A DNA stretch of 64,000 bases from a virus: IMG/VR virus record IMGVR_UViG_3300045988_144737, one strand, 5' to 3'. A model generated the notes under the pieces. The model saw only the letters and a list, made by a program, of their open reading frames with translations, had not been told where the DNA came from and did not search any database. This document shows, piece by piece, positions 1-64,000 of this stretch. The translations under genes and the position numbers were made by a program. Positions within the stretch are counted from its first letter, which is position 1. Each line of letters opens with the position of its first letter.

Positions 1-10
1 GATTTTTCCA

Positions 11-604
11 TTATTGTACCTCCTCAAACATATTGATATATACTTTTTCGCCATCAATGTTAATTTCTCGTGGTTGGTATCTCGACAATTCGTTACTTAT
101 CTCTACTATATCATCAAAACCAATAAACGAACTTTTTTTATGTAAAACATCAAGGCATTTTTCTACATAAGAATAACTATTTTTGCCACCTCTAAAATAT
201 ACATATTTGTTATTTTCATAAGTATCAATCAAAACACGATATATTCCTTGTCGCAAGCTAAGAATTTTGTACTTTACAATGTAATAAATATCCTTATTTT
301 CTTTAGTGTAATCACTTGGAACAAATATTATTAAAGCAAGAATATTTTTATTAATAGCTATCAATGTACCTCCGCCATGAAAATCATTTAATTCTTTTAA
401 TGCGTTTTTGTCAACGTTTGCACCAAAACAAGCACCGCCAATTTTATAACCAAGACAATCATGACATTTTTTGTTAAGAATATCATTAACATCATCAACA
501 TTATAAACCAACTCATGACCCAACAACGAATAATACGTACCAAACATCATTTCTTGATAGAATAGAAATTGTTCATATCCGTCAAGACTGTAATAAATTT
601 TCAT
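11..604 (-). CDS. hypothetical protein (197 aa)
   Basis: Uninterrupted ORF; SD AAAGGAGGAT (complement of 611-620) 6 nt before ATG; own promoter at 637-665. No family recognised; lacks CX3CX2C, so not NrdG. Confidence 0.6.
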   Translation of the reverse strand: MKIYYSLDGYEQFLFYQEMMFGTYYSLLGHELVYNVDDVNDILNKKCHDCLGYKIGGACFGANVDKNALKELNDFHGGGTLIAINKNILALIIFVPSDYTKENKDIYYIVKYKILSLRQGIYRVLIDTYENNKYVYFRGGKNSYSYVEKCLDVLHKKSSFIGFDDIVEISNELSRYQPREINIDGEKVYINMFEEVQ

Positions 605-636
605 TTTTAAATCCTCCTTTTATATCTTATAACACT

Positions 637-665
637 ATTTTATACTAAGTTAATAATATTGTCAA
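637..665 (-). promoter_or_regulatory. sigma-A/sigma-70-type promoter TTGACA-17-TAAAAT
   Basis: Minus-strand TTGACA (660-665) and TAAAAT (637-642) with a 17-nt spacer, just downstream of a terminator and upstream of ORF 11-604. Confidence 0.6.
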
Positions 666-685
666 TATGTATTTGATTATATTTT

Positions 686-716
686 GTAAAAAAATAAGGG
701 ATATTAATCCCTTATT
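686..716 (-). terminator. rho-independent terminator
   Basis: 10-bp stem AATAAGGGAT/ATCCCTTATT (693-702/707-716) followed on the minus strand by a T-run (plus-strand A-run 688-694). Confidence 0.75.
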
Positions 717-740
717 TTAGTTAATACATTATTTCTTACC

Positions 741-968
741 TCATTTTTTCTTTGTTTCATTTTCTTTTGGAAGTCCTTCGTTTTCTAACAACGCTCTTTT
801 CGATAATTCCTCTTTTGCCAATCTCAATGCCTCGGTTAAAGTTTGAACACGATTATCTAGGAATTCGCAAACACCTTGAATTTTAATAATATTTTCTCTT
901 AATTGATTATTTTCTTTTTGGAGTAATTCATTCAAACTTCTTGTATCTAAATCTTCGCTTTCACTCAT
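741..968 (-). CDS. small coiled-coil protein (75 aa)
   Basis: ORF with SD AAAGGAGGAAA upstream; heptad-like charged sequence; no family recognised. Confidence 0.55.
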   Translation of the reverse strand: MSESEDLDTRSLNELLQKENNQLRENIIKIQGVCEFLDNRVQTLTEALRLAKEELSKRALLENEGLPKENETKKK

Positions 969-981
969 ACTATTTCCTCCT

Positions 982-2262
982 TTAATCCATTCCTAAATGA
1001 TAAACCCTATCATGAATATCGTTTGCTCTCCCATCGTTAAATGGGTTTGTACTAATGTATCCGCACACTCTAAGAGCGATATTCATTTTATTAAAATCAT
1101 CATTTCCACATTGAGGACAATGAAACTTAAAATCATCTTCCATTTTTATATCCGTACAACCGCAAATATGACAATAGCTTGTAGTTGTATTTATCTCAGC
1201 ATACATAATTGTTCCATAAATATGCTTTAACACCTCTATTATAGCATCGATGTTATTAGTCATATTAGGTGTTTCAATATAACTAATTGCTCCGCCCGAA
1301 CTCAATTCTTGAAATTCACTTTCTATAGTGAGTTTACTAAAAGCATCGATTTTTTCGCTTGGTGTTACATGATAAGAATTTGTTACATATTTTTTATCAG
1401 TAATCCCATCAATTATACCAAATCTTTGTTGCAAACATTTAGCAAATTTATAAGTTGTCGATTCAATTGGACTACCATAAACGGAAAACCCAATATTAGT
1501 TTGTTCTTTCCAACGTTCGCAAGCATCATTTAACGCCTTCATTACTTTTAAACCAAAGACTTTTCCCTCGAATTGGGTGTGCGATTGATTGGTCATATAT
1601 TTTACACATTCATATAATCCAGCATAACCCAAAGAGATTGTTGAATACCCACCATATAATAAATCATCAATGACATCTCCCTCTTTTAGGCGAGCATACG
1701 CCCCATGTTGCCATAAGATAGGAGCAACATCAGATTTTACCCCTTTTAAACTATTGTGTCTAACCATAAGTGCTCGATAACACAACTCTAATCTTTCATC
1801 TAATATTTTCCAAAACTTGTTAAAATCGCCTTCGCTAGATAGTGCCACATCAGGAAGATTTATGGTTACAACACCTTGATTAAATCTTCCGTAATATTTT
1901 GGTTTTCCTTCACTATCATAATAGGGAGACAAAGCGCTTCTACATCCCATTACAGGAAAAACGCTACCCTCTTTTAGCTTTTTCATTATCTTGGCTGAAA
2001 TATAATCAGGCACTAGTCTTTTGGAACTACACTCAGCTGCCAATTTTGTCAAATAATAAAACTCACTATCCTCATGAATATTATTTTCGTCTAAGACAAA
2101 AATTAATTTAGGAAACGCAATAGTGATTGGTTTTCCTTGAATGTTTTTGACACCCTCTATTCTTTGCTTTAATACCTCTTCGATAATTAATGCCAAATCT
2201 TTTTTTGTTTGATTATCATCAACTTCGTTTAAATACATAAACATTGTTGTGAACGGTGATTG
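982..2262 (-). CDS. nrdD: anaerobic ribonucleoside-triphosphate reductase NrdD, exon 2 (C-terminal part)
   Basis: C-terminal glycyl-radical motif ALRVCGYIS and Zn-ribbon CHICGC...CPQCG. The frame stays open upstream of the first Met through QSPFTTMFMYL, matching the class III RNR block NGQ.PF..FMYL. Confidence 0.9.
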   Translation of the reverse strand, partial: QSPFTTMFMYLNEVDDNQTKKDLALIIEEVLKQRIEGVKNIQGKPITIAFPKLIFVLDENNIHEDSEFYYLTKLAAECSSKRLVPDYISAKIMKKLKEGSVFPVMGCRSALSPYYDSEGKPKYYGRFNQGVVTINLPDVALSSEGDFNKFWKILDERLELCYRALMVRHNSLKGVKSDVAPILWQHGAYARLKEGDVIDDLLYGGYSTISLGYAGLYECVKYMTNQSHTQFEGKVFGLKVMKALNDACERWKEQTNIGFSVYGSPIESTTYKFAKCLQQRFGIIDGITDKKYVTNSYHVTPSEKIDAFSKLTIESEFQELSSGGAISYIETPNMTNNIDAIIEVLKHIYGTIMYAEINTTTSYCHICGCTDIKMEDDFKFHCPQCGNDDFNKMNIALRVCGYISTNPFNDGRANDIHDRVYHLGMD

Positions 2263-3225
2263 CGTGTCCGTTCTACACGTAGACTATCTCTTTACCATGC
2301 CACTATTATCTCAACAATGGTTTAGGTAGATGGCGCTTCCAAACAAGGAGTTTCACCTTGAATGTACGGATTTCATAAGCATATCCAATGACTTAGCTCG
2401 TATATCCTAGTCGTTACACCTTCAAAAAGGTTTCCCTTAATGCTTGGCACGATATTACCTACAATAAATATTTATATTTATCTAATACTTTTTCTATCAA
2501 TTGTTTGTTTTTAATAATTGTAGTTTTCTTTGGTTTTATAGGTTTGCCATCATTATCAACATACCTAAATACAAAACCACCTGTACTACCTCTTTTTCCT
2601 CTCGCAACAGCACACACGTGTGAAAAACACAAGTCAAGCTCTTTCGACGCTAACATTGCAGACTCATAAACTATATCGGTTGTTAGTTCTAAAATTCTTT
2701 TTGACGTAGAATTTAAATCTCCAACCTTTCCCCACATATGATTTAGTTCGCCCATTTGAGATAATGCAATTTTTTGCTTTGTTTCTTCTTTGTGCAAACC
2801 ACCTTTTCCACCAGGCTTAATATTATATCCATTGTTTATCGAGTCATAAAATGATATATAATACTTCTCTAATTCATCTAGTGTTTCTTGGTTGTTTATA
2901 TTGTGTTCTATTGTTTCAAATTTAAAATTTTCAAAACCATATTTACGCATTGCTTTTATAATAGGTCTTACACCTTTGCTTCTATATTTAACATCATCAC
3001 TATATTGCTTTATCCTTTGCTCTAAAGTCTTATGAGATTGACCTATATATATTTTTCCATTAGCAATGTTTGTGATTTTATATATAATAATTTTACATCA
3101 CCCCTTATTAAAGATATAAAATTATTGCAGGTTTCATCGTTAGCCAACATATTGTTGACACCCTAGATTTCTAGGTTCACCATCTTATGCTCCATAATGT
3201 TTCCACTATGGACAGCCAATTCTTA
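2263..3225 (-). mobile_element. group I intron interrupting nrdD (boundaries +/- a few nt)
   Basis: Exon 1 ends ...ACAAATGGT (U) with an in-frame TAA immediately after. The intron ends ...GGACACG (G) before CAATCACCG. It contains a GATAGTC P7-like block, an internal HEG ORF, and blocks shared with the intron at 41748-42660. Confidence 0.75.
2459..3091 (-). CDS. intron-encoded GIY-YIG homing endonuclease
   Basis: The frame upstream of the tracked Met (2950) reads KIIIYKITNIANGKIYIGQS, the GIY...YIG motif. It is open only to 3097 and has no ATG there; an ATT/ATA start after GGGGTGA is assumed. Confidence 0.7.
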   Translation of the reverse strand: MIIYKITNIANGKIYIGQSHKTLEQRIKQYSDDVKYRSKGVRPIIKAMRKYGFENFKFETIEHNINNQETLDELEKYYISFYDSINNGYNIKPGGKGGLHKEETKQKIALSQMGELNHMWGKVGDLNSTSKRILELTTDIVYESAMLASKELDLCFSHVCAVARGKRGSTGGFVFRYVDNDGKPIKPKKTTIIKNKQLIEKVLDKYKYLL

Positions 3226-4131
3226 ACCATTTGTTGATGACATTGTTATTAGTTGATATTGAATTGTTTGGACTCCGTCTCTAATCTCCTCTCGAACACG
3301 TTGTTCAACAATAGAATCTAGGTCAGTTGTAATATCAATTGACTCGCCAACACTTGCCAAAATATCCATTGCCTCCTTCTCAACTTGTTCTCTAATTTTT
3401 TGTCTACTAATATCAACAAAAGGAGCTAAATGAGATAGCGTAAAAGAATTTCCTCCAAATTGAGATGATGACACTTGTGTAATCACTTGTGTAGCAATAG
3501 TACACGCAGTTTTGAACGAATGTGGTTTTTCTATTTTTACTCCGCTAATTACAGTTCCGTTTTGCAACATATCCTCAAGATTAATCAAACAACAATTTGT
3601 CAATGGCATTGTTGGGCTGTAATCCATATCATGAAAATGAATCAATCCTTCGTTGTGCGCATTGACAATATCTTTTGGTAAAATTATCTTTTGTGCCATT
3701 TCCTTACAAGTAAATCCAGCTAGATAATCTCTCATAGTCGAAACAATACGAGTATCTTTATTACTGTTCTCTTTATTGGCTTCATCATTTGTTCCATTGA
3801 TTAGAGATTTTATTTGATTATATTTTTTATCCAAATCTTTGTTTAATTCACGAGATAATTCTCTCTTATATCTATACCGAATGAACGCTCGAGCAACATC
3901 AACGTACCCAAAATCACAAAGCGTACTCTCTATATTATTTTGGATTTCTTCGACGTTAATATCATCATTCATTTTTTTAATCTTAACATACACACTACGT
4001 AAGACCTTGTTAATGTCTTTATCAAATACATTTGCTGAACCGTAAACTTCTTTAAAAGCCTTTGTGATAGCAACTTCTATTTTAGTTACATCAAATTTTA
4101 CTTTTCTACCATCTCTTTTTGTTATTTCCAT
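3226..4131 (-). CDS. nrdD: anaerobic ribonucleoside-triphosphate reductase NrdD, exon 1 (ATP-cone and N-terminal part)
   Basis: N-terminus MEITKRDGRKVKFDVTKIEVAI is ATP-cone-like; ends ...YQLITMSSTNG just before the conserved Q.PF block found in exon 2; SD AGAGAGGAA upstream. Confidence 0.9.
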
Positions 4132-4351
4132 AACGTTCCTCTCTTTCTTTTAATATAAAATTAAGCAACCAATATACCATTGCTACGAACAAAACAATGG
4201 CTAACAAAGCAATGACCAAAGGAAATATTCCATACGCACACACAATTATAAATAGGTCGATAATTAATATTGCGACAACAAACGATAATATAATTCGAAG
4301 CCACAAACCTATACCCCACAATTCTTTAAATACTACGAATATTTCTCTCAC
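4106..4351 (-). CDS. small integral membrane protein (81 aa, GTG start)
   Basis: Two long hydrophobic segments; GAGGT 9 nt upstream of GTG; overlaps the nrdD start by 26 nt. Confidence 0.5.
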   Translation of the reverse strand: MREIFVVFKELWGIGLWLRIILSFVVAILIIDLFIIVCAYGIFPLVIALLAIVLFVAMVYWLLNFILKEREERYGNNKKRW

Positions 4352-4354
4352 ATT

Positions 4355-4624
4355 CTATAACCTCACAAGAATATTGTCTACTTTATCATATACATCGATA
4401 TAGACTTCTTTTGCATTTCCATTGTTTGTCACTTCAAACAAACAATTATCTACATTTGTTGCTATGATGGCTTTATTGTTTTGCAATGTTTTACAAGCCC
4501 AAACAATAAAAGTATTAAAATTATCAAAAGGAAAACTATCATCATTTTCATATTTTTCTTTGTAATAATCCCAAACAAGTTCTGTTGCAATGTTTAAAAA
4601 CGTATCTCCATCCATATTTATCAC
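4355..4624 (-). CDS. hypothetical protein (89 aa)
   Basis: ORF in a tightly packed co-directional string; no motif recognised. Confidence 0.5.
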   Translation of the reverse strand: MINMDGDTFLNIATELVWDYYKEKYENDDSFPFDNFNTFIVWACKTLQNNKAIIATNVDNCLFEVTNNGNAKEVYIDVYDKVDNILVRL

Positions 4625-4887
4625 TCCTTATCTAATTCAATGCCTTCAATTTCTGCTCTAATTTTTAAACAACGAATATAGTTACCCATATATTTCTTTT
4701 GCTCTTTCAATAATTCTAATGAACATTTTGGTGTAAATGTCAATGTACCAGCCTCATATTTGACTGTCATCGCATCCAATTTATCATAACGGATTTTTGC
4801 TTGAAAATACTCACCTCTAAACCTTTCTTTATAATCGTTGCTATTCATCATTTCGATTGTATCTTCTAGTTCTATGATTTTTTTCAT
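4621..4887 (-). CDS. hypothetical protein (88 aa)
   Basis: ORF with a 4-nt overlap to the downstream gene (translational-coupling style); no motif recognised. Confidence 0.55.
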   Translation of the reverse strand: MKKIIELEDTIEMMNSNDYKERFRGEYFQAKIRYDKLDAMTVKYEAGTLTFTPKCSLELLKEQKKYMGNYIRCLKIRAEIEGIELDKE

Positions 4888-4897
4888 TTTATCCTCC

Positions 4898-5242
4898 TTA
4901 TTGTTCCCATGATATAAATATTTCTTCTTGTATATCCATCGTATTGATTACTCTTACATAATAATATTTTTTCTCAAAAAAGTCAACAACTTTTTTAATA
5001 GCCTCATTTGTTGCATTATTATCGTTTGACACATATATGCTTGTTGATAACTTTCCGCTTTTTGCACTATTAAAAATGCTTTCGCTCGCTAATGTAATTA
5101 ATCTAGCACTTTCTTTTTTGTATAATTCCAAATATTTTAATTTTGATATAGCTTTCATATCATTTGCATTTGGAAAATTATCAATATCAATACTCTTTTC
5201 ATCAGCAATGTTATCGACTTTTGTTGTTACTTCTTCTAACAT
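4898..5242 (-). CDS. hypothetical protein (114 aa)
   Basis: ORF abutting the helicase stop; no motif recognised. Confidence 0.5.
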   Translation of the reverse strand: MLEEVTTKVDNIADEKSIDIDNFPNANDMKAISKLKYLELYKKESARLITLASESIFNSAKSGKLSTSIYVSNDNNATNEAIKKVVDFFEKKYYYVRVINTMDIQEEIFISWEQ

Positions 5243-7465
5243 TTAATTCTCCTCCTTCAACAACCCACATAAAAATGTTTGGCGTGCTTGAACACCACTT
5301 GTTCGTGTGGCGTGTATTAAAGCATCTGTTTTAGCACAAAGAATACATCTTTTCTTAGCTCTAGTAATCATTGTATATAGTAATTCCTTATTCAATAATT
5401 TATATGCTGTATAATCTAACGCTCCAATCACAATATCTCTTTGAGAACCTTGAAATTTATGGCAAGTAATTGCATATGCCAAATCAATAGAATCAAACAT
5501 TTTATAATCAACTTCGACTTCTCCACATAAATCAAAGTCACAAACAAATGAATTGTTTTTATAATCAATTGAAATAACTTTGCCTTGATAACCGTTGAAC
5601 ACATCCACAAGACCATCGCTTGTCTCAATCTTTGTTTTATTTTTTGTGTTAATAATTCTATCTCCTACATATATAGAATAATCCTTGTTAATTTGTAGTG
5701 GTTTTCCTTTGATATAGGCATTGTCTAATAAATATTTTTGAATATGTCTATTAAGGCTTAAACAAGACGAATCTCCTTTATTTCGCATTGGTGAAATAAT
5801 TTGTATTTTAGATGTATCTTGAGTTGCTTCTACGCTCTTTTCATAATATTTTAAAACATATGGCAATGTCAATTTGTTTTCAGCATAGGTTTGTAATAAA
5901 AAATCTTTCATTTCTCCTCTAATGTCATTTCCATAAAAATCATTAGAACATAATTGCTCTTTCATTCTTACCTTTGTAGCCTCTGTTATAATGGCGGACT
6001 TTTTAGCTTGTCTAAATATTTGCGTAAATTCAACTACTGGAACAACTCCACTATTAACAATATCTCTAAATACCGAACAAGCACCAAGCGATTCTAATTG
6101 TGCTAAATCACCTAACATAATTAGTTGTTTTCCGTCATCGATAGATTGTACCAATCTGTAAAATAACTCCCCATCGACCATAGAGCTTTCGTCAAGAATA
6201 ACGCTATCCATCAACGGATTATCCCTATTCTTTAACCATTCTCCGCCATCCCCAAGACCATATCCTAATAATCTATGAATTGTTGAACCATCTTGCCCCA
6301 CAACTTCACCTAATCTTGATGCAGCCATGCCAGACAAAGCAGTTAAATTATAATATTCATTAGAACAAGAAATAATACCTTTTACAACAGTTGTCTTTCC
6401 AGTACCAGCAGGAGAGTTAATGGCTAAAACATTTTTACTTAACGCTAATTTAATTGCATTGGCTTGCTCATCACTATATTTAAACCCTTGCTCTTCTTCT
6501 ACTTGAGACATTCTTTTATTAAATTCTTCTACTTCATCTTTACTCATTTGTCTATCTTGCTTTAACAATCTCATCAATTCACGACAAATACCCACCTCTA
6601 AATTCCTAGTTTTAACCATGGATATTTTAGTTCGCTCCTCGTTTCTCCATACAATGTTTTTATCAACCAATTCATCCAAAGCGTCTCGTGTCGATAAAAT
6701 AATTTTTTTCTTAGTTTGCTCATCTAAAACTATATCAGGAAATAATGTATAAACCTTATCTACAATTTGTTGCGAATTCAACCATGTGTCACCGTTACTA
6801 TTACTTTCTAGTAATGTGTGCATAATATATCCCCCAATTCGATATGTGCTAAATTTCTTAATGCCGACTTTTAATGCTATTTCATCAGCTTTAGCCCAAC
6901 CAATTCCAGGAACATCTATAATCAACCTATAAGGGTCGTGCTGTATCATATAGACCGCTTTTGACACATCTGGATAAATATTAGCTATAGTTTTAATAGT
7001 GTTCGCAGTTAAGCCATATTGGCTCATAGCACTAATAAAACTAAAATATTTTTTATTAAGCGTAAATCTTTCAATTAACTTCTTTGCACTAGACTCTCCA
7101 ATCCCCTTAACCTTAGTAATTGAATCAATATCTTCGCTCGCTATAACTTCGATTGGATTATCATACACCTCTTTAAATGATTTAATTTGTCGAGGGGTTA
7201 AAATAATTCCCAAAAAGCTATCAACATTCATCTTATCAACATCGATTGACTCATTAACAAAAACAATGTCTACTTGTTTTCCATACTTTTCATCATTAAC
7301 CCAATTTCCAATAAGCGAATAAACAACGTTTGATTTTGGTTCTGGAAATATCCCTTTCGCAGTAAACGTTTCATTGCTTTCAATATCGAGAAGGGAATAG
7401 ATGCCCCAATCTCCTTTGCGATATACTATTTTCTTAACGTATACACTTGTTTTAATTTCATTCAT
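5243..7465 (-). CDS. RecD-like (RecD2-type) SF1 DNA helicase
   Basis: Walker A NSPAGTGKTT and Walker B ILDESSMVD; N-terminal OB-like region, HhH-like segment and C-terminal SF1 motifs (TCHKFQGSQ). Confidence 0.85.
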   Translation of the reverse strand: MNEIKTSVYVKKIVYRKGDWGIYSLLDIESNETFTAKGIFPEPKSNVVYSLIGNWVNDEKYGKQVDIVFVNESIDVDKMNVDSFLGIILTPRQIKSFKEVYDNPIEVIASEDIDSITKVKGIGESSAKKLIERFTLNKKYFSFISAMSQYGLTANTIKTIANIYPDVSKAVYMIQHDPYRLIIDVPGIGWAKADEIALKVGIKKFSTYRIGGYIMHTLLESNSNGDTWLNSQQIVDKVYTLFPDIVLDEQTKKKIILSTRDALDELVDKNIVWRNEERTKISMVKTRNLEVGICRELMRLLKQDRQMSKDEVEEFNKRMSQVEEEQGFKYSDEQANAIKLALSKNVLAINSPAGTGKTTVVKGIISCSNEYYNLTALSGMAASRLGEVVGQDGSTIHRLLGYGLGDGGEWLKNRDNPLMDSVILDESSMVDGELFYRLVQSIDDGKQLIMLGDLAQLESLGACSVFRDIVNSGVVPVVEFTQIFRQAKKSAIITEATKVRMKEQLCSNDFYGNDIRGEMKDFLLQTYAENKLTLPYVLKYYEKSVEATQDTSKIQIISPMRNKGDSSCLSLNRHIQKYLLDNAYIKGKPLQINKDYSIYVGDRIINTKNKTKIETSDGLVDVFNGYQGKVISIDYKNNSFVCDFDLCGEVEVDYKMFDSIDLAYAITCHKFQGSQRDIVIGALDYTAYKLLNKELLYTMITRAKKRCILCAKTDALIHATRTSGVQARQTFLCGLLKEEN

Positions 7466-7482
7466 ACAAAACTATCTCCCTC

Positions 7483-9117
7483 CTAATATGACAAAGTAGT
7501 CCACGCTTCAACTAACTCCTTTTTTTCATCAGTATCTATCCATTTTTCTTTACCTTTATCAGTAACTATTTTTTTCTTCTTAAACTCTTCTTTGAATGTA
7601 TTGACCTTTATTATACTATTTAACTTAAATGGTTGTTTTAGAAAATTAAATCTATTTTTGGTATTCGTAGAAATAATTTCACCATTTTGCAAGTTATATA
7701 ATTTCATATAAGGTTTACATTCATCTCTATAAGTTTTATACTCCACTACATAATAAATTGATTTTAAATCATTGTTTGAATAAACAATATTTCCAACAAA
7801 GTCACTTTGAACTCTTAATATAAGTTTAAGCGGTATACTTTTATTTTCAATCTCTTTTTCTATATCTTTTAAAAACGAAATGCAATCAAACTCACTATAT
7901 CTTTTTGGTGTTTTTTTATTACAATATTGACCAACCTTTTCAATATCTACTTCATATGATTTAATTATCTTCTTTTCTTTTGGAGCATACTTTAGTTTAT
8001 ATTCGCTATCAAAAACAATATTATCACTCGTTGAAAATTGTTTCTTATTATAAAATCTATCAAAATAATCTAAAATTGTCAATAACTTTTGTGACTTTCC
8101 AAATTCTTCAAAAAAATCTAACATAATTAATATTTTTAACATTCCAAAATTAATAGACTTGATTTTTAATAATTCACATAACAAGTCAACAAAACTATCA
8201 TACTCATTGTTTCTCAATAAATACAAATCATCGCCAACTTGTTCCCCGATACTTTTTATATTCGACAATCCTTTATAAATCACTTTACTATCTTTATCGA
8301 AGAAATAAAATGATTTAGAATATCTAAATTTCCAATTTGCGAATGTAATACCTACACCTTTGGCATAGTTAGTAATTCTCTCAACTTTCTCATGATTGTC
8401 GCCAAAAATATTCATAAAGGTAGTAATAAACTCCAACGGATAATAATATCTTAAATAACCACAAATATAACCAATACAAGAATAAGCATCAGAGTGATTA
8501 AATGAGAAACCATATGAACTCGCATCCAATATAGCTTGAATAAATGGTTTAATAATTTCTTTACATTTTGTAACAGGAACATTATATTCTTGAGAAGTAT
8601 ATGAAATAAATCTACTTTCTATTTCTGGCAACAAAGATTCAGTGCCAGATTTTTTACTAATTGCTCTTCGAACATTGTCTGACTCCGCCATCGAATATCC
8701 ACAAAATTTTACTAAGAACATCATAATTTGTTCTTGCATTACTAATCTACCTAATGTTGGACTTAAAAAATCATCTAACTCTTTTAAACCATTGTGATAA
8801 AATTCTCCATTGGTTGCCTCGTCTCGAAAACTCGCACAACCAGGTCTGATTAGCCCGTTAGCAAAACTCATTAATTTGATTTTAGAGATATTTTGATTTG
8901 TCTCCTCTATTTTTGATAACGTTTTTTCACTAAACATATTTGATAATGTTTTATATCCTAATGGGGATTCCATTTGGAATATTCCAATGGTATCTCTAGC
9001 AATATCTTTCCAAACTTTTTCATCCTCTAAATCTACATTATCAGGAGTTAGTCTGGGTATGTTGGCTAATTTACAAGTTTCATTAATTAGCCCGATGTTA
9101 TCTACAAATTTGTTACA
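7483..9117 (-). CDS. dnaE: DNA polymerase III alpha (DnaE-type), C-terminal part (exon 2 or separate polypeptide)
   Basis: The frame is open upstream of the tracked Met to 9117: CNKFVDNIGLINETCKLANIPRLTPDNVDLEDEKVWKDIARDTIGIFQMESPLG. This corresponds to the Pol III alpha block after DFLGL ending in GVFQ.ES. There is no SD before the internal Met. Confidence 0.8.
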   Translation of the reverse strand, partial: CNKFVDNIGLINETCKLANIPRLTPDNVDLEDEKVWKDIARDTIGIFQMESPLGYKTLSNMFSEKTLSKIEETNQNISKIKLMSFANGLIRPGCASFRDEATNGEFYHNGLKELDDFLSPTLGRLVMQEQIMMFLVKFCGYSMAESDNVRRAISKKSGTESLLPEIESRFISYTSQEYNVPVTKCKEIIKPFIQAILDASSYGFSFNHSDAYSCIGYICGYLRYYYPLEFITTFMNIFGDNHEKVERITNYAKGVGITFANWKFRYSKSFYFFDKDSKVIYKGLSNIKSIGEQVGDDLYLLRNNEYDSFVDLLCELLKIKSINFGMLKILIMLDFFEEFGKSQKLLTILDYFDRFYNKKQFSTSDNIVFDSEYKLKYAPKEKKIIKSYEVDIEKVGQYCNKKTPKRYSEFDCISFLKDIEKEIENKSIPLKLILRVQSDFVGNIVYSNNDLKSIYYVVEYKTYRDECKPYMKLYNLQNGEIISTNTKNRFNFLKQPFKLNSIIKVNTFKEEFKKKKIVTDKGKEKWIDTDEKKELVEAWTTLSY

Positions 9118-9122
9118 CTATG

Positions 9123-9419
9123 CTATTTTATAATATTTAATAATTTGTTTGTAATGTTATCTTTGTAACTTATTCTCTCTAGTTTAATGTTGTGTTTGCA
9201 TAATAATTTTTCTTTAAGTTTATCCCTATATTGACTATTTAAAAATTTTTGCTTATTTTTATGAAAATGTTTACTATATCTAAAATGTTGATTTCCATCA
9301 AACTCAATTACCAAATTTAAAGACTCGATATAAATATCTACAAACATATGTTTGTTTGTTTTGTCGTTGACCCACCAATCCCATGTTTTTTCTAATTGAT
9401 ACTTTATATTTTTTTTCAT
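9123..9419 (-). CDS. homing-endonuclease nuclease domain (DUF559/Vsr-like PD-(D/E)XK type)
   Basis: VDIYIESLNLVIEFDGNQHF resembles the D...(I/V)E.DG..H core of DUF559/Vsr-like endonucleases. It starts inside an A8 tract, in a different frame from ORF 9304-10167. Confidence 0.5.
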   Translation of the reverse strand: MKKNIKYQLEKTWDWWVNDKTNKHMFVDIYIESLNLVIEFDGNQHFRYSKHFHKNKQKFLNSQYRDKLKEKLLCKHNIKLERISYKDNITNKLLNIIK

Positions 9420-10167
9420 CCAACATTTTAGTAATAATAATCATGCCACTACTCATATTTCCATAAGAACGATAATTGTTTCCAAACAATTCAAATAATT
9501 CTTCTTTATTAAAATAAGTTGAAATAGCTTGATATGTAAATTCACATTCTAAATCAATAACATATTTAGATATGAATCCATATAAATTATAGCATCTCTT
9601 TAATTCCTTTAAAATATGCTCTTTCCCATAAACTTTATTTTGTGGTTCATATCCCAATTGTTCAATCATATCATTCCAACCATCAAAATACTTTCTTATA
9701 GTGGCACTACTATAAGAACCATGTTGTTTATATATTCCATAATCAACCTTATTAAAATAGTTAATTACTTTCAACACGTCTTCAATCAATTCATCTTTAG
9801 ACACATTCTTAGGGGTATTGATTTTCAAATTATAACTTTTTAACAAGTTGTTATAACCTCCAAAAATTCTTCTTACCGTGCTACTATGAACGCCATATTT
9901 TATCAAAGTATCTTTTTTTATTGGAATATTATCAACTATCATTTTCGAGACAACATTGTCAATAAACTCTTTATCAATTTCATTATATTTTTTTAATTTA
10001 ATTCCTAATTCTTCGCAAACTTTCTTAAATCCTCCGTATTTGTTAAAATGCCATTGAGCATTTATATCTAAACCGCTATCTTTACTAAAGTCTTTTAAAT
10101 ATACATTACCCTTTTCTTTATAAATTTCTAATAATTTTTCACATAACAATTCTTTTGTTATTTTCAC
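9304..10167 (-). CDS. homing-endonuclease DNA-binding region (four helix-turn-helix-like repeats), GTG start
   Basis: Four repeats of a pattern like YGVHSSTVRRIFGGYNNLLKSYNL / HGSYSSATIRKYFDGWNDMIEQLGY, as in homing-endonuclease-associated repeats. The ORF runs out of frame into 9123-9419. Confidence 0.55.
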   Translation of the reverse strand: MKITKELLCEKLLEIYKEKGNVYLKDFSKDSGLDINAQWHFNKYGGFKKVCEELGIKLKKYNEIDKEFIDNVVSKMIVDNIPIKKDTLIKYGVHSSTVRRIFGGYNNLLKSYNLKINTPKNVSKDELIEDVLKVINYFNKVDYGIYKQHGSYSSATIRKYFDGWNDMIEQLGYEPQNKVYGKEHILKELKRCYNLYGFISKYVIDLECEFTYQAISTYFNKEELFELFGNNYRSYGNMSSGMIIITKMLDEKKYKVSIRKNMGLVGQRQNKQTYVCRYLYRVFKFGN

Positions 10168-10455
10168 AATCTATCAATCACCTTAATTATTTTTTTTGCA
10201 TAGTGGATAAGTCATTTCTGCTTATCTCTCATGTTTTTCACATGATGTTCAGACTATATAATTCACGAATATTATTCGCTAGTGGGGTTTTTATATACAA
10301 TCACTTGTATATAAATAAGATATTCTTATAGTCGTTGAGGCGGAACTTATCGTGCCTGCTGATTACCCATTGTTACATACTTTGAATTGTCACTTTGTTT
10401 CAAGTATCAAAGCCTTTAGGGCTTCCCAGCATATAACCCACTTTTACTTGGACTA

Positions 10456-12108
10456 GTAAAACGTCAATCCAAGAATATCAAGTTTCACATACCCCATATG
10501 TCCTATTTCGCCCATATTGACACAACTGACGGGGTACAAGCTATCCTTAGTAGTAAATGTACCAAACTCCCTAAAAATGTTTCTATCACTAATTATTGAA
10601 CCAGCAGGATGATTTCCTAAAGAAACAATTGTACCATTTAAGATATCTACCATTTTAAATTCGTTAGGGTACATCTCCCTATACTTATCTAAACTATCAT
10701 CTTCCGTAGAATTAGCAACCATACTTATAACATCTTCACCATGGCCAAAAGTTGGAAACACATCTCTAATTGCTCCCTTAAGTGCAATGGTATTAAATGT
10801 TACAATTTGGCAAGTATATAATTTAGGATTATTTAATTTATCTTTTAAAATAAATTCATCAATTCTCTTTTTGTCCTTTTCGTAATAATCGCTATCAATA
10901 TCAGCCAAAGTCACACGAGATGGATTGGCATATCTAAAGAAGTTTAAGTCAAACTTAATACTATTCATTTCTGTAATATCCAACAAATAAGCAATCATTG
11001 AGCCAGATACAGAACCACGACCAGGTCCGCAAAAAATACCATTTGACTTTTCCCAATCACGAATATATTTTTGCAATAAAGTAAAGTCAATTAAGTTTGT
11101 TTTTTGATATATTGATAACTCCTCATTAATTCGATGTTTTAATACATCATTAGGAATATCTTTTATATATTCCCATTTGTCTTTCATTCCTTTTAAAATC
11201 TTTTGTTTCAAAGTTGTTAAAGGGTCATCACTTAATTTTGGATATTTAAACGAAACATCAATTTCATATTCTTCACAACCATTAACCAAAGTATGAGTAT
11301 TTTCAATTCCCTCATAAACATATTTCATATCGATTCCAGTTTTTTCAAACGCATTAATCAATTCATTATAATCCTTAAAGCACAAATCCCAACCATCTTC
11401 ACTATCAAAATGAATTTTTTTTCTTTGTTGCAAAGTTTTTCTACCCTCAAATGAATTTTGGTCAATGCAATGGGTGTCAGTTCCAACAATTAAAGGTATA
11501 CCAAATTTATTATGTAAAGCAATTAATTGTTTGTTGTAAGTAATTTGCTCCTCGACATTATGATGTTGAATTTCTAAAAAACATCTATCTTTGTTATCAT
11601 AAAAGAATTTTATCATCTTTTTTTTCATACTTTCACTTGCACTTGGTGAAATTGTGCCACCCAAACATGCTGATGAAAAGTAGAAATTATCACTTAGATT
11701 TAATAATTCATCAATAGATATCCTTGGATAAAAATAAAACCTTACGACATCATCAATAACTTTAACATTTTCTCTATTAAAACTCTTGCTAACTAATTCA
11801 TTTAATTCATAAAAAGCCTCTTTGTTCTTACAATAAATACAAATATGTCGATTATCCCTAATCAATTCATCATGAGTTTCAGTGATATATGCTTCAATCG
11901 CATGAATATATTTCAATCCTTGTTTTTCAGCATATGTCTTTTTATGATACCAAGATAACAAATTTCCATGTTCTGTAAAGACAATTGACTTCATTCCACA
12001 CTCTTTTGCCCTATCAATAAATTTCGTATAGTCATCTATTGAATCGATAATTGTTGTTCCGTTTGACAATTGTGTATGACAATGAATAATATTATAATTA
12101 TCTTGCAT
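10456..12108 (-). CDS. dnaE: DNA polymerase III alpha (DnaE-type), N-terminal PHP/palm part
   Basis: N-terminal PHP motif IIHCHTQLSNG...FTEHGN...AIEAY; GPGRGSVSGS; ends ...GYVKLDILGL followed by a stop 3 codons later. Confidence 0.85.
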
Positions 12109-12134
12109 TTTTACACCTCTCTTTTTGACAATAT

Positions 12135-12896
12135 TTATTTTTGAATTATATATCTACACTTTTGCGACAAGGCTTTTTTAGATTCTCTATATTCTCCTTG
12201 CGATTTAATATATAACACTTCGGTTCTAATGCCTAATTCTTTACAAGCAATTTCATAATTATAATTATCTTCTTGTTTAGCAGTTCCAATAACTATAATT
12301 ATATAAAAGTTTTTATATTTATTCAAGATTTGTAATAATATTTTTCTACAATGCTCTAAGTCATTGTCTTTTCTAATTACAACCCTTAAATGTGGCTTTG
12401 TTTTATAGTCAATACCTACATATTCATATGAATATGCTATCCTTTTATCGTCAAATGTAAAACCATGATTGTGAACACCATCGTTAACATTCTTTCTTAG
12501 CTTACGAGAACTGCTAGTTTCAATCCAAGGAGAGTTTGGCAATAATCTGCTTTTAGCCAATTTAACATGGGTACTACGACAAAAATATTTATTCCCATTG
12601 CTAATATAATAATTACCCAAAGCATTGCTTAATCGTGTTCCAATTCCCAACCCTTGATAGTCAGGCAACACAACTAATCTATGCTCTCTATAACCATTCT
12701 TTAATGTACCACTCGGTATTGGCAACACGCTATCCATAGCAACGATAACCCCATTCCAAGTAGCAATATACATCTTGCAAGCGTTGTTTAAGTTTACACT
12801 TAAATAGTGATGGTTAGCAAACAATCTCCAAAGCGATTTGTTTGTTGTTTCGTACACTTGCAAGGTAATAACTCCCCCAGCGCTTGACCACGACAA
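12135..12896 (-). CDS. GNAT-family acetyltransferase-like protein (TTG start as tracked)
   Basis: RLVVLPDYQGLGIGTRLSNALG matches the GNAT acetyl-CoA motif (Q/R-x-x-G-x-G/A). The frame opens immediately after a TGA and overlaps the upstream ATPase ORF by 97 nt. Confidence 0.6.
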   Translation of the reverse strand: MSWSSAGGVITLQVYETTNKSLWRLFANHHYLSVNLNNACKMYIATWNGVIVAMDSVLPIPSGTLKNGYREHRLVVLPDYQGLGIGTRLSNALGNYYISNGNKYFCRSTHVKLAKSRLLPNSPWIETSSSRKLRKNVNDGVHNHGFTFDDKRIAYSYEYVGIDYKTKPHLRVVIRKDNDLEHCRKILLQILNKYKNFYIIIVIGTAKQEDNYNYEIACKELGIRTEVLYIKSQGEYRESKKALSQKCRYIIQK

Positions 12897-13531
12897 TCAT
12901 AAATCAATTCCTCGTCTAAATCAATTACAATACTAGGTTGTAAAAAATCTATGTAATCTTTATGACAACTTACAAATACAACATTGTGTAAATCATGCTC
13001 TTTAATATACTTACCCAATCCTTTGGCACAACTCTTAGCAACATTTCTATCAATTGTTGATGTAAACTCATCAAAAATAGTATGGCTATCAATATTTAAG
13101 GCAACATCAGCTCTAAATCCCTCTCCAACACTTAAAACATTTCTAGGTCTACACCATGTAGGAATTGAATTTAACCCGACACTTGTTAGTCTGTTAGTCG
13201 CATCTTCGACGCTTTTAAAATTACTAATTAATGCTTTGGCATTGTCGTATTGTTTGTTTGTAAATTTTGCAAATGTTAATGTTTGTGCTAATGTACTTTT
13301 ACCACTACCGCTTGCACCGCAAATAACAATACTTTGAATATCATTGCTTTTATTAATCTCATTAATTAATTCTTTTGGTAACTCATAAGGATAAAATTTA
13401 CTTGTACCATCAAAATCATAATCAAAATTATTTTGAATTGCATTTGTAAAATCATCTATTGGTACTTTTGATACCAAGGGTTTATCGCCTCTTTTAATGT
13501 TGGCAATAACCTTACATTCATTATATTTCAT
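12800..13531 (-). CDS. ABC-type ATPase-like protein
   Basis: Walker A CGASGSGKST, signature-like LSVGEGFRADVAL and Walker B IFDEFTSTIDR. Confidence 0.65.
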   Translation of the reverse strand: MKYNECKVIANIKRGDKPLVSKVPIDDFTNAIQNNFDYDFDGTSKFYPYELPKELINEINKSNDIQSIVICGASGSGKSTLAQTLTFAKFTNKQYDNAKALISNFKSVEDATNRLTSVGLNSIPTWCRPRNVLSVGEGFRADVALNIDSHTIFDEFTSTIDRNVAKSCAKGLGKYIKEHDLHNVVFVSCHKDYIDFLQPSIVIDLDEELIYDCRGQALGELLPCKCTKQQTNRFGDCLLTITI

Positions 13532-13577
13532 TTTTTAATTTCCTTTCTTTTTAAATTAATTTTCTTTCTATGTATAT

Positions 13578-13606
13578 ATAATAACCCTCAACTAAATATA
13601 AGTCAA
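13578..13606 (-). promoter_or_regulatory. sigma-A-type promoter TTGACT-17-TATTAT nested in a hairpin
   Basis: Minus-strand TTGACT (13601-13606) and TATTAT (13578-13583), flanked and overlapped by the inverted repeat ATAACCCT/AGGGTTAT. Confidence 0.55.
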
Positions 13607-13632
13607 GGGTTATTTTGAAAATTTGTTTAAAA

Positions 13633-13869
13633 TTATTTGAATTTTTTACAGCACCCACAATTAGAATTACCCGATAAACGCTTATTAATAAGTTCAAAGT
13701 CATTTTGATTAAATGGCAATATAATAATTGGAAGGTTTTCTAATTTAATATCGCCATTTTTTATTTGTTCTAAAGATTCCTCGAACAAATGAATTATATT
13801 TTCAAAATCTTTTATCGAACTAATCTTGTTCAAGTTATAAAACGACATATTTTTATTAGTCATCGTCAT
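13633..13869 (-). CDS. hypothetical protein (78 aa from MTMTNK; C-terminal CGCCKKFK)
   Basis: SD AAGGGAG about 10 nt upstream of the internal ATG at 13869. The longer tracked ORF would overlap the upstream gene. Confidence 0.5.
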   Translation of the reverse strand: MTMTNKNMSFYNLNKISSIKDFENIIHLFEESLEQIKNGDIKLENLPIIILPFNQNDFELINKRLSGNSNCGCCKKFK

Positions 13870-13888
13870 TTTCTTTTCACTCCCTTTC

Positions 13889-14143
13889 TTATTTTTTCTT
13901 TCCCATATCTTCAACAAATTTACGTGTACTAGCATGGTCTTGAACATTACATTCATTAATTGACGCTATACAATTTCGTACCGTTGTAGTCGTTATATTA
14001 ATAATTTTATTTCCTATAAGCCCAATTGCATCATCGTCATATAAAAATGTATAGTTAGCCTCATACAAAATAGATGTAATTAGCTTTGGAAGTTCAATAT
14101 ACAAATCAATCTCGCCCTTGTCTTGAAATTCTCTTTTAATCAT
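13889..14143 (-). CDS. hypothetical protein (84 aa)
   Basis: ORF in a co-directional string with AAAGGAGGA upstream. Confidence 0.55.
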   Translation of the reverse strand: MIKREFQDKGEIDLYIELPKLITSILYEANYTFLYDDDAIGLIGNKIINITTTTVRNCIASINECNVQDHASTRKFVEDMGKKK

Positions 14144-14158
14144 AATAATATCCTCCTT

Positions 14159-15346
14159 TTAAAAATTAAAGAAACTATCAACATCATTAACCTCAATTTT
14201 ATTAGGGTTACTCATATTGACAAAATTATCTTCTTCTTTTTGTTTTTCAATATCTTCTAATTGTTTTTTATAAATTGCAAATGGTTTATGATATTTATCA
14301 CTATAACCACATAAATTATATAAATAAAAACTGTTTTTCTTTTCATTTACATCATACATGAATACACTATCATCTTCGTTTTGTTCATAAAGTCTTATTT
14401 TGTTTTCAATTTCATCACAAGTTTGACTTAATTGTTCAATAAATTCTTTTTCTACATTTTCATCAATATCGACATATACATAACAATCATTGAAAACAAA
14501 CTTATCTTGAATTTCACTCGGCAAACACTCTAATGAATTGCTATATTCAACTTCATCTAACAACACTTCGATTTCTTTTGGTTCATAATTAAATTTTTTC
14601 AACCATTTTTTAATATCATTTTTTAAAACCTTTCCGTACTCTCTACGCTCGACAATTCTATCTTTGAATTTTAATTGACCATCTTTTGTTTTCCCAATTT
14701 GTTGTACAGTTATATTATAATATTTTAAAAAATTCCAACAAGTTTTAATTTTATCATACTCAATTCCTTTGGTTTGATGTAGCCCGATTGTATATAATTT
14801 TAGTTGTTGTGAGTTTTGCTCAATCTTATTACCTTTGTAAATTGTACTCGTTTTAAAGTCTTGTTGCATCAACACTCCATCGTTGATATTCAACATATCG
14901 ATATAGCCCATAAATATTCGATTTCCAACCTTTGTGTATACAGTGGTTTCACATAAATTATTCCCTTTTAATGGTTTAAAGTTTTCACAATAATCTATCA
15001 AATTATTATAATAGTTATAAGCAATTTGAGCGTCTTTTGTCTCGTCGCTTGTAAAACCAATTTGTAATATTTGCAATTCCTCAAATCTATCTTTAAATCT
15101 TTTAGCAATTTCCTCTTTTTTTATATTTCCTTCATAATATTTTTGTAATAAATCATGAATACAAGAACCTAATTCTAAATACGCTTTGCTTGTTGTTTTG
15201 TCTGGTTTTATGTGTTTTACATATTTTAAAAAATATTCATATTCATCTTGTAAATAACAAGAAACTTCACTCCAAGACCAAACCTTATCAACATTAAATT
15301 TGTTTTTTAGTAATTCAATTTTTTCTTTATGACCGTTTCTTCCCAT
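14159..15346 (-). CDS. PD-(D/E)XK (RecB/Cas4-like) exonuclease
   Basis: GYIDML...QQDFKTS (D...D/E-x-K) followed by QQLKLYT (QxxxY); located in the replication module. Confidence 0.65.
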   Translation of the reverse strand: MGRNGHKEKIELLKNKFNVDKVWSWSEVSCYLQDEYEYFLKYVKHIKPDKTTSKAYLELGSCIHDLLQKYYEGNIKKEEIAKRFKDRFEELQILQIGFTSDETKDAQIAYNYYNNLIDYCENFKPLKGNNLCETTVYTKVGNRIFMGYIDMLNINDGVLMQQDFKTSTIYKGNKIEQNSQQLKLYTIGLHQTKGIEYDKIKTCWNFLKYYNITVQQIGKTKDGQLKFKDRIVERREYGKVLKNDIKKWLKKFNYEPKEIEVLLDEVEYSNSLECLPSEIQDKFVFNDCYVYVDIDENVEKEFIEQLSQTCDEIENKIRLYEQNEDDSVFMYDVNEKKNSFYLYNLCGYSDKYHKPFAIYKKQLEDIEKQKEEDNFVNMSNPNKIEVNDVDSFFNF

Positions 15347-15348
15347 TG

Positions 15349-16413
15349 TTATGCACCCCTTTCTTCTAACAATTTTAAATAGTGCAAATGTTTGCTTTCG
15401 TCATATTTTATCCTTTGATTAAACATAGCTTTATAATCATTATCACATAGGTCAGCAGGAGCCATATGGTCTTGTAGGGCGTTGTTTTTATCATATAGGT
15501 AAAATACATTACGAATGTTATAAAATTGCTCACAAGCCTTATATATATCCAATAATGACACATCTTTGTCAAAACTAATTATAACATCAACATTTAATCC
15601 AATTAAAATTTTTGCTTGTTCATTACTAATCGAATGACAACCTAAACTAACTCCTGTAAAATCGAAACGAGAATGTCTCTTCCAAACGCTTTTCTCCGCT
15701 TCATGAACAGTTACATACCCATTTGTTTGTATTCCATAATAATTATTATATAAACCATATAAATTATTACCTTTAGGATATGCTTTGATAGGAAAATATT
15801 TGGGAATATCAAACAATTCATAATTTTCAATTGTGGTTCTCCTCATAACACCAACCAATTTCCCATCATCGTATTTATAATGCGGAATAATTATTGCTTG
15901 TCTATAATAATCATATCCAATATTAAATTCTTCTCTAGTAAATTCTGCAACTCCCTCTTTTACTAATGAAATATGTAAATATGGAAATGAGTTTAACAAA
16001 ACATTATCATCAACTTCTTCGAGTTGTATATTTTGATATCTTTGTTTTTTTACTTTTGTAAAAATATCTAATGGATTTTTTACCTCGTCTTTAATAACTT
16101 TTCCATTGTATGAATATTTTAGACCATATAATTTGTGTAAGTATTTCATACATTGACCAAACGTTAGGTTTTTATATTTCATAACCAAAGCATAAATATC
16201 TCCATGCCAATTTTCGCTGTATATTGTAACCTTTAAGGTTTCTTTATTTAATGCCAAAGATGTAGAATTAGTGTGGTTTGGTCTAGCACATCTAATTTCT
16301 TTGTCATTGGCATTTATTTTAGTACAACCAATATCTCTTAGGGTTTTTTCTGCCAAATCATTATCAATAATATATTTTTTTAACTCATTTGGACTCACAT
16401 ATAACCCTCCCAA
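15349..16413 (-). CDS. DnaG-like DNA primase (Zn finger + TOPRIM)
   Basis: N-terminal Cys/His cluster (GCTK...IRCARPNH); TOPRIM-like HEAEKS and ISFDKD; adjacent to the helicase. Confidence 0.6.
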   Translation of the reverse strand: MGGLYVSPNELKKYIIDNDLAEKTLRDIGCTKINANDKEIRCARPNHTNSTSLALNKETLKVTIYSENWHGDIYALVMKYKNLTFGQCMKYLHKLYGLKYSYNGKVIKDEVKNPLDIFTKVKKQRYQNIQLEEVDDNVLLNSFPYLHISLVKEGVAEFTREEFNIGYDYYRQAIIIPHYKYDDGKLVGVMRRTTIENYELFDIPKYFPIKAYPKGNNLYGLYNNYYGIQTNGYVTVHEAEKSVWKRHSRFDFTGVSLGCHSISNEQAKILIGLNVDVIISFDKDVSLLDIYKACEQFYNIRNVFYLYDKNNALQDHMAPADLCDNDYKAMFNQRIKYDESKHLHYLKLLEERGA

Positions 16414-17913
16414 CTAATCCATATCGATATACGTATATCCTAATTCAACGATTTTATTTCTACCAAAATCAATTTCGGCTACAATTTGTTGATTTTTATC
16501 TCCTTCTCGAGATTTTGATACAAAGAAAATAATATAAGATTTTCTTTCATCTAATTCAACCAAAACTTGATGAGCAACACCATTCGCATCAATCTCTATT
16601 CTTCTAACCTTTAGCGGATTAGAACCGCAACTCTTTTCATCGTTTCTAACCTTTCTAAACATAACACAAGTCGAAAATACATCAACTACACTTTTAGCCT
16701 CGGCTAAGTTATCAATGCTTAAATACTTTTGTCTAGCACTCCCCTTGTTTGATTGAAATGTACATAACAAATGAACATTTTGTCCTGCTTCTTTACAAAC
16801 ATCATATAGTTTAACACTATCATTGATTAATTCAATACGATAATTAGATGTATTTGCGCCTGTACTCATCTTAAAAGTATCTAATACAAAATATTTTACT
16901 CCCAACATAGCGTATTTATTTATAATTTTAATCATTGAATCAACGGTATATCTTTTTAATGGAATTATAGTTAATAGTTTTTTATTTTTCATTGACTTTA
17001 GCCATGCGATTGCTTTGGAAATATCTTCTTCTTGTTTCTTAGTCCATTTACCGCTCTTAAATGTGTATTTATCAATATCTCCATCTTTGATAGCATTATT
17101 AATATACCAAATAATCAAATCTCTTTGAACCTTATCTTTTCCTTCTTCGTTTAATACACAAATAACCTTTTCTCCCATCAACAACAACGTTGGTAACCAT
17201 AATATCCTCATTATTGTTGATTTTCCTTCATTGGTTATAGCAGTAATCATTTCTAGGTCACCTAACCTCATACCGCCAGTAGCCCTATTTAACATTGGCA
17301 TATTAAGCAATTCTAAACCCATCTCTTCGCCTTTTTTGGCACTTTCAATCATATCATCAATGCCATCAGAGATGTCGTACACTTTATCCATGCCAGCATC
17401 TTTATTCAAGATTACATTAGTTAATCTAACCTCTAAATCTGTATATATATCTTCTAAAGTCCAATCTGTATAGGTTGATAACTTATCCCTAATTGGGTAC
17501 TTTTGTTTATTTAATTCATAAACAGCACACCATTTGTTTAAATCGATGATATACCCCTCTAAGTTGGCTACATTTACATATTCTTTGATTTTGTCAATTA
17601 TACTATAACCACCATATTTTTCATATTCTAATTTTAATTTTGGATGTTGTTCCAAATAAAAAGAAATTGTATATTCATCAATAAATGTTTTCTTTTCATT
17701 AATTACTAAATCTTTAATTATAGAAAAGTATACTTTCCATACATTATGTAGAAAATCTTCTATACTTAAATTTGTAAAGCCATACAACAACTCAGGTTCT
17801 TTATAAAAGCAACCACAAATATTTGCTTCGATTGGTTCTGTATACCCTCTTAATATTTTTGCTACTTCATAAACTTCTTGTTGGATTGGTGTTAAATTAT
17901 TTATATCTACCAT
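16414..17913 (-). CDS. DnaB-like replicative DNA helicase
   Basis: Walker A AITNEGKST and Walker B-like YFVLDTF; size and position immediately upstream of the primase. Confidence 0.7.
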   Translation of the reverse strand: MVDINNLTPIQQEVYEVAKILRGYTEPIEANICGCFYKEPELLYGFTNLSIEDFLHNVWKVYFSIIKDLVINEKKTFIDEYTISFYLEQHPKLKLEYEKYGGYSIIDKIKEYVNVANLEGYIIDLNKWCAVYELNKQKYPIRDKLSTYTDWTLEDIYTDLEVRLTNVILNKDAGMDKVYDISDGIDDMIESAKKGEEMGLELLNMPMLNRATGGMRLGDLEMITAITNEGKSTIMRILWLPTLLLMGEKVICVLNEEGKDKVQRDLIIWYINNAIKDGDIDKYTFKSGKWTKKQEEDISKAIAWLKSMKNKKLLTIIPLKRYTVDSMIKIINKYAMLGVKYFVLDTFKMSTGANTSNYRIELINDSVKLYDVCKEAGQNVHLLCTFQSNKGSARQKYLSIDNLAEAKSVVDVFSTCVMFRKVRNDEKSCGSNPLKVRRIEIDANGVAHQVLVELDERKSYIIFFVSKSREGDKNQQIVAEIDFGRNKIVELGYTYIDMD

Positions 17914-18368
17914 AAATCGTCAAATTTTTCCTTTCCTACACTTTTAACTTTATAATTATTTTTAACTTCATTCATTAATTTAATATCATTTGCGATTTTG
18001 CTTTGTTTTTCTTCGTTGATTTTTTTATTCCTATGTGCTTGCATGGCTTTTAATTTAATATCATTCAAATTTTTCTCAGCAATTAAACAAACTCCATTAA
18101 TTTTATGTTGCTCATTCTTAAATGTTGTTTTTGCAATATAATTTAAAATATTTCTCTCTTCTTTTTTAAAGGCAAATAAAATCATTTTATAAGTATATAG
18201 CATTTTATCTTCTTTTCGTGCTATATGTTTTCCTACTGCCATACCTTTTAGTCTTAATGCCATTTGTTTTGGAAAAGCTAAATCATCTCCATATTGTAAA
18301 ATATTAGATTTAACATAATTACATAATTCATCAAATTCTTCTTTTTGTTTTTTAGACATCTTAGCCAT
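17907..18368 (-). CDS. hypothetical protein (about 153 aa; start uncertain)
   Basis: ORF overlapping the helicase start by 7 nt. The tracked TTG start lies inside the TnpB-1 tail, so the ATG at 18368 or 18359 is more likely. Confidence 0.5.
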   Translation of the reverse strand: MAKMSKKQKEEFDELCNYVKSNILQYGDDLAFPKQMALRLKGMAVGKHIARKEDKMLYTYKMILFAFKKEERNILNYIAKTTFKNEQHKINGVCLIAEKNLNDIKLKAMQAHRNKKINEEKQSKIANDIKLMNEVKNNYKVKSVGKEKFDDLW

Positions 18369-18386
18369 CACTATCACCGTTGCCAA

Positions 18387-18532
18387 AACCTTATAAAACT
18401 CTATAAAGCTTGTTTAATTCCCTATTCAACGTATCCTATTTTGCTACAAAGCTACTCTAGTTTGATATAATACTCCAAGGGCGTAAATTCCCATACAACG
18501 CATGGTACACATTAGTATTATCTTTTAAGTGA
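18387..18532 (-). ncRNA. putative omega-RNA (reRNA) scaffold of TnpB-1
   Basis: Non-coding tail after the tnpB stop. It carries TTTACGCCCTTGGAG and a terminal TTAAACAAG-hairpin(CTTTATA/TATAAG)-GTTTTGG module that parallels the tail of TnpB-2. Confidence 0.5.
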
Positions 18533-19654
18533 CTATTCTACTAATCCATATCTACTTAAATTAATACTTGCATTAAAATCTCTATCTATAATGCAACCGC
18601 AATCTTCACAAATATAAGTTCTTTCTGATAATGATAACTTAGTTTTTATATGTCCACACTCACTGCAAGTTTTTGAAGATGGATACCACTTGTTTGCTTC
18701 AACAAATTCTATTCCATAAAACTCGCATTTATATTTCATTTTCACTTTGAAATCATATAAACATTGTTCTGCAACAGCTTTTGACAAATGACGATTTTTC
18801 ATCATTCCCTTAATATTAAGTGTTTCCATAACAACTCTTGATGGCTTGGTTTTCACTATCTTATTCGTTGCTTGGTGAATATGATTGCTTCTTATATTTG
18901 CTAATCGCCTATGAAGTAATCTAATTTGCTTTTCGAGTTTTGCAATATTCTTAGTTTTGACATACTCCTTTCCTTTTTTATTCATATCATATTTTCTTGA
19001 ACATTGTCTTTGTTTTCTCTTTAATTTTTTCTTTAGTTTTTTAACTTCTTTAGTTTTATTAATGTTTTTAAAAGTCATTCCGTTGGAACATATAGCCAAG
19101 TCTTTTATACCTATATCTATTCCAATAGATTCCCCTGTTAATTCTACATTTTTTAATTCTCTTTCTATGCCTATTGACAAGTACCAATACTTTCCGTCAA
19201 AGCTTATTCTTGGATTACTATATTTAACATCTAAAGGAATTGAATGAGGTTTAATATTAATCCATCCAACCTTTTCTATATTTACAACATTGTCCTTAAC
19301 TTTAAGTTTGACGTTATCATTATAGAATGATGGTTTAGATTTCTTTTTGCTTTTAAATCTAGGTTTACCAGCTAACCCTTTGAAGAACCTTTTATAAGAA
19401 TTACAAGCATCTTTTACAGCTTGTTTAGCTACATTATTAGATACATCATTAAGCCAAGCCAACTCACCTTTCTTTAATTGAGTTATCTCTTTTCTCAAAT
19501 CTCCATCTTTTATGAATTTACCACCATTCTTATAATTATCTTCTTGTCTTGCAAGTGTCCAATTATATATATATCTAGATGTCCCTGCTGATTGCCATAA
19601 TCTTTGTTCTTGAATTTTTGTTGGATATAATCTAACTCTTTTCGCTAGCATCAT
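18533..19654 (-). CDS. tnpB: TnpB RNA-guided endonuclease (OrfB_IS605/Zn-ribbon)
   Basis: RVRLYPT N-terminus; RuvC triad GIDIGIKD / VVMETLN / DRDFNASIN; Zn ribbon CSECGH...CEDCG. All catalytic residues are present. Confidence 0.9.
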   Translation of the reverse strand: MMLAKRVRLYPTKIQEQRLWQSAGTSRYIYNWTLARQEDNYKNGGKFIKDGDLRKEITQLKKGELAWLNDVSNNVAKQAVKDACNSYKRFFKGLAGKPRFKSKKKSKPSFYNDNVKLKVKDNVVNIEKVGWINIKPHSIPLDVKYSNPRISFDGKYWYLSIGIERELKNVELTGESIGIDIGIKDLAICSNGMTFKNINKTKEVKKLKKKLKRKQRQCSRKYDMNKKGKEYVKTKNIAKLEKQIRLLHRRLANIRSNHIHQATNKIVKTKPSRVVMETLNIKGMMKNRHLSKAVAEQCLYDFKVKMKYKCEFYGIEFVEANKWYPSSKTCSECGHIKTKLSLSERTYICEDCGCIIDRDFNASINLSRYGLVE

Positions 19655-19736
19655 CTTCTATCAGCCCCCAATTCCTAAGTGTTTGCTCAATTTTACCAAT
19701 CAACTTAGCAAACTCACCCATAGAATAATAGTTCAT
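19632..19736 (-). pseudogene. vestigial IS607-type tnpA (MerR-like HTH N-terminus only, 34 codons)
   Basis: MNYYSMGEFAKLIGKIEQTLRNWG resembles the N-terminal MerR-type HTH of IS607 serine-recombinase TnpA. The frame stops after 34 codons and overlaps the tnpB start. Confidence 0.5.
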
Positions 19737-19790
19737 GTTTATCACCTCATTTTTAACTTATGTATTAGGGGAATAAACCCCCTATTTATA

Positions 19791-20951
19791 TTATAGCTTT
19801 TTAATTGCACTTGTCAACTCAATTAAATCTTTTAAAGATAATTTTTCTAATTCTTTTAACGTTACTTCATATTGTGCAAACAATTCTTTAACTTGTTGAG
19901 CTTTTACACTATCTTTAGCATCTCTAATATTGCCCATTTTTTCTTTAATAGTGTTAACTAACTCATCTTTTCTTTCGCTAGCTTGTGATTGCTCTAATTG
20001 TTGAGATTTTTTGGCAATCATTTCTTGTTGCTCTTGTTCTTTTTTAATTTGTTCTTTTTCTTCTTCATTTGTGATTTTAGTAGTACGAGAATTTTTAACC
20101 CCTAATTCAAAAGCATCCCAAAAACTTTTTGCTGATAAAGGTAGTTTTTCAGGCAATCCAACAAATCTTCCACCAGCATCAATTAACGGATTATCATCTC
20201 TAAAATAAATCATGCGTTCACTAGAAATCAAATCCCCTGCCATTAAATTTCCAAAACTGTCTTTTTTGCCACTCGATTTAATATCTCTGTCAACAACAAC
20301 ATTCAAAACCCATTGAGATGTGCCAGCAATTGATTCAAAAGTTTTATCGTCTAGATTATTTGTAATTCGTTCATACTTCAAACCCGTTTTAGCATCTGTT
20401 TTATCTTTATTTTTTGTATGACAAATAACAATAGGGTGATAACCAGCATTTTCTAATCTTTCTAATTGACCGTTTAATAATGCAATAACCCTATCACGAC
20501 CTCTCATGAAACCACCCAAAGCGCTATTTAACGAATCTGGATATTCTCCGTATTTTTTCTTGTGTTCATCAAACACCCTTTTAGTTGCAATGTTATACCA
20601 TTCATCAAGGGTATCTATTCCCACAATTTTAATATTTTGTTTATGAGCAGTTTCTACAAGTTCATCAACAATTTCAACAAAACCTCTCGTCCACAAATCT
20701 TGTGGCAAATCCTCTTCTTCATATCCATATTCTTTAGTCCAACACGGAGCATCTTCAACTTGTAAATTATCTAGTGCTTTATATCCTTTTTCTGCTCCAC
20801 AAGAAATTAATAAACCATATTCTGGGCTTCCGTAGCGCTCAATTATCAAGTCTCTAAACATAGTTGTCTTACCTGTTTTTCGTTCACCCATGATAATCGT
20901 ATGCGGATATGAACAAATATCTGCTTTAACTGTATTAATTCTAAATGCCAT
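19791..20951 (-). CDS. AAA_24/Sak4-like RecA-fold ATPase with C-terminal coiled coil
   Basis: Walker A GERKTGKTT and Walker B VGIDTLDE; K/E/Q-rich coiled-coil tail. Confidence 0.6.
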   Translation of the reverse strand: MAFRINTVKADICSYPHTIIMGERKTGKTTMFRDLIIERYGSPEYGLLISCGAEKGYKALDNLQVEDAPCWTKEYGYEEEDLPQDLWTRGFVEIVDELVETAHKQNIKIVGIDTLDEWYNIATKRVFDEHKKKYGEYPDSLNSALGGFMRGRDRVIALLNGQLERLENAGYHPIVICHTKNKDKTDAKTGLKYERITNNLDDKTFESIAGTSQWVLNVVVDRDIKSSGKKDSFGNLMAGDLISSERMIYFRDDNPLIDAGGRFVGLPEKLPLSAKSFWDAFELGVKNSRTTKITNEEEKEQIKKEQEQQEMIAKKSQQLEQSQASERKDELVNTIKEKMGNIRDAKDSVKAQQVKELFAQYEVTLKELEKLSLKDLIELTSAIKKL

Positions 20952-20979
20952 ATTTTCTCCTCCTAAATTTATATTAAAA

Positions 20980-21015
20980 ATATTAATTATCCATCAAGAA
21001 TTTCTCAATGGATAA
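20980..21015 (-). terminator. rho-independent terminator
   Basis: 8-bp stem TTATCCAT/ATGGATAA (20987-20994/21008-21015) followed on the minus strand by a T-rich run, just after the stop at 21022. Confidence 0.6.
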
Positions 21016-21021
21016 CGTTTT

Positions 21022-22251
21022 TTAAAGTGCTAAATCGCTAAAAAAATCATCATCTCCAAACGCTTCTTCGAATTCTTTATCTAAAATAGCATCACCAACA
21101 CTCTCTTCTAACGGTTTAATCTCCACTGTTTTCATTGTTGTATTTTCATTAGTAGATTTAACCAATGATAAAACATTTGTAATATTTTTATCGGTATATG
21201 CCTCTTTATTAATTTTGCACACCAATGAACCGCTATCGTTTTTAATAGTATGCGGTCTAACAAATTCTAAATAATGAACTAAAGAACCCCCAGCAGTAGC
21301 TTCCTTTAAAGCATCTTCTTTTGTCATTAAGCCACACTCAATTTGTAATTTCATATCTTCACTTAAATCCTCATAGCCTAATTGAACTGTTTCTCCTTGG
21401 GTTACAAATAAACACTGTGTATATAATTCAATTACATAATCTTTTTGAGGTCTAAGATACGCCTTGATAACTTTTTCATATAAAGGAACTTTCTTAGCAT
21501 TGATTTTAACTTTGATTGGATATGCAACTGTTTCTTTATATTCAACTCCATTAAATTTTCCCAAATACCCAGCCACAAACGCATCACACTCTACAAGACC
21601 ATCTTCATTTGGTTTTGCTGATTGTTCTACTGAATCTTTGGTAATCAATAATGGTAAAACACAATTATAAGTCCAATTAGCCTTTTCAGATTGTTCTCCT
21701 TCGACTAATTCAATACTTTTAATTTTTGGTTCTAATCGAGAATAATTGCTACCATTTTCTTTTGTTGTTGCTAATTTTGGTTCTAAATCACCTCTAATTT
21801 TAACAATCATTCCATTTTTTAACACTTCGTTTAAGTATTTGATTGCATCGTATTCTGATAAGAATTTTTTTTCAATTAATTTTCCATCATCATCTTTACC
21901 AAGTTTAATTGTAATAAAATCATTTGGGTCAATCAACGATAGTTCATCAACATCAAATCTTCTAGACCAATCTAATACGATTCTATTAGTCCAATCTCCA
22001 ACCATTCTACCGTTCATCTCTTTTAATCCATGACAATAGATTTTGCTTGAACCATCTTTCATATATCCACCAATTAATCTAAACCAATCAGTTGATGTAT
22101 TTGAATTTACTTGAAAATCAACGCTACTATATACATAGTTAGGGTTGTTTTTTGAATCGTTATCAAACGAGAATGATTTATCACTAATAGACACTTGACC
22201 TAAACAATAAAATTTTCTTGAACCTTGTTTTAATTTAGTTTTATTTTCCAT
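21022..22251 (-). CDS. putative ssDNA-binding protein (409 aa)
   Basis: Acidic amphipathic C-terminal tip GDDDFFSDLAL resembles SSB C-terminal tails (DDDIPF). Located in the replication module; the OB fold is not verifiable by eye. Confidence 0.45.
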   Translation of the reverse strand: MENKTKLKQGSRKFYCLGQVSISDKSFSFDNDSKNNPNYVYSSVDFQVNSNTSTDWFRLIGGYMKDGSSKIYCHGLKEMNGRMVGDWTNRIVLDWSRRFDVDELSLIDPNDFITIKLGKDDDGKLIEKKFLSEYDAIKYLNEVLKNGMIVKIRGDLEPKLATTKENGSNYSRLEPKIKSIELVEGEQSEKANWTYNCVLPLLITKDSVEQSAKPNEDGLVECDAFVAGYLGKFNGVEYKETVAYPIKVKINAKKVPLYEKVIKAYLRPQKDYVIELYTQCLFVTQGETVQLGYEDLSEDMKLQIECGLMTKEDALKEATAGGSLVHYLEFVRPHTIKNDSGSLVCKINKEAYTDKNITNVLSLVKSTNENTTMKTVEIKPLEESVGDAILDKEFEEAFGDDDFFSDLAL

Positions 22252-22289
22252 ACATTTTCCTCTTTCGTTATTTGTTATTTATTTTTTTA

Positions 22290-22460
22290 TTATGGTAAAA
22301 TCACAATTTTAGTTGTATTTCCAACCCCATCTTCAATAGTAACTTCATTTTCTCCAGTTTCTTTAAATTTATTTAATAAATCTAATAACAATTCTACGTC
22401 CTTCTCTTCGATAATTAACGTAGTTTCCTTTGTTAGTGTTTTACTTTTTGTTTGTAACAT
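22290..22460 (-). CDS. small hypothetical protein (56 aa, below the ORF-track cutoff)
   Basis: ATG at 22460 preceded by AGGAGGAAAATT; translates MLQTKSKTLTKETTLIIEEKDVELLLDLLNKFKETGENEVTIEDGVGNTTKIVILP; fills an otherwise empty gap. Confidence 0.6.
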   Translation of the reverse strand: MLQTKSKTLTKETTLIIEEKDVELLLDLLNKFKETGENEVTIEDGVGNTTKIVILP

Positions 22461-22485
22461 AATTTTCCTCCTGTTTTTACTATTC

Positions 22486-22743
22486 TTAAATTAAAATCAT
22501 AATACCCTCATATTCATTAGAGACATATCCAAATATATATTCATGCTCTAAATATGATTGTAATAATTCACACACACCATCCATAATATCTCTAACTATT
22601 TCTGGCGCATTTTCATACTCTACCTCTTGTGGTGTTAATAACACCTTGTTGTAAATATATTCTTGGTTATTAATTAAATAATTTAATTCCATAATACATT
22701 TTTCAACATAATCATTAATTTCATATGGTAGTACTATGCTCAC
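22486..22743 (-). CDS. hypothetical protein (85 aa)
   Basis: ORF in a co-directional string; no motif recognised. Confidence 0.5.
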   Translation of the reverse strand: MSIVLPYEINDYVEKCIMELNYLINNQEYIYNKVLLTPQEVEYENAPEIVRDIMDGVCELLQSYLEHEYIFGYVSNEYEGIMILI

Positions 22744-22755
22744 ATTTCATCACTC

Positions 22756-22950
22756 CTAACGATTAATTAATTGTGCAACCCTTTGAATACTACGCTCTGC
22801 TTGAATACTAGGTAAAGTCACATTTTTATAATGACTTCTAATTTGAGCGTAAGTATATCCCTTCCAAGTTTTTAGTTCTTCATCAAACTCATTTCGTTGA
22901 AACCCAACTGCTTGAAATAGCTTAAACAATCGTTTTCGTTTCTTGCTCAT
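22756..22950 (-). CDS. hypothetical basic protein (64 aa)
   Basis: ORF with AAAGGAGGA upstream; overlaps the upstream ORF end. Confidence 0.5.
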   Translation of the reverse strand: MSKKRKRLFKLFQAVGFQRNEFDEELKTWKGYTYAQIRSHYKNVTLPSIQAERSIQRVAQLINR

Positions 22951-23263
22951 CTTTATCCTCCTTTAATAATAATTCTTTTATATGAAAGTATGGCACTTCA
23001 TCTTCGTATATACCATACACTCCCATTTTTGTTTTTTCTTCATCAATTATTCTAACATGACAAACTTTATCTTTTAATCTATTAATAATTTCTTCATATT
23101 TTTCATTGAATTTTCCATCATGGTTTTTATAGATTACATCGATATTCAAATATACCTCTTGATTATCTTCTAATCTATTTATCAATCCTTTATTTCTCAA
23201 TGCACTTCTTATAGACTTGTTACTAATTTTTTTAGCAAGCGCTCTTCTTTGCTCTCTATTCAT
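22922..23263 (-). CDS. hypothetical protein (113 aa)
   Basis: ORF in a co-directional string; no motif recognised. Confidence 0.5.
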   Translation of the reverse strand: MNREQRRALAKKISNKSIRSALRNKGLINRLEDNQEVYLNIDVIYKNHDGKFNEKYEEIINRLKDKVCHVRIIDEEKTKMGVYGIYEDEVPYFHIKELLLKEDKDEQETKTIV

Positions 23264-23274
23264 TTAATCAACCT

Positions 23275-23511
23275 CTAATTAGTTGCGACATAAACAACTT
23301 GTCTAGCTTGATATTTTCCTTTAAATTTTACTAAATCAAAAGAAACTTTGTCACCGCTTTGTAGGGTAATACTACTAATTACTTGTGATTTATGAAAAAA
23401 CACTTCTTCATCAATATCGTCGCAAATGATAAATCCATATTGATTTTCTTCATTATACCACTTAACCTCTCCATTCATATCTACTTTGATTTTTTCTTCT
23501 CTTTTTGTCAT
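23275..23511 (-). CDS. cold-shock-domain (CspA-like) nucleic-acid-binding protein
   Basis: GEVKWYNEENQYGFIICDD...VFFHKSQV...GDKVSFDL matches the CSD pattern G.VKWFN..KGFGFI...DVFVH. SD AGGAGGAAG precedes the internal ATG at 23511. Confidence 0.75.
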   Translation of the reverse strand: MTKREEKIKVDMNGEVKWYNEENQYGFIICDDIDEEVFFHKSQVISSITLQSGDKVSFDLVKFKGKYQARQVVYVATN

Positions 23512-23585
23512 TTTTCTTCCTCCTGTTATATTCCCTTTTAATAATAATTGTATATAAACACGCATCTATTACGTGGACTAACAAT

Positions 23586-23614
23586 ATAATAACAAATGAG
23601 TTTGTTATTGTCAA
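23586..23614 (-). promoter_or_regulatory. sigma-A-type promoter TTGACA-17-TATTAT
   Basis: Minus-strand TTGACA (23609-23614) and TATTAT (23586-23591). The spacer contains the palindrome AATAACAAActcaTTTGTTATT. Confidence 0.6.
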
Positions 23615-23662
23615 CTATTAATCACAATGAATTGTTTTTAATTTTATACCCGTCTATCATTT

Positions 23663-23887
23663 CTATAATCTATTTTCTTTAATATATTTTCTTGCATCGT
23701 ATAATGATTCAACTAAATCCTTGTTTTCTTTTCGCAAATATTCACAAATAATTTGCAAATCATCAAGTTCTTTTCTTAGGACACAATTTTCATTTGTCAA
23801 TCGCTTGATTTGTCCTTGAACATCGTCTCCTTCAAATTTATTAATAAACACATATTGCGAATGTCTAAGTTCGTTATTCCTCATCAT
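23663..23887 (-). CDS. small coiled-coil protein (74 aa)
   Basis: ORF in the string; heptad-like sequence. Confidence 0.5.
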   Translation of the reverse strand: MMRNNELRHSQYVFINKFEGDDVQGQIKRLTNENCVLRKELDDLQIICEYLRKENKDLVESLYDARKYIKENRL

Positions 23888-23907
23888 ATATCTTTTTTCC
23901 TTTCTTA

Positions 23908-24162
23908 TTATTTTTCATTACTTTGCGAATTAGAGTTTTTCTTTTTTAATAATTTGATTTCTCTATCTAAATACCATTTTGCTTTTTCTAAGTCTTCGAC
24001 GTGCTTATTAGGATTATTGGATTTTTTCTTCCCTGCTCTGCTAACATATTTAATTACATTACCCAAGCTAAACCCTAAACCCTTATCTTCGATAAAATCA
24101 ATTACTTCTATTTTACCATCTGTATAGTGAGATGGATGTGAAACATTATCATTATCAATCAT
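23908..24162 (-). CDS. DUF3310-like phage protein
   Basis: HPSHYTDGKIEVIDFIE...GNVIKYVSRAGKK...DLEKAKWYL matches the DUF3310 pattern (HY..IE.IDFI...KY..R...K...DL.KA..YL). Confidence 0.6.
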   Translation of the reverse strand: MIDNDNVSHPSHYTDGKIEVIDFIEDKGLGFSLGNVIKYVSRAGKKKSNNPNKHVEDLEKAKWYLDREIKLLKKKNSNSQSNEK

Positions 24163-24968
24163 TTATTATCACCATAACTTTCTCTAATTTTTTCCAATAA
24201 TCTAATTTGTCCTACTCCTGTAATTAATGTTTTTGTGAAAACCTTTGTTCCATATGGGGTTTTCTTTACAACTTCAACCACCTTAAACATACCATTGTTA
24301 ATATATTTTTGATAAGGATTGTTGTTACTCATCAAATAATGGTTGCTTTTCAACCATTTGAACAAATTGTTCCTTCCCATTTTTATATTTTCGTCTCTAA
24401 TGGTTTTAGCAAACTCTCCAACATCAACACAATCACTTGAATCAGATACTTGTTGAGCAAATCCAACCAATGGTTTTTGTTCAATAAGTTGTTGACTTTG
24501 TTGTTCAATTAGTTTAGATTGTTCTATTCTAACCATTTCTTCCTCAATCCATCTCTTTGCTCTTTCGATTGGGTTTTCAATCATATAACTATCTCGAGAT
24601 GCAATCATATTGTGTTTAACTTTGAAATAAGTTTCCTCTAAAATATCAAATTGTTTCCATGCTTGGTCTGTATCCAAAATCTTACTATGTCGGTTAGCGC
24701 CACGTTCAGTCCATAAATACATGCTTCTGATTTTTGATTGATTTTGTAAGTGACTATTAGTCACCTGCAAAAATTCTTTAAGTTGTTCGCCCTTTAATAA
24801 ATAATAGTCACGCCCCTCAATGAAGCGCCCTTTATTTCTCTTGAAATTTTGTTTAATATTTTCTGTTGAAGTCTCGTAAACTTCAGCCAATTGACGAGTT
24901 GTTAAAACTCTAATTCCTTCATGTTCAATAATTTGTAATTCATCCATTTTCTTACTCCTTACACGCAC
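24159..24968 (-). CDS. phage antirepressor-like protein (ORF6N + KilAC/ANT domains)
   Basis: N-terminal IRVLTTRQLAEVYETSTENIKQNFKRNKGRF (ORF6N-like) and C-terminal VGEFAKTI...NNLFKWLKSNHYLM (KilAC-like). Confidence 0.65.
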   Translation of the reverse strand: MRVRSKKMDELQIIEHEGIRVLTTRQLAEVYETSTENIKQNFKRNKGRFIEGRDYYLLKGEQLKEFLQVTNSHLQNQSKIRSMYLWTERGANRHSKILDTDQAWKQFDILEETYFKVKHNMIASRDSYMIENPIERAKRWIEEEMVRIEQSKLIEQQSQQLIEQKPLVGFAQQVSDSSDCVDVGEFAKTIRDENIKMGRNNLFKWLKSNHYLMSNNNPYQKYINNGMFKVVEVVKKTPYGTKVFTKTLITGVGQIRLLEKIRESYGDNK

Positions 24969-25531
24969 AAACTAGATACGTGCATAACACTATATCCATT
25001 GCGTTCTGCCCTACGTAAATTCTCTAATTCATCATCAATTAATAATACTTTTTCTTTGCTTAATTTTTTAACCTCTTCTTGTGGAATAAACGTTTCTAAT
25101 ATTTGCTCAATGGAATTGATTTTATATTCTTGATTACCAATAAAGAAAATATCCTCATTGTCAACAAAATCAACCCAATTTTCCAACCATTTTAATTTAT
25201 CATGTATAACAACATTATTAGGCGCTCCTGATAAAATAAACACTTTGCAACCTAATCTTTGAGATAATCTTTTAATCATCATAATATTAGATAATAATGG
25301 CTCTTTATAATAAAATTGCAACGGTTCAAACCAATTATCAATAAACATACTTCTATTATTATAATATTCTACAATAGTTCCATCCATATCTAAAAATATA
25401 TATTCAATATCTAAGGCTTGTAATCTATGTAATAATTTATCAAATTTCATTTTTGCCAACTCATTAAAATCAATTTCAAAATCACTTGTAATAGATTTTG
25501 TATTTAAAATACTATCTTTATCTAACTTCAT
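24959..25531 (-). CDS. HAD-superfamily hydrolase, 5'(3')-deoxyribonucleotidase-like
   Basis: Motif I FLDMDGTIV, motif II ILSGAP and motif IV LLIDDE. Confidence 0.6.
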   Translation of the reverse strand: MKLDKDSILNTKSITSDFEIDFNELAKMKFDKLLHRLQALDIEYIFLDMDGTIVEYYNNRSMFIDNWFEPLQFYYKEPLLSNIMMIKRLSQRLGCKVFILSGAPNNVVIHDKLKWLENWVDFVDNEDIFFIGNQEYKINSIEQILETFIPQEEVKKLSKEKVLLIDDELENLRRAERNGYSVMHVSSLCV

Positions 25532-25911
25532 CTTTGCTCTCCTTTTGTTGTTTTATTGTCTAAATCCAAGATGTTTAATCTCATACACTCTTTAAAAATC
25601 ATGTCAATATTTGGGTCATTTTTGTTTTTATTTAAACAATTGTAAAACAATTCATTATTTATCTTTTTATATTTATCAACTTTTTGAACTCGTAAATAAT
25701 CAACTAAAATGCAAGTCATATCATAATATAACAACAAATTAACAATTTTATCATTATATCCACTCAAATCAACTACACCAAAGTCAATCAAGTTTCTTAA
25801 AACTACTTGTAAAGGTATGTTTTTAGTGTCATTTTTTAAATTACTATATCTATCTCTTTCTCTAACTTCCACATCTCTCAACAAAGTATTAAAACTAATC
25901 AATGTACTCAC
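25528..25911 (-). CDS. hypothetical protein (127 aa)
   Basis: ORF with a 4-nt overlap to the downstream gene. Confidence 0.5.
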   Translation of the reverse strand: MSTLISFNTLLRDVEVRERDRYSNLKNDTKNIPLQVVLRNLIDFGVVDLSGYNDKIVNLLLYYDMTCILVDYLRVQKVDKYKKINNELFYNCLNKNKNDPNIDMIFKECMRLNILDLDNKTTKGEQR

Positions 25912-26581
25912 TCCAAACTTCTACAACCTTTCTACCCCAATCACTATTATCCCAACGACAACCAATTGTATAGGGTGTGTTTAATCCATATTTATCAACA
26001 TATTTTATTAATAATTTGAATAACCCATGAAACCCATCTTCTTGAGAAGAATAACTATGATAATTATTTTGACCACCAATGCCCCCTGGGTTGTTTTTAG
26101 TCAACCATACCGAACTAGTTCCATTGCTTGTTTCTAGCCTCCATACAGAGTAAGCAAACCCAATATCGATTTGTGGATAATTTTGAGCAACGCTTTTAAA
26201 CAATTGATTATCAATTTTATTTGGGTCAGTTAATTGAGCATTAATATTTGTATGAATATCAACACTATGGTTATACATAGCCAACCTAGCTTGTCTCTCT
26301 TGTTCTGCTTTTTCTAACTTCAATCTCTCTTCTTCTTGTTTTCTTTGCTCTTCTCTTGCCCTAGCTTGAGCAAGTGAATATTGCCTAATTCTTTCATCTT
26401 CTTGTTGTTTTTCCAATTGTTTCTTTTTAACATTGTCATCCAATGCTTTCATTTGCCTTTTTGCCATATTGGTTACTTTTTCTTTGTGCTTAGTATTTAG
26501 TTTTACAATTGGGTGAAACACCGAACTAATAGACAACATCAAGGCTGTTGTAACGCCAATTGCTTGTTTCTTTGTTTTCAT
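25895..26581 (-). CDS. membrane-anchored glucosaminidase-domain protein
   Basis: N-terminal hydrophobic anchor and an E/Q/R-rich coiled coil. C-terminal WRLETSNGTS...NNPGGIGG...SQEDGF resembles the LytD/FlgJ glucosaminidase domain. Confidence 0.55.
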   Translation of the reverse strand: MKTKKQAIGVTTALMLSISSVFHPIVKLNTKHKEKVTNMAKRQMKALDDNVKKKQLEKQQEDERIRQYSLAQARAREEQRKQEEERLKLEKAEQERQARLAMYNHSVDIHTNINAQLTDPNKIDNQLFKSVAQNYPQIDIGFAYSVWRLETSNGTSSVWLTKNNPGGIGGQNNYHSYSSQEDGFHGLFKLLIKYVDKYGLNTPYTIGCRWDNSDWGRKVVEVWSEYID

Positions 26582-26631
26582 AAAATCCTCCTATTTGAGA
26601 CAAATAACCTAATTAATTATAGACAAATAGC

Positions 26632-27588
26632 CTACAATTGATTTAATAATCCATTAGCACTCATTCTATTAACCATTTTATTTTTTGTAACATGAGAGTA
26701 AATATTTAATGTGGTACTAATATCACTATGCCCCAATTCTTCTTGTAACTCTTTAACATTTGCTCCATTTTCAATTTGAATACTTGCAAAACTATGTCTT
26801 AAACAATGAAAATGAAAGTCTTTGTAATCTTCAAATCCGTTTTTTCTTAATACCGATTTAAAATTGTTATTAATATTTCTTTTATCTATTTTATTACCAT
26901 GTTTAGTAATAAATAAAATATCATTATTTGCTTGCGGTCTATCATTAACAATATAATCTTTTATGTAGTTTAAAGTAGGTTTGGAAAATCCTAAAAATCT
27001 TTCCTTGTTTCCCTTACCGATAACTCTAACGAATCCACCATCTTCGCTTTCTTGAATATCTTTAATACAAATATTTGTAACTTCTCCATAACGCATACCA
27101 GTTTCTAAGATTAAACTGTACAAAGCCTTATCTCTTGGTTTTTTAAGACCACGAATTAATTTTAAAGCATCTTGTGTATTTAGAAATTTTGTTTCTTTCT
27201 TATTTCTAATTTTGTATTTTAACAAATATGGACTTTTGTCAATCAATCCTCTTTGATAAAAATAATTATATAGTTGTTTGATAGGCATTGTATAATTAAA
27301 TTGAGTATTAACAGACAATCCTTTTTTTACCAAAAAATAATTATATTCTTCAATATCAAAAGATGTAATTTTTAACAAATCATCCAATGTTTTAATTTCT
27401 TGGAAATCAAACCACATTTCTAAATTCTTTTTGTAAATGTTATATGTATTATCTTTGCCATCATTTTTAATTAATCCATTTAAAAATATTTCTACTTCTC
27501 TTATCATTTTCGCACGACCTCTTTCTATTTGTTTTCTTAATACAACTACATTATATAATTTATTTTTCCACAAGTCAATACAATTCAA
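26632..27588 (-). CDS. int: tyrosine recombinase/integrase (XerC/D-like); start possibly at 27507
   Basis: C-terminal catalytic region HCLRHSFAS...LGHSDISTTLNIYSHV (R..H-x-x-R...H...Y); RYGE region upstream. Confidence 0.85.
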   Translation of the reverse strand: MNCIDLWKNKLYNVVVLRKQIERGRAKMIREVEIFLNGLIKNDGKDNTYNIYKKNLEMWFDFQEIKTLDDLLKITSFDIEEYNYFLVKKGLSVNTQFNYTMPIKQLYNYFYQRGLIDKSPYLLKYKIRNKKETKFLNTQDALKLIRGLKKPRDKALYSLILETGMRYGEVTNICIKDIQESEDGGFVRVIGKGNKERFLGFSKPTLNYIKDYIVNDRPQANNDILFITKHGNKIDKRNINNNFKSVLRKNGFEDYKDFHFHCLRHSFASIQIENGANVKELQEELGHSDISTTLNIYSHVTKNKMVNRMSANGLLNQL

Positions 27589-27598
27589 TCACAAATTT

Positions 27599-27952
27599 TT
27601 AATAAATTCTTAATGCACATTTTAAAGCATTTTCTAAATCTTCCATTTCATCGTAATACAATTTGTCTAAGGTTTTTACAACTTGTTTTTTTGCAATAGT
27701 TGTAATTTGCTCACACAAACAAATACTTTCTTTGTAATTTAGATTTAATATTGTATGAGTTGGCAAGCGCTTTTTCTTTTTTGAAGTTAATGGTACAACA
27801 ATTAGAATATCGCTATATTGATTACCAACATTGTTACTAACAACAACGCATGGTCTTACACCGCTTTGAATATTATTTTCTTTTTGTTCTCCCAAATCAA
27901 CTAATACCACATCTCCTCTTTTAAAATTTTTATCTTGTTCATTTTTATCCAT
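27599..27952 (-). CDS. mazF: MazF/PemK (EndoA-like) endoribonuclease toxin
   Basis: Colinear with B. subtilis EndoA: KRGDVVLVDL, SGVRPCVVVSNNVGNQYS, IVVPLTS, LPTHT, CEQITTIAK, DEMEDLENALKCAL. SD GGAGGAAG upstream. Confidence 0.85.
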   Translation of the reverse strand: MDKNEQDKNFKRGDVVLVDLGEQKENNIQSGVRPCVVVSNNVGNQYSDILIVVPLTSKKKKRLPTHTILNLNYKESICLCEQITTIAKKQVVKTLDKLYYDEMEDLENALKCALRIY

Positions 27953-27980
27953 ATGTACTTCCTCCGTATTTGTAATTTAA

Positions 27981-28101
27981 TAAAATTATTTTTATTGATA
28001 AAACTCCGTTTTGAAAAAATATTTTTATTATGCAATCTAGGATTTTGAAAAATAAAAAATTATTTTTATTAACAAAACTATAAAATAAAAAAATATTTTT
28101 A
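27981..28101. repeat. four AAAAWTATTTTTA units (two about 75-nt repeats) in the mazF leader
   Basis: Copies at 27982, 28015, 28056 and 28089. The 24-nt cores AAAATTATTTTTATTGATAAAACT and AAAATTATTTTTATTAACAAAACT match 22/24. Confidence 0.6.
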
Positions 28102-28180
28102 GCGTTATTATATAGATACTATATATATTTTATTATAGTTTTATTGATATCTTTTATATCAAACCTTGATTACGATACTA

Positions 28181-28208
28181 ATTATATCATATATTTAACT
28201 AATGTCAA
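28181..28208 (-). promoter_or_regulatory. strong extended -10 promoter TTGACA-16-(TGA)TATAAT driving the mazF-int leftward operon
   Basis: Minus-strand TTGACA (28203-28208) and TATAAT (28181-28186) with TG at -15/-14. Confidence 0.65.
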
Positions 28209-28959
28209 TATTTAATTTCAATTATTTATTTTTGAACGTTTAATATAGTATAAGCATAATACTACCAAACAAATTATTTAGATTTAATCAATATAATTCT
28301 ATTTTTAAAACAACACAACCATTAATACAATTTATTAATACTTTGCAACATTCCATTATCGACCATACGAGAGCAATAATGAATGATTATATATAGTTAT
28401 CATAAAACAATAAAACAACTCTACACAATGTCATATGGTTTATATACACCCATATATAGATTTGATGAATTATATTAACTTTGTAGACCATAAACACATT
28501 CTATTAAATCTATTAATTATAAACATAATAACAAATACAACTAGCTAATACTTACAACCATCTTATTTACAATCAACATTCCTTACGCCAAACACAAGCG
28601 AAGTCACCACATTGTATAGCAATGAAATGGTTACAAAAGCAATTATGAAACCCTTATATTAATAACTTTTAAGAACCAAAAGCGACGATAAATGTATCAA
28701 TTGTAAAATTGTTTGCTTTTAAAACCCACATTTTACATACCACGGTTTAAAACTTTGCGACATTATACATTGTACGCTTTACTCGAATTGCGACATTGCA
28801 AACTTTAAGCCCTTTATTTTTTGTAGAAAGGATAAACCCCCTGCTTTACTGGATTTCCGACATTTCGAATTTTCCTATTTATTCCCTATAACCCAACTAT
28901 ATCAAGAAAAAACAGATCCGTCAAGAGATTAACTAAGAAAATTTTTTAAAAAATAATTG

Positions 28960-28988
28960 TTGACTTATTTATTGAACACTAGTATAAT
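28960..28988 (+). promoter_or_regulatory. consensus sigma-A promoter TTGACT-17-TATAAT (first rightward early promoter)
   Basis: TTGACT 28960-28965 and TATAAT 28983-28988. Confidence 0.75.
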
Positions 28989-29014
28989 ATTAGATGAAAG
29001 GAGGCATAATAATA

Positions 29015-29383
29015 ATGAAACTAAAGGTAAAAGAATTAAACAACAATAATATTATTACATTAGATAACGTTAAAAGTGCAATTGCAATTAAGAAAAGTAA
29101 TGATATTCTTGTAACTACAAAAGACAACAAAATAAATACATTAAATAATTGCTCTATATGCAATAATGTATTAGTAGATATTTTAGAAAATGATTTAAGA
29201 AATAAAAATATTAATATCTACGATGATTTGACAAACGAGTTTCTTATCTATGGCAAAGGTGAAAAACTCTTTCAATTGTTAAACTTTAACTATATGACAT
29301 ACCACGAGGTAATAGCAATTGCGCAAAATAAAGATAGTTATGATATATTTGTAACTAATCTTAAAACAAAAGAAATTAAATAA
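29015..29383 (+). CDS. early protein, paralogue family A (122 aa)
   Basis: AAAGGAGG precedes the ATG at 29015; the tracked ATG at 28994 sits at the predicted TSS. The N-terminus MKLKVKELNN matches the paralogue at 32603. Confidence 0.7.
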   Translation: MKLKVKELNNNNIITLDNVKSAIAIKKSNDILVTTKDNKINTLNNCSICNNVLVDILENDLRNKNINIYDDLTNEFLIYGKGEKLFQLLNFNYMTYHEVIAIAQNKDSYDIFVTNLKTKEIK

Positions 29384-29402
29384 AAAAAAGAAAATATAAA
29401 TA

Positions 29403-29449
29403 ATTCTTTACATTATTAATAAAGTAGTATATAATTAATAGTGTAAAGA
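29403..29449 (+). promoter_or_regulatory. early promoter TTTACA-17-TATAAT bracketed by inverted repeat TTCTTTACA/TGTAAAGAA
   Basis: -35 at 29406-29411 and -10 at 29429-29434; IR arms at 29403-29411 and 29441-29449. Confidence 0.7.
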
Positions 29450-29474
29450 ATTACTAAGAAAGGAATGACATTAA

Positions 29475-29879
29475 ATGAAATTTGTTTATAGTGATGGCGG
29501 TAGAAATAGATATTTTAAAGCTAACAACGTTAATGATTGCGTAATTAGAGCTATATGCAATGCTACACAAAAAGATTATTTAGAAGTTTACAATGATTTG
29601 AAAAAATTAAATGGTGGTAAATCTTGCAGAAATGGAACACCGTTAAAAGTTGCTAAAAAATACATTAATAGTTTAAAGGGGTGGGAATGGGTTCCAACAA
29701 TGCTAGTCGGACAAGGTTGTAAAGTCCACTTAAAAAAAGATGAACTACCAAAAGGGATTCTTATTATTTCCTTAAGCAAGCATTATACTTGTGTAAAAAA
29801 TGGGGTAATATATGATACATATGATTGCTCGCGCAATGAAACGAGGTGTGTATATGGTTTTTGGATTAAGAAAAATTAA
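29475..29879 (+). CDS. hypothetical early protein (134 aa; possible Cys-His-Asp peptidase-like arrangement)
   Basis: SD AAGAAAGGAA upstream. NDCVIRAI ... KHYTCV ... YDTYD occur in papain-like order, but no family could be confirmed. Confidence 0.5.
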   Translation: MKFVYSDGGRNRYFKANNVNDCVIRAICNATQKDYLEVYNDLKKLNGGKSCRNGTPLKVAKKYINSLKGWEWVPTMLVGQGCKVHLKKDELPKGILIISLSKHYTCVKNGVIYDTYDCSRNETRCVYGFWIKKN

Positions 29880-30061
29880 GTTTGCTTATTATTTAAATAT
29901 TTTTAAAATTAGGTATATTAATAGGAATTGTATATAAATTATGATTAGTATTTTTAACACCTATAAACACCAATTTAAAGGTGGTGAAGATAATTGGGCG
30001 CGTTAATTGTATTACTTATTATTTGGATATTTTTAAAATTAGATAAATTAGTTTAAAATAA

Positions 30062-30108
30062 TTCTTTACATTATTAATAAAATAGTATATAATTAATAGT
30101 GTAAAGAA
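30062..30108 (+). promoter_or_regulatory. early promoter TTTACA-17-TATAAT bracketed by TTCTTTACA/TGTAAAGAA (near-identical copy of 29403-29449)
   Basis: -35 at 30065-30070 and -10 at 30088-30093; IR arms at 30062-30070 and 30100-30108. Confidence 0.7.
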
Positions 30109-30129
30109 TAATAAAAGGAGAAAAGAAAA

Positions 30130-30417
30130 ATGGAAAAATTAAATTATTATTTAAAACCACAATACGATAAAGCAAAGTCTTTTTACAACAAAGCCGAGGT
30201 TGTAGATTATGGAGAAGTTAAATATTTGTATTCTTATAATACTTTAGTATGTACTTTAAAAAATGGTAAACTTGAATTAAATTATAATATTGATGAACAT
30301 TTATTATTTAGTAGAACAACCCTAAGACATATTAAAGAGTTCTTAAACCAACATTTTAAAGATAGCGAACGCTTTAAGACAAAAAAAGAAATTATTGAAT
30401 TTGCAATAAATAAATAA
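30130..30417 (+). CDS. hypothetical early protein (95 aa)
   Basis: SD AAAAGGAG upstream; no family recognised. Confidence 0.6.
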   Translation: MEKLNYYLKPQYDKAKSFYNKAEVVDYGEVKYLYSYNTLVCTLKNGKLELNYNIDEHLLFSRTTLRHIKEFLNQHFKDSERFKTKKEIIEFAINK

Positions 30418-30442
30418 GGGCAAACCCCTAAGGAGCACGAAA

Positions 30443-30997
30443 ATGAACGCAAAAGAAAGCATATTAAAATTATACATAGAAAACAATTTAAGTGACGAAG
30501 ATTTATTAAATTTATTTAAGGCATATGATGGATATTCTGGTAATTATGAATTTTGTAATACATGGGATTTAGAAGAATTATGCTTTTGTTATAATGCTTA
30601 TGACGTAGCAAAAATGATTATTAACGGAAATGTAAATAGTGTCGATGATGATGTTAGGTTCGATGATGATGGAAATTTAGAAAGCATAGACAATTATGAT
30701 TTATACGATGAAATGTATGATTACTTAGGTAGTTTATGCGACGATTTATTGTCTAGTTGGTATAATATTGATAGTGAAATTGAATTTATAGATTATGATT
30801 TAAGAGCATTATTAGAGCATTTAGATTGTCGAGACGATGAATTATATATTAGATTAAATGATAACAACATTACAAAAGATGTTTTAATTAGTGATATCGA
30901 TTTCGATAAAATTGATGATGTTTGCGATGTAAATTTAATTTGTGAAGAAGTAGATAATGATAATTTTGTTTTTATTGAGTTAGCTTGTAACTTTTAA
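30443..30997 (+). CDS. highly acidic early protein (184 aa), candidate DNA mimic
   Basis: SD AAGGAG upstream; long D/E-rich runs (SVDDDVRFDDDGNLESIDNYDLYDEMYDY...). Confidence 0.6.
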   Translation: MNAKESILKLYIENNLSDEDLLNLFKAYDGYSGNYEFCNTWDLEELCFCYNAYDVAKMIINGNVNSVDDDVRFDDDGNLESIDNYDLYDEMYDYLGSLCDDLLSSWYNIDSEIEFIDYDLRALLEHLDCRDDELYIRLNDNNITKDVLISDIDFDKIDDVCDVNLICEEVDNDNFVFIELACNF

Positions 30998-31016
30998 ATT
31001 TTATTTAAAATAATTA

Positions 31017-31057
31017 TTGACACTATTAATGAATTGATATATAATTAGTAGTGTCAA
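31017..31057 (+). promoter_or_regulatory. early promoter TTGACA-17-TATAAT bracketed by inverted repeat TTGACACTA/TAGTGTCAA
   Basis: -35 at 31017-31022 and -10 at 31040-31045; IR arms at 31017-31025 and 31049-31057. Confidence 0.7.
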
Positions 31058-31270
31058 TAAAAATTATATTAAAGGGGTGAAAAATAATGAAACTCAAACT
31101 AATTAAAGGCTTATATAAATTACATATTATCGATTTAGAAAAAGCCATGGCACTAAGCAAATAAAGCATATTAAAAATAAATTAATAAAAGTATTGCAAT
31201 TATAATACATATATGATATATTAATAATGTGGAAAATATCCATAAAAAACATATGAAAGAGGTAAACAAA

Positions 31271-31732
31271 ATGGAAAAACAAAAAATCACAAAATTTGGC
31301 GATGATTATTATTTATTAGGGATCAACCAAAACAATGAAAAGGTATGGTTAGAAAAACCTAGTTGGGATTGCAATTGGTATTGGGGTTTGGGATATGTAG
31401 AAATCTTTAACCAAAATTATAGCGATATTGATACACATACGCACTTTAATTTATTGTTCTTTAACACAAACAAAATGAGCCGTGACGCTTTTAAAGAATA
31501 TTTTAAAGAAACAACTCTAAATAATAAAGAACTATGGACGTTGTTAGAATGTATGAAATCTTTATATACACTAAGCGAGTATAGTGAACTCTTGCATATA
31601 GGCGGAAGTAACTACACATCAAACCCTTGCAAAGAATTATTAAAAAATGAAAATGAATATGATAGAATTAATAATATTTTAATTCCTAACTTATGGGAAC
31701 AAGTAGAAAATATTTTAAAGGGGGATAAATAA
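31271..31732 (+). CDS. hypothetical early protein (153 aa from MEKQK)
   Basis: AAAGAGG 8 nt before the ATG at 31271; the tracked GTG start is less likely. Confidence 0.6.
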   Translation: MEKQKITKFGDDYYLLGINQNNEKVWLEKPSWDCNWYWGLGYVEIFNQNYSDIDTHTHFNLLFFNTNKMSRDAFKEYFKETTLNNKELWTLLECMKSLYTLSEYSELLHIGGSNYTSNPCKELLKNENEYDRINNILIPNLWEQVENILKGDK

Positions 31733-31734
31733 AA

Positions 31735-31974
31735 ATGACAAAAAAGGAAATTATCCAAAACACTAAACCTTTTGCTTATTATAGCGGTTACAGCGGTATA
31801 GAATTACATCATATTGAGTATGGGATTGATGACCATGTGTATTTTATAGCAGGCACACGGACTGCTAACAAGTCATATCACAAAAGTAAGGTTTACTTTA
31901 ACTTAAATGGTGATAGTTATATTAAATTTAATGGAAATAGAATTCCATTAGGTGAATGTATTATGATGAATTAA
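31735..31974 (+). CDS. hypothetical protein (79 aa)
   Basis: Starts 3 nt after the upstream stop; GGGGGATAAATAAAA precedes the ATG. Confidence 0.55.
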   Translation: MTKKEIIQNTKPFAYYSGYSGIELHHIEYGIDDHVYFIAGTRTANKSYHKSKVYFNLNGDSYIKFNGNRIPLGECIMMN

Positions 31975-31991
31975 AAAGGAGAAGGGTAAAA

Positions 31992-32186
31992 ATGGAAACA
32001 AGATTAAGAAAATTATTAAAAAAAGAACTACTAACAGAAAATGAAGTTAAGGAAGTTGAAGAACACGAAGAAGTATTAGAATGTATATATAACGGATATT
32101 TTGATAATAAATACGCTCCAAGTACGTCGTGGTTTAGCGTTAAAACAATCGACAATGGGGAGTTTGATATTTATTGCAAATATTAA
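31992..32186 (+). CDS. hypothetical protein (64 aa from METRL)
   Basis: AAAGGAGAAGGG precedes the ATG at 31992. Confidence 0.55.
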   Translation: METRLRKLLKKELLTENEVKEVEEHEEVLECIYNGYFDNKYAPSTSWFSVKTIDNGEFDIYCKY

Positions 32187-32278
32187 AAAATAATGCTTTA
32201 CTTTATAATATAATTATGGTAATATAATATACGTGAAAGGGTTATATTGATTAATTACATAATAAGGAGGTGAATTTT

Positions 32279-32365
32279 ATGGAATGGTTTATTATGTTGC
32301 CAATGATATTATTTATAGTATTTAGTCTAGCAATGTTATTAATAGATAAATTTAGCAAAAAGTAA
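32279..32365 (+). CDS. 28-aa hydrophobic peptide (MEWFIMLPMILFIVFSLAMLLIDKFSKK)
   Basis: Strong SD AAGGAGGTGA 6 nt before the ATG; single TM-like segment; below the ORF-track cutoff. Confidence 0.5.
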   Translation: MEWFIMLPMILFIVFSLAMLLIDKFSKK

Positions 32366-32400
32366 TAACTATACATAAAAAAATAATAACCCTTTTACAT

Positions 32401-32525
32401 TTTTCTTTGATTTAATTAGGTAGCTACGCATTAATATGCTTATGTACTTTTGTTTTCGATTACATTCTAAATATTCTATGTTTGGATTTTATAAAAATGT
32501 AGTTACCTAATTAAATTAAAGAAAG
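32401..32525. repeat. 27-bp imperfect inverted repeat (24/27) with about 71-nt loop
   Basis: Arm TTTTCTTTGATTTAATTAGGTAGCTAC (32401-32427) against GTAGTTACCTAATTAAATTAAAGAAAG (32499-32525). Confidence 0.7.
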
Positions 32526-32543
32526 ATATATTTAAAATAATTC

Positions 32544-32587
32544 TTTACTTTAATATATTAAACGCTTATAATAGTAGGTGTAAAAAA
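32544..32587 (+). promoter_or_regulatory. early promoter TTTACT-17-TATAAT with partial flanking inverted repeat
   Basis: -35 at 32544-32549 and -10 at 32567-32572. TTCTTTAC upstream pairs 7/8 with GTAAAAAA at 32580-32587. Confidence 0.65.
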
Positions 32588-32602
32588 CAAGGAGGATAAA
32601 AA

Positions 32603-32965
32603 ATGAAATTAAAATTTAAAGAATTATCTAGCAATACGATATTTACATTAGATAATATTAAAAGCGCAATCAAGGAAAGCGAAAATATTACCATAACAAC
32701 AAAGGACAATGAAACAAGTATTTTACTTGATTGTTCTATATGTAATAATGTATTAGTGGATATTTTAGAAAATGATTTAAGAAATAAAAATATCAATATC
32801 TATGATAATCTAACAAATGAGTTTCTTGTCTATGGTAAGGGTGAAAAACTTTTCCAATTATTAAACTTTAGTTATATGACATATCATGAAGTTATAGCAA
32901 TTACACAAAATAAAGATAGTTATGATATATTTATAACTAATCTTAAAACAAAAGATATTAAATAA
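32603..32965 (+). CDS. early protein, paralogue family A (120 aa)
   Basis: SD AAGGAGGA upstream. The C-terminal about 78 aa are near-identical to 29015-29383. Confidence 0.7.
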   Translation: MKLKFKELSSNTIFTLDNIKSAIKESENITITTKDNETSILLDCSICNNVLVDILENDLRNKNINIYDNLTNEFLVYGKGEKLFQLLNFSYMTYHEVIAITQNKDSYDIFITNLKTKDIK

Positions 32966-33069
32966 GGAATAAAAAATTTTACTTATGGATTAAAAAAATA
33001 CTTTACTTTATAATATTATTATGATATCCTTATATTGTAGAAAGGGATAGGAAATTAATTCCTATAAAG

Positions 33070-33354
33070 GTGAAAGAAATGTTTGTAAAAAATTGTGGTA
33101 ATGTTAAAATGGTTTTATTCTTAAATGATGGTTGTTGTGATATGTGTTTGATTGATGAATATAATACATATAACAAGTATAGTGATTTTTCAAGTGTGAT
33201 TGACACTTTCGAAACACAAATGATATTAATTTCTAGTGGTGATGATGTTAAAACATTCTTATTATATAAAGAAGAATATTATGAAATTGGTGAATTGATT
33301 GATATATTTGAAGAAGGATGTAAATATGTTTATGGCATGAAAGGTTGTGAATAA
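33070..33354 (+). CDS. hypothetical protein (94 aa; GTG, or ATG at 33079)
   Basis: ORF in the early string; no motif recognised. Confidence 0.5.
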   Translation: MKEMFVKNCGNVKMVLFLNDGCCDMCLIDEYNTYNKYSDFSSVIDTFETQMILISSGDDVKTFLLYKEEYYEIGELIDIFEEGCKYVYGMKGCE

Positions 33355-33550
33355 AATGAACTTAGGCGAATTATTAATGAAAGATTTTAAAGATGATGTT
33401 ACTATTTTTGATAAAAATAATAACATTATTGCAAGTGGTAATAACGATGATTTATTTGATATGCTAGGGTATTATTTCCTAGATTTAAAAGTTCTTAGAA
33501 ATGACGATGGTATGATTAATGTTGATATTAGTTTAGGAGGTAATGAATAA
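33347..33550 (+). CDS. early protein, tandem module family B (67 aa)
   Basis: Shares L.ELL....V..FDKNNNI.A.G....LF..L.YYFLDLKV......NVD..LGG.E with the next ORF. Confidence 0.6.
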   Translation: MNKMNLGELLMKDFKDDVTIFDKNNNIIASGNNDDLFDMLGYYFLDLKVLRNDDGMINVDISLGGNE

Positions 33551-33744
33551 TGACGTTAAAAGAATTATTACTTGAAAACTTAGATAGAGAAGTTGTTTTA
33601 TTCGACAAAAACGACAATATAGTTGCAAATGGTAGAGCAGGTAATTTATTTAATACATTGAGTTATTATTTCCTAGATTTAAAGGTTATTTTTAATGGTA
33701 AACTTTGGGTTAATGTTGATTTTAAATTGGGAGGTGATGAATAA
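33550..33744 (+). CDS. early protein, tandem module family B (64 aa)
   Basis: Paralogue of 33347-33550; stop and start overlap (ATAATG). Confidence 0.6.
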   Translation: MTLKELLLENLDREVVLFDKNDNIVANGRAGNLFNTLSYYFLDLKVIFNGKLWVNVDFKLGGDE

Positions 33745-34133
33745 TGGAATTATTAAAGGATTATTTAGAAAGTGAAGAGTTTAATAAAAAAATATTTATC
33801 CATGATAAAAATGAAAGGCTAGTTGTCTACGGGGATAAAGAATCATTAAAACACCAATGCAACCATAAGCTTCAAAGCGCAAGAGTAGCCAAAGTCTTAG
33901 ATTATGGAAATACCTTTTACATTTTTGTGGATTTTATGGCTCCATTAAAATTAGGAGATGTTTTACGGGATTACTACTATGATTTTGTGTATATCTATGA
34001 TTCTAATGGACAAGCAATAGTAAAAGCCAAAAGCTCAAGCATTTTAAAAATAATGGAAAAATCTTTATATAATAAAGAAGTCTTTGCCATCAAAGAATAT
34101 GTTGATGATATTTATATTGGAATCAATTTATAA
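33744..34133 (+). CDS. early protein with two family-B-like modules (129 aa)
   Basis: N-terminal half LLKDYLES...IFIHDKNERLVVYG and C-terminal half LGDVLRDY..YIYDSNGQAIV repeat the family B pattern more loosely. Confidence 0.55.
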   Translation: MELLKDYLESEEFNKKIFIHDKNERLVVYGDKESLKHQCNHKLQSARVAKVLDYGNTFYIFVDFMAPLKLGDVLRDYYYDFVYIYDSNGQAIVKAKSSSILKIMEKSLYNKEVFAIKEYVDDIYIGINL

Positions 34134-34154
34134 ATATAAATAAGTAAATAAAAT

Positions 34155-34182
34155 ATAACCCTATTTTAATAAGTAGGGTTAT
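34155..34182 (+). terminator. hairpin terminator closing the early operon
   Basis: 9-bp stem ATAACCCTA/TAGGGTTAT with a 10-nt loop and a weak T-tract (TTATAG). Confidence 0.5.
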
Positions 34183-34189
34183 TTATAGT

Positions 34190-36630
34190 ATCTAATAAAA
34201 TACATATAATAATCTACAAGCTAAATATAAAGCCATAGAGAAACGTTTTAGGAATTTAGGTATTGTTATACCCTTTTAATAAAACAACGCCCTAATGGCT
34301 TGTATTTAGCTTATTTTAATATATCGATAATGTAAGTGTTTTTATAATCATAATTGTAATTACAAAGTGCTATATCAATATATTTGCTATATCAATATAT
34401 TAAGGTGTTAGATTATAAAGATTATTAGAATAAGCTATTTTAAAGCCTATACAAGCGCTTTTGTGTGTAATAGGTATTATTTATCCTATCATAGTAAAAC
34501 GATTGCCTATGGGCTTATATTTGCGTTCTAGGGCTATCATATGCTTTTATATCTATACTATGTGGAACAATGTTATTTGATTGTAATGATAATGATATAG
34601 TATTGATTATTGTTGAATGTAGTTTTTAAAACCATGTTTAATAGTTGGTATAATCAAATGAATGTTATTAAGTAATAATGTATATATGTAATAATGTTAT
34701 AACAATATAATGATAGGTAATAATGTAAGTTCATTGTCATATTGTTATAACATTATTAAGTTAGATATATATTATTATTGTATTGATATATCATGGTTAT
34801 ATAGTTATGTAGTAATGTTAATGTATGTAATATGATGTAGTATCATATACTATGTAATGTAATGATAATGAATATGTATTGTAATATAAATATGATAATT
34901 ATATTTTATTATTTAGATAAATATATTATTGTTTATATTTATATTAATATGATTTAGTGTGTGATGTCTATTGTAGAGCATTTAACGCTTGTATGAGCGT
35001 TGTTTGTGGTAGTTAGGTATAATTGGTATAGTTATATAGTTTATGCGTGTATGGTCTTGTATTGTGATTGTATGGTGTGTAGTAGGATATATGATTATAT
35101 TTATATATTGTTAAGGTGCTTAACTATGTTATATATGTATGCTATGGTGTATGGCTTATACATGGCTTGTGTGGTGTGTTTAATGGTATATGGTGTAAAT
35201 GTATTAGTTAATAGGTTTGGTGCTTAGATTGGCTTGTATTGTCCTTGTGGTGGTTGTTAGGGTAATATGGTTAGTGTGGTATAGGTAGTATGGGTAATGG
35301 TATAGGATAGTAAGCGGGTTGGTGATTGTGTGTGTTGTGTGTGTGTGGGTAAGTATTTTTTAAAAGGTATGCCATAGTCCAATCGTTAAGGTGCTTAAGT
35401 ATTGGGGTAATTTTAAAATGTATTATAATATTTAGAATTTAAAATTATATTTCTTTTTATTTAAAAAATACAATCTAATATGTATTAGGTTGTATAAAAT
35501 AGGGGGCATGGTACAAGTTAGCGTATATGGGGGCATATTTGAAAATATAATCGCTATTTTATTTGATAGGATGGTGCTTGTACTTATCACATACGCTTTA
35601 TATCAATTTCGTATGTTCGTAGTTCAATTCATTAACTATGGCTTAAAATTTAACGTATTCGTGAACGATATATAATTTATAATGTAATTTAGCCATATAT
35701 TCCGTTTATGATATATTATTCATATATAGTCGTTACCGTGTTATATGATAGTCGCATAAATTAATGTTCTTATACTACTATGTATATGCAATTGTTGATA
35801 AAATAGTACCTATGGCATTGTAATTTATGATATATGCGATAAATAAGTGTGATTTTAAAATAGATTGATTTTATGTATGATAATATGATTGAATTACTAT
35901 ATATAAACGTGCATAAAAGGCATAATGATAAAAATTGTAACCACATTGGGTGTATTAGGTGTATTAAATATTAAATTTATTAAATTAATTGATTTTATTA
36001 GTTGCTGTATATAACTATATAATATATATACACTGACTATCAAAAACTTATAAACTTATAAATTTTATAAAATTTAATCTATCAACTCATCACAAGTTAC
36101 AAAAAATAAATATAATACTCGAACGAATGTGAGAGCAAGTGAACAAAGTGAACGCCCAAGCAACGAAATTGAACGAAGTGAAATGAGTACATATATAAAG
36201 ACAAAACAACTAATACACATATAATACTTTATCAATTGCGAATTGCTTAATTAACAATGGATTAATTTATCTACCACATTTCACTATGCAAGAGATAATT
36301 ACTTAATCAATAATAACATATTGCAATAAGAAAACTTGTACGCTAAAGAAATATATATATTGATTAAGTATTTCCAATGCAACTAGCGCTTACGCCTACC
36401 GCACTTCGTTTGGTACAACATTTCATGTTGTAATTATATTTTTATTTAATATACATTTAATTAATAATAAATATAATATACCTAAGCAACGACGAAGTCA
36501 TTTCACGCTAGTGAAACAATCATAGTACAGCAAATTAAAATATTGAATAAATTTAATAATGGGTATTGAAATGATATTATGTATATGTTATTATTATCTT
36601 GTGAATAAGATATTTATGAAAGGAGATATA
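34190..36630. other. 2.4-kb ORF-free region: C-depleted GT-rich tract, (TG)n, dispersed ATGGCTT motifs, GTGAA iterons (candidate origin or ncRNA locus)
   Basis: No SD-preceded ORF; strand-asymmetric composition; repeats described in the findings. Confidence 0.6.
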
Positions 36631-36631
36631 T

Positions 36632-37150
36632 ATGAATAAGACATTACTAGATGTTGAAGTGCCTAAAACTTGTGGCGAGTGTATGTTTTATAGAAAGCAC
36701 AGAGATAGATGTATTGACCATGTATCATGTGTTTTGGGTTCTTATGATGATAGCAATACTAAATATGATGCAAACTATGATAATTCAAGACATTATAATT
36801 GTGCTATTGTAAAAGAACGAGCTATGCAACAATTAGTTGAATACAAAAGTAAAAGAAAACAAAGAGAATTATTAAAAGCCTTACAAGAATACTCATTGAG
36901 AGAATTTGGTGATATAACATATAAATCTATTGATGATATACCAAATGTTATTAATCTTGCTTATGATATAATGGGAGATGAAGAGCATGAGGTACAAATT
37001 GATTTTGACCTTAAAAGACTTCAATGGAAAGAATATATAGATTATGAACTAAAAAGAACAAAGCAATATACAAGTCTCGATGAATTTATTAATAAATTAA
37101 AAAGATGTGCTTATGAGGATATTGCTTATGAAGCTTTTTATGATTTATGA
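36632..37150 (+). CDS. hypothetical protein (172 aa, N-terminal Cys cluster)
   Basis: SD AAAGGAG upstream; CGEC...C..H..C cluster; no family recognised. Confidence 0.6.
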   Translation: MNKTLLDVEVPKTCGECMFYRKHRDRCIDHVSCVLGSYDDSNTKYDANYDNSRHYNCAIVKERAMQQLVEYKSKRKQRELLKALQEYSLREFGDITYKSIDDIPNVINLAYDIMGDEEHEVQIDFDLKRLQWKEYIDYELKRTKQYTSLDEFINKLKRCAYEDIAYEAFYDL

Positions 37151-37179
37151 TTGTATTACAAATAGAAAGGAGATAAAAA

Positions 37180-37617
37180 ATGTCAATGATTAGTAATATG
37201 TTTTTAAAAAAGAAACAAGATAAGAATAATGCAATTAAATCAAACTTAATAGAATTGGAAACAGGACATAAGTGTACAAACGAAGTATATGATATAGTTG
37301 AAAGAACATTAAAGTCAATGCGAGAGGATAATTCATCATTATCAACGTGTTACAATGTTTCAAAAAAGGAAAATACTAATTATCAAAATAATGATTTTGC
37401 AAATGGTGAAGTTGTAATCACCTTAGGCAAAGAAACAAAACAAAGAACAATAACAAATAATGCAAATTACAATTTCCTTAAACAAACGCAAGAAAAAGAT
37501 ATATGGATAGCATATTTAAAAGGGCACGAGGAAATATGGGGATGTGGAAAAACAAGAATGGATGCAATTCAAGATTTGGAGAAATCAATAGCATATGAAA
37601 AAACTACTAGAAATTAA
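37180..37617 (+). CDS. hypothetical protein (145 aa; C-terminal HicB/UPF0150-like segment?)
   Basis: SD AAAGGAG upstream. WIAYLKGHEEIWGCGKTRMDAIQDLEKSI resembles the ...PG..G.G.T.EEA..N..EAI pattern; weak. Confidence 0.5.
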   Translation: MSMISNMFLKKKQDKNNAIKSNLIELETGHKCTNEVYDIVERTLKSMREDNSSLSTCYNVSKKENTNYQNNDFANGEVVITLGKETKQRTITNNANYNFLKQTQEKDIWIAYLKGHEEIWGCGKTRMDAIQDLEKSIAYEKTTRN

Positions 37618-37673
37618 GAGATATGTAAAATGTTTTTCAATAGAATATTCATGCCCCCCATTGTGGAAATGTT

Positions 37674-37877
37674 ATGAGCAAACCATTTGTAGTCAAACAT
37701 TTAGATTACGAGGAAATTAAAGATTTGTTAGAAAAATATAAATCAAATAATAATATATCCCACAATTATTTATTGGAGTATGGTTTGTATGTGGCAAAAT
37801 GTGAGCATTGTCATGAAATTTGTATAATTAATATAAAAAATAAAAGAAAGAAGAGGAATATAAAAAATGGAAAATAA
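37674..37877 (+). CDS. hypothetical protein (67 aa)
   Basis: ORF in the string; basic C-terminus. Confidence 0.45.
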   Translation: MSKPFVVKHLDYEEIKDLLEKYKSNNNISHNYLLEYGLYVAKCEHCHEICIINIKNKRKKRNIKNGK

Positions 37878-38316
37878 TAATTTAAAATTTGAAGAAGTTA
37901 AGGTTGGTCATAGTTATTTGTTAGTATTAAAAAACGGTCATAGCGTTACGCTAAATAATGTTGCTATGGTTGAATATAATGATACTTATTATTTTTATGA
38001 GGCATATGATAAGGGATTACTAGTTGATATGTTGGATGATGTTGTTTTGCAAGATAAAGTTGAATTAGATGCTGATGATGTCAAAGACTTGGTTTGTCAT
38101 GAAAACATTAATATTGTTGACATTGATGAGGAACACGCAATTGGTGTTAATGATTGTCTTCATGATAAATTTCACAATCATAATTTAGAGAATTATTTTC
38201 ATATTGAAGATTTTGATACTTTGATTGGAGTGTTTAACAAAAGCGAAGTTTGTTATGTATTGGATATTACCAATGAGCAAAACGACAATGAAGATTATCC
38301 TTCATTAGTGTCATAA
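37867..38316 (+). CDS. acidic hypothetical protein (149 aa)
   Basis: SD AAGAGGAA upstream; D/E-rich. Confidence 0.55.
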   Translation: MENNNLKFEEVKVGHSYLLVLKNGHSVTLNNVAMVEYNDTYYFYEAYDKGLLVDMLDDVVLQDKVELDADDVKDLVCHENINIVDIDEEHAIGVNDCLHDKFHNHNLENYFHIEDFDTLIGVFNKSEVCYVLDITNEQNDNEDYPSLVS

Positions 38317-38328
38317 GGGGTGTTATTT

Positions 38329-38478
38329 ATGAAGAATGATTTAAGACTATTATTAATATATATATTATTTGTGTTGGGGTATTTTATTATGACATACCCC
38401 GATGCTTTTATAACAATGTTAATAGTTGTGTGTTTTGTTTTTATCATACTTAGTAATGACAATAATAAATTAAGGTAG
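38329..38478 (+). CDS. 49-aa membrane peptide (below ORF-track cutoff)
   Basis: GGGGTG precedes the ATG at 38329; two hydrophobic segments (LLLIYILFVLGYFI, ITMLIVVCFVFIIL). Confidence 0.5.
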   Translation: MKNDLRLLLIYILFVLGYFIMTYPDAFITMLIVVCFVFIILSNDNNKLR

Positions 38479-38491
38479 TGTATAGGGGGAT

Positions 38492-39826
38492 ATGATGAAT
38501 TTAGATAAGTTAAGCAATGGTCAAGTTGTTAAAAACTATAAAACAATGTGCGAAATATTAGAAGAGCCTTACATGGGTGGTAAAAGTAGGGTTATACAAT
38601 TAGATAAATGGAGATTGTATTTTGATTATGGTAAAGACGGTGTAAAGTTTATAATCAATGATATTTATACACAAGAAAAAACAAATAAATTAAAACAAGC
38701 ATTAGATGATGTAAAAAGAAATAAAATAGAAAATAGAAAAAAAGAAACTCAAAGAAAAAAAGATTTAGAGAAAAAAGAGAAGGAACAAAAAAGAGAAGAG
38801 AAAAGAAAAGAAAGAGAGCGATTGGAGAGGGAAAAGTCAAAAAAGAAAAAATTGAGAGAACAAAAGAAATTAGAGAGAGAAAAATTAAAGAAAGAAAAAG
38901 AAGAACGAAGGAAGCTAAGAGAACAAAAGAAATTAGAAAGAGAAGAAAAACAAAGAGAAAAAGAAATAAAAAGAAAAGATAGAGAGCGATTGAATAAAGA
39001 AAAAGAAGAAAGAAGAAAATTAAGAGAAGAAAAAAAATTAGAAAAAGAAGAAAAGAAAAAATTAAGCAAAGAAAGAAGAGAAAACGGTCTTAGCAACTTG
39101 TTATACAACAATATATGTTGTGTCTTGAATAAATACAAAGAAGATAAAATTGTATTAACAAAAAGTAAACTATTAAAAGATGTTGGTATGATTAACGATA
39201 AGTTTGGAATGAAGTTAAGCGATAAGGAATTGGAAAAGATTAATTCAAATCAATTTAACTATAATGAATTTAATAAAATTGTATTAAGTAGAATATCATC
39301 AACCCTTGATTATGTGTTTAAAAAAATGTCTAATGATTGTTTAATAAAAAGAGATACTTATTTATTAAGATATGATAATCACGAATTTTATGATTTATCA
39401 ACGTTTAGAGAAGTTGATATGAATGAAGAATATATTATTAAAGATATTTATAATCAAGTCTTAGCAGAGTTTGAATTAGGAAAAGAAGCAGACCTTATGT
39501 ATAAATCTAATAGCGTTAAAGAAAGTTTTTACGCTAAGGTCAGCGAAGAAATAAATAATAGATTTGATTGTAACGGACATTGCAAAGCGTATGATATTCA
39601 AATTTTAAATAGGGATAAGTTAAAAAATAAAACATTAGATAAAAGAAGATTAAATAATACATTTGTTACAATATTAAAAGATACTATCAAAAACAAATAT
39701 ACCAGAACTAATAATAAGGGCATGATTATGTTATCTGAAAATAATGACAAGGCTTTTATGTATGATAATTACTTTTTATCTAATCAATATGATTTATTAA
39801 ATAAATTTATAAGATTAAACAACTAA
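38492..39826 (+). CDS. hypothetical protein with central about 115-aa K/E/R-rich charged helix (444 aa)
   Basis: SD AGGGGGA upstream. The central segment KKEKEQKREEKRKERERLEREK...KLREEKKLEKEEKKK is encoded by a polypurine tract. Confidence 0.65.
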   Translation: MMNLDKLSNGQVVKNYKTMCEILEEPYMGGKSRVIQLDKWRLYFDYGKDGVKFIINDIYTQEKTNKLKQALDDVKRNKIENRKKETQRKKDLEKKEKEQKREEKRKERERLEREKSKKKKLREQKKLEREKLKKEKEERRKLREQKKLEREEKQREKEIKRKDRERLNKEKEERRKLREEKKLEKEEKKKLSKERRENGLSNLLYNNICCVLNKYKEDKIVLTKSKLLKDVGMINDKFGMKLSDKELEKINSNQFNYNEFNKIVLSRISSTLDYVFKKMSNDCLIKRDTYLLRYDNHEFYDLSTFREVDMNEEYIIKDIYNQVLAEFELGKEADLMYKSNSVKESFYAKVSEEINNRFDCNGHCKAYDIQILNRDKLKNKTLDKRRLNNTFVTILKDTIKNKYTRTNNKGMIMLSENNDKAFMYDNYFLSNQYDLLNKFIRLNN

Positions 39827-39845
39827 AAGAAATAACAAAAAAGTA

Positions 39846-39874
39846 TTTACAAAGGCGATGGTGTATGATATACT
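39846..39874 (+). promoter_or_regulatory. extended -10 promoter TTTACA-17-(TGA)TATACT
   Basis: TTTACA 39846-39851, TG at 39866-39867 and TATACT 39869-39874. Confidence 0.6.
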
Positions 39875-39921
39875 ATAATAGTAAAGTAAATCACATGAAT
39901 TATAGGAGGAAATAAAGTAAA

Positions 39922-40101
39922 ATGGAAAATAAAATTATTTATGATGATTGTTATGGTGATGAAGAGGGAGGAACAGAATGGTCAGAGATGTCTTATAACA
40001 GATATAAGCCGAAAAGTATCAAAGATGAATTAATTGTTGATGAATATGATTTTTGGTATCGCAAACAAATAGAAGATTTTCGTGATGATTATAATTTCTA
40101 A
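39922..40101 (+). CDS. 59-aa acidic protein (below ORF-track cutoff)
   Basis: TAGGAGGAAATAAAGTAAA precedes the ATG at 39922; translates MENKIIYDDCYGDEEGGTEWSEMSYNRYKPKSIKDELIVDEYDFWYRKQIEDFRDDYNF. Confidence 0.55.
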   Translation: MENKIIYDDCYGDEEGGTEWSEMSYNRYKPKSIKDELIVDEYDFWYRKQIEDFRDDYNF

Positions 40102-40191
40102 AATAAATTGAAATAAAAAGAAAATAAAAGAAATTATAGGAAATTAAGAAAAATTTTAAGAAAATAAAATAGGAAGTTGTGGTGATTATTA

Positions 40192-41747
40192 ATGAAATCT
40201 CCAAAGTTGTATAAAGTTTTAAATTTTAATTTAAAGGAAATTATTGAAGAAAACTTTATGATAGTTGGCGATAATCAATATATCAAAAGTCATTTAAAGT
40301 ATACCAGTGATAATCAAGAGTTTAGACAAATTAGATTAATTACGAATACAAATAATAAAATGAATAAATATATTGCTTTTGTTGAATTTGATGGAGGAAC
40401 AAAGGAAGAGGATTTAAAATCAATAGTTAGAAACGGTTTTAGATTTAATGACCAAGAATTTGTATTAAGTGAACGCAGTGGTTCTATGAGCAGAACTGGG
40501 AAGTTAAGTTTTGTTGATAAAACTATCGCACAAGAATTAGATAAAAGAATATCTATGGATAATAGGATTGACAAAACAGTAGTAAGCAAATTATCAGCAT
40601 ACAGAGGGTTGATGTTAACTGGGTGTCATATGTTAGAAAATTATATGCCTAAGATAATTATTACCAAAGGATTAAATAGAACTATAAAAAATGTAAAAAT
40701 TAAATGTTTGCATGATAAACAAGATACATTCAAAAATGAAGATGGAGAAATTATCGAATATACTAAAAAAGTAATAGAGGAAGAAACTAGAGATATTGAA
40801 ATAGATTGTTTTGATGGAATGGGTATAGTTCATCCTTTAGTTGTTGAAGAAATGACTAAAGAGTTAGATTTGCCAAAGGATATTAATACTATGATTGTTA
40901 GAGCGTGCTATATGAAGGGTTGTATTCATAAGGTTGATTATACAAAGTTTTTTGTTGACCATGGTGTTGAATGGATAGAAGATATTTGGGGTGTTAAACA
41001 TAGCGTTTATGAACCTATGATTATTATGGATAAGTCTATGTATAAAGGTTTTAATTATTTCAAATATTACAACGATTATAGAGATTGGGAATATTATTTA
41101 TCTAAGTTAGAAGAGTATGACCATGTATTTGGCATTGCTAAATACAATTTTAATGAAAAAGATGAGAAAATTTATACAAAGGCAAATTATCAAATATTAC
41201 AAGATTTAAACATCCCATTTTCAGATTTTGAGAAGTTGGGAGATAAAACTTTGGATTATTTTCAAAAAGTCATAGATGGCAAAGAGGAATATGTAAAAAC
41301 ATTCTTAGGAATTTGTGGAGATAAGTATAAACTTAGTAGTAATTATATTAAAGCCATTGCTAAAAATCCAGAGATGCTTAAGCAAGAGGGTGTAGTAAAT
41401 CATGTTATAAATTTATTAAAAGGAAATATAAACGATGCTAAATGTGGAAAGTTATATTTAAGAGGTTGTTTTAAGTTTGCAGTTCCTGATTTGATTTTGT
41501 TTATGGAGCATATTGGTGGACTAGAGCCAAATGGTTGTTTAGGATTTCAAGAGTTTTGGACTAGAGGTAGATGTGGTTACGAAGTTGGAAAAGAATATCT
41601 CATTACACGAAATCCACATATTTGCAGCTCAGAACACGATGTAGTTACATATGTAAGAAATGAACTAATCGAAAAGTATTTAGGGCATTTGCAAAATGTT
41701 TGTATGGTGGACTGTAATAGCCCACACATGGCGAGATTAAATGGGAT
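40192..41747 (+). CDS. RdRP-fold (YonO/QDE-1-like) single-subunit RNA polymerase, exon 1
   Basis: Ordered motifs: SKLSAYRGLML, FDGMGIV, VRACYMKGCIHKVD, DKSMYKGF, ANYQILQDL, ITRNPHICSSEHD, SPHMARLNG. The tracked ORF runs 11 codons further into the intron. Confidence 0.8.
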
Positions 41748-42660
41748 AGGACAATCTGTCCCACTATATAGAAATATATAGTTAAAAACACAGTGAACCT
41801 AGAAATCTAGGGTGTATGATTTACGATAAGGAATAGTAGGAAATGACTATTAGAAATCATGCTAACAGGGGAAGCATTAATTGTAATCCTGTGTTGTATT
41901 AAATTATAATCTATATTATATTAATTTAAAGGAGGTGTTGATATGTCATTTGAAATAAAAATTAACAATGAGAAGGAATGGAAAGAAGTCAATATTAATG
42001 GATTATCATATGTTATAAGTAATTATGGTGATGTTGTTACCTTATCAAATCGCTCTCATAAAATCGTTCCACATTTGAATAAGGACGGTTATCCAATAGT
42101 AACAGTTGGAAAAAATCCTAGAGTTGGAAAACCAGTTCATTTATTGGTTGCCATGTTATTTGTAGATGGATATAAAGATGGATATGAGGTAAATCACAAA
42201 GATTTTGATAGAACTAATTACCATTATTCTAACTTAGAGTGGGTAAGCCATAAAGATAATATTAATTACTCTTATAAAAATGGTAGACACACTAAAAGAA
42301 TAAATAGTTTGTATGGAAATAATAGAAAATTAAAAAAAGAGGCTTTCTTAGATATATTAAATAAACTAGAAAATGGTATGCCTTGTTGTGATATAGCAAT
42401 ATATTATGGCGTATCTGTTGACGTTGTTTATAACATAAAAAGCGGAAAGACTTATAAAGAATATAGATAATATAGATATAGTTTAATGTAATCAACAGAC
42501 TAGCGAAAGAGTATTGTATGTTCCTATGGGAATATACAAGAGTAATTGAGTAGGGTACATTTGGAGTGAAACTCTCTATTTGGAAGCGCTGTGAGCCTAA
42601 GTCAGTAATGATATGGCTATGATATAGTCGGATATAAATACAATATATGTGTTTATATAG
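41748..42660 (+). mobile_element. group I intron with HNH homing endonuclease (boundaries +/- 3 nt)
   Basis: A 23-nt block GTGAACCTAGAAATCTAGGGTGT (41793-41815) is identical to the nrdD intron. Shared 3' blocks are GTGAAACTC..TTTGGAAGCGC and a GATATAGTC P7-like block. U precedes the 5' splice site and G ends the intron. Confidence 0.75.
41943..42470 (+). CDS. intron-encoded HNH homing endonuclease (NUMOD4 + HNH_3, I-HmuI-like)
   Basis: WKEV...YVISNYGDV (NUMOD4-like); GYPIVTV...HLLVAMLF...VNHKDFDRTNYHYSNLEWVSHKDN (HNH); C-terminal HTH-like segment; SD AAAGGAGG upstream. Confidence 0.85.
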   Translation: MSFEIKINNEKEWKEVNINGLSYVISNYGDVVTLSNRSHKIVPHLNKDGYPIVTVGKNPRVGKPVHLLVAMLFVDGYKDGYEVNHKDFDRTNYHYSNLEWVSHKDNINYSYKNGRHTKRINSLYGNNRKLKKEAFLDILNKLENGMPCCDIAIYYGVSVDVVYNIKSGKTYKEYR

Positions 42661-43699
42661 GGATTTTGACGGTGATTTATTGTTCGTTTTAGACGAACCA
42701 ACCATGATTAAAGGGGTTGATATGTCGATTCCAGTAACTATGGATATTCAAGATAAAATAACTGTAGAACCAGATTATTATAATATTGATAGCATCGAAA
42801 AATTAATAATTAATAATTCTAGTAATAGAATTGGAGAATATTCTAACTACAGCAGTTGCTATCATAACAAGATGAAAAAAACAGAAAAAACAAAAAAAAT
42901 ACATGATGATTATATCTCTACGCTAAGTATTTTTGTTGGCAAAGAAGTTGATGCGTCAAAAACTGGGATAAGATTTAATTTACCAAAAGCAATTGCCAAG
43001 TATGCAAGACCAATTCCATACTTTATGAAGTATCGTAGTCCATATTATGCCACCTTAAGAGATTTTAATAAATACCGAAGTAATATGAACGCAATGTGTT
43101 TTAAAATAGAGAATTGGGAAAGAAAAATAAAATACACAAGAACTTATGATAACTTTGATTATACTATTATGATAGATGAAGGTGTTGAGGATAATCAAGA
43201 TGTTATGGGTAAAATAGAAAAGATTTATTTAGAATTTGTTAACTTATCGCAAGATTTAATTATTGAACAACGTAATTTAAATACTTATGGAGACAATAGA
43301 ATAAAACAAGTAAAGGATAAAAATAATTTAACTATTAAAGAAGCCAAGGATTTGAATAGATATGAAAAAGCAAAAGAGTATATCCAAGATAATTATTTAA
43401 GTGTTAATAAAAGGTTTGCAAAAGAGTATCAAGTTGATTGGGCTTATTATTATGAGGATTATAAAGACAAGTTGTTAAAAATTACAAGCAACAAAAAATT
43501 GATTGTAAATTGTATTGTTAAATTATGTTATGAGAAATATCCAAAAAAAAGCAAAAAGATTTTATGGGCGGTGGTTGGAGATTGGTTACCTAATAACATA
43601 GAAGCAGTCACTCATAATATACCATATCGAGATGATAATGGTGATATTGAGATATTAGGAGAAAGATATTCATTAAAAGAAATTAAAAGCGAGGTGTAA
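42661..43699 (+). CDS. RdRP-fold (YonO/QDE-1-like) RNA polymerase, exon 2 (starts at the catalytic DFDGD)
   Basis: (M)DFDGDLLFVLDEP corresponds to DLDGD.YFV.WD of RdRPs and NADFDGD of multisubunit RNAPs. There is no SD before the tracked Met. Confidence 0.8.
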
Positions 43700-43702
43700 G
43701 TT

Positions 43703-44332
43703 GTGACAAATGAAAGACTAAAAGTTAACGATATATTAAATGGAGTTGACTTGAACGCTTATCATATGAGATATTATTGTACTTTACTCGTTAGGCATTA
43801 TTATGGTTTGGGGATTAATGATGAGGTTGAAATTAGAAAGTTGATTTTTACTTGGGCTAACAAATATGGATTATATATAAAGCTAAGTGTCAAACATTTG
43901 ATTAGAGATGTTCTTGAAAAATATGTATCTATTGATAGTCATGATGGGGTGGTTAATATATCTAAGGATGATATAGAATATATTAAAACACAAAGCACTA
44001 AAAAATCAACAAGAAAATTAGCCTTATTAATATTATGTTATGCTAAAGCATTTGCAAATAATGATGGTGATTTTGATGTTAATATTAGAATACTCTCTGA
44101 ATGGGGAGGGTTAAATGTTAATAATGTTTATAATAGACAACTAAAAGAATTATTAGAGGTTGGTTATGTTGAAGATTTAGAAGAAATTCAAAAGTGGAAA
44201 GACTATATTCAAAAGTATACTAGAAAACTAAGAATAAACTATAAATTAGATAACAATAATCCCGACTATATATTAAGAGACAATAATTTTATGAAATTCT
44301 ATGGAGAAATTGATTGGGGAAAAAGAAAATAA
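43703..44332 (+). CDS. hypothetical protein (209 aa, GTG start) directly coupled to the RNAP gene
   Basis: GAGGTG precedes a GTG start 3 nt after the RNAP stop; no family recognised. Confidence 0.55.
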   Translation: MTNERLKVNDILNGVDLNAYHMRYYCTLLVRHYYGLGINDEVEIRKLIFTWANKYGLYIKLSVKHLIRDVLEKYVSIDSHDGVVNISKDDIEYIKTQSTKKSTRKLALLILCYAKAFANNDGDFDVNIRILSEWGGLNVNNVYNRQLKELLEVGYVEDLEEIQKWKDYIQKYTRKLRINYKLDNNNPDYILRDNNFMKFYGEIDWGKRK

Positions 44333-44493
44333 TTTCAATATACTTGATGAGCATATTTTTGCTCGTTGAGTATATTATGAATATACTATAATAAACACTC
44401 ATTTTTGGAATTTATGGCTTAGGCGATAACGCTTGCCATTTTAGTAGTGAAATGAATCACCAAAGAGAAAATATACATATAAGGTGATGAATA

Positions 44494-44550
44494 ATGGAAG
44501 TAACTCATGGGCGTGGATATGTATATTTAATGCAATGCTATATTGTTTGA
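44494..44550 (+). pseudogene. vestigial IS200/IS605 Y1 transposase tnpA (18 codons)
   Basis: MEVTHGRGYVYLMQCYIV* resembles the N-terminus of Y1 TnpA (..HGR..VY.L.YH(I/L)V..KYR) and is truncated before the HUH motif. AAGGTGA SD upstream. Confidence 0.5.
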
Positions 44551-44574
44551 TGTGTGAAAAGCGAGGTAAAATCA

Positions 44575-45678
44575 ATGGAGAAAGCTTATAAATATAGGAT
44601 TTATCCAAATAAAAAGCAAAAAGAAATAATTGCTAAAACATTTGGTTCATGTAGATTTGTTTACAATAAATATTTAGCAAAACGCATTGAAATGTATGAA
44701 AATAATAAAGAAACATTTTCATATGTGCAATGTGCCAATGATATGAAACAACTTAAATCAAAATTAGAATGGTTGAAAGAAGTTGATTCCACTGCTCTCC
44801 AATCTTCTCTCAAAGACTTGGATATGGCTTATCAAAAGTTCTTCAAAGAACACTTTGGTTATCCTAAATTCAAATCTAAGAAAACACATAGATTTTCATA
44901 TAAATCAAAATGTGTAAATAAAAATATTCAGTATTGCGGAAAACATATTAAACTTCCAAAGTTAGGAATGGTAAAAACGAAAAACAAGTTGATACCACAA
45001 GGAAGAATACTCAATGCCACCGTTTCACAAGAACCGAGTGGAAAATATTATGTGTCTATTTGTTGTATTGATGTTGATATTACTACATTAGAAAATACAA
45101 ATAATTACATTGGATTAGATTTGGGAATTAAAGAATTTTGCATCACAAGCGATGGAGAAATGATAGAAAATCCTAAGTATCTCAAGAAGTCATTAGATAA
45201 ACTTGCAAAATTACAAAGAGAATTATCTCGAAAATCAAAAGGTAGTTCAAATCGTAATAAAGCAAGAATTAAGGTGGCAAGATTACAAGAGCATATTACT
45301 AATCAAAGAAAGGATTTTCTACATAAGTTGTCTACAAAAATAATTAGAAACAATGATATCGTGTGCATAGAAGACCTTCAAGTAAAGAATATGATTAAAA
45401 ATCATAAACTTGCTCGTAGTATTGCGGACGCATCATGGTCAGAATTTGTTAGACAATTGGAATATAAAGCAAATTGGTGTAATAGAAAAGTTATTAAAGT
45501 AGATAAATTCTTTGCAAGTTCTCAAACTTGTAATGTATGTGGATATGTAAATAAGGGAACTAAAAATCTTAGTGTCAGAGAATGGGATTGTCCTTGTTGT
45601 CATACTCACCATGATAGAGATATAAATGCTGCTATCAATATTTTTAATGAAGGATTAAGAATGTCGCAAGTAGCATAG
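44575..45678 (+). CDS. tnpB: TnpB RNA-guided endonuclease (IS200/IS605 OrfB)
   Basis: YKYRIYPN N-terminus; RuvC triad GLDLGIKE / VCIEDLQ / DRDINAAIN; Zn ribbon CNVCGY...CPCCH; GAGGT 8 nt before the ATG at 44575. Confidence 0.9.
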
Positions 45679-45784
45679 TAACCATAAAGCTAGGGTTGGA
45701 ATAATCCGAAGTTACGCCTGTGGAGATAGAGGTTACGAAGTCTGTGAAACAGGAATCTTGTGGCTTTAGCCATAAGAGGTTCAA
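45679..45784 (+). ncRNA. putative omega-RNA (reRNA) scaffold of TnpB-2
   Basis: The tail carries GTTACGCCTGTGGAG and GTGAAACAGGAAT-hairpin(CTTGTGGC/GCCATAAG)-AGGTTCAA, the stem plus GGTT-type 3' end typical of TnpB right ends. The scaffold probably begins inside the tnpB 3' end. Confidence 0.55.
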
Positions 45785-45833
45785 GCATTTTCCAAAATAT
45801 TTTGTCAATTTGTTTGTAGAAAGGAAGGGTTGT

Positions 45834-46142
45834 ATGAAACTAAACAAAGAAGATTTTGCAAGAAGATTAGCCGAAAATCTAAACACCACAATAGGAGATA
45901 GCAAATGGATTACTGATGTATTTTTAGAAACCATTGTAGAAGCCATGGAGCAAGGGAATACTATTATGTTCTCTGGTTTTGGTAAATTTTATACAGTAGA
46001 CAAATCTCCACGCAGAGGGTTAGACTTGAATAAGAATGAAGTTATTGTGCCTGGATTTAAGGCGATGTTATTTAAACAAGGCGGTAATTTAAAAGAAAGG
46101 CTAACTAACTCAATGGGTGAATTACATGAAGAAGATGAGTAA
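45834..46142 (+). CDS. HU/IHF-family DNA-binding protein
   Basis: FSGFGKFYTVDKSPRRGLDLNKNEVIVPGFKAMLFKQG matches the HU beta-arm signature (GFG.F....R.AR.G.NP.T.E.I.I.A...V.FK.G). GAAAGGAAGGG precedes the ATG at 45834. Confidence 0.8.
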   Translation: MKLNKEDFARRLAENLNTTIGDSKWITDVFLETIVEAMEQGNTIMFSGFGKFYTVDKSPRRGLDLNKNEVIVPGFKAMLFKQGGNLKERLTNSMGELHEEDE

Positions 46143-47340
46143 AAATTATTTTCAAGGGAAAAATGAAAGTCGCTTTGACTATATTAAAAGAATGGTTCAA
46201 ATGAGAAAAGATGGATTATTCAAAGGAAGTCATGCTGATTGGATAGAGATAGTATTTAATATAAGACATAGTGAAGATGTCGCACGTAGAGAATATTATG
46301 GTTGTAAAATGATGGTTAATGACTTGGAAGAAGAAATTGTTGAATCGTCTCCAAATGAAATTCAAGAAGCTATTATGCGTTCTAGTATTAGGCTCGAAAA
46401 AGAAAGAATTAAAATTAACGACGAGAAAAGATTGTTAAGAAGAATTAAGGTACAAGATGCTCGATATGAGCAAGCGTTTGATTTTGCGAGAGAATATGCT
46501 TTGATAATGAAAGATTCAAAGCCTTTTTTGACTTCTAATAATTTTAATTATAAAAAAAATATAAATGGTATGTATAAAGGCATTTTGTGTCTATCTGATT
46601 GGCATTATGGTATTGAGATTGATAATCATATAAATAAATTCAATCCTCAAATTGCCAAAAAAAGAGTATCAAAAATATATGAGTCAGTTGTAAAAGATAT
46701 TGATTTGTTTAAATTGGATGAATTAGTTATTGTAAATCTTAATGATTTGTGCAGTGGGATTATTCATCCTACTATTAGACTAGAAAATGTAAAAGATGTT
46801 ATGGAGCAAGTTATGGAAGTATCTGAAATGATAGCTGAGTTGATTTATAACATTAGTCAAACAGGGATTAATATTAGATACTATTCTACGTTGGATAACC
46901 ATTCTAGGGTAATGCCAAATAAAAAAGAGTCTTTGGATGGCGAAAACTTTACAAGATTAATTGATTGGCATTTAAAGAACAGGTTTGAAGATGTTGATAA
47001 TGTTGAAATTTTGGATAATGAATTAGACGATGAGTATGCGACTTTTAAAGTTTATAATCATAATATCATTGCTAGTCATGGGCATAATGATAATCCTAAA
47101 AACTCGGTAAATACTTTATCAAGTTTAATTCATAGAGATTTTGATTTACATATATTAGGTCATAGACATTCTCCAGCATTGAGTGAAAGTAACGAAAGAA
47201 GAACTATTGAAAATGGAACTTTAAGCGGAACAGACGCTCATGCTAAGAAATTTAGATTTTCTTCAACGCCAAGTCAAAACCTAATAATTGTATCAAAAGA
47301 AAATGTAAGTGAATATCTTAGAATTATTAATTTAAAGTAA
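46117..47340 (+). CDS. calcineurin-like metallophosphoesterase
   Basis: LSDWHYG (D.H), NLNDLCSG (GD/ND-like), ASHGH and LGHRH motifs in canonical order. Confidence 0.6.
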   Translation: MNYMKKMSKNYFQGKNESRFDYIKRMVQMRKDGLFKGSHADWIEIVFNIRHSEDVARREYYGCKMMVNDLEEEIVESSPNEIQEAIMRSSIRLEKERIKINDEKRLLRRIKVQDARYEQAFDFAREYALIMKDSKPFLTSNNFNYKKNINGMYKGILCLSDWHYGIEIDNHINKFNPQIAKKRVSKIYESVVKDIDLFKLDELVIVNLNDLCSGIIHPTIRLENVKDVMEQVMEVSEMIAELIYNISQTGINIRYYSTLDNHSRVMPNKKESLDGENFTRLIDWHLKNRFEDVDNVEILDNELDDEYATFKVYNHNIIASHGHNDNPKNSVNTLSSLIHRDFDLHILGHRHSPALSESNERRTIENGTLSGTDAHAKKFRFSSTPSQNLIIVSKENVSEYLRIINLK

Positions 47341-47394
47341 AAAGTGCGAAATTCTCTCTTCTATAAGTAGAGAATGGCTTAATATGTTAGTAAT

Positions 47395-47528
47395 TATGGC
47401 TTTACGCCCTTGGCGATTGTTCATTTATTAGGGTGGTGAACCCGAGTATATTGAGGAGGGTCGCTCCTTCCTTTATTTTGCACGTGCATGAAACAATCGC
47501 AGACCGTGTGTGGCGGTCTATTGTTAAT
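47395..47528 (+). ncRNA. structured RNA candidate: orphan omega-RNA-like scaffold or riboswitch-like leader upstream of the lysis genes
   Basis: GC-enriched island. TATGGCTTTACGCCCTTGG shares 13 identical nt with the TnpB-1 tail. Contains ATGAAACAATCGC-hairpin(AGACCG/CGGTCT)-ATTGTTAA and a 9-bp long-range helix GCGATTGTT/AACAATCGC. Confidence 0.45.
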
Positions 47529-47619
47529 AAATATACCACACATTAGTATAGTTTTATACCAAATTTAATTGTTTGGTGTAAATTTACAATTTCCATAAAG
47601 ATTATAAGGAGGATAAAAT

Positions 47620-47904
47620 ATGGATACAAGTATTATTTTAGAAATGATTAACCCTTATGTGTTCTTAGGTTGTGTAATGTTAGGATTTTTAATTAAACTA
47701 TGGGTTGGATTAGATTGGGTAAATAACAAATTAATTCCTACTATCTTAGCTGTAGTTGGTTGTGTCTCTTATTATTGTATTTACACTTCGATTGAAAAAG
47801 CAGTGATTGGTGCTTTTGTTGGAGTTATGGCTACTGGTGGATTTGAATTAGTGAGAAATTTAATTACATTAGTTAGTGAAAAAGTAGATTCTAAAGAAAT
47901 TTAA
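47620..47904 (+). CDS. holin-like membrane protein (94 aa)
   Basis: SD AAGGAGGA upstream; three hydrophobic segments and a charged C-terminus; immediately upstream of the endolysin. Confidence 0.7.
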   Translation: MDTSIILEMINPYVFLGCVMLGFLIKLWVGLDWVNNKLIPTILAVVGCVSYYCIYTSIEKAVIGAFVGVMATGGFELVRNLITLVSEKVDSKEI

Positions 47905-47969
47905 AAAATAACTAGTAGAAAGTAAACTCTTTCTGCTAATACATAAAAAGAAAGGTGGTAGTGAATAAT

Positions 47970-48944
47970 ATGAATATTGGAATAAATGCAGGTCATACTA
48001 AAACGAGTCCTGGAAGTGGGGCAAACGGTATTATTAATGAAAGTAACGAAACTAGAGCAGTGTCTGCTCCTTTAATGGAAATGTTAAGAACAGCTGGTCA
48101 TAACGTAGTAAATTGTACTATTGATAAAGCACCTAGTCAAAGTTCTTGTTTGAGTCAAATTGTTAATATGGCAAACAGAGATGATTTGGATTATTTTATC
48201 TCAATCCATTTTAATGCAGGCGGTGGTCGAGGAGTAGAAGTATATACTTATAACGGTAGACAATTTGCCGATGCTCTAGAGGTTTGCCAAAATATTTCAA
48301 ATCTAGGATTTAAAAATCGTGGTGTAAAAGCTGGGAACGGTTTATATGTAATCAAAAAAACAAAAGCAAAATCTATGTTAATTGAAGTGTGCTTCGTTGA
48401 TACAGAAGATGCTAATTATTATAAATCAATTGGGGCAACGGAAATCGCTCGAGCTATTTTTAACGCCATTGTGGATGTTAATAATGGTGGCGGTAGTCAA
48501 GCTACCCAAAATACTCAAACTAAGCCACAAGCAAGCGGAAATGACTTAATTAGAGCAGGACAACAACATTCTATTAACTTTACAGGGCATATCATTAGTG
48601 TTGATGGAATTAAAGGTGGCGACACTTTAAGAAATGTTAGACGTTGTGTGCAACATGCTATTAATTTAGATTATGGAAAGCACCTTGACCCAGATGGTTA
48701 TTTTCAAACAAAGTCAAAAGATGCTTTTGGTAAACACTATGTTAAACGAGGAGAAAAACAATACATGGTTACAGCTTTAGAAATTGCTTTAATGTGCCAT
48801 GGGTATAATCCTAACGGTGTAGAGTGCCCAGGTCAATTTGGAAAAGGATTAGAAGCGTGTGTAAAACAATATCAACGTGACCATGGATTAAATCCTGATG
48901 GGGTAGCTGGAAGAAAAACTTTCTTTAGTTTAATGGGTATCTAA
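47970..48944 (+). CDS. endolysin: N-acetylmuramoyl-L-alanine amidase (Amidase_3-like) + PG_binding_1 repeats
   Basis: GINAGHT...SIHFNAGGGRGVEVY...EVCFVD (amidase_3 pattern); C-terminal YQRDHGLNPDGVAGRKTF (PG-binding). AAAGGTGG precedes the ATG at 47970. Confidence 0.85.
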   Translation: MNIGINAGHTKTSPGSGANGIINESNETRAVSAPLMEMLRTAGHNVVNCTIDKAPSQSSCLSQIVNMANRDDLDYFISIHFNAGGGRGVEVYTYNGRQFADALEVCQNISNLGFKNRGVKAGNGLYVIKKTKAKSMLIEVCFVDTEDANYYKSIGATEIARAIFNAIVDVNNGGGSQATQNTQTKPQASGNDLIRAGQQHSINFTGHIISVDGIKGGDTLRNVRRCVQHAINLDYGKHLDPDGYFQTKSKDAFGKHYVKRGEKQYMVTALEIALMCHGYNPNGVECPGQFGKGLEACVKQYQRDHGLNPDGVAGRKTFFSLMGI

Positions 48945-48946
48945 CA

Positions 48947-49192
48947 ATGTTAAAAAAAGAAATAGAAGTGAAAATATTGACATTTCTAGCATTATTATCT
49001 TTGTTACTTGGCATAAACTATACCAAGGTTAAACATGATAATGATGTTTTAAAACAAGAATTACAACAATCTCAAGAGGGCTTAAATAAAGCTAAGAGAG
49101 ATGTTGAATATTATTCTAATCAATATAATAAATATAGAGAACTATCTATTGAGTTGGAAAACCAAATTGGTGTGTATAGTTATGAACCATAA
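48947..49192 (+). CDS. membrane-anchored coiled-coil protein (81 aa), possible lysis accessory
   Basis: N-terminal TM ILTFLALLSLLLGI followed by a coiled coil; abuts the endolysin stop. Confidence 0.45.
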   Translation: MLKKEIEVKILTFLALLSLLLGINYTKVKHDNDVLKQELQQSQEGLNKAKRDVEYYSNQYNKYRELSIELENQIGVYSYEP

Positions 49193-49472
49193 TAAAGTAT
49201 GTTTAGCCGAAAATAATGTCGACATATTTGGGAAAAATGTAAATCCATATTGCGAATATTATTTAATTTGCAAAAGCAACACTCATAGTGTAGTTTCTAA
49301 TGGAGTGCAAGACTTCATTTTAAGTAATAAGTTTATTATCTCCAAGGACTTGTTTTGTAAAATTAGTCCTTTTTAATATCACTTCCCTTTTAATTATATG
49401 AGGAGTTTTTCCATTCTCCTCATAATACATAAAAATTGTAAGAATGTTTTTGGTGAAAGGAGGTCATTTTCA

Positions 49473-50417
49473 ATGGCTGTTAGTTCAAAAAAGAAATTAA
49501 TTAATACAAAGCCACAAAAGGAAAAATGGCGTTGTTTTCATTGCAAAGAAGAATTGGACGAGTCTAAATTTTATAAATCTCGTTCTAACGCTTTTTACAT
49601 TATGCCAATTTGTAAGGAATGTACTAAAAAAATGTATATCCAAATGGTAAAAGAGTATGATAGCGTTCATAGAGCAATATTTAGATTGTGCGGTTTATTG
49701 GATGTTTATTATGATAAGAATTTAGTTGATTCGATTATCGATAAAGCGGTAGAAAAAGAGTGGGGAGAAGAACAAATCTTACCAGAATATATTAGATTTG
49801 TCAATAGTGCAACCCAATATCGTGGATTAAACTTTTATAATAGTGACGAAAATAGGGGTTCAGTCGAAGATGTTCCTTTGGTGACTGTTGAAAAAGAGAA
49901 TATGGAAGTTTGGGGCGGAGGTTATTCCGCCGAAGATTATAAAAGATTAAATCAATTGTATAAAAAATGGTCTGATGGTGTTCCATTAGATGATGTTATA
50001 AGTATATCATATATTAGAGATTTGTGCAGAGTGGAATTAAGTATTGAAAAATCTGTAATATCAAATGGTAAACCAACCGAATCGTTATTAAAACAAAAGT
50101 CATCAATTATTAAAGATATGGGCTTAGACCCTGCAACTCTAAAGAAAAACAAAGAGGCAAGCGAGGGAAATAAGACATTTGGAAAATGGATTGATGATAT
50201 TGAACAAAATATGCCTGCTGAGTTTTTCTCAGATAGAAATCTTTATAAAGACCATCAAGGTTTTGAAAAATACTTTAATTTACACATTGTTCGCCCTATA
50301 AAGAATTTATTATTGGGTCATAGAGATTTTCCACACATTAACTACAATGAAGATGAAATTGATGGTAGTTTTGAGAATGATATGGAGATATCTTATGACA
50401 AATTCGAAGGTGAATAA
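49473..50417 (+). CDS. putative terminase small subunit (Zn-finger N-terminus)
   Basis: GAAAGGAGG precedes the ATG at 49473; CFHC...CKEC cluster. Assigned by position immediately upstream of the large terminase. Confidence 0.45.
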   Translation: MAVSSKKKLINTKPQKEKWRCFHCKEELDESKFYKSRSNAFYIMPICKECTKKMYIQMVKEYDSVHRAIFRLCGLLDVYYDKNLVDSIIDKAVEKEWGEEQILPEYIRFVNSATQYRGLNFYNSDENRGSVEDVPLVTVEKENMEVWGGGYSAEDYKRLNQLYKKWSDGVPLDDVISISYIRDLCRVELSIEKSVISNGKPTESLLKQKSSIIKDMGLDPATLKKNKEASEGNKTFGKWIDDIEQNMPAEFFSDRNLYKDHQGFEKYFNLHIVRPIKNLLLGHRDFPHINYNEDEIDGSFENDMEISYDKFEGE

Positions 50418-50419
50418 AT

Positions 50420-52249
50420 ATGGCTTTGTCTAAAAAAATGGCATCAAACAAGGATAAAATATCTTTATATGAAAGAAATAATGATAAAACCATTGAGAGA
50501 TTAAGGCATTGGATTACTTTTTATAGAAGAAATGTAGAATTATTTGCTGAGCATTATTTGGGTATATCTTTATTTCCATTTCAAAAACTTGTATTACACT
50601 TAATGATGACAAATAATGTGTTTGTATGGATAGCTGCTCGAGCCATAGGAAAGAGTTTCTTGACTGCGTTATTTATTTGTTGTTATGCAATATTATATCC
50701 TGGGGCTAGGATTGTTATCGTTGCATCAAAATTATCGCAAGCTGGATTGATTATTACCGAGAAGATAGAAAAAGAATTAATGAGAATGTCTCCCAATTTG
50801 CGTAGAGAAATACTTAAAATTACAACAGGTAATAACGAATATGAAGTTAAATTTAGAAACGGTTCTTCAATTATAGTAACAGCACATAATGATAATTCTC
50901 GTGGTTTGCGTTCGAATCTAATAATACTAGAAGAGTTTAGAACTTTAAATAAAGGAATTGTTGACTCTGTAATTATTCCTTTTAATGTTCCTAGAAAACC
51001 ACCATATATGTTGTTGAGTAAATATGAAAACTTAAAAGCTGAACAATCTAAAAAAATATATATATCTTCTGCTTATTGGAAGAGTAATTGGATGTGGAAA
51101 CAAATTGTTGAAACATCTACTGACATGTTTAATGGGAAAAAGCGTTGTCTCGTGGCATTTGATATGTATCTAGCATTGGAACACCAATTAAAAACACCAG
51201 AGGATATTTTTGGAGAAAAAAGTACAATGGATGACCTAACATTTAAGATGGAGTATGAAAACAGTATGATTGGAGAGTCTGGAGATTCATATTTTAAATT
51301 AGATGACATGGATATTAATAGAAGGCTTAGAGAGCCTTTTTATCCATATAGCAACGTTGAGATAGTTGGCAAGAGACATATTGATAATCCTTATAATAAA
51401 ACAAGAAGTGATGACAATATTAGGATTGTTACAATTGATATCGCAACAAAAAAAGGTAAGAAAAACGATAACACCATTATAGGTTGCATTGAGGGAGATT
51501 TTGATGGAACTAGATATAAAAGAGATATTGATTATATAGAAAGCCACAATGGTGCTACTGCGTCTCGTCAAGCACTTAGAATAAAACAATTGTATTATGA
51601 GTATGGAGCTGATTATTTGGTTATTGATACTCAAAATGCTGGTATTACAGTTTATGATGAATTAACAAAAGAGATTATTGATGACATTACTGGCGAAGTT
51701 TATCCTGCTTGGACTATTATAGATGATGATAAGTTACACGTTTTAAGCAAAGAAACTATAGGTGACTTAAGAGATAGGACGGTTGAAAGTGGGGCGTTGC
51801 CTGTCATCTTTCCAATTCAAGGCTCTTTGGCTTTGAATAGTAGGATTGCTGTAGATTTTAAGAAGCAATTAGATAATAACAGTATATCATTTTTAGTCAA
51901 CGAACAAAGAGCAATAGATATTTTGACTTCAAAGGATTCTTTGTTCAGGAATAATGATAATCCAAATTATAGAGCGTTAAAACTTGCTCCATATGTTCAA
52001 ACATCAGAACTAATAGAAGAATGTATAAATTTAAGTATGGAGATACTTGGCGGAAACATTAGACTAACTGAACCAATCAATGGTCGAAAGGATAGGTATT
52101 CGTCAATATCTTATGGTAATTATTTTATATCTTTAAAAGAGATAGGTAAATTAAAAGGTGGGAATAATTCATATTCTGCCGAAAAATTTAAAGAAGCTAT
52201 GAAAACTCGTTCTACTAATAAGCGTAGAGTAGGGTTTAAATTTAGATAG
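50420..52249 (+). CDS. terL: terminase large subunit
   Basis: Walker A-like WIAARAIGKSF and Walker B-like LIILEE; C-terminal RNase-H-like nuclease region (VTIDIATKKGKKNDNT); size and position before the portal. Confidence 0.85.
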   Translation: MALSKKMASNKDKISLYERNNDKTIERLRHWITFYRRNVELFAEHYLGISLFPFQKLVLHLMMTNNVFVWIAARAIGKSFLTALFICCYAILYPGARIVIVASKLSQAGLIITEKIEKELMRMSPNLRREILKITTGNNEYEVKFRNGSSIIVTAHNDNSRGLRSNLIILEEFRTLNKGIVDSVIIPFNVPRKPPYMLLSKYENLKAEQSKKIYISSAYWKSNWMWKQIVETSTDMFNGKKRCLVAFDMYLALEHQLKTPEDIFGEKSTMDDLTFKMEYENSMIGESGDSYFKLDDMDINRRLREPFYPYSNVEIVGKRHIDNPYNKTRSDDNIRIVTIDIATKKGKKNDNTIIGCIEGDFDGTRYKRDIDYIESHNGATASRQALRIKQLYYEYGADYLVIDTQNAGITVYDELTKEIIDDITGEVYPAWTIIDDDKLHVLSKETIGDLRDRTVESGALPVIFPIQGSLALNSRIAVDFKKQLDNNSISFLVNEQRAIDILTSKDSLFRNNDNPNYRALKLAPYVQTSELIEECINLSMEILGGNIRLTEPINGRKDRYSSISYGNYFISLKEIGKLKGGNNSYSAEKFKEAMKTRSTNKRRVGFKFR

Positions 52250-52262
52250 AAAGGAGGACACA

Positions 52263-53870
52263 ATGGCTAATCGAAATTATAAAAACAAACAAAAGCCAAT
52301 AAAAATAAATAAGCCACAAAGCAATTCTAAAAAGCCAATTACTTCACAAGAGTTTGGTGAAAGTATTCATGCTTATGCTCAATCTTTAAAAAGAAGCGTA
52401 GAACAAGCACAAATGTTAGCTACTTTGTCGGCTCATAATGGTGTCTCTCAACCTTATTTAGAGGAAAGATTTTTACAAGACATGAATTTCAACCCTGCAG
52501 AAGCTACTAGCGATGATATTGAGACTTGGTTATTAGCACCCCAATATAACGATAGAAAACTAAGGGCGCTATCGCAATATTTGGAGTATGCAGTTGGTCA
52601 ATACAATCGTTTTGTTCATTATTTTGCTGATATATTGAGTTTTAATTGTATGTTATTGCCAGGAAGTAGTACGCAAATTAGTAGCTCATCACTAAAATCA
52701 TATCAAAACAGTTATAGAGTTGCAAGCGATGTTATTGCTAAAGCGAAGCCAAAACAAAGATTTAGAAGTATGGCGTTGGCAACTATGCAAGATGGTGTTT
52801 CTATTTGGCATATAGAAAAAACCGAAAATGATATAAACTTTTTGCAATTGCCTACTGATTGGTGTATAATTACATCAAAGTGGGCTTATGGTTGGACTGC
52901 TTCATTGGATTTGTCTTATTTTGATAGAATGGCTTATATTCCTAATATAATTCCTAATCTTTATAAGCAATATGAGTTATTTAATGAAAAAAGAAAAGAT
53001 GGATTGGCAGGAAAAGCCTTAGCACCATATCAATATTTGGCATTAGACCCTAACGAAACATTTGTATTAACTTTTGACCCCAATAAAGCCTTAAAGATAC
53101 CACCGTTAAGTAATACTTTTGGTAGTGCTTTAGATATACTTTCGTACAGACAATTATTAAAAGATAAGTCTGCTCTAGAGTTATGGAAAGTGTTATGGGG
53201 TAAAATTCCACAAAAGAAGAATACTGATGAAATGATTATGCCTTATGAAGAGGCAGCTGAGATTGTAGAAATGATACAATCTACATTACCAGATAATATT
53301 ACTATGTTTGCCTCTCCTTTTGATATTGATGATGTATCGACCGCTCAAGCGAGTAATCTAGATAATATCGTTAATTTATCAAATGATACATTTTATGCAG
53401 GTGCTGGAACAACGGGGACATTCTTTGGGGATGACGATACAAAATCCGCAAAGGCTATTACAATCAATGCTAGAAAAGACTATTTATATGTAGCCAAGGC
53501 GTTATATCCACAATTTGAATTAATGATGGATTGGCAAATTTCAAACGCAACCAAGACATATTCTTGGGTAACAAAATTTAGCGGAAATGACTTAGAAAGA
53601 GATGAAGAAATTAATACAGCGTTAAAGCTAACAACTTCTGCGAACTTTCCAATTCAACATCTTGCTAGTGCAGCTGGTTATTTACCTCATGAATTAGAGG
53701 GATTAACATTGTTGGAAAATGAGTTTGGATTAAAGAGTGCAATGCAACCTCTAACATCGCAATTCCAAGCATCACAAAAAGTCAATGCAACAAGTGGCAG
53801 AGATAAAATAGATACTATGAATTTGAGCGATGAGGGAATAGCAACCAGAGATAGCAGGGGTCAAGAATAG
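52263..53870 (+). CDS. portal protein (putative)
   Basis: 535-aa ORF immediately after terL; SD AAAGGAGGA; assigned by synteny and size only. Confidence 0.6.
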   Translation: MANRNYKNKQKPIKINKPQSNSKKPITSQEFGESIHAYAQSLKRSVEQAQMLATLSAHNGVSQPYLEERFLQDMNFNPAEATSDDIETWLLAPQYNDRKLRALSQYLEYAVGQYNRFVHYFADILSFNCMLLPGSSTQISSSSLKSYQNSYRVASDVIAKAKPKQRFRSMALATMQDGVSIWHIEKTENDINFLQLPTDWCIITSKWAYGWTASLDLSYFDRMAYIPNIIPNLYKQYELFNEKRKDGLAGKALAPYQYLALDPNETFVLTFDPNKALKIPPLSNTFGSALDILSYRQLLKDKSALELWKVLWGKIPQKKNTDEMIMPYEEAAEIVEMIQSTLPDNITMFASPFDIDDVSTAQASNLDNIVNLSNDTFYAGAGTTGTFFGDDDTKSAKAITINARKDYLYVAKALYPQFELMMDWQISNATKTYSWVTKFSGNDLERDEEINTALKLTTSANFPIQHLASAAGYLPHELEGLTLLENEFGLKSAMQPLTSQFQASQKVNATSGRDKIDTMNLSDEGIATRDSRGQE

Positions 53871-53876
53871 AAGGGA

Positions 53877-54401
53877 GTGATAAAATTGTTAATTAGCGAA
53901 GAAACAAATGAGATGTTGGATAAATTGGTTCAACAAGGATTTATTTTGAATAGAATATGGGATAGAGGTTTGTCTGTATTAAATGTTAAGTATGCTATGA
54001 ATAATTTTGAAAAAATATTTCATGAAGGGTTTGCACATTTATTTCCCATTGCGTGGAGTGATACTATTTCAAATATTCAATCTATGTATAATGTAACTAC
54101 AAAATACTTACCAACACCATTAGATGATTCAGATTACAATAGTCCAAGAGAGTTTTTTTATAAGAACTTAAAATATCATGAAGAAACTTATAACATATTA
54201 GTTCAAGCTATAAAAGTAGCTAACGAACATGGTGATTATAATGTTTCCAAGGAATTGGATAGCTTTATGAGAACATTTAATAAATTTATGGAACAATCCA
54301 TATTATTAGTGGATAAAGCCAATGCAGTCAAAAATGATGATTGGTTTACATTTGATTATATGTGTGATAAATTCTTTGTATTCGATGGTGGTGATGATTA
54401 G
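53877..54401 (+). CDS. hypothetical head-morphogenesis-region protein (174 aa, GTG start)
   Basis: ORF in the late string. Confidence 0.5.
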   Translation: MIKLLISEETNEMLDKLVQQGFILNRIWDRGLSVLNVKYAMNNFEKIFHEGFAHLFPIAWSDTISNIQSMYNVTTKYLPTPLDDSDYNSPREFFYKNLKYHEETYNILVQAIKVANEHGDYNVSKELDSFMRTFNKFMEQSILLVDKANAVKNDDWFTFDYMCDKFFVFDGGDD

Positions 54402-54628
54402 TGAGAATTGTTAATACCGAAGAAATCGAAGATAGATTTAAGATTAAATATTTTAAATGTGGTTCTATACCTTTGTGTAAATTTTTAGAACAAAATAATG
54501 TATTGCCAGTTGGTGACTTTATAGCTAAAAATGGCAAAGTTGTATACAAATATGTAGAATGTGAAAGCCTTTCTAAACTCTTAAAAGAGTGGGGATTGAG
54601 AAAACAATCAGAAAGGGGTGAAGAGTAG
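54401..54628 (+). CDS. hypothetical protein (75 aa, GTG start)
   Basis: ORF in the late string; start overlaps the upstream stop. Confidence 0.45.
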   Translation: MRIVNTEEIEDRFKIKYFKCGSIPLCKFLEQNNVLPVGDFIAKNGKVVYKYVECESLSKLLKEWGLRKQSERGEE

Positions 54629-56379
54629 TGGAAAAAGTTAATAAAATGAATTTGGAATTTTCGTTAGATTATTTAAGCGTTATTGAAGAAGATAAAGATA
54701 CTTGTTTAGTTTCATTAGATTTGTGTCACTTAGGCGTGAATAGAAATAAAACTGACATTGATATGGATTGTATTGAATGTTCTAAAGAAACATTTAGAGA
54801 TAAACCAATTATTTATCGTCTTAATAATAGCGTGATTCCAAGTATGAGTACGGATGTACTAGAACACGCTAGAGATGGCGATGCTACAATGCTAATTGCT
54901 GGTCACGTTCCATATTTAACCCCTATCGAATACGTAGAAAGAGATGGTCGTACCTATGTTCGAGTAATAGGTGTAATTCATAAAGTATATCTTCCTACTT
55001 TAATGCGTATTATCGAAAAGCGTGATGGTAGTTTAAAAATAAGTATTGAAATTATTGTTTTAGATGGTTGGCAACAAGATAATGGTATTCTAAAAATTAA
55101 TAAAATGAAATTAAGAGGAATTGCTCTATTAGGTAGGGATGTACTAGAGGGCATAGAAGGGTCTGAGATGAATGTTATTAAATATTCATACGATGACTAT
55201 AACAATACTTATTTAAAATTTTCTAAAAACACAAAATATAAATTGCCTTTAGAATTAAAAAACAATATCAATGATAACATGAACAATTATTTAATCAACA
55301 GAAAATCAACAAATAAGGATATTGATTTAGTCCTTAATGATGTTAAAGATATTGTTTACAATTCTTATATATCTCATAGTAAATTAGTTGAAATTGAAAA
55401 TAGTATGAAAGAACATAAAGATGGAGATATTTATAGTCTTTATGGAGGTAATAAAATGAAAGAATTTATTGAAAGTTCTTTATTTGCCAAAAAGGAAGAT
55501 TTAGGCAAAGAAAAAGCAATAAAGGTTAATAAATCAAGTGAAAAAATGTCTGATTCTAGTTGGGGAGACGTAGATAAAACAACACTTAGAAATAAAGTTT
55601 TAAGTGCTAAAAACTATAAGACGTTAGTTAAAGATGTTTATTTGCTTGTTGAACAAGGGTGGGAAAAAAGCCCAAGTTCTAAATTAAAATATCCAGTCAT
55701 GGAAATTGTTGGAGATACTGCTGTTTATAATCGAGGAGGGTTAGCTTCCGCTTTGGGTTATGCTAAAGCCGAGGGTGATACCAAAGTGGTTGATAAGGTA
55801 GAAAGTATCTACAAAAAATTAGGATTAGACAAAGAAAAGGAGGATGCTTCTATGGCAGAAGAAATCAAGAACAAACTTGATAAGGATAACAAAGACATCG
55901 AAGAAATCAAAGATGATGCTGAGGCACAAGAAGATGATGTCAAAGAAAAAGAAGAAAATGTTAAAAAGAATAAAATCGAACCCCATGATAAAGGCGAAGA
56001 GGGATTAGAAGATGATGTTGACGCTGACAAAGATTATTGGGAAAAGAAATATGCTATTCTTGAAAACAAATTAAAAGAAATCGAACATGCTAAAAGTGTT
56101 GAAGCTATGAACGCTTTAGTAAAAGAATATGCTAGTTGCTTGGGCGATGAAGCTGAAACATTTAAAGCTGAAATTGCTAAATTTGGTTGTGGTGAATTGG
56201 ATGAAGAAAAATTCTCATTAAAAGTATATGCTGCTGTAGCAAAAAATGCTAAGAAAGCAATTGAAGAAATTGATGAAACTAAAAAATTCTCATTTATGCC
56301 TATTGATAATACTTCAATGGCTCAAAAGAACCAAGACCCATTAGAAAGTTTAGCTAAAAAATATAGAAAAGGTAAATAA
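54628..56379 (+). CDS. putative prohead protease/scaffolding protein (583 aa)
   Basis: Position between portal and capsid. The C-terminal third is an acidic coiled coil (EEIKNKLDKDNKDIEEIKDDAEAQEDD...), typical of scaffolds. The protease call is not verifiable by eye. Confidence 0.4.
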   Translation: MEKVNKMNLEFSLDYLSVIEEDKDTCLVSLDLCHLGVNRNKTDIDMDCIECSKETFRDKPIIYRLNNSVIPSMSTDVLEHARDGDATMLIAGHVPYLTPIEYVERDGRTYVRVIGVIHKVYLPTLMRIIEKRDGSLKISIEIIVLDGWQQDNGILKINKMKLRGIALLGRDVLEGIEGSEMNVIKYSYDDYNNTYLKFSKNTKYKLPLELKNNINDNMNNYLINRKSTNKDIDLVLNDVKDIVYNSYISHSKLVEIENSMKEHKDGDIYSLYGGNKMKEFIESSLFAKKEDLGKEKAIKVNKSSEKMSDSSWGDVDKTTLRNKVLSAKNYKTLVKDVYLLVEQGWEKSPSSKLKYPVMEIVGDTAVYNRGGLASALGYAKAEGDTKVVDKVESIYKKLGLDKEKEDASMAEEIKNKLDKDNKDIEEIKDDAEAQEDDVKEKEENVKKNKIEPHDKGEEGLEDDVDADKDYWEKKYAILENKLKEIEHAKSVEAMNALVKEYASCLGDEAETFKAEIAKFGCGELDEEKFSLKVYAAVAKNAKKAIEEIDETKKFSFMPIDNTSMAQKNQDPLESLAKKYRKGK

Positions 56380-56395
56380 TTAGGAGGAAATATAT

Positions 56396-56953
56396 ATGGC
56401 TATCAAACATTTTTATTGCGCACCAATTACTCGTGTGCCTGACCGTTTAGTATTCACTGCAAGCGTTCCAGAAGGACAAACAATCCAAGCTGGTGCAGTA
56501 TTAACATTAGAAGAATTGGATGCAACATTTGGAGCAAGAAACGTTGATGTTTACAAAGGTGCTGCTCCTACTGATATTAAGACTCAAAGATTTGGTTTAG
56601 TTATTAATGGTGGTTTTGAACAATTACCTGATGGTAGACGCCCAGAAGGACAACCAGACTATACTCAATACGAATTTAAAGAAGGAGATGTTGTTACAGT
56701 AGTAATGATTGATAATTATGTTCGTTTTGAAATTTCTCACGATGCAATTAAGAACGCTACAGCAACTGCTAAAAACTTCTTAATTCCAGTACAAGCTGAG
56801 TATGCTTTGGTCAACAATGCCTCTCATGCAACTGCTAAATGTTATTTAAGAGTTGAAACTGCTGGTGAATATTTACGTGCTGGTGGTTTATTTGGTGCTG
56901 AATTTATCAAAACTGTAATCGCAACTGGTTTCATCGGTGACGATGTAGCTTAA
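56396..56953 (+). CDS. head-associated protein (185 aa; decoration or auxiliary capsid protein?)
   Basis: Strong SD AGGAGGAAA; locally higher GC and codon bias like the capsid gene; immediately upstream of the major capsid. Confidence 0.45.
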   Translation: MAIKHFYCAPITRVPDRLVFTASVPEGQTIQAGAVLTLEELDATFGARNVDVYKGAAPTDIKTQRFGLVINGGFEQLPDGRRPEGQPDYTQYEFKEGDVVTVVMIDNYVRFEISHDAIKNATATAKNFLIPVQAEYALVNNASHATAKCYLRVETAGEYLRAGGLFGAEFIKTVIATGFIGDDVA

Positions 56954-56977
56954 TAAGGAAAGAGAGGATAATATAAG

Positions 56978-58117
56978 ATGGAAAAAGTAATTAATGTAGT
57001 ACAAAACTTCTCAGCTACTGACAACGAGGCAGCTGTGATTGTTGATGGGTTAACTGAATTAGCTTTAGCTTATAGTTCAGACCATTATGTAAGCAAAGGT
57101 TTATGTGATGACTCATTCAAAATGGATAAAAAAGAATATTCTCATAAAAACAAAAACGTTAAAGATGCGTTATTAGGATATTGTGCTTCTAAATCTGGTT
57201 TAGAACATTTATCATTAAACACAAAAGAAGGAGTTGCAAGAGCGTTTTCTAACCCGACTTTTGGTGCTTTATATAATTCAATTGTAGTTGAGGCAATTTC
57301 AGGAGTTGTAGCTAACTCTAACCCAACTGCTTTATTAAATTTATGTAATATCGAAACAGTAGGATTAGGAGATTCTTATACTGCTGAAATTGAACCAAAA
57401 GGGTTACCTGTTGCACAAAGAAGTTCTTATATGACAAATGTAACTCGTTTAAACGGTGTTACTAAACAAAGTATCACAATCACTCCAAAAGAATACGCTT
57501 TAGGTGTTCAAATGGATTATATTCGTATTGTTGATAGAACATTTGATTTTGGTAAAGAAGTGGCTAAAGTTGCTATGGCTTTATTATATGCTCAATATCA
57601 ATTAGTTGCTGGATTAATTTTCGATACTAATAAATTAAATGGTACACCATTCTATTCTGCTACTTATGCAAGTGATAAAGTGGTTAAAATGATTAGTGAT
57701 TTACAAGCTGTAAACGGTGGTGCTGAAGTTAAGGCTTATGGTACTTTAACTGCATTTAACAAAGCTGGTACTATCGCTACAACTAACTTTGGTTTTGAAA
57801 GTCAAGACCAAATGATTAGAGATGGTTTCTTAGGTCGTGCTTTTGGTGTTGATAACATTGTTATCCCACAAGCTACTGATTTATCACAACCATTCACTGG
57901 AGAGGCTCCAACAATCTTATTGCCTGCTGACGTAATTGTATTATTAAGTTCAGTTGGTGACAAACCAGTAACATTAGTTCGTGAAAATTATGCTTATGCA
58001 AAAGAAACAGATGCTACTCGTGGTTCATTACACAAAGTAAGCTATTCTTATCATATGCAATTTGATGCTGCTATTGTTACACAAGCACATTATGGTTTAA
58101 TTAAAGTTGCTCAATAA
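56978..58117 (+). CDS. major capsid protein (putative)
   Basis: 379 aa; SD AAGAGAGGA; biased codon usage; followed by a hairpin terminator; synteny after the scaffold. Confidence 0.6.
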   Translation: MEKVINVVQNFSATDNEAAVIVDGLTELALAYSSDHYVSKGLCDDSFKMDKKEYSHKNKNVKDALLGYCASKSGLEHLSLNTKEGVARAFSNPTFGALYNSIVVEAISGVVANSNPTALLNLCNIETVGLGDSYTAEIEPKGLPVAQRSSYMTNVTRLNGVTKQSITITPKEYALGVQMDYIRIVDRTFDFGKEVAKVAMALLYAQYQLVAGLIFDTNKLNGTPFYSATYASDKVVKMISDLQAVNGGAEVKAYGTLTAFNKAGTIATTNFGFESQDQMIRDGFLGRAFGVDNIVIPQATDLSQPFTGEAPTILLPADVIVLLSSVGDKPVTLVRENYAYAKETDATRGSLHKVSYSYHMQFDAAIVTQAHYGLIKVAQ

Positions 58118-58149
58118 TTGTAAAAATAATATAGTGGAATAATGATATT

Positions 58150-58170
58150 GGCTAGGGTTTATTCCTAGCC
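58150..58170 (+). terminator. hairpin after the capsid gene
   Basis: GGCTAGG-gtttatt-CCTAGCC, followed by TCTTAT. Confidence 0.55.
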
Positions 58171-58205
58171 TCTTATATCATTGTTGTAGAAAGGAAATTG
58201 ATATA

Positions 58206-58967
58206 ATGGAAAACAAACAAGTAAATATCTCGTCTGAAAATGATGAAACAAAAGAAGCAAAGACGCCAAAACGTGGTAATGCCAAAAAGAAAGAGCCAAA
58301 GGTTGTGCAAAAAACCAAAGATGCCAAAGATGAAGAACTTGAATTAATGAAAAAACAATTAGCCGAAGTAAATGAAATGTTAAAACAACAAAGTGCTTTG
58401 GTTGAAATGTTTAAACAACAAGCCCAACAAGCTAATCAACTTCAACAAGCCACGATTGAAACAAAAGCCGATGATGATTTAGGTGAAACTATTATGGTGG
58501 GTTGTAATGCGGTTTATGGTGTTACGCTAACATCACAAAAAGGCGATGTGGTTCTCCAATTTGAATATGGGGAAGAAGTTGAATGTGATAGAGCGGATTT
58601 AAAAGAAGTATTTAAGAAAGCGTCTAATAAAAAAGTATTTGAACAAGGGCTTTGTTATTTTGATGATGACAATGAATATAAAGAATTCAGAATTAAACGT
58701 ACATTTATTTATGATGAAGATGAAATCATGGATTTAATTAATGGTGGAGACGCCAACCAAATTTATAGTTGGCTAGATGGTAAGACCAAAACTAAAACTA
58801 ACATAGATATTATGCACATGATTCTATATAAATTAGCTGACTTAGAATTGGATAAAAGATTAGAACGTATTCCTTATGCAAGTAGGGCTACTATCGAAAA
58901 ATTCTTTGGAGTAGAATTAGTTCAAGCAGCTAATTCTTTACAAATTTTAAAAAATTTAGTTCACTAA
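58206..58967 (+). CDS. hypothetical structural-region protein (253 aa, K/Q-rich N-terminus)
   Basis: SD GAAAGGAAA upstream; late string. Confidence 0.5.
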   Translation: MENKQVNISSENDETKEAKTPKRGNAKKKEPKVVQKTKDAKDEELELMKKQLAEVNEMLKQQSALVEMFKQQAQQANQLQQATIETKADDDLGETIMVGCNAVYGVTLTSQKGDVVLQFEYGEEVECDRADLKEVFKKASNKKVFEQGLCYFDDDNEYKEFRIKRTFIYDEDEIMDLINGGDANQIYSWLDGKTKTKTNIDIMHMILYKLADLELDKRLERIPYASRATIEKFFGVELVQAANSLQILKNLVH

Positions 58968-58993
58968 TATAACAATGAATGGAGGGAGTATTG

Positions 58994-59674
58994 ATGACTA
59001 CATTTGAAGAAATATATTGTTTAAACGAAGTTATTAGAAAAGACCCTAAATTGGCTAAACTTCCTCTATATCAATTTTATTCTTTGTGTTATCGACAATT
59101 ACAATATGCCATAGGGGCATTTTTGTATGATTGCCATAAAGACCTAACTAAAATAAAGGGATATAGCGAGAGCGAATATTTTTTTGATGGAGATGGGGTA
59201 GAAACCCAATTTCAATTAGACCCAATCCCACAAGACGGTCAAACCAATATTTGGGTTGGTACAAAAAGAGATGATGATGATTATTATGTGGAGTTATTTG
59301 GTTACCAATATGACCCACTTACTCATATTATCACCTTTGACCAAGCCCCACAAGTGGGGTTGTCTATTTTAGTAGGTGCTTATGAAATAGGATATTTTGA
59401 AGAAACTTTGGATATAGATGAAAAAATTATTCTTGCTGAGGGTATGAATATTCCTTTTTTGGAGGCATATGCAGCAAATGACAGGTCGCTGAATCAAATT
59501 GTTTATAGTAACAGTTATAAAGTTCATAGTCAAGCTGAACAAATTAAACAATTATCAAACTTATCTATTACTCAATGGAGAGATAGAGTTCATGATTTAA
59601 TTGTAAAATATAGTTATCGAAAATCAAAAGATAAACTTAAAAGATTAGCAGGTAGGCGTATGTATGGTCGCTAA
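58994..59674 (+). CDS. hypothetical head-tail region protein (226 aa from MTTFEE)
   Basis: The tracked ATG is followed by GGAGGGA, which serves as the SD for the ATG at 58994. Confidence 0.5.
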   Translation: MTTFEEIYCLNEVIRKDPKLAKLPLYQFYSLCYRQLQYAIGAFLYDCHKDLTKIKGYSESEYFFDGDGVETQFQLDPIPQDGQTNIWVGTKRDDDDYYVELFGYQYDPLTHIITFDQAPQVGLSILVGAYEIGYFEETLDIDEKIILAEGMNIPFLEAYAANDRSLNQIVYSNSYKVHSQAEQIKQLSNLSITQWRDRVHDLIVKYSYRKSKDKLKRLAGRRMYGR

Positions 59675-60671
59675 GCCAAAGAGAACAAGAGGTTGTTCTT
59701 CTATGATTATGGATATTATGAACAAGGGCGATTCCTTAAAAGATAGCACTAGCGATATTGTTCAAGATGGATTTGAAGATGCAGTGGATTTTGAATGGGT
59801 TTATAAAAATATGGACTATGATAAAAAATATAAAACATGGATTATGGAAGGAAATTCTGACGATAAGACATTGGGTTATAAAAAAATGTTATCATATCCT
59901 TATCAAACTTTGCAATTTGGAATAGGTGATTATATTCATTTTAATTATTTGCACATTCGTGATGTTCCCCAAAAGTGGACTACATGGTTATTAATTTCAT
60001 TAGATACATTGAGATTATTTAATGTTAATGGAAGGATGGTTCCTTGCAACCAAACTTTAAATATGTCAACTTCGGAGGGAGTTGTTTCTTATCCTTGTAA
60101 TTTTGAGGACACTATGAAATATACGACTTTAGACATGGGGCAACATGGTTTTGTAGAGCCTAATTGTGATATTGTTGTATATGTTCAAAACAATAAAGAC
60201 ACAAAAAATATCTATATCAACCAAAGATTTTTGTTTAACGGTAGGGCATATGTTGTTATTCAATATAATAATAGTATTAATAACGGTTTATTAAAACTAT
60301 TTATGAATAAGGTTTCTGAGCAACCAGAGGACGACTTGGAAAAAGATATTGCATGGAATGGAAATAATTATACACCAACTTATGTTGATGGAATTAATAT
60401 TACTCCTAGCGATGTTACTAGTTTAAAGCAAGGCGAATCGCAAGAGTATGAGGTTAGATATTATAGTAATGGAAAACCTAATGACGATGCTTTTGAAATA
60501 ACATCAATGGGTGTTCCCCAACAATATTATTCTATTGAAAATGTTGGAAATAATAAATTTACTATTAAATGCAATAAACAATATAGAGCAAACTCGTTGA
60601 CAATAAAATTAAAAGATATAGAAAATCAAGAGGTTAAAGATTTAGAAATTTGGTTAAGGGGTGTTGTATAA
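59664..60671 (+). CDS. hypothetical structural protein (335 aa)
   Basis: ORF overlapping neighbours at both ends, as in late operons. Confidence 0.5.
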   Translation: MVAKPKRTRGCSSMIMDIMNKGDSLKDSTSDIVQDGFEDAVDFEWVYKNMDYDKKYKTWIMEGNSDDKTLGYKKMLSYPYQTLQFGIGDYIHFNYLHIRDVPQKWTTWLLISLDTLRLFNVNGRMVPCNQTLNMSTSEGVVSYPCNFEDTMKYTTLDMGQHGFVEPNCDIVVYVQNNKDTKNIYINQRFLFNGRAYVVIQYNNSINNGLLKLFMNKVSEQPEDDLEKDIAWNGNNYTPTYVDGINITPSDVTSLKQGESQEYEVRYYSNGKPNDDAFEITSMGVPQQYYSIENVGNNKFTIKCNKQYRANSLTIKLKDIENQEVKDLEIWLRGVV

Positions 60672-60672
60672 A

Positions 60673-61248
60673 ATGGATAATGTCAATAATTTTAGAGATT
60701 ACGCAAGCTACAAATCAATTAGAACTATCCCATATGATGTAATTAATTATTTGGCGATTAATTGTCCTAATTTGTGGAAACTATTAAAATACGAAAATCC
60801 AATGGGAAAAAGTGATTTGTCACAAGAAGAAATAAAAGGTATGATTGCTCCTAGTTCTATACACTTAGAGAATTATAATGTTGCATTTCAAAAATTCTCT
60901 GATGAAGCTATGACGAGCGATAAAGGAGAGGTTTTCTCGCAACTAAGAATACAAGTGTTGAATGGGTATTCCCAAGATACGCAAGTGGCTAAGGTTAATA
61001 TATTGTTGCAAATTATTGTAAATAATCGAAAAATGATATGCGATACAGACCAAGTCGCATACGACAATAGAGCAACTGCTATAATGCAAGAATTGGTAGA
61101 TGCTCTAAATGGAAAGCCATTATATGATAATGGTAGATATTTATTCTTGAATGGACTAGAAGATTATAGCGGTGGTTTTAAATTGGTTAATTTTAATAAT
61201 GAATATAGTGGTTATAATCTAATCATGACTACTATTGTATCTGATTAA
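60673..61248 (+). CDS. hypothetical head-tail region protein (191 aa from MDNVNNF)
   Basis: AAGGGGTG precedes the ATG at 60673. Confidence 0.5.
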   Translation: MDNVNNFRDYASYKSIRTIPYDVINYLAINCPNLWKLLKYENPMGKSDLSQEEIKGMIAPSSIHLENYNVAFQKFSDEAMTSDKGEVFSQLRIQVLNGYSQDTQVAKVNILLQIIVNNRKMICDTDQVAYDNRATAIMQELVDALNGKPLYDNGRYLFLNGLEDYSGGFKLVNFNNEYSGYNLIMTTIVSD

Positions 61249-62204
61249 TGGAACTACAAGATTTTTATAATGATGATAACGACATATGGGGAAAACCACA
61301 AACTTTTAAAAATTTAGAGTTTTACCCCATTCTTGTTGTTGAGAAATATAAAGAAAACCTAGTTTCCATAATCTTATGTCACTCTAAAAAAGAATTTATA
61401 TATCCAACCATGAGCGTATTGGAGAGAAAGGCGATATATAAAGCCTCTTATCTAAAGGCGTTATTGATTGCTTATTTGTTCACTAATCCAATCTCATTTG
61501 TTAATATTCAAAAAATAATACAAGAAATGTTGTTTGATGTTTGCAAGCTAGAAGAGGTGTATGGTTGCTCCAAAGATGATATTAATAAAATCATTAGGAT
61601 AACAACAAATATTGAGATAGATAGTGTTGATGCTTTGAGTTTAGCTCAAATTAAAATAATAATTTCTATCGATGGTAGAGAAGAAGTTGTGTTCGATGAA
61701 AGTGATTTTGATTTAATAAGGCAATTGATATTAAAACAAAATGCAATAAGCATTAAGCGCATTGAACAGTATCATAAAGATATGGAAGAAAAATTAATTG
61801 AGTTAAGCAAAGATAATCCACCTCAATCATTTTCAGATGAGATATTTAATTTTGCTAGTTTATCGGGTTTAGCTATTAATGATGATAAATTTGTTAAATA
61901 TACATTATATCAATTCAGGCATCATTTATACTTCCTAAGACAACAAAAGGATTTTGAAGTCATGTACCCTTTGGCAGTGTCTGGAAAAGTTAAATTTGAT
62001 AGAAAAATTAATTATTATGCAAACCCTTATGTCGAAAAGGGTAGATACGATGGCTTATTAGTTACTCAAAGTGATTTTGAGAATAGTGATTTGTCTAAGT
62101 CGGTAGGAAATATTGATTTAGACAAGCCAAAAGATGGGGTCGCTTCTCAAAAGAATGTTTTTATTGATAAAATAAATAAGGCAACTAAAGGTCAAGTAAA
62201 ATAA
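61248..62204 (+). CDS. hypothetical structural-region protein (318 aa)
   Basis: Start overlaps the upstream stop (TAATG). Confidence 0.5.
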   Translation: MELQDFYNDDNDIWGKPQTFKNLEFYPILVVEKYKENLVSIILCHSKKEFIYPTMSVLERKAIYKASYLKALLIAYLFTNPISFVNIQKIIQEMLFDVCKLEEVYGCSKDDINKIIRITTNIEIDSVDALSLAQIKIIISIDGREEVVFDESDFDLIRQLILKQNAISIKRIEQYHKDMEEKLIELSKDNPPQSFSDEIFNFASLSGLAINDDKFVKYTLYQFRHHLYFLRQQKDFEVMYPLAVSGKVKFDRKINYYANPYVEKGRYDGLLVTQSDFENSDLSKSVGNIDLDKPKDGVASQKNVFIDKINKATKGQVK

Positions 62205-62229
62205 ATAAAAAATTTAGGAGGAAATATAT

Positions 62230-63279
62230 ATGGCAAAAAAATTTGCTGTTTCTGTAGCTAACGTTGTTGCTCGTGATACTTCAACTGGTAACGGTTTATT
62301 TTGGGGTACTACTTCAACTTCAACTGCTGTTAATATGGCTATGACTGCTACTGATGTTCGTGGTGGTATTAACAACGTAATGCAAGCACGTTATATGCAC
62401 GATAAAACTATTACTTGTACTATCACAAAACCTACATTTAGTAAAGTGTTCTTACCATTAAATGCTGGTTCTGATATTCAAAATAAAAACATCAAGGTAG
62501 TACAAACTGAATGTATTACTTTAGATGCCAGTGGTAAAGGAGAGTTATCTAAAACTCCTGTTGGTAGAGTATCTGTTTTCTATGATGAAGATACTGTAAC
62601 AGTAGTGGATGCTAGTCAAAAAGAAATTACAGTGGTTGGCGGAAAAGGAAAAATGGTTACTGCTATTTATGATGCTATGGAAACTGTCGATGTTTTAAGC
62701 ATTGAAACAAAAGAGCCACCAAAAGTTGTTGATTTAACTCTAATTATCGAAATTAGAAACGAAGCTATGGAATTAGTAGAATACTTACATTACAATATTC
62801 CACGTTTCCAAATTGATGGTAACTATGAATTAGCATTAAGTGCTGATGGTGTTTCTAGTGAAACATTAACTGGTACTGCGTTAAATGTTTCTGGTCAAGA
62901 TTGTACTAGTGGAGACGTTTATGCTTACGTTAAATGGGTTCCTGTTTTAGAAGATGCTTTATCTGAAATTGGTGGAGTTGTAATTACTAATGGAGATATT
63001 ACAGCAACTCATGGGATGCAAAAAACGGTTCAATTAAATGTAATTGGTTTACGTGGTGGTGTAAAAGGAGATATTGAAATTCCTGCTACTGATGCCAAAT
63101 TAGGGTTTGCGGTTGCAACGAAGCCAGCAGCTACTGGTTCTAATATTTCTGTAGGAGCGAAAACAGGTATTGTAACTATTGCTACTGGAGCGCAAGTTAA
63201 TGATAACGCTGTTATTACAGTAACTTATACTAATGGCGGAACTATTTACAAAGATTCTATCCTTGTAACTGTATCATAA
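62230..63279 (+). CDS. major tail protein with C-terminal Ig-like (Big_2-type) domain (putative)
   Basis: Strong SD AGGAGGAAA; biased codons. The C-terminus TVQLNVIG...ISVGAKTGIVTIATGAQVNDNAVITVTY...ILVTVS resembles Big_2 repeats. Position is upstream of chaperone-like ORFs. Confidence 0.55.
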   Translation: MAKKFAVSVANVVARDTSTGNGLFWGTTSTSTAVNMAMTATDVRGGINNVMQARYMHDKTITCTITKPTFSKVFLPLNAGSDIQNKNIKVVQTECITLDASGKGELSKTPVGRVSVFYDEDTVTVVDASQKEITVVGGKGKMVTAIYDAMETVDVLSIETKEPPKVVDLTLIIEIRNEAMELVEYLHYNIPRFQIDGNYELALSADGVSSETLTGTALNVSGQDCTSGDVYAYVKWVPVLEDALSEIGGVVITNGDITATHGMQKTVQLNVIGLRGGVKGDIEIPATDAKLGFAVATKPAATGSNISVGAKTGIVTIATGAQVNDNAVITVTYTNGGTIYKDSILVTVS

Positions 63280-63281
63280 TT

Positions 63282-63500
63282 ATGTCTTTTTGTAAATTTG
63301 GTCGTGAGCAAAGAGAGGGTAGTGGAGTATATTATATATGTTCTCAAACAAATGGGGCATGTATGTTCAGTAGATGGTGTAATCTTGAAAACAAGTTTAA
63401 ACCATCTGCAAACTATCAATCTTGCACACTAAAAGACAAACAAGAAGGACTTGTGATTACTCGTGGGGCAAAGGCTAGAAGTTCTAAGAAACAAAAATAA
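63282..63500 (+). CDS. Cys-rich small protein (72 aa)
   Basis: ORF 2 nt after the tail gene stop; five Cys residues. Confidence 0.45.
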   Translation: MSFCKFGREQREGSGVYYICSQTNGACMFSRWCNLENKFKPSANYQSCTLKDKQEGLVITRGAKARSSKKQK

Positions 63501-63507
63501 CAACGAT

Positions 63508-63547
63508 AATAAGAGTGATATAGTAATATATTACTCTTATTTTTTTA
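63508..63547 (+). terminator. rho-independent terminator
   Basis: AATAAGAGT...ACTCTTATT 9-bp stem (63508-63516/63533-63541) followed by a T-run. Confidence 0.75.
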
Positions 63548-63580
63548 CACATCTTAAATATAAAATAGGAGGATTTAATT

Positions 63581-64000
63581 ATGTCAAATGATAAAATATT
63601 GTTAAAATTTAAAAAAAAGAATAAAAAAAGATTTGTGTTTAATGGGGAAACTGTATTAGTAAAACCTTATATTGAATATCCAGAGATTAAAACAATCATT
63701 GATATGTCTATTGGAAAATTAGGTGTTGAAAATGATTTTGATGGTATCTTAACATTAGATGATATCTATACAGCAAAGGCTTGCGCTGATTTATATCTAA
63801 TTCAATTATTGACAAATGTAAACCTTGAAAACGTTGAATACGAAGAGGCGTTACAAAGTGGGTTAATTACTTTGGTTAAGAGTAAAATTGATAATATCAA
63901 AGAGTTTGAAAGTGTGTTTGATAGCTATCTAAATGTTTTGAACAATCAAATGTTGCTTAATGGAATTTTAAAGGGAGTACCAAATTTAGAGGAGCTAGAT
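63581..64000 (+). CDS. hypothetical protein, 3'-truncated by the window end (tail-assembly-chaperone position)
   Basis: TAGGAGGA precedes the ATG at 63581. The frame is open to the window end (MSNDKILLKFKKKNKKRFVFNGETVLVKPY...). Confidence 0.55.
   Translation, partial: MSNDKILLKFKKKNKKRFVFNGETVLVKPYIEYPEIKTIIDMSIGKLGVENDFDGILTLDDIYTAKACADLYLIQLLTNVNLENVEYEEALQSGLITLVKSKIDNIKEFESVFDSYLNVLNNQMLLNGILKGVPNLEELD

What the first reader, a model, noticed from the sequence alone, without database searches (positions are those of the whole stretch)
27599..28208. Orphan phage MazF/EndoA-type toxin preceded by a transcribed repeat leader instead of an antitoxin gene, and coupled to the integrase
Seen:
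- The 117-aa product is colinear with B. subtilis EndoA/MazF (see feature).
- A near-consensus extended -10 promoter (TTGACA-16-TGATATAAT, 28181-28208, minus strand) lies about 220 nt upstream.
- The leader between them has no ATG. Its only frame is a TTG-initiated, SD-less, K/N-rich frame of about 45 codons that runs out of frame into mazF.
- The leader carries four AAAAWTATTTTTA units (27982, 28015, 28056, 28089; spacing 33/41/33 nt). These form two units of about 75 nt whose 24-nt cores match 22/24.
- The integrase gene starts 10 nt after the toxin stop.

Established: mazF/pemK genes are normally preceded by a small protein antitoxin gene. Type III (ToxIN-like) loci instead use promoter, tandem RNA repeats, then toxin, and ToxN has a Kid/MazF-like fold.

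Inference: a phage-borne unpartnered MazF, acting in host shut-off, exclusion, or a lysogeny-linked addiction module. Its neutralisation may be RNA-based, operator-based, or supplied in trans. The repeats are few, AT-rich and imperfect, so the type III analogy is speculative.
Basis: partly seen in the sequence, partly recalled or inferred. Interest (0 to 1): 0.65.

Follow-up and report, generated by a model that had tools for sequence, protein, structure and literature searches.

The report
Solitary phage MazF with repeat leader
A roughly 100-kb phage of the gut bacterium Thomasclavelia ramosa carries an intact MazF-type RNA-cutting toxin gene with no recognisable antitoxin gene. The gene sits behind a consensus promoter and a conserved AT-rich duplicated leader, but lone phage MazF genes are already catalogued and the leader does not behave like an RNA antitoxin.

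Summary
The sequence features are mostly real. The ORF at 27599-27952(-) is a bona fide MazF/PemK endoribonuclease under purifying selection. It is preceded by a perfect extended -10 promoter and a 222-nt, 84% A+T leader with no conserved ORF. The leader holds a genuine 74-nt duplication that gives four AT-palindromic boxes, and these are invariant across 13 related phage genomes.

One claim is wrong. The integrase starts at ATG 27507, 91 nt after the toxin stop, with its own RBS and promoter-like site, not 10 nt after it.

The window is a Thomasclavelia phage of the TR-TP1/TR-TP2 type, where this gene is already annotated "MazF-like growth inhibitor" (PHROG 1936). Ninety-six GenBank phage records carry relatives, including a member of the Herelleviridae, and the neighbourhoods I inspected showed no recognisable MazE.

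The type III (ToxIN-like) analogy fails every testable criterion.

My best reading is a solitary MazF that is the first gene of the leftward early arm. It would be controlled through its promoter and constrained leader, with any neutralisation supplied in trans.

New here: close phage MazF relatives repeatedly sit just upstream of integrase-fold genes, including relatives of the SPbeta repressor MrpR/SroF.

I score interest as modest.

The parts
28181..28208 (-). Consensus sigma-A-type promoter with extended -10 (TTGACA, 16-nt spacer, TGATATAAT). Presumed mazF promoter, with the transcription start near 28174.
   Evidence: 12/12 hexamer match plus TG. Hexamers invariant in 13 genomes of two lineages.
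27953..28174 (-). 5' leader of 222 nt, 84% A+T, with no ATG or GTG and no conserved ORF. It is 80% identical between lineages whose synonymous sites are near saturation.
   Evidence: composition, no ATG/GTG. (leader ORF not conserved). (80% identity against 35-55% in the neutral-looking parts of the intergenic region; mazF dS 0.97).
28056..28101 (-). Unit 1 of the 74-nt duplication. It carries box A1 (AAAAATATTTTT, 28089-28100) and box B1 (28055-28067).
   Evidence: 37/46 identity with unit 2; 0 of 500 shuffles reach it. Segments 28103-28084 and 28063-28044 are 100% conserved against L004.
27982..28027 (-). Unit 2 of the duplication. It carries box A2 (AAAAATATTTTT, 28015-28026) and box B2 (27982-27993).
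27961..27965 (-). Shine-Dalgarno GGAGG, 8 nt upstream of the mazF ATG.
   Evidence: Read directly from the sequence.
27599..27952 (-). mazF: a 117-aa MazF/PemK-family endoribonuclease toxin of a phage clade (phrog_1936).
   Evidence: dN/dS 0.11 against the L004 lineage.
27550..27578 (-). Promoter-like TTGACT-17-TATAAT in the 91-nt mazF-int spacer.
   Evidence: 11/12 match. The -35 hexamer is conserved and the -10 is 5/6 in L004.
26632..27507 (-). Tyrosine recombinase ('integrase'), 291 aa, with the catalytic R..K..HxxR..H..Y residues present. The true start is ATG 27507.
   Evidence: PF00589 at 1.2e-35 and phrog_1 at 4.6e-49. Annotated start in TR-TP1/TR-TP2. Sequence read. The 5' extension is not conserved.
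28896..28924 (-). Second leftward promoter-like site (TTGACG-17-TGATATAGT) at the far end of the 1-kb intergenic region. It could also read towards mazF.
   Evidence: It is 95-100% conserved against L004.
28755..28864 (-). Three conserved AATGTCGSAA boxes (28855-28864, 28788-28797, 28755-28764) in a conserved non-coding block downstream of that promoter. Their link to mazF is uncertain.
   Evidence: No RNA-structure support (0 compensatory pairs; z +0.66).

Best explanation
SHOWN

An intact MazF-family endoribonuclease gene of a phage-specific clade is the first gene of the leftward early/replication arm of a roughly 100-kb Thomasclavelia phage. It sits behind a consensus host-type promoter, a 222-nt AU-rich leader and a strong ribosome-binding site. 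No antitoxin gene lies next to it.

INFERRED

- It is a solitary toxin made from the start of infection by host RNA polymerase. It cuts RNA as part of host take-over and/or control of the phage's own developmental programme.
- Its dose is set by expression control rather than by a cis antitoxin.
- The four conserved AT-palindromic boxes (AAAAATATTTTT type), produced by an old 74-nt duplication and unique to this leader, are cis-regulatory sites. They are most likely binding sites on the DNA for a dimeric protein acting as a roadblock or operator downstream of the promoter. Alternatively they are AU-rich determinants of mRNA decay or translation.
- Any protein inhibitor would act in trans. Candidates are an unrecognised small or acidic early phage protein, analogous to phi3T AimX/YosL, or the host MazE.
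- The adjacent integrase is co-oriented and may be co-transcribed, but it has its own start signals.
For: - Toxin identity, conserved catalytic-site equivalents and purifying selection.
- Position as first gene of an all-minus-strand arm. That arm runs on through genes annotated in TR-TP1 as anti-repressor, Sak4-like annealing protein, helicase, primase, polymerase and ribonucleotide reductase. GC skew flips sign at about 28.9 kb.
- Promoter perfect and conserved.
- No cis antitoxin.
- Boxes are real, clustered and invariant while the spacers between them diverge.
- Lone MazF genes with their own TTGACA-type promoter are common in phages. More than 552 viral contigs and 96 GenBank phage records carry relatives, including the Herelleviridae phage Lpa804. 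In those I inspected, 18 upstream small ORFs hit no antitoxin family and share no common family.
- Precedent for phage inhibitors of MazF acting in trans (AimX, YosL): PMC10769878.
Against: - No expression, toxicity or cleavage data exist, and the promoter assignment is by consensus only.
- If the enzyme cut UACAU, which I recall as the EndoA / S. aureus MazF site, the phage shows no avoidance of it (73 observed against 73.8 expected, z -0.13). The int gene has three such sites. Self-protection is therefore unexplained.
- The boxes lie 75-195 nt downstream of the promoter rather than over it, which is atypical for operators.
- No candidate binding protein is identified.
- A natural variant (L111, plus 4 similar places) carries an IS1595-like insertion between the promoter and the boxes. 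An uninterrupted leader is therefore dispensable, at least in some genomes.
- Absence of a recognisable antitoxin is negative evidence. It is limited to Pfam/PHROG sensitivity, to 64 kb of about 100 kb read directly, and to the TR-TP1 annotation for the rest.
Confidence: 0.5

Rival explanations
1. Conventional protein neutralisation supplied in trans. MazF would be held inactive for part of the cycle by an unrecognised phage-encoded inhibitor (a small or acidic early protein) or by the host's chromosomal MazE. The locus would then be a split type II system rather than a truly unpartnered toxin.
For: - phi3T encodes AimX and YosL, which bind and inactivate MazF (PMC10769878).
- The window encodes several very acidic proteins in the divergent early arm, for example 30443-30997(+), 184 aa with 48 D/E against 10 K/R.
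- In the Lactobacillus phage Lpa804 group an unannotated, highly acidic 62-aa ORF lies 64 nt upstream of mazF.
Against: - No sequence-detectable MazE/AbrB/RHH among the listed matches.
- The upstream ORFs of other phage mazF loci have no homologue in the window.
- Identity to EndoA-type MazF is only about 35%, so cross-neutralisation by a host MazE is uncertain.
- This rival is compatible with, and partly contained in, the best explanation.
Confidence: 0.25
2. The AT-box region is a DNA site for the neighbouring tyrosine recombinase. It could be a core-type recombination site (attP or a dimer-resolution site) or an autoregulatory site. The repeats would then have nothing to do with controlling the toxin.
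For: - The boxes are unique to this locus and lie next to the recombinase gene.
- A 22-9-22 imperfect inverted repeat is centred near 28040 (I4).
- In the L004 lineage, box A1 sits inside a 10-bp perfect inverted repeat, AACGCTAAAA...TTTTAGCGTT.
- Integrase-fold proteins can act as DNA-binding regulators (MrpR/SroF; PMC10516654).
Against: - Inverted-repeat content of the leader is at chance level.
- The L004 palindrome is broken in the window lineage.
- No integrated copy or junction was found that would define a crossover site.
- The 291-aa enzyme is too short for a lambda-Int-type arm-binding N-terminal domain, and Pfam reports only SAM-like core-binding domains plus the catalytic domain. 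Four dispersed 'arm-like' sites are therefore unexpected.
Confidence: 0.1
3. A lysogeny- or episome-linked module. mazF would be expressed from the prophage or plasmid-prophage as an addiction or abortive-infection/exclusion function, together with the recombinase.
For: - mazF-recombinase synteny is conserved in this phage group.
- In other phages mazF lies directly upstream of MrpR/SroF-like integrase-fold genes.
- MazF activity promotes lysogeny in phi3T (PMC10769878; bioRxiv 10.1101/2025.11.27.690993).
- The TR-TP1 authors class it as temperate (PMC12694917).
Against: - That classification rests on the integrase gene or on similarity criteria.
- No CI-type repressor is annotated.
- The phage is seen only as contigs of about 87-101 kb, never inside larger contigs.
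- The toxin query found no close relative in representative genomes and there was no plasmid match.
- Addiction needs an unstable antidote, and none is found.
- MazF relatives also occur in a Herelleviridae phage, a family I understand to be strictly virulent.
Confidence: 0.12
4. A type III-like (ToxIN-style) system. The transcribed leader repeats would be processed into RNA units that bind and neutralise MazF.
For: - The promoter - repeats - toxin order is present, with a real duplication in the leader.
Against: - The toxin is in PF02452, with no ToxN-type family hit.
- There are only two units, 80% alike over 46 of 74 nt, and TRF does not call them.
- No terminator-like site in the region.
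- Folds are weak (z -2.06 and -2.20) and differ between lineages.
- Conservation is confined to AT boxes, with divergent spacers.
- No Rfam match at E up to 1.
- The same box arrangement was found in no other viral lineage.
Confidence: 0.04

Closest known systems
B. subtilis EndoA (NdoA/MazF)-EndoAI and S. aureus MazEF type II toxin-antitoxin systems
   Same: Same toxin family and length. The protein is colinear with EndoA at 35% identity and hits solved S. aureus and B. subtilis MazF structures at 1e-17 to 1e-13. The residues aligned with the EndoA catalytic Arg and Thr are conserved.
   Different: There is no upstream overlapping antitoxin gene. Instead there is a 222-nt non-coding leader. 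The gene belongs to a phage-only clade and is the first gene of a phage early arm.
PHROG 1936 'MazF-like growth inhibitor' (lone MazF-like genes of phages, e.g. Lactobacillus phages Lpa804 and ATCC 8014-B2, Thomasclavelia phages TR-TP1/TR-TP2)
   Same: Direct member: 4e-28 to the profile and 99% identical to the TR-TP1/TR-TP2 genes annotated with that name. As in the relatives I inspected, no recognisable MazE lies next to it.
   Different: The duplicated AT-box leader is specific to this phage group. As far as the held literature shows, none of these phage genes has been characterised experimentally.
ToxIN / type III toxin-antitoxin systems
   Same: Superficial gene order: promoter, repeated non-coding sequence, toxin.
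   Different: Different toxin family. Two imperfect 74-nt units rather than an array of near-identical short repeats. No terminator, no supported RNA fold, and conservation restricted to AT boxes.
phi3T/SPbeta arbitrium circuit (host MazF, phage inhibitors AimX/YosL, integrase-fold repressor SroF = MrpR = YopR)
   Same: It links MazF activity with an integrase-fold protein in phage developmental control. Close relatives of this MazF lie directly upstream of MrpR_N_CB-type genes (L008, L011, L012 weakly, L080).
   Different: In phi3T the MazF is the host's and the repressor is catalytically dead. Here MazF is phage-encoded and the neighbour keeps all catalytic residues of a real recombinase. 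No arbitrium genes were seen.

Membership tests
MazF/PemK toxin family (PF02452) | Sequence match over the whole domain above the curated threshold | tested here: met
   85.8 bits against a 23.1 cut-off, profile positions 1-106 of 109. PDB MazF/EndoA hits at 1e-17 to 1e-13.
MazF/PemK toxin family (PF02452) | Catalytic Arg and Thr (EndoA R25 and T48 equivalents; numbering from memory) | tested here: met
   R33 is invariant and T56 nearly invariant in a 20-sequence alignment that includes EndoA.
MazF/PemK toxin family (PF02452) | Sequence-specific endoribonuclease activity and growth inhibition | not testable with these tools
   Needs expression and cleavage assays. dN/dS of 0.11 shows only that the protein is under selection.
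Type II MazEF/PemIK toxin-antitoxin operon | Adjacent co-transcribed protein antitoxin gene (MazE/AbrB, RHH or PemI type) | tested here: not met
   No conserved ORF in the 1-kb upstream region. The downstream gene is a recombinase 91 nt away. No antitoxin family among the listed Pfam matches for 50 small window ORFs, and none annotated in TR-TP1.
Type II MazEF/PemIK toxin-antitoxin operon | Operator palindromes overlapping the promoter, bound by the antitoxin or the complex | tested here: inconclusive
   Conserved palindromic boxes exist but lie about 75-195 nt downstream of the -10 element. No binding protein is known.
Type III toxin-antitoxin (ToxIN, CptIN, TenpIN) | Toxin of a ToxN/AbiQ-, CptN- or TenpN-type family | tested here: not met
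   Apart from PemK_toxin, the only Pfam match at E up to 0.1 is a sub-threshold 2CompART hit (E 0.096, below its cut-off). No PADLOC model is hit.
Type III toxin-antitoxin (ToxIN, CptIN, TenpIN) | Tandem array of near-identical short repeats immediately upstream of the toxin | tested here: not met
   Two units, 37/46 identical within a 74-nt period. TRF reports no such array.
Type III toxin-antitoxin (ToxIN, CptIN, TenpIN) | Transcription terminator between the repeats and the toxin gene | tested here: not met
   No terminator-like sites in 26500-29500.
Type III toxin-antitoxin (ToxIN, CptIN, TenpIN) | Repeat RNA folds, is cut to unit length by the toxin and inhibits it | not testable with these tools
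   Only weak, non-conserved folds are predicted (z about -2).
PHROG 1936 'MazF-like growth inhibitor' | Profile match, encoded in a phage genome | tested here: met
   E 4.2e-28. The window is 97% identical to Thomasclavelia phages TR-TP1/TR-TP2 over this region.
mazF + MrpR/SroF-like integrase-fold repressor pair (seen here in other phages) | Downstream neighbour is an MrpR_N_CB-type protein lacking the recombinase catalytic residues | tested here: not met
   The window's neighbour is PF00589 with R, K, HxxR, H and Y all present. It shares only the gene order.

The most novel reading that the evidence does not exclude
Phage MazF and the integrase-fold gene that follows it could form a self-contained developmental switch. 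This would be a cis-encoded version of the phi3T circuit, in which host MazF degrades most phage mRNAs while sparing the operon that includes the integrase-fold repressor SroF. In this Thomasclavelia phage the four invariant AT-palindromic boxes in the leader would be the gate that sets the MazF dose. No antitoxin would be required, because RNA cleavage is itself the regulatory output.
Probability: 0.12. Interest if true: 0.7.

Novelty: new member of a known kind. Interest (0 to 1): 0.35.

Why it matters
Lone MazF-like genes are frequent in phages of Firmicutes, including gut and dairy phages, yet none I could find has been studied. How a phage tolerates or exploits an RNase toxin without a partner is an open but tractable question.

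This phage is a convenient model. Both the phage (TR-TP1/TR-TP2) and its host (T. ramosa YY17) are in culture. The gene has a clean consensus promoter. The conserved, duplicated leader gives defined mutational targets.

The recurrent placement of phage mazF just upstream of integrase-fold genes connects to recent work showing that MazF activity and the SroF/MrpR repressor govern lysis versus lysogeny in Bacillus phages. It suggests the link may be wider than arbitrium phages.

Tried and rejected
- **Rfam scan** of 26500-30000 at E up to 1: nothing.
- **RNA folding of the leader.** In the window and in L004 the z-scores are about -2, the structures differ, and ensemble frequency is low. No shared RNA element emerged.
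- **Upstream conserved block (28715-28892) as an sRNA.** No compensatory pairs were found and the fold z-score is +0.66. Rejected as a structured RNA.
- **Self-immunity by avoiding the MazF site.** UACAU is not depleted against synonymous-codon shuffles (z -0.13). The strongly depleted 5-mers are GATC- or AGCT-containing words and TTTTT, so no candidate strand-specific cleavage site stood out.
- **Prophage junctions to locate attP.** The genome-contig scan gave only two distant MazFs. All contigs carrying the exact integrase are phage-sized. There was no plasmid match.
- **The same box arrangement in other viruses.** The pattern scan returned the same phage, an unrelated tandem hairpin array (L106) and one hit in a 1.47-Mb contig that I did not inspect.
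- **A common antitoxin family among small ORFs upstream of other phage mazF genes.** None turned up in Pfam or PADLOC. The ORFs form only small local clusters and have no homologue in the window.
- **Whether the Pfam-less 300-aa proteins downstream of mazF (L048/L057 type) have an integrase fold.** hhalign against integrases found nothing, the PDB profile search found nothing, and the single-sequence AlphaFold model was unusable (pLDDT 37). Left undetermined for that subgroup. The pooled profile of nine such proteins does hit XerA at 1e-5, and the L028/L032 pair aligns weakly with integrases (E 0.007).
Full report
**What the window is.** The region around the finding is 97% identical to Thomasclavelia phages TR-TP1 and TR-TP2. 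These are 90-101 kb phages isolated on T. ramosa YY17. It is 99-100% identical to metagenomic contigs of about 100 kb.
- Every large ORF from 11 to 27952 is on the minus strand, and every one from 28994 onward is on the plus strand.
- GC skew changes sign at about 28.9 kb.
- The finding therefore sits at the head of the leftward arm. In TR-TP1 that arm continues through genes annotated as anti-repressor, annealing protein, helicase, primase, polymerases and ribonucleotide reductase.
- In both GenBank records the ORF is already annotated "MazF-like growth inhibitor", and the next gene is a 291-aa integrase.

**Checking the observation: the toxin and promoter.**
- The toxin call is solid. It matches PF02452 at 3e-24 over the whole domain and phrog_1936 at 4e-28.
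- Solved relatives are S. aureus MazF and B. subtilis EndoA. The residues aligned with the EndoA catalytic Arg and Thr are conserved.
- dN/dS is 0.11 against a lineage whose synonymous sites are nearly saturated.
- The promoter TTGACA-16-TGATATAAT (28208-28181) is a 12/12 match with TG. It is invariant in 13 genomes of two lineages.

**Checking the observation: the leader.**
- The 222-nt leader has no ATG or GTG. Its only long frame is not conserved.
- They derive from a real duplication: a 46-nt match at a 74-nt offset, 37/46 identical, reached by none of 500 dinucleotide shuffles.
- The palindromic motif is essentially confined to this spot in the 64 kb.

**Checking the observation: the integrase start.** This statement is wrong.
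- The integrase begins at ATG 27507, behind AGAAAGAGG.
- A TTGACT-17-TATAAT site lies in the 91-nt spacer.
- The TTG extension region carries 2-nt indels in the sister lineage, where the ORF starts at the ATG.

**Is the toxin really unpartnered?**
- Nothing coding is conserved in the 1-kb upstream region.
- Fifty small ORFs of the window gave no MazE/AbrB, RHH or PemI match among the listed families.
- None of the 119 TR-TP1 genes is annotated as an antitoxin.
- This is not peculiar to this phage. A profile scan found more than 552 viral contigs with MazF relatives, and 96 GenBank phage records carry one, including the Herelleviridae phage Lpa804.
- Eighteen small ORFs upstream of such genes hit no antitoxin family. 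They share no common family and have no homologue in the window.
- Many of these genes have their own TTGACA-type promoter directly upstream.
- The orphan status is therefore supported, but it is a known, catalogued situation rather than a discovery.

**The leader is under constraint.**
- Between the window lineage and the 84%-identity lineage (L004-L007), the intergenic region alternates. Some segments are at 35-55% identity, which looks neutral. Others are at 80-100%.
- The leader is 80% identical overall.
- Three blocks carrying the boxes are invariant in all 13 genomes, while the spacers between them diverge:
  - TAACGCTAAAAATATTTTTTTATTTTA
  - AAAATAATTTTTTATTTTTCAAAAT
  - AATAAAAATATTTTTTCAAAA
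- This pattern points to short recognition sites, not to unit-length functional RNAs.

**The leader does not fit a type III system.**
- Predicted RNA folds are weak (z about -2) and differ between lineages.
- Tandem Repeats Finder does not see an array.
- There is no terminator-like site and no Rfam hit.
- The toxin is not of a ToxN type.
- The ToxIN-like reading therefore fails each criterion that can be tested.
- What binds the boxes is unknown. They could be protein sites on DNA downstream of the promoter, AU-rich RNA determinants, or sites for the neighbouring recombinase. The last is weakened because inverted-repeat content is at chance level and a palindrome seen in one lineage is broken in the other.
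- In a natural variant an IS1595-like element sits between the promoter and the boxes, with a duplicated AACGCTAAAA. The uninterrupted leader is therefore not indispensable.

**Lifestyle.**
- The exact integrase protein occurs in 57 collection blocks, always on contigs of at most about 100 kb.
- The toxin query found no close relative in 185,579 representative genomes, and no plasmid matches.
- The published "temperate" label rests on the integrase gene or on similarity criteria.
- An addiction or lysogeny role is thus unsupported by occurrence data, though not excluded.

**A pattern worth noting.** Among the closest phage relatives of this MazF, the gene immediately downstream on the same strand is repeatedly a protein of about 300 aa of the tyrosine-recombinase fold.
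- A true integrase follows here, and in L013/L027 after an SLT gene.
- MrpR_N_CB-type proteins follow in L008, L011, L012 (weakly) and L080.
- A pooled profile of nine such proteins hits XerA at 1e-5.
- The L048/L057 subgroup could not be confirmed.
- MrpR (= YopR = SroF) is the integrase-fold master repressor of SPbeta-like phages (PMC10516654).
- In phi3T, host MazF activity favours lysogeny and is blocked by the phage proteins AimX and YosL (PMC10769878). It is reported to spare the operon that contains sroF (bioRxiv 10.1101/2025.11.27.690993).
- A phage-encoded MazF next to an integrase-fold gene may be a cis version of that logic. I give this low probability for the present phage, whose neighbour is a catalytically complete recombinase and whose int gene contains UACAU sites.

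**Verdict.**
The RNA-antitoxin analogy is not supported, and the integrase coupling was overstated.
- The object is a new member of a known, annotated kind. It carries an unexplained, conserved cis element that would be easy to test, because phage and host are in culture.
- I commit to the following reading with moderate confidence: a solitary early-expressed MazF whose dose is set by its promoter and leader, with any inhibitor supplied in trans.

Noticed in passing
whole window (GATC at 28915 and 31321 only): Extreme avoidance of GATC: 2 sites in 64 kb against about 169 expected from base composition. All GATC-containing 5-mers, and AGCT-containing ones, are strongly depleted against synonymous-codon shuffles. 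This suggests selection by restriction systems that recognise these sites.
   Followed up: partly
window 28740-28930 (-): A conserved non-coding block behind a conserved TTGACG-17-TGATATAGT promoter-like site carries three AATGTCGSAA(N)TAAAGC-type boxes at 67- and 33-nt spacing. It is 80-100% identical to the sister lineage, while flanking intergenic DNA is 35-55% identical. There is no RNA-structure or covariation support, so DNA sites (origin, packaging or regulator) seem more likely.
   Followed up: partly
window 28380-28457 (-): A second conserved non-coding island, GTTGTTTTATNGTTTTATGATAACTATATATAATCATTCA, reaches 100% identity between lineages. It sits in the middle of the otherwise divergent 1-kb intergenic region. 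Function unknown.
   Followed up: no
L111:1473-2651 (insertion point equals window ~28100): In one ~100-kb phage contig, with 4 similar places not shown, an IS1595-like element is inserted in the mazF leader between the promoter and the AT boxes. It encodes a 337-aa transposase (PF12762 at 6e-6, just below the curated cut-off), has inverted ends, and is flanked by a duplicated AACGCTAAAA. This is a natural variant that separates the toxin gene from its consensus promoter.
   Followed up: partly
L008, L011, L012, L025, L028, L032-38, L048-73, L080 (gene after mazF): In many unrelated phage contigs mazF is followed within about 35-100 nt by a 300-325-aa ORF. Several of these ORFs hit MrpR_N_CB (the SPbeta master-repressor family). 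They share a degenerate 'LLWyG..x.EI..L...D' box in which the catalytic Arg of recombinases is replaced.
   Followed up: partly
window ~28900-29000: GC skew switches sign, giving the cumulative minimum, exactly between the divergent promoter-like sites at 28924->28896 (-) and 28960-28988 (+). The whole 1-kb intergenic region keeps the strand composition of the leftward arm. This fits leftward transcription through it and/or a replication origin.
   Followed up: no
window 28994-29383 (+): The first rightward ORF probably starts at ATG 29015, preceded by AAAGGAGG, not at 28994. ATG 28994 lies only 5 nt after the -10 element of the TTGACT-17-TATAAT site at 28960-28988.
   Followed up: no
window 30443-30997 (+): A very acidic early protein (184 aa, 48 D/E against 10 K/R, pI about 4.05) lies in the divergent early arm with no family match. 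It might be a nucleic-acid mimic, that is an anti-restriction protein or conceivably a MazF inhibitor.
   Followed up: no
TR-TP1 record (L102/L103), corresponding to window genes at roughly 5-13 kb: Several essential genes appear split or flanked by HNH homing-endonuclease genes in the related phage annotation: DNA polymerase, NrdD and the tape-measure protein. The genome looks rich in homing elements.
   Followed up: no
L115:1754-1933 (Lactobacillus phage Lpa804): An unannotated 62-aa, highly acidic, coiled-coil-like ORF lies 64 nt upstream of the Lpa804 mazF-like gene and is conserved in related Lactobacillus phages. It is a candidate unconventional antitoxin in that group, with no counterpart in the window.
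   Followed up: partly
L106:850-1280: An unrelated 120-kb viral contig has a tandem array of roughly 74-88-nt units, each containing the hairpin ACACGAAAA-TAAAAATA-TTTTTTCGTGT. It was picked up only because the box motif forms its loop.
   Followed up: no

Follow-up and report, generated by a model that had tools for sequence, protein, structure and literature searches.

The pac site of a headful phage tends to be short, idiosyncratic and difficult to locate. The pac of Bacillus phage SPP1 is tripartite (pacL, pacC, pacR), with two flanking elements around the cleavage site; these flanks consist of short boxes bound by the small terminase, with phased A-tracts, and lie inside the terS gene. 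Phage T7 requires its own polymerase at the concatemer junction. The genome opening point of SPbeta-like phages is reportedly the subject of work by Fink and Zahler in 1982. Restriction mapping and read mapping place the SPbeta opening point between yonR and yonP (Kohm et al., bioRxiv 10.1101/2021.11.22.469490), and public reads of SPbeta-like phages listed with that preprint include PRJNA775004, SRR11587866 and PRJNA547503. In Enterocloster phage PMBT24, the record starts at the pac site defined with PhageTerm (PMC11035940). YonO-type RNA polymerases are without the lid that limits RNA–DNA hybrids (PMC5467207).

We observed that the mapped cuts in these relatives share a compositional setting. 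In SPbeta, the published 250-bp pac fragment maps with the packaging start exactly where a G>C arm (G 23%, C 9%) finishes on its 3′ side, and a C-rich arm (C 32%, G 4%) starts exactly at +250; the approximately 250-bp coverage block of SPbeta-like phages is the exact interval between the two arms. In PMBT24 the pac position is the junction of an arm with 47% G and 2% C and a 330-bp core, beyond which lies an arm with 33% C and 3% G. The same arm/core/arm layout is found in CB473P3, with runs of more than 200 nt devoid of the depleted base, and in a fourth lineage (L047), where a G-arm, a 300-bp core and a C-arm lie in a gap without ORFs, 7 kb upstream of the polymerase gene. In the large group of YonO phages with 40–45% GC, extreme tracts are absent within 10 kb of the polymerase gene; there is just a moderate C-rich arm, partly next to ORFs, 6–7 kb upstream. 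In the mapped relatives the pac cut coincides with the arm edge. The arm signature at mapped pac sites is not known to have been described before, and skewed arms go unmentioned in the consulted parts of the SPbeta preprint and its supplement.

The DNA analysed here, hereafter the window, is a 64-kb stretch of a large, SPbeta-like gut phage with a YonO-type RNA polymerase. It has synteny in common with PMBT24 for the polymerase, an HU/IHF-like protein, an exonuclease, terminase, portal and ferritin. Its TerL, which matches PHROG terminase families, is 34% identical to PMBT24 TerL (E 2e-98), and the protein encoded upstream of TerL shows 27% identity to its PMBT24 counterpart (E 2e-18); since the latter protein belongs to a family annotated without function, it is only a candidate small terminase subunit, encoded at 49398–50417. 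Between 34134 and 36631 (2.5 kb) the window holds no conserved ORF and, under code 11, no ORF of more than 79 codons, which bears out the ORF-free region of about 2.4 kb recorded in a first-pass annotation. The near-absence of C that it described from 34560 to 35350 is equally real: this stretch contains 29 C in 791 nt (3.7%; G 22.6%, T 44.2%, A 29.5%), corresponds to the lowest-C 800-nt segment of the 64 kb (mean C 14.3%, sd 4.5%) and departs from the 8% C at fourfold degenerate sites with P(C≤29) = 5e-7. The annotation noted that G stays abundant but missed that G enrichment is a bigger anomaly than the loss of C. From 34961 to 35350, 31% of the residues are G, compared with 6–10% at neutral sites (P = 2e-30) and 17% in other intergenic DNA (P = 1e-11). 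The tract is bipartite, with an AT-rich block on the + strand at 34661–34960 (C 2.3%, G 13%) that is its C-poorest part, followed by a G+T-rich arm at 34961–35347 (G 31%, C 5%, T 43%), the final 100 nt of which have 42% G and 1% C. Fourfold degenerate sites have 7–9% C and 6–10% G without skew; with neutral sites at about 8% for both G and C, mutation bias is insufficient to account for the composition of the arm. A similar bias noted at 28.3–28.7 kb has the right polarity (C 18%, G 8% on the + strand) but is far less extreme.

Hidden genes do not account for the gap. Neither code 4 nor TAG recoding yields a long ORF, and the long minus-strand frames that appear with TAA recoded reflect only that this strand is G-poor. 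Conserved small ORFs were also rejected, as every testable one is broken in relatives or is without third-position excess. The two ORFs already listed as compositional artefacts are not conserved: that at 35000–35227 is frameshifted and stopped in the genome of TR-TP2, a phage of Thomasclavelia ramosa YY17, with variable sites distributed 10/12/6 by codon position, and that at 35490–35675 has early stops in four of five genomes. The degenerate short repeats from which the tract was said to be built are only weakly enriched beyond composition (GGTATA, 5 versus 1.3 expected, z 2.6), and no k-mer in the tract rises above z 4.5; the imperfect (TG)n run at 35327–35347 was confirmed. Exact-duplicate hairpin boxes, TTAAGGTGCTTAA, at 35111 and 35386 were considered as a motif and rejected, since they are not kept in L020, the most distant relative carrying the tract, and near-matches occur at chance frequency. 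Helical phasing of the kind that would favour DNA wrapping is absent both in the arm of the window and in the Enterocloster arms.

The body of the tract drifts across seven related genomes, and its composition is retained in all seven carriers. The L020 copy is only 64% identical, yet its arm (A.22, C.04, G.33, T.41) matches 34961–35347 in composition. Among close relatives the divergence of the arm is 0.08–0.11 compared with 0.08 at fourfold sites, which is the neutral rate, and in the alignment including L020 the drifting body is flanked by invariant islands. One of these, AGCGTTGTTTGTGGTAGTTAGGTATAAT, lies near the 5′ edge of the arm (34996–35023, + strand), overlaps a hairpin at 34983–35002, ends in a TATAAT hexamer and shows no change across the five aligned genomes, L020 with its 77% identity among them. 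On its 3′ side the arm is bordered by a conserved edge, GGTAAGTATTTTTTAAAA (35348–35365, + strand), which is invariant except for its last base in L020. The AT-rich block is conserved in sequence among close relatives (divergence 0.026 versus 0.08 neutral) and contains a perfect 20-nt inverted repeat (34689–34708 and 34739–34758) in a segment partly deleted in TR-TP2. TR-TP2 is complete at 101 kb, and both its top signature site and each of its 16 extreme windows fall in the homologous tract, hence the tract is single-copy; the 141-bp terminal overlap of this genome indicates a circular assembly, as expected of a headful phage. The C-poor, G/T-rich anomaly is real, single-copy and non-coding, and it is its composition, not its sequence, that is under selection.

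The criterion of a G-arm edge adjoining an unskewed core was defined in this analysis on the two mapped phages. SPbeta (14 kb), PMBT24 (35 kb) and the window were scanned blind for the signature of G-arm, core and C-arm; the top site lies within 10 nt of the mapped cut in the first two and at 35370 in the window, a hit that largely follows from the tract having the strongest skew of the 64 kb. The 250 nt 3′ of the arm carry no strong skew. A conserved, unskewed core (35425–35600, + strand; 89% identity to L020) is equipped with a perfect hairpin at 35466–35493 and G5 boxes at 35502–35509 and 35529–35536. The 17-mer at 35524–35540, TATATGGGGGCATATTT, matches the SPbeta pac core box TATATGGGGGTATATTT at 16 of 17 positions in the sense orientation, a post hoc find with P 0.13 unweighted and, when weighted, 0.02 (k = 17) or 0.24 (k = 14). 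The pattern GGGGGYAYWTT has a single occurrence in the 64 kb and a single one in each of the searched SPbeta and CB473P3 loci, there inside the pac region, with one extra copy in PMBT24. Relative to the arm end, the G5 boxes stand at +154 and +181, as against +198 in SPbeta and +252 in PMBT24. All three lineages have a G5 box in the core, with one orientation and comparable spacing.

The likeness to the SPbeta pac extends to its placement, non-coding DNA that precedes the YonO polymerase operon with matching orientation in a phage with headful packaging, and to a G>C arm that in SPbeta ends at the mapped cut and gives way to an unskewed core with a G5 box. The two sites differ in that SPbeta has a strong C-rich arm downstream and a weak arm upstream, the reverse of the window; moreover the whole SPbeta intergenic region measures 0.95 kb against 2.5 kb here, and nothing is alignable beyond the 17-mer. 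A mirror C-rich, G-poor arm is absent at the expected distance of 250–330 bp downstream in the window (G 14%, C 10% from +250 to +600 of the arm end). The reversal towards C>G that had been noted after about 35950 exists but is weak, with a skew of about −0.15 at 36000–36450 and 16% C versus 12% G at +730 to +1100 (36078–36447). Since SPbeta too has one strong and one weak arm, the mirror arm may not be obligatory.

With the Enterocloster phages PMBT24 and CB457/CB473 (PMC11035940) the window shares the polymerase family, the TerL family and late-gene synteny, as well as a C-less, G-rich arm that in those phages ends at the PhageTerm cut and keeps its composition while its sequence drifts, and a surrounding ORF-poor region of about 3 kb with several promoter-like boxes. 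In those phages, unlike here, both arms are extreme and purine- or pyrimidine-rich rather than G+T-rich. The arm of the window is G+T-rich and the arms in relatives are G+A-rich, a counter-point in its own right. No sequence similarity was detected between the region and the Enterocloster pac regions or cores. In the window, 4.8 kb separate the end of the arm from the polymerase start (40192) downstream, with all intervening genes on the + strand; the distance from cut to polymerase gene is about 0.9 kb in SPbeta and 9.6 kb in PMBT24, where the region lies past a leftward gene block. SPP1 is alike in concept, with flanks on both sides of the cleavage site; the arms considered here differ in being 250–450 nt long, strand-polar and without motif or phasing, and in the window they are 15 kb from the terminase genes.

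Of the four options offered by the first-pass annotation, a packaging or terminal region is the one we favour, since mapped pac cuts adjoin such tracts in two related lineages; the supposition that it was brought internal by circular permutation is not required. By comparison with these lineages, the chances seem to us evenly balanced that the ORF-free region is the pac (genome opening) region of an SPbeta-like phage, with the tract as its upstream arm. In this group the pac site would precede the polymerase and late-gene operon in a stretch of non-coding DNA and would comprise, in the sense of the polymerase gene, a G-rich, C-poor arm, an unskewed core of about 250–330 bp with a G5 box and a mirror C-rich, G-poor arm, the terminase cutting where the G-rich arm meets the core, on its 3′ side. 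In the window, a headful-packaging cut is predicted near 35347–35370, in the vicinity of the conserved edge; the equivalent position in the TR-TP2 record is about 96,930. Packaging would proceed towards the polymerase and structural genes, a direction predicted from the SPbeta analogy only; the text of the PMBT24 paper gives none. We infer that the tract plays the same role as the arms of the mapped relatives; there being no sequence homology and no strong second arm, the link to packaging is one of analogy. The 2.5-kb region far exceeds what a pac site needs, and further functions are surely present. Should the packaging reading be correct, a composition scan would predict the packaging cut to within tens of bases across this large group of Firmicutes phages, including many uncultured gut phages, and the signal would be strand-asymmetric composition rather than sequence, beyond current models of terminase recognition. 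It would also offer a concrete reading of the puzzling 250-bp coverage block of SPbeta-like phages.

How such an arm might act is suggested by its lack of motif, helical phasing and conserved sequence, which makes a reader of strand asymmetry more likely than sequence-specific binding of double-stranded DNA. Among the candidates would be DNA left single-stranded by the cut, a polar nuclease or translocase, and a transcript. On both flanks of the core, the strand running 5′ to 3′ towards the core would be G-rich and without C, and a transcript, an R-loop or a single strand exposed by resection or unwinding could create a structure boundary at the inner edge of the arm, where the RNase H-fold nuclease of the terminase might cleave. 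The packaging start would then be defined by composition and strand asymmetry, possibly coupled to the lid-less YonO polymerase in the way that T7 depends on its own polymerase at the concatemer junction, and the precisely sized coverage block of about 250 bp in SPbeta-like phages would be accounted for. That the arms are strand-polar elements fixing the place of the terminase cut, rather than protein-binding sequences, is a speculative proposal that we consider unlikely. For SPbeta, where Chi is known, an array of Chi sites shielding the DNA end was discarded: its arm contains neither AGCGG nor CCGCT.

Among the alternatives to a packaging site, a replication origin was suggested by the order of elements: a promoter would lead first into an AT-rich block that unwinds and then into G-rich, C-poor DNA, on which a persistent R-loop transcript would prime synthesis. 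The window does present an extended −10 promoter-like site just 5′ of the AT-rich block (34625–34654, + strand; TTTAAA-18-(TG)GTATAAT, a consensus match only), largely kept in relatives with the TG dinucleotide substituted in L004 and L005; a 300-nt block of 15% GC separates it from the G-rich arm. This resembles T4 oriF/ori(uvsY), ColE1 and R-loop regions, where a G-rich, C-poor non-template strand lies 3′ of a promoter-like site with an AT-rich neighbour. Iteron-like variable repeats with an AT-rich centre (35951–36075), the missing lid of YonO-type polymerases (PMC5467207) and the Enterocloster phage arms, which favour a hybrid with G-rich RNA by −0.11 to −0.24 kcal/mol per nt, would also be in keeping with such an origin. 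However, nearest-neighbour energies, with manually entered parameters and the 300-nt windows of the 64-kb stretch as background, gave no preference for hybrid over duplex at 34961–35347 (+0.003 kcal/mol per nt, 18th percentile), owing to the U-richness of such an RNA; only the last 100 nt of the arm reach −0.09 kcal/mol per nt. The R-loop origin raised earlier for the tract thus finds no support in these energies. In addition, promoter-like sites in the region are not enriched (37 versus 39 expected from shuffled sequence), the replication genes lie 7–20 kb away on the other arm, and in relatives such arms coincide with mapped ends, not with origins, around a core whose polarity (G-rich left, C-rich right) is that of a terminus. 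In these three respects, the hybrid energy, the core polarity and the missing link to replication genes, the region departs from T4 oriF and ColE1, and we regard an origin as an unlikely explanation of the tract. An origin in the repeat zone at 35951–36075 could coexist with pac.

Alternatively, a long non-coding RNA might have the tract as its body: it could be the G/U-rich, C-less product of the + strand or the C/A-rich antisense, acting as a protein sponge or resisting a C-dependent RNase or Rho. A TATAAT-bearing invariant island on the 5′ side, an invariant T-run element on the 3′ side and a freely drifting body between them would resemble promoter, body and end; parts resembling small transcription units occur elsewhere in the region, the phage encodes a MazF/PemK-type RNase, and minus-strand RNA of the tract is almost structure-free (dG 0 to −6 per 120 nt). 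Yet there is no Rfam family, the + strand shows no excess RNA folding in the tract (z about 0), no binding motif is repeated beyond composition and a canonical −35 element and a terminator hairpin are both absent, so that the long structured RNA or sponge entertained at first finds no support in this tract, whose sequence is not conserved either. In SPbeta the arms are flanked by divergent promoters, and transcription across them is not evident; in relatives the mirrored arms surround a mapped DNA cut, which suggests a role at the level of DNA; an RNA body is accordingly improbable. A functionless GT-rich spacer of low complexity, produced by slippage through (TG)n expansion or by local mutation bias and persisting because it is harmless, would be in line with a body evolving at about the neutral rate with many indels, with the (TG)n run at its end and the variable repeat copy number nearby, and with a related phage (L013–L016) that is without the region and the genes upstream of it. 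Since G>C skew is absent at neutral fourfold sites, mutation pressure would erase the arm composition, which nevertheless is retained at 64% identity and in every carrier; the true (TG)n measures only 21 nt, no k-mer dominates, and mapped pac sites of other lineages have tracts with this polarity that are not homologous to it, leaving a spacer quite improbable. A selective avoidance of C-containing sites, as also envisaged in the first-pass annotation, fails to explain a three- to fourfold G enrichment and the mirror G-less arms of relatives. Finally, the arm could be a polar transcription insulator whose C-rich, G-poor, unstructured antisense RNA serves as a Rho loading site and terminates leftward transcription, the rightward G-rich RNA being Rho-proof. 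Antisense RNA of 35000–35300 has 31% C, 5% G and a folding energy near 0, and mirror arms as in the relatives would block transcription leaving the core both ways; the coincidence of mapped DNA cuts with arm edges would be left unexplained, which makes insulation as the main role very improbable, and it could be secondary to another.

The absence of the region from L013–L016 also speaks against the packaging reading. TR-TP1 was rejected as proof of dispensability because its record begins inside a low-complexity coding repeat and so reflects an assembly break. Contig and locus ends were likewise rejected as physical termini, being scattered or set by storage boundaries, and the start of TR-TP2 is arbitrary. 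Two metagenomic contigs end inside such tracts and a third ends about 40 nt from one. Such tracts may contribute to assembly breaks.

Around the tract, the region is rich in other conserved elements. It opens with the terminator hairpin of the upstream small-gene operon (34156–34181, + strand), TAACCCTA...TAGGGTTA followed by T-rich sequence, which is kept in relatives and has a folding z of −3.7 on the + strand. Next is a promoter-like TTTATA-17-TATAAT (34182–34211, + strand; a consensus match only) with a recurring box, AAAATAnATATAATA, at 34197–34211; the best matches to this box in the 64 kb cluster in the region, at 34197, 36103, 36212 and 36464, all on the + strand. A conserved hairpin of about 95 nt followed by a U-run (34218–34312, + strand) is a candidate small RNA distinct from the tract, for which RNAalifold gives 33 pairs and −34 kcal/mol (z −3.5 to −5.8), with one compensatory pair change, four one-sided changes compatible with G–U pairing and two disruptions. 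A perfect 17-nt tandem duplication at 34368–34401, TGCTATATCAATATATT twice, is single-copy in all relatives.

Downstream of the core, a conserved non-coding island (35691–35950) is 88% identical to L020 and shows only transitions among close relatives; its sole intact ORF (35770–35946, minus strand) has no SD and no third-position excess. The adjoining zone of short tandem repeats (35951–36075) has 9- and 8-nt units in variable copy number and a 45-nt imperfect inverted repeat; 18-nt units are expanded in L004, and the AT-rich centre (36001–36045) is invariant and 100% identical to L020. This zone is possibly a protein-binding or origin element. The most conserved block of the region (36076–36200, + strand) consists of a promoter-like box at 36103–36117 and GTGAAC / GAACGAA repeats at 36120–36185; it is 96% identical to L020, and its divergence of 0.02 is below the 0.034 at second codon positions. 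Another promoter-like box (36212–36226) is followed by a possible transcript of about 200 nt with an end hairpin (36414–36432) and T-run (36212–36447 as a whole, + strand; C 16%, G 12%), the fold of which is plausible with only one compensatory pair. Covariation support for RNAs in the conserved islands was rejected because divergence is too small, with one compensatory pair each, and known RNA families and tRNAs were likewise not found in the region, where the best Rfam 15 E-values are 5–8 and no gathering score is reached. Small RNAs outside the tract but inside the region are plausible. A further promoter-like box (36464–36478) precedes an operator-like perfect palindrome, TTTCAC-GCTA-GTGAAA (36501–36516), which is invariant in L020 (36464–36516 together, + strand). 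The region closes with a promoter-like TTGAAA-17-TATTAT and the ribosome-binding site AAGGAG (36620–36625) of the first downstream gene (36566–36631, + strand), which starts with the ATG at 36632.

The C depletion described in the first-pass annotation was borne out by computed composition, since positions 34560–35350 contain only 29 C in 791 nt (3.7%), the minimum among 800-nt windows of the 64 kb. Within this tract, an AT-rich block (34661–34960; C 2.3%, G 13%) is followed by a G+T-rich block (34961–35347; G 31%, C 5%, T 43%) that ends, as noted earlier, in a (TG)n run and whose last 100 nt reach 42% G and 1% C. The sense strands of this phage are generally C-poor, and the 4-fold degenerate sites of 59 genes were taken as a neutral reference. 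These sites carry 7–9% C and 6–10% G without skew, hence the skew of coding DNA reflects amino-acid usage rather than mutation. Measured against them, G in the tract is three to four times the neutral value (P = 2e-30) and C about half of it (P = 5e-7), and the composition is actively maintained; mutation bias was rejected as its cause on the basis of the same unskewed sites. The core of the anomaly is G enrichment together with strand polarity, not C loss alone. The degenerate short repeats proposed as building blocks of the tract are present but barely enriched beyond composition, no k-mers are over-represented in the tract and 10–11-bp phasing is absent from it. With the standard code, no ORF in the surrounding region (34134–36631) exceeds 79 codons, and neither code 4 nor recoding of TAG reveals one. 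Both of the small ORFs dismissed in the first-pass annotation as artefacts are indeed disrupted in relatives and lack any excess at third positions.

The window is part of a phage of ~100 kb closely related to Thomasclavelia phage TR-TP2 (PQ571310), with 90% identity across the region and about 96% across the left arm. Conservation was assessed on copies of the region drawn from TR-TP2, three IMG/VR contigs, and contigs of Logan, ENA and JGI. The G-rich body differs by 0.08–0.11 per site in close relatives, a divergence matching that of 4-fold sites in flanking genes (0.08); several other blocks of the region reach only 0.01–0.03, less than second codon positions (0.034). In the most distant copy (L020; polymerase 93% and region 77% identical), the tract body retains 64% identity to the window, with many indels. 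Nevertheless, the base composition of this copy (A.22, C.04, G.33, T.41) equals that in the window, and the tract is still bounded by an invariant island at 34996–35023 and a conserved edge at 35348–35365. Since the body drifts while composition and borders persist, composition and boundaries are constrained and the sequence itself is free. In a related phage (L013–L016) the region is absent together with the genes upstream of it; homology skips from window position 31994 to 36619, and a reverse-transcriptase gene (Pfam RVT_1, 432 aa; L013 12637–13935, also in L014–L016) lies ~2 kb downstream of a shared 178-aa gene.

The genes diverge: one set reads leftward from about 27.9 kb, the other rightward from 29.0 kb. 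In the rightward arm, small genes precede the ORF-free region, which is followed by four small genes, a 444-aa gene and then a YonO-type single-subunit RNA polymerase, an HU/IHF-like protein, an exonuclease, and lysis, terminase, portal and structural genes. On the basis of this gene content, including the polymerase, we assigned the phage to the SPbeta-like group. The polymerase is 24–26% identical to those of SPbeta and of ~100-kb Enterocloster phages, and 38–44% identical to those of many uncultured gut phages. TerL and the protein encoded upstream of it are homologous in the window phage and the Enterocloster phage PMBT24.

Restriction and read mapping place the opening point of SPbeta-like phages between yonR and yonP, just upstream of yonP–yonO, with packaging directed towards these genes (bioRxiv 10.1101/2021.11.22.469490). 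An unexplained, sharply sized excess-coverage block of ~250 bp follows the opening point; the supplement provides the 250-bp fragment sequence, with packaging starting at position 251 of the fragment. We placed this fragment on SPBc2 and read the locus in the polymerase sense. Packaging starts where a G>C arm (G 23%, C 9%) has its 3′ end. No skew is seen over the next 250 bp, and from exactly +250 an arm rich in C and poor in G (C 32%, G 4%) extends for about 300 nt, with the yonP start at +672. The coverage block is thus precisely the inter-arm interval (L063, the SPBc2 locus, 6532–6782; SPBc2 record 64531–64781).

Polymerase-bearing relatives were scanned for skewed tracts. PMBT24 carries a G-less, C-rich tract at the start of its record, which was set at the PhageTerm-defined packaging-initiation (pac) site (PMC11035940), and a C-less, G-rich tract at the record end, so that position 1 is the exact junction of G-arm and core. 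In CB473P3, a second Enterocloster phage, the two tracts are neighbours within a 3.2-kb ORF-poor region, where a G-arm (G up to 46%, C 1%) leads through a ~300-bp core to a C-arm (C up to 38%, G 1%), each arm including an uninterrupted stretch of >200 nt free of the depleted base. The pac regions of these phages share no alignable homology with the ORF-free region of the window, and the partner base is A there but T in the window.

Read in the polymerase sense, all three lineages present a G-rich arm, a core, a C-rich arm and the polymerase operon. The stronger arm lies upstream in the window and downstream in SPbeta, and both are strong in the Enterocloster phages; the window has no strong second (C-rich) arm, and the reversal towards C>G claimed after 35950 is real yet weak. 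The signature was sought by a blind scan that took the skew of 200 nt and subtracted that of 200 nt located 200–350 nt further on. Both in SPbeta, over 14 kb, and in PMBT24, over 35 kb, its top site fell no more than 10 nt from the mapped cut. Its top site in the window (64 kb) is 35370; the complete genome of TR-TP2 has the homologous tract as its only extreme one, and this tract contains the top signature site. The succession of G-arm, 300-bp core and C-arm also occurs in a further lineage (L047, 49% GC), within a gap free of ORFs that lies 7 kb upstream of the polymerase gene; in the group with 40–45% GC, a C-arm that is at least moderate lies about as far away. G5 boxes, alike in orientation, are found in the cores, at +154 and +181 in the window, at +198 in SPbeta and at +252 in PMBT24. 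A 17-mer of the window matches the SPbeta core at 16 of 17 positions, a weakly significant similarity noticed post hoc. By analogy with these lineages, we put at about an even chance the possibility that the region holds a pac site of which the tract is one arm. The available parts of the published site-mapping accounts of SPbeta and PMBT24 make no mention of mirror arms defined by composition. The pac reading is directly testable on existing isolates.

A packaging region is accordingly the best supported of the four explanations offered in the first-pass annotation, which also listed an R-loop origin, a non-coding or sponge RNA and avoidance of C-containing sites. Thermodynamically, R-loops with a G-rich RNA are favourable for the purine-rich arms of the Enterocloster phages and slightly so for SPbeta, but the U-rich version of the window does not favour them, so that an R-loop origin is a weak explanation for the tract itself. 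A sponge RNA is likewise weak for the tract: searches of the region gave no Rfam match and no tRNA, plus-strand folding of the tract shows no excess (z about 0) and no k-mer stands out. The antisense RNA is predicted to be nearly structure-free.

As to how a pac arm might act, the arms share G>>C strand polarity alone, the strand running 5′ to 3′ towards the core being G-rich on both sides. The lack of motif or phasing disfavours ordinary recognition of double-stranded DNA, whether by sequence or by wrapping. For SPbeta, whose host has a known Chi sequence, an array of Chi sites was excluded. Our best guess is that the arms have a strand-polar function at or near the DNA end, mediated by a polar enzyme or by single strands that become exposed.

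The remaining 1.7 kb of the region holds further elements. A conserved hairpin of ~95 nt (34218–34312) lies immediately after a promoter-like box and shows modest covariation; on these grounds it may be a small RNA. The box AAAATAnATATAATA occurs in four copies on the plus strand. A variable-copy repeat zone around an invariant AT-rich centre (35951–36075) adjoins a near-invariant block of GTGAAC/GAACGAA repeats (36076–36200), a terminator-like hairpin (36414–36432) marks the end of a possible transcript of ~200 nt, and an operator-like palindrome lies at 36501–36516. A pac site could share the region with regulatory RNAs or with an origin located in the repeat zone.

Several other features were observed. 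Another gap without ORFs (27953–28993, more than 1 kb), at the switch from leftward to rightward genes, contains repeated AT-rich boxes, a near-consensus promoter (TTGACT-17-TATAAT, 28961–28989) and a mildly A/C-rich, G-poor stretch (28300–28620); the C-poor bias reported at 28.3–28.7 kb amounts to only a mild skew. Since integrase and MazF-like genes adjoin it, this gap is likely to be attP or a lysogeny control region. The SPBc2 locus also has a non-coding region at yonK–yonN (L063 1153–2835), and large non-coding regions near the polymerase gene seem typical of the SPbeta-like group. A RAGATH-18 RNA (RF03064; 18418–18481, minus strand; 70.8 bits, E 3.6e-12) is placed between two leftward replication-module genes, adjoining MerR-like and DnaB-like genes. 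The polymerase gene is split in the window (40192–43699) into a 5′ part (40192–41781, 529 aa, residues 1–518 being 99% identical to TR-TP1/2) and a 3′ part (42647–43699, 350 aa, the C-terminal part of Pfam RdRP), separated by an ORF (41943–42470) with NUMOD4 and HNH_3 homing-endonuclease domains; the insertion matches no Rfam intron family. The same split is found in L017 and L018, and TR-TP1 and TR-TP2 have a single unbroken gene of 864 aa. A 374-aa transposase (44554–45678; phrog_506, E 8e-137), inserted between the post-polymerase gene and the HU/IHF-like gene, is not present at the equivalent position in TR-TP2 or L017.

ORF 38492–39826 includes an extreme purine-rich coding tract (38550–39150; A about 54–66%, C about 3–5%, T about 8%) that encodes a K/E/R-rich repeat. 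The GenBank record of TR-TP1 begins in the middle of this tract and ends at about window position 28985, so this ‘complete genome’ is probably missing about 10 kb. Its lack of the region was consequently rejected as a sign of dispensability, the start within a low-complexity coding repeat being an assembly break. The start of the TR-TP2 record is arbitrary, the assembly being circular. Two contigs stop inside a skewed arm (L011 44351–44735, MT835481; L062 1–270) and a third ends ~40 nt upstream of the G-rich arm (L020 1–50); skewed tracts may break assemblies or mark coverage discontinuities.

Follow-up and report, generated by a model that had tools for sequence, protein, structure and literature searches.

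The window analyzed here is a 64,000-nt stretch of viral DNA (IMG/VR record IMGVR_UViG_3300045988_144737). As stated in the initial annotation, three co-directional open reading frames (ORFs) follow each other on its plus strand: 40192-41781 (529 aa), an HNH endonuclease ORF (41943-42470, 175 aa) and 42647-43699 (350 aa), in which DFDGD forms residues 6-10. The outer two ORFs are the halves of one 864-aa polymerase, with the HNH ORF sitting between them (Table 1). The locus very probably represents a single gene for a polymerase of the YonO/QDE-1 type into which a mobile group I intron of 913 nt, belonging to the SPO1 gene 31 family, is inserted.

Table 1. Features of the interrupted polymerase gene (positions in the window)
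Feature	Position	Strand	Basis or remarks
Exon 1, YonO-like RNA polymerase gene	40192..41747	+	codons 1-518 and the first two nt of codon 519
P1 exon strand GGGAU	41743..41747	+	U41747 is the last exon nucleotide; pairs with GUCCC 41758-41762
Group I intron, 913 nt, SPO1 gene 31 family	41748..42660	+	missing from 97-99% identical alleles
Internal guide sequence AAUCU-GUCCC (AAUCUGUCCC)	41753..41762	+	forms P10 with the 3' exon and P1 with the 5' exon
P2 hairpin	41764..41781	+	ViennaRNA fold; contains stop TAG 41779-41781
Conserved 5' core: hairpin A, helices X and Y, P3 and P4 5' strands	41792..41872	+	match to model R1
P3 5' strand UGCU	41860-41863	+	in the conserved 5' core
P4 5' strand	41865-41870	+	in the conserved 5' core
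P5 hairpin and P4 3' strand (AAUCCUGUG)	41874..41893	+	local fold
P6/P6a 5' strand UAUUAAA, tentative	41897..41903	+	complementary to UUUAAUG 42482-42488; closes the ORF-holding loop
Shine-Dalgarno AAGGAGGUG of the intron ORF	41929..41937	+	5 nt upstream of ATG 41943
HNH homing endonuclease gene, I-HmuI homologue, 175 aa	41943..42470	+	Pfam, PHROG 59, PDB 1u3e
P6/P6a 3' strand, tentative	42482..42488	+	complementary to 41897-41903
J6/7 (CAACA) and P7 5' strand GACUA (42498-42502)	42493..42502	+	P7 covaries
P7.1 hairpin, 11 bp	42514..42539	+	local fold, -12.3 kcal/mol; variable hairpin likewise placed in relatives
P7.2 hairpin, conserved loop UGAAACU	42560..42581	+	directly before P3' in 10/10 relatives; stem sequences differ
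P3 3' strand AGCG, within conserved block GGAAGCGCUG	42585..42588	+	pairs with 41860-41863
P8 hairpin (AGCC/GGCU)	42593..42618	+	local fold, -7.9 kcal/mol
J8/7 (AUGAUA) and P7 3' strand UAGUC (42625-42629)	42619..42629	+	compensatory changes in phi3T and CB457P1
P9 hairpin	42632..42658	+	local fold, -8.5 kcal/mol; includes ATG 42647, mechanical start of the second polymerase ORF
Omega-G, final intron nucleotide	42660..42660	+	sole G that keeps frame and DFDGD given 5' splicing after U41747
Exon 2	42661..43699	+	begins at the third nt of codon 519; collinear with TR-TP1

The second half of the polymerase alone matches the Pfam RdRP family (PF05183) above the gathering threshold (E=1.2e-9), and the conceptually spliced protein matches it in one stretch that crosses the junction (residues 72-648, profile positions 56-569 of 582; 69 bits vs a cut-off of 23.8, E=4.5e-19). 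More than 335 full-length homologues, each of about 840 aa, were identified, and D520, D522, G523 and D524 of the DxDGD metal-binding loop are invariant in 38 polymerase sequences. In a BLASTP comparison with the conceptually spliced YonO of phage phi3T, the two proteins are collinear over 774 columns with 22% identity (E=3e-23). The AlphaFold model of the joined polymerase (pLDDT 89.5, pTM 0.85) is closest to QDE-1 and RDR2 in a Foldseek search (QDE-1 7y7t, E=9e-19; 2j7n, E=2.6e-17; and RDR2; TM about 0.5). The initial annotation had assigned the product to the double-psi-beta-barrel RNA polymerases of the RdRP/YonO type and had pointed to profile and structure searches of the spliced protein; both searches return RdRP-fold matches, and together with the similarity to YonO they support, at the level of sequence and model comparison, a single-subunit, two-barrel polymerase of the YonO/QDE-1 type. 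YonO depends on the Asp triad of the loop for its activity (PMC5467207). In the window, neither exon is disrupted over the 2595 nt. The polymerase gene is probably functional, because the split gene with intact exons is present in at least 23 metagenome contigs and Met at position 519 is found in two uninterrupted homologues (P0015 and P0018), both of which we count as signs of function.

The continuity of the gene and the exact position of the insertion are directly apparent in close relatives of the window. Phages TR-TP1 and TR-TP2 carry an uninterrupted 2595-nt coding sequence with 97% identity to the window gene, and two IMG/VR contigs (L023 and L025) encode intron-less versions that are 99% identical at the protein level. 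Compared with all four, the window contains exactly 913 extra nucleotides at the insertion point. Exon 1 is collinear with the TR-TP1 coding sequence up to 41747, with the Pfam RdRP stretch passing through, and exon 2, which contains the DFDGD codons (42662-42676), likewise matches Pfam RdRP. The copies of the intron in 10 metagenome contigs are identical, with 0-2 mismatches. Four consecutive junction bases differ between the intron-plus and the intron-less alleles (GGG AT|G vs GGA TGY), so that the ligated exons would not reproduce the empty site exactly.

The splice point lies between the second and the third nucleotide of codon 519, one nucleotide 5' of the first Asp codon of DFDGD, which agrees with the interruption at the catalytic loop that had been proposed from the outset. 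Against the ligated junction GGGAU|GGAUU, each of the 10 guide positions is paired, including two G.U wobbles. P1 places a U.G wobble at the splice site as its terminal pair (U41747), whereas P10 is formed by GGAUU of exon 2 (42661-42665) and AAUCU (41753-41757). The geometry of P1, located just upstream of P2, is common to the introns of five relatives (SPO1, CB457P1, phi3T, EFP01 and Staphylococcus). A GGAC/GUCC pairing within the P1 loop is a possible competitor of P1. Because U-1, omega-G, P1/P10 and the reading frame are to be accommodated together, there is one consistent solution, 41747|41748 and 42660|42661. The junction ...ARLNGMDFDGD of the initial annotation, with U before the 5' splice site and G as the last intron nucleotide, is thus the one reached here (product ...LNG-M-DFDGD; U41747 and omega-G 42660). 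GGGAT, which had been noticed at both junctions, is indeed present, but the two copies are offset (GGGAT|A... and ...TAG|GGAT), and shifting the boundaries changes the product; given the one consistent solution, the margin of about 3 nt that had been allowed for them is unneeded.

On either side of the HNH ORF, 385 non-coding nucleotides in total make up a conserved group I core (Table 1). P4 pairs in 10/10 introns of the family, and the segment 41874-41893 agrees with the Rfam Intron_gpI consensus in its P4-P5 part, as is also the case for SPO1 and for an ORF-less intron in the homologue L088. The CAAC-GACUA block and GAUAUAGUC, the J8/7-P7' block, are both conserved in the intron family and in the Rfam consensus. 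Across the family, P3 pairs occur in G-C, G-U and A-U variants; in the window, P3 has only 3-4 pairs, and P7 consists of five pairs with G.A in the sixth position. P6/P6a is tentatively assigned from sequence complementarity, and the HNH ORF, with its own start and ribosome-binding site, would occupy the peripheral loop between the two P6 strands. At the position of P8, relatives have a hairpin of different sequence, and SPO1 has its ORF there.

Membership in the SPO1 gene 31, IA2-like phage family of group I introns is based on several lines of comparison. A covariance model (R1) derived from nine introns, among them the self-splicing intron of SPO1 gene 31 but not the window intron, matches 41792-41872 over its full length (104 bits, E=2e-28), and the core of the window intron outscores every other sequence searched with this model. 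BLAST of the 5' core retrieves introns of Enterocloster phages (5e-21) and the SPO1 gene 31 intron (2e-7); the coding sequence record of the latter gene is annotated 'contains intron', with the I-HmuI ORF inside. That the SPO1 intron self-splices is established; Goodrich-Blair and colleagues reportedly found this in 1990. In an alignment of 10 intron cores, which was anchored by hand with the structure in mind and is thus biased towards pairing (an unbroken, unadjusted stretch is limited to the 5' block of 81 nt), 98.8% of the cells pair and 19 of the 32 pairs are changed on both sides. The observed pairing is reached by none of 500 shuffles, and it drops to 31-44% in slid controls. The helices P3, P4 and P7, with the P3/P7 pseudoknot among them, pair in 98-100% of the cells, with compensatory changes in P3 and P7.

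The Rfam Intron_gpI model (RF00028) returned no match to the whole intron or to its halves, even at E<=10. This mainly reflects the low sensitivity of the model for ORF-bearing members of the subgroup because the SPO1 intron, at 25 bits, also falls below the gathering score of 50. The ORF-less intron of L088 is matched in full (104.6 bits), and this match shows that J6/7-P7 and J8/7-P7' of the window intron agree with the consensus.

The endonuclease belongs to the I-HmuI family: the HNH ORF matches HNH_3 (30.2 bits, cut-off 24.8) and NUMOD4 (25.3 bits, cut-off 23.4), both above the Pfam gathering thresholds as expected of the HNH ORF originally noted in the gap, and is further similar to PHROG 59 (E=2e-35) and, over residues 12-114, to I-HmuI itself (PDB 1u3e, E=2.9e-12). 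With the intron-less alleles, P1/P10, U-1, omega-G, the R1 score of 104 bits, the covariation and the I-HmuI homologue, the HNH-carrying group I intron of the initial annotation is upheld, and the sequence evidence supports a mobile, presumably spliced intron of the SPO1 type.

Several other readings of the locus can be considered. The splice sites of a group I intron could be shifted by 1-2 nt, with ...NG-R-DFDGD or ...NG-I-DFDGD as the product, given that every 913-nt excision within +/-2 nt keeps the frame and that the junction is placed from sequence alone. We regard this as very unlikely: only 41747|41748 provides a U-1 paired to G in a P1 placed as in the five relatives, only 42660 provides omega-G together with P10, and Met at the junction codon occurs in natural homologues. 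A comparably low probability attaches to a decayed, non-splicing relic, the polymerase being a pseudogene in this phage lineage. The single P7 mismatch, the short P3 and the missing Rfam match might be read as signs of such decay, but the exons and the HNH ORF are intact, almost the same intron sequence recurs in at least 10 long contigs of separate samples, the core of the intron has the top R1 score among the sequences searched, and a phage deprived of its only late polymerase should be inviable if the YonO analogy is correct.

It is highly improbable that the gene is truly split, that is, that a free-standing HNH gene landed in it and the halves are translated apart into a two-piece polymerase without splicing. 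Split polymerase subunits do exist in jumbo phages (PMC2919709), both halves are open and the second has an ATG at 42647. This ATG, however, has no Shine-Dalgarno sequence before it and is buried in the P9 hairpin; moreover, the break would fall within the metal-binding loop, and neither the conserved core in the non-coding flanks nor a guide sequence that pairs with both exon ends fits such an arrangement. The probability of an intein or a group II intron is close to negligible, with nothing in its favor beyond an endonuclease ORF inside an essential gene. The insert is not an intein because stops break the frame, the first being encountered 34 nt into the insert (TAG 41779-41781), and because a separate start and ribosome-binding site serve the HNH ORF; the exons are also in different phases relative to the insert. 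As to group II introns, the sole ORF encodes an HNH/NUMOD protein, with no reverse-transcriptase ORF, and the Rfam search of the intron returned no match to a group II family.

For the SPO1-type group I intron that we favor, the course of events that we infer, including splicing, late transcription by a DNA-dependent enzyme and homing, would be as follows. The gene would be transcribed as a precursor RNA, and ribosomes on the exon 1 frame would stop inside P2; because the frame meets a stop there, they would leave before the ribozyme core. Two helices would form on the guide AAUCUGUCCC: P1 with the final 5 nt of exon 1, including U.G at U41747, and P10 with the initial 5 nt of exon 2. A free guanosine, docked in P7, would attack after U41747, and the released 3'-OH would then attack after omega-G 42660, yielding a ligated mRNA that encodes ...ARLNG-M-DFDGD... 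and hence an active polymerase. The enzyme might, in analogy to YonO of SPbeta, transcribe the plus-strand late block that begins here. In mixed infections, the I-HmuI-type endonuclease would nick intron-less alleles near the DxDGD codons, and their repair would insert a copy of the intron (homing), with co-conversion of exon bases close by.

The intron of SPO1 gene 31 contains the same core blocks in the same order, namely hairpin A, helices X and Y with the loop AGGAAAUG, followed by GCUAACAGGGGAA, AAUCCUGUG, CAACGACUA, GGAAGCGCUG and GAUAUAGUC. The two introns also share an endonuclease of the I-HmuI (HNH nicking) family and insertion in the codons of a polymerase active-site motif. They differ in the host gene, which encodes a family A DNA polymerase in SPO1 and a two-barrel RNA polymerase here, and in the location of the ORF, which is in the P8 loop in SPO1 and in the P6 loop here; their identity of about 75% is confined to the 88-nt 5' core. 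Another phage RNA polymerase gene with a mobile intron is that of the beta-like subunit gp273/274 in jumbo phage 201phi2-1 (PMC2919709), although that enzyme is of the multisubunit type and the insertion site is not reported as the Asp triad.

YonO of Bacillus prophage SPbeta transcribes DNA as a single-subunit RNA polymerase (Forrest et al., 2017; PMC5467207). The window polymerase is collinear with the spliced phi3T homologue of SPbeta YonO, with DFDGD aligned to DNDGD, and its gene likewise is at the head of a structural/lysis block. Unlike the gene in the window, SPbeta yonO is uninterrupted; given 22% identity and the gene order, a role as a DNA-dependent late-gene polymerase is suggested for the window protein by analogy. 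QDE-1 and plant RDR2 (PF05183), with 12-15% identity to the protein, resemble it in fold (Foldseek E from 1e-15 to 1e-18, TM about 0.5) and in the DxDGD metal-binding loop; those are cellular RNA-dependent enzymes, whereas the phage enzyme most likely depends on DNA, as YonO does. The yonO genes of phi3T, SPR, SPbetaL3, Goe11, Goe14 and BUCT083 are split in the records by an intron that model R1 and the conserved blocks assign to the SPO1-like family. This insertion is not at DxDGD but about 95 codons downstream, after the Asp of ..ID|xxKT.. (D616 here), and the phi3T copy is without an ORF. The records annotate these split genes as two proteins, and we found no paper that describes the intron.

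The phage represented by the window is a temperate phage of a gut bacterium, related to Thomasclavelia phage TR-TP1. The polymerase gene heads the late plus-strand block of structural and lysis genes, opposite the replication genes, in line with the map of TR-TP1. This part of the location given in the initial annotation holds, whereas the description of the early genes as rich in sigma-A promoters is not supported: promoter-like sites number 53, compared with 60.6 +/- 7.4 in shuffles. An HU-like gene, recalling yonN beside yonO, is found downstream of the polymerase after one 209-aa ORF, with a TnpB insertion also intervening in the window. We also observe a second intron of the SPO1-like family in the same window, where it interrupts nrdD. 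In IMG/VR, 20 of 80 homologues carry interruptions, which fall mainly in the DxDGD codons or in a second invariant motif (GK..D..KTG). There are at least three distinct insertion points among the DxDGD codons, and a single gene contains up to three introns. The element itself is of a textbook kind; for its host gene, a YonO-type RNA polymerase gene, we found no published report of such an intron.

These observations, among them the related intron in yonO of the laboratory Bacillus phage phi3T, lead to a broader suggestion that we advance tentatively and consider rather doubtful at present: the DxDGD codons and the GK..D..KTG motif of YonO-type phage RNA polymerase genes may be general landing sites for SPO1-type group I introns in phages of Firmicutes, with consequences for late transcription and for competition or timing. 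If so, all late transcription in such phages would depend on splicing by a ribozyme, and the intron-encoded nucleases would cut the late polymerase gene of co-infecting relatives; for this reason, they might act as weapons in phage-phage competition or as a check on the timing of the late programme.

The three ORFs at the polymerase locus (see table) are all co-directional; the 3' ORF alone matches the Pfam family RdRP (PF05183, E=1.2e-9), and the frame of the 5' ORF extends 34 nt beyond 41747 to a TAG codon at 41779-41781. A megablast search of phage records retrieved the Thomasclavelia phages TR-TP1 and TR-TP2, whose alignments, each in two pieces, cover 74% of the query with 97% identity. 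The TR-TP1 counterpart is a single uninterrupted CDS of 2595 nt, annotated as 'RNA-dependent RNA polymerase', and the pairwise alignment of the window with TR-TP1 contains a single gap of exactly 913 nt (41748-42660). Two IMG/VR contigs (L023 and L025), with 99% protein identity, are without the insertion. At least 23 metagenome contigs, obtained from separate samples, share the intron-plus arrangement and these 913 nt (0-2 mismatches), and in all ten that were inspected the locus is called as products of 529, 175 and 350 aa. On sequence comparison, the split ORFs are one gene carrying an insertion, and the proper annotation is one spliced CDS rather than three proteins.

Coordinates of the polymerase locus and of other features in the window
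Feature	Coordinates	Strand	Description
Polymerase 5' ORF	40192-41781	+	529 aa
HNH ORF	41943-42470	+	175 aa
Polymerase 3' ORF	42647-43699	+	350 aa
nrdD, first exon	4131..3226	-	
nrdD intron	2263-3225	-	963 nt
R1 match in nrdD intron	3181-3133	-	E=2e-8
nrdD intron ORF	2950..2459	-	GIY-YIG/NUMOD3-type endonuclease; start probably further upstream
nrdD, second exon	2262..982	-	
TnpB/OrfB_IS605 insertion	44416-45785	+	gene 44554-45678
TnpB/OrfB_IS605 insertion, second	18378-19740	-	gene 19654..18533
RAGATH-18 match	18481..18418		after the second TnpB gene
Region with no TR-TP1 counterpart	28932-38993		~10 kb
Stretch with no ORF of >=90 aa	34134-36631		~2.5 kb
ORF directly upstream of the polymerase gene	38492-39826	+	444 aa

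The insertion is, by its sequence features, a group I intron of the SPO1 type. Its 5' non-coding part matches, in BLAST searches, non-coding stretches within split genes of many Firmicute phages, including the DNA polymerase gene of SPO1 and its relatives (whose CDS is labelled 'contains intron' and encloses the I-HmuI ORF), nrdD of Enterococcus phage EFP01 and Clostridium phage CS01, polA of Staphylococcus phage PG-2021_12 (Twortvirinae; cut after ...NFGLAYG), the DNA polymerase gene of Lactobacillus phage Semele and yonO of Bacillus phage phi3T. Another match, an ORF-less intron of Enterocloster phage CB457P1 (locus L003, ~2487-2828), cuts a dnaE-like DNA polymerase gene between ...RGIEIPD and IDLDS..., presumably the PDxDxD catalytic motif of Pol III alpha. 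Rfam searches with the whole intron and with each half gave no relevant match at E<=10, nor was there a match for the CB457P1 intron; the negative result for the window intron is of little weight because the SPO1 gene 31 intron, a validated group I intron, itself scores only 25 bits where the gathering score is 50.

Ordered blocks are common to the window intron and all the BLAST-matched relatives. A core alignment of ten introns (A2) yields a structure with hairpin A, helices X and Y, P3, P4 and P7, in which P3 and P7 cross as they do in group I introns. In this alignment, which was hand-anchored and assembled with structure in mind, 98.8% of the cells are paired, with changes on both sides in 19 of the 32 pairs; none of 500 shuffles paired as well, and sliding the partners by 1-3 columns left 31-44% paired. 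The nine introns other than that of the window supplied their contiguous 5' core of 81 nt for a covariance model (R1), which matches the window at 41792-41872 over its full length (104 bits, E=2e-28), the top match among all sequences searched. The 3' half comprises CAAC-GACUA (J6/7-P7), a variable P7.1, the conserved GAGUAGGGUAC, a P7.2 hairpin with the loop UGAAACU, GGAAGCGCUG (P3'), a P8 hairpin between P3' and J8/7, the family-wide block GAUAUAGUC (J8/7-P7'), which holds UAGUC at 42625-42629, and a P9 hairpin after P7'. At these places, GACUA and GAUAUAGUC coincide with the Rfam Intron_gpI consensus, according to the full match of that model to an intron of the IMG/VR locus L088. The lengths of P7.2 and P8 vary too much among the relatives for alignment in fixed columns, P6 is assigned tentatively, the sixth position of P7 is G.A, and P3 is short. 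An alternative P3, ACACAG/CUGUGU, was dropped in the light of the SPO1 Rfam alignment and the family comparison, which make CAGGGG/CCUGU P4, and CUAAGUC (~42601) was replaced as P7' by UAGUC, which falls in the family-wide block.

Any excision of 913 nt within +/-2 nt preserves the reading frame, and U at the end of exon 1 is obtained only with the boundary 41747/41748, while a terminal intron G with DFDGD preserved is obtained only with 42660. Guide nucleotides 41753-41762 (AAUCU-GUCCC) pair with GGAUU of exon 2 (P10) and GGGAU of exon 1 (P1), the splice-site pair of P1 being a U.G wobble. P1 is arranged in this way, with the guide 9-12 nt into the intron and directly before P2, also in the SPO1, CB457P1, phi3T, EFP01 and Staphylococcus introns. 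The predicted ligated junction joins the exon 1 end ...AAUGGGAU to the exon 2 start GGAUUUUGAC..., between nt 2 and 3 of codon 519 and one base ahead of the first Asp codon, and the predicted spliced product is ...SPHMARLNG-M-DFDGDLLFVL... (junction peptide LNGMDFDGDLLFVLDEPTMIK). The junction ...ARLNGMDFDGD proposed in the initial annotation is recovered from the exon-terminal U, the terminal G, the frame and the P1/P10 pairing, and splicing of the polymerase transcript is predicted. Codon 519 encodes Cys (TGC or TGT) in the intron-less close relatives and Met in two more distant uninterrupted homologues (P0015 and P0018); the intron-less TR-TP1-type DNA at the site reads ...AAATGGATGCGATTTTGACGG.... 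The intron-plus and intron-less alleles differ by four bases at the junction (GGG AT/G versus GGA TGY), a change that improves P1 in the intron-plus alleles and that co-conversion, or adaptation to the guide sequence, would be predicted to produce.

The HNH ORF scores above the Pfam cut-offs for HNH_3 and NUMOD4, and its product is homologous to the nicking endonuclease of the SPO1 intron, I-HmuI (PDB 1u3e, E=2.9e-12), and also matches PHROG 59. The claim of the initial annotation that a single polymerase is interrupted by an HNH-carrying group I intron is right, given the single gap relative to TR-TP1, the R1 match and the HNH_3 domain; readings of the locus as an intein, a group II intron, a split gene or a pseudogene were all set aside. 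The ORF, with AAGGAGGUG 5 nt upstream of its ATG, lies wholly within the loop between the tentative P6 strands, whereas the SPO1 endonuclease ORF is located in the P8 loop; in the nrdD intron of the window, the ORF is apparently in the P5 loop. Because the ORFs occupy different loops, these arrangements suggest that endonuclease genes invaded the introns independently. As judged from its components, the window element is a mobile group I intron of the standard kind that encodes an HNH homing endonuclease, and homing is predicted for it. Insertion within active-site codons is in line with the known rule for homing endonucleases, whose targets are the codons of catalytic residues; the review that formulates this rule (PMC3984707) makes no reference to RNA polymerase.

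The nrdD gene of the window, which encodes the anaerobic ribonucleotide reductase, contains a second group I intron of the same family, with the cut between ...SSTNG and QSPF.... The nrdD gene of TR-TP1 holds a different insert with an HNH ORF. In the annotation of the TR-TP1 records (L008/L009), HNH endonuclease ORFs divide each of three genes, tape measure, nrdD and DNA polymerase, into pieces (split-gene regions 23364-31193, 62758-65881 and 69233-73858); R1 finds no match in these inserts, so they would be elements of other types.

The spliced protein of 864 aa matches Pfam RdRP in one stretch (residues 72-648, E=4.5e-19) as well as PHROG 8308, and has more than 335 uninterrupted homologues of ~840 aa; D520, D522, G523 and D524 are invariant among 38 homologues. 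A fold search was needed because phmmer against PDB sequences gave noise only. In agreement with the QDE-1-like fold claimed initially, the structures closest to the AlphaFold model (pLDDT 89.5, pTM 0.85) in Foldseek are QDE-1 (E=9e-19) and RDR2, followed by Thermus phage polymerases and the virion polymerase of the crAss-like phage phi14:2. The protein is collinear with the conceptually spliced YonO of phi3T (BLASTP E=3e-23), with DFDGD aligned to DNDGD. YonO transcribes the late genes of SPbeta as a DNA-dependent polymerase and requires its Asp triad (PMC5467207); by analogy, we infer that the window polymerase transcribes late genes as well.

The window represents a TR-TP1-like genome in which the polymerase gene points away from the minus-strand replication genes and heads a plus-strand block with an HU-like gene, lysis genes, terminase, portal and structural genes. 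The HU-like gene downstream is reminiscent of yonN, which follows yonO; the two window genes are separated by a 209-aa ORF and, in the window only, by a TnpB insertion. A promoter scan showed no enrichment, so that the initial description of the region as promoter-rich is not upheld. No tRNA was found in a scan across the window, and Rfam at the gathering score yields only RAGATH-18 in the whole window. The TnpB insertion between the 209-aa ORF and the HU-like gene is absent from all ten inspected metagenome contigs. Both TnpB insertions are defined relative to TR-TP1, and their proteins are just 29% identical to each other; the RAGATH-18 RNA is probably the guide RNA of the second one. The ~10-kb region, flanked on one side by the integrase/MazF end and on the other by the point where the TR-TP1 record starts, contains small plus-strand ORFs without Pfam matches. 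The 444-aa ORF has a long, repetitive Lys/Glu-rich middle, and its N-terminus matches PHROG 36702 (unknown function).

Scanning IMG/VR with the family alignment gave 80 loci (L023-L102), the junctions of which were read by eye. The YonO-like gene is interrupted in 20 of them: in the DxDGD codons only (residues ~520-522) in 3 loci, in a second invariant motif only (GK..D..KTG, that is, G612 K613 .. D616 .. K619. G621; residues ~612-618) in 9, and in both in 7. The remaining locus, L088, has inserts in the DxDGD codons and at two further places (4558-4860, 5031-5305 and ~5450-5739), so that three introns appear to reside within one gene; the insert near residue 578 onward is the full Intron_gpI match (104.6 bits), and the one ahead of residue 616 contains an R1 match and is probably a second-motif insertion. 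There are at least three insertion points at DxDGD, namely one base before the first Asp codon (the window), after the first Asp codon and after the second. Inserts at both motifs belong to the same intron family: of the 16 interrupted loci searched, 13 have R1 matches in them (E<=4e-5), and a 14th, L091, is marginal (E=0.1).

Among SPbeta-like phages, yonO is intact in SPBc2, Goe12 and Goe13, is interrupted at the second motif by an ORF-less intron in phi3T, SPR and SPbetaL3, and contains a longer ORF-bearing intron in SPbetaL4/L6/L7, Goe11, Goe14 and BUCT083. In phi3T (locus L006, KY030782.1), the SPO1-type group I intron occupies ~1964-2370 of the locus, with the cut between ...NFTID and VSKFAKT.... 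The split genes of SPbeta-like phages, including phi3T and Goe11/Goe14, appear in the records as pairs of proteins (yonO_1/yonO_2 or hypothetical). Neither the open-access literature on YonO and SPbeta-like phages nor a review from 2014 on group I introns in bacteria was found to describe an intron within a YonO-type gene. The novelty lies in the class of the host gene and in the repeated insertion at its catalytic motifs. The intron-less TR-TP1 is cultured on T. ramosa YY17 and, paired with an intron-plus relative, would permit homing tests; phi3T and SPbeta offer the same contrast of intron-plus and intron-less alleles in Bacillus subtilis. Should these phages depend on splicing for their late transcription, the intron may be a control point.
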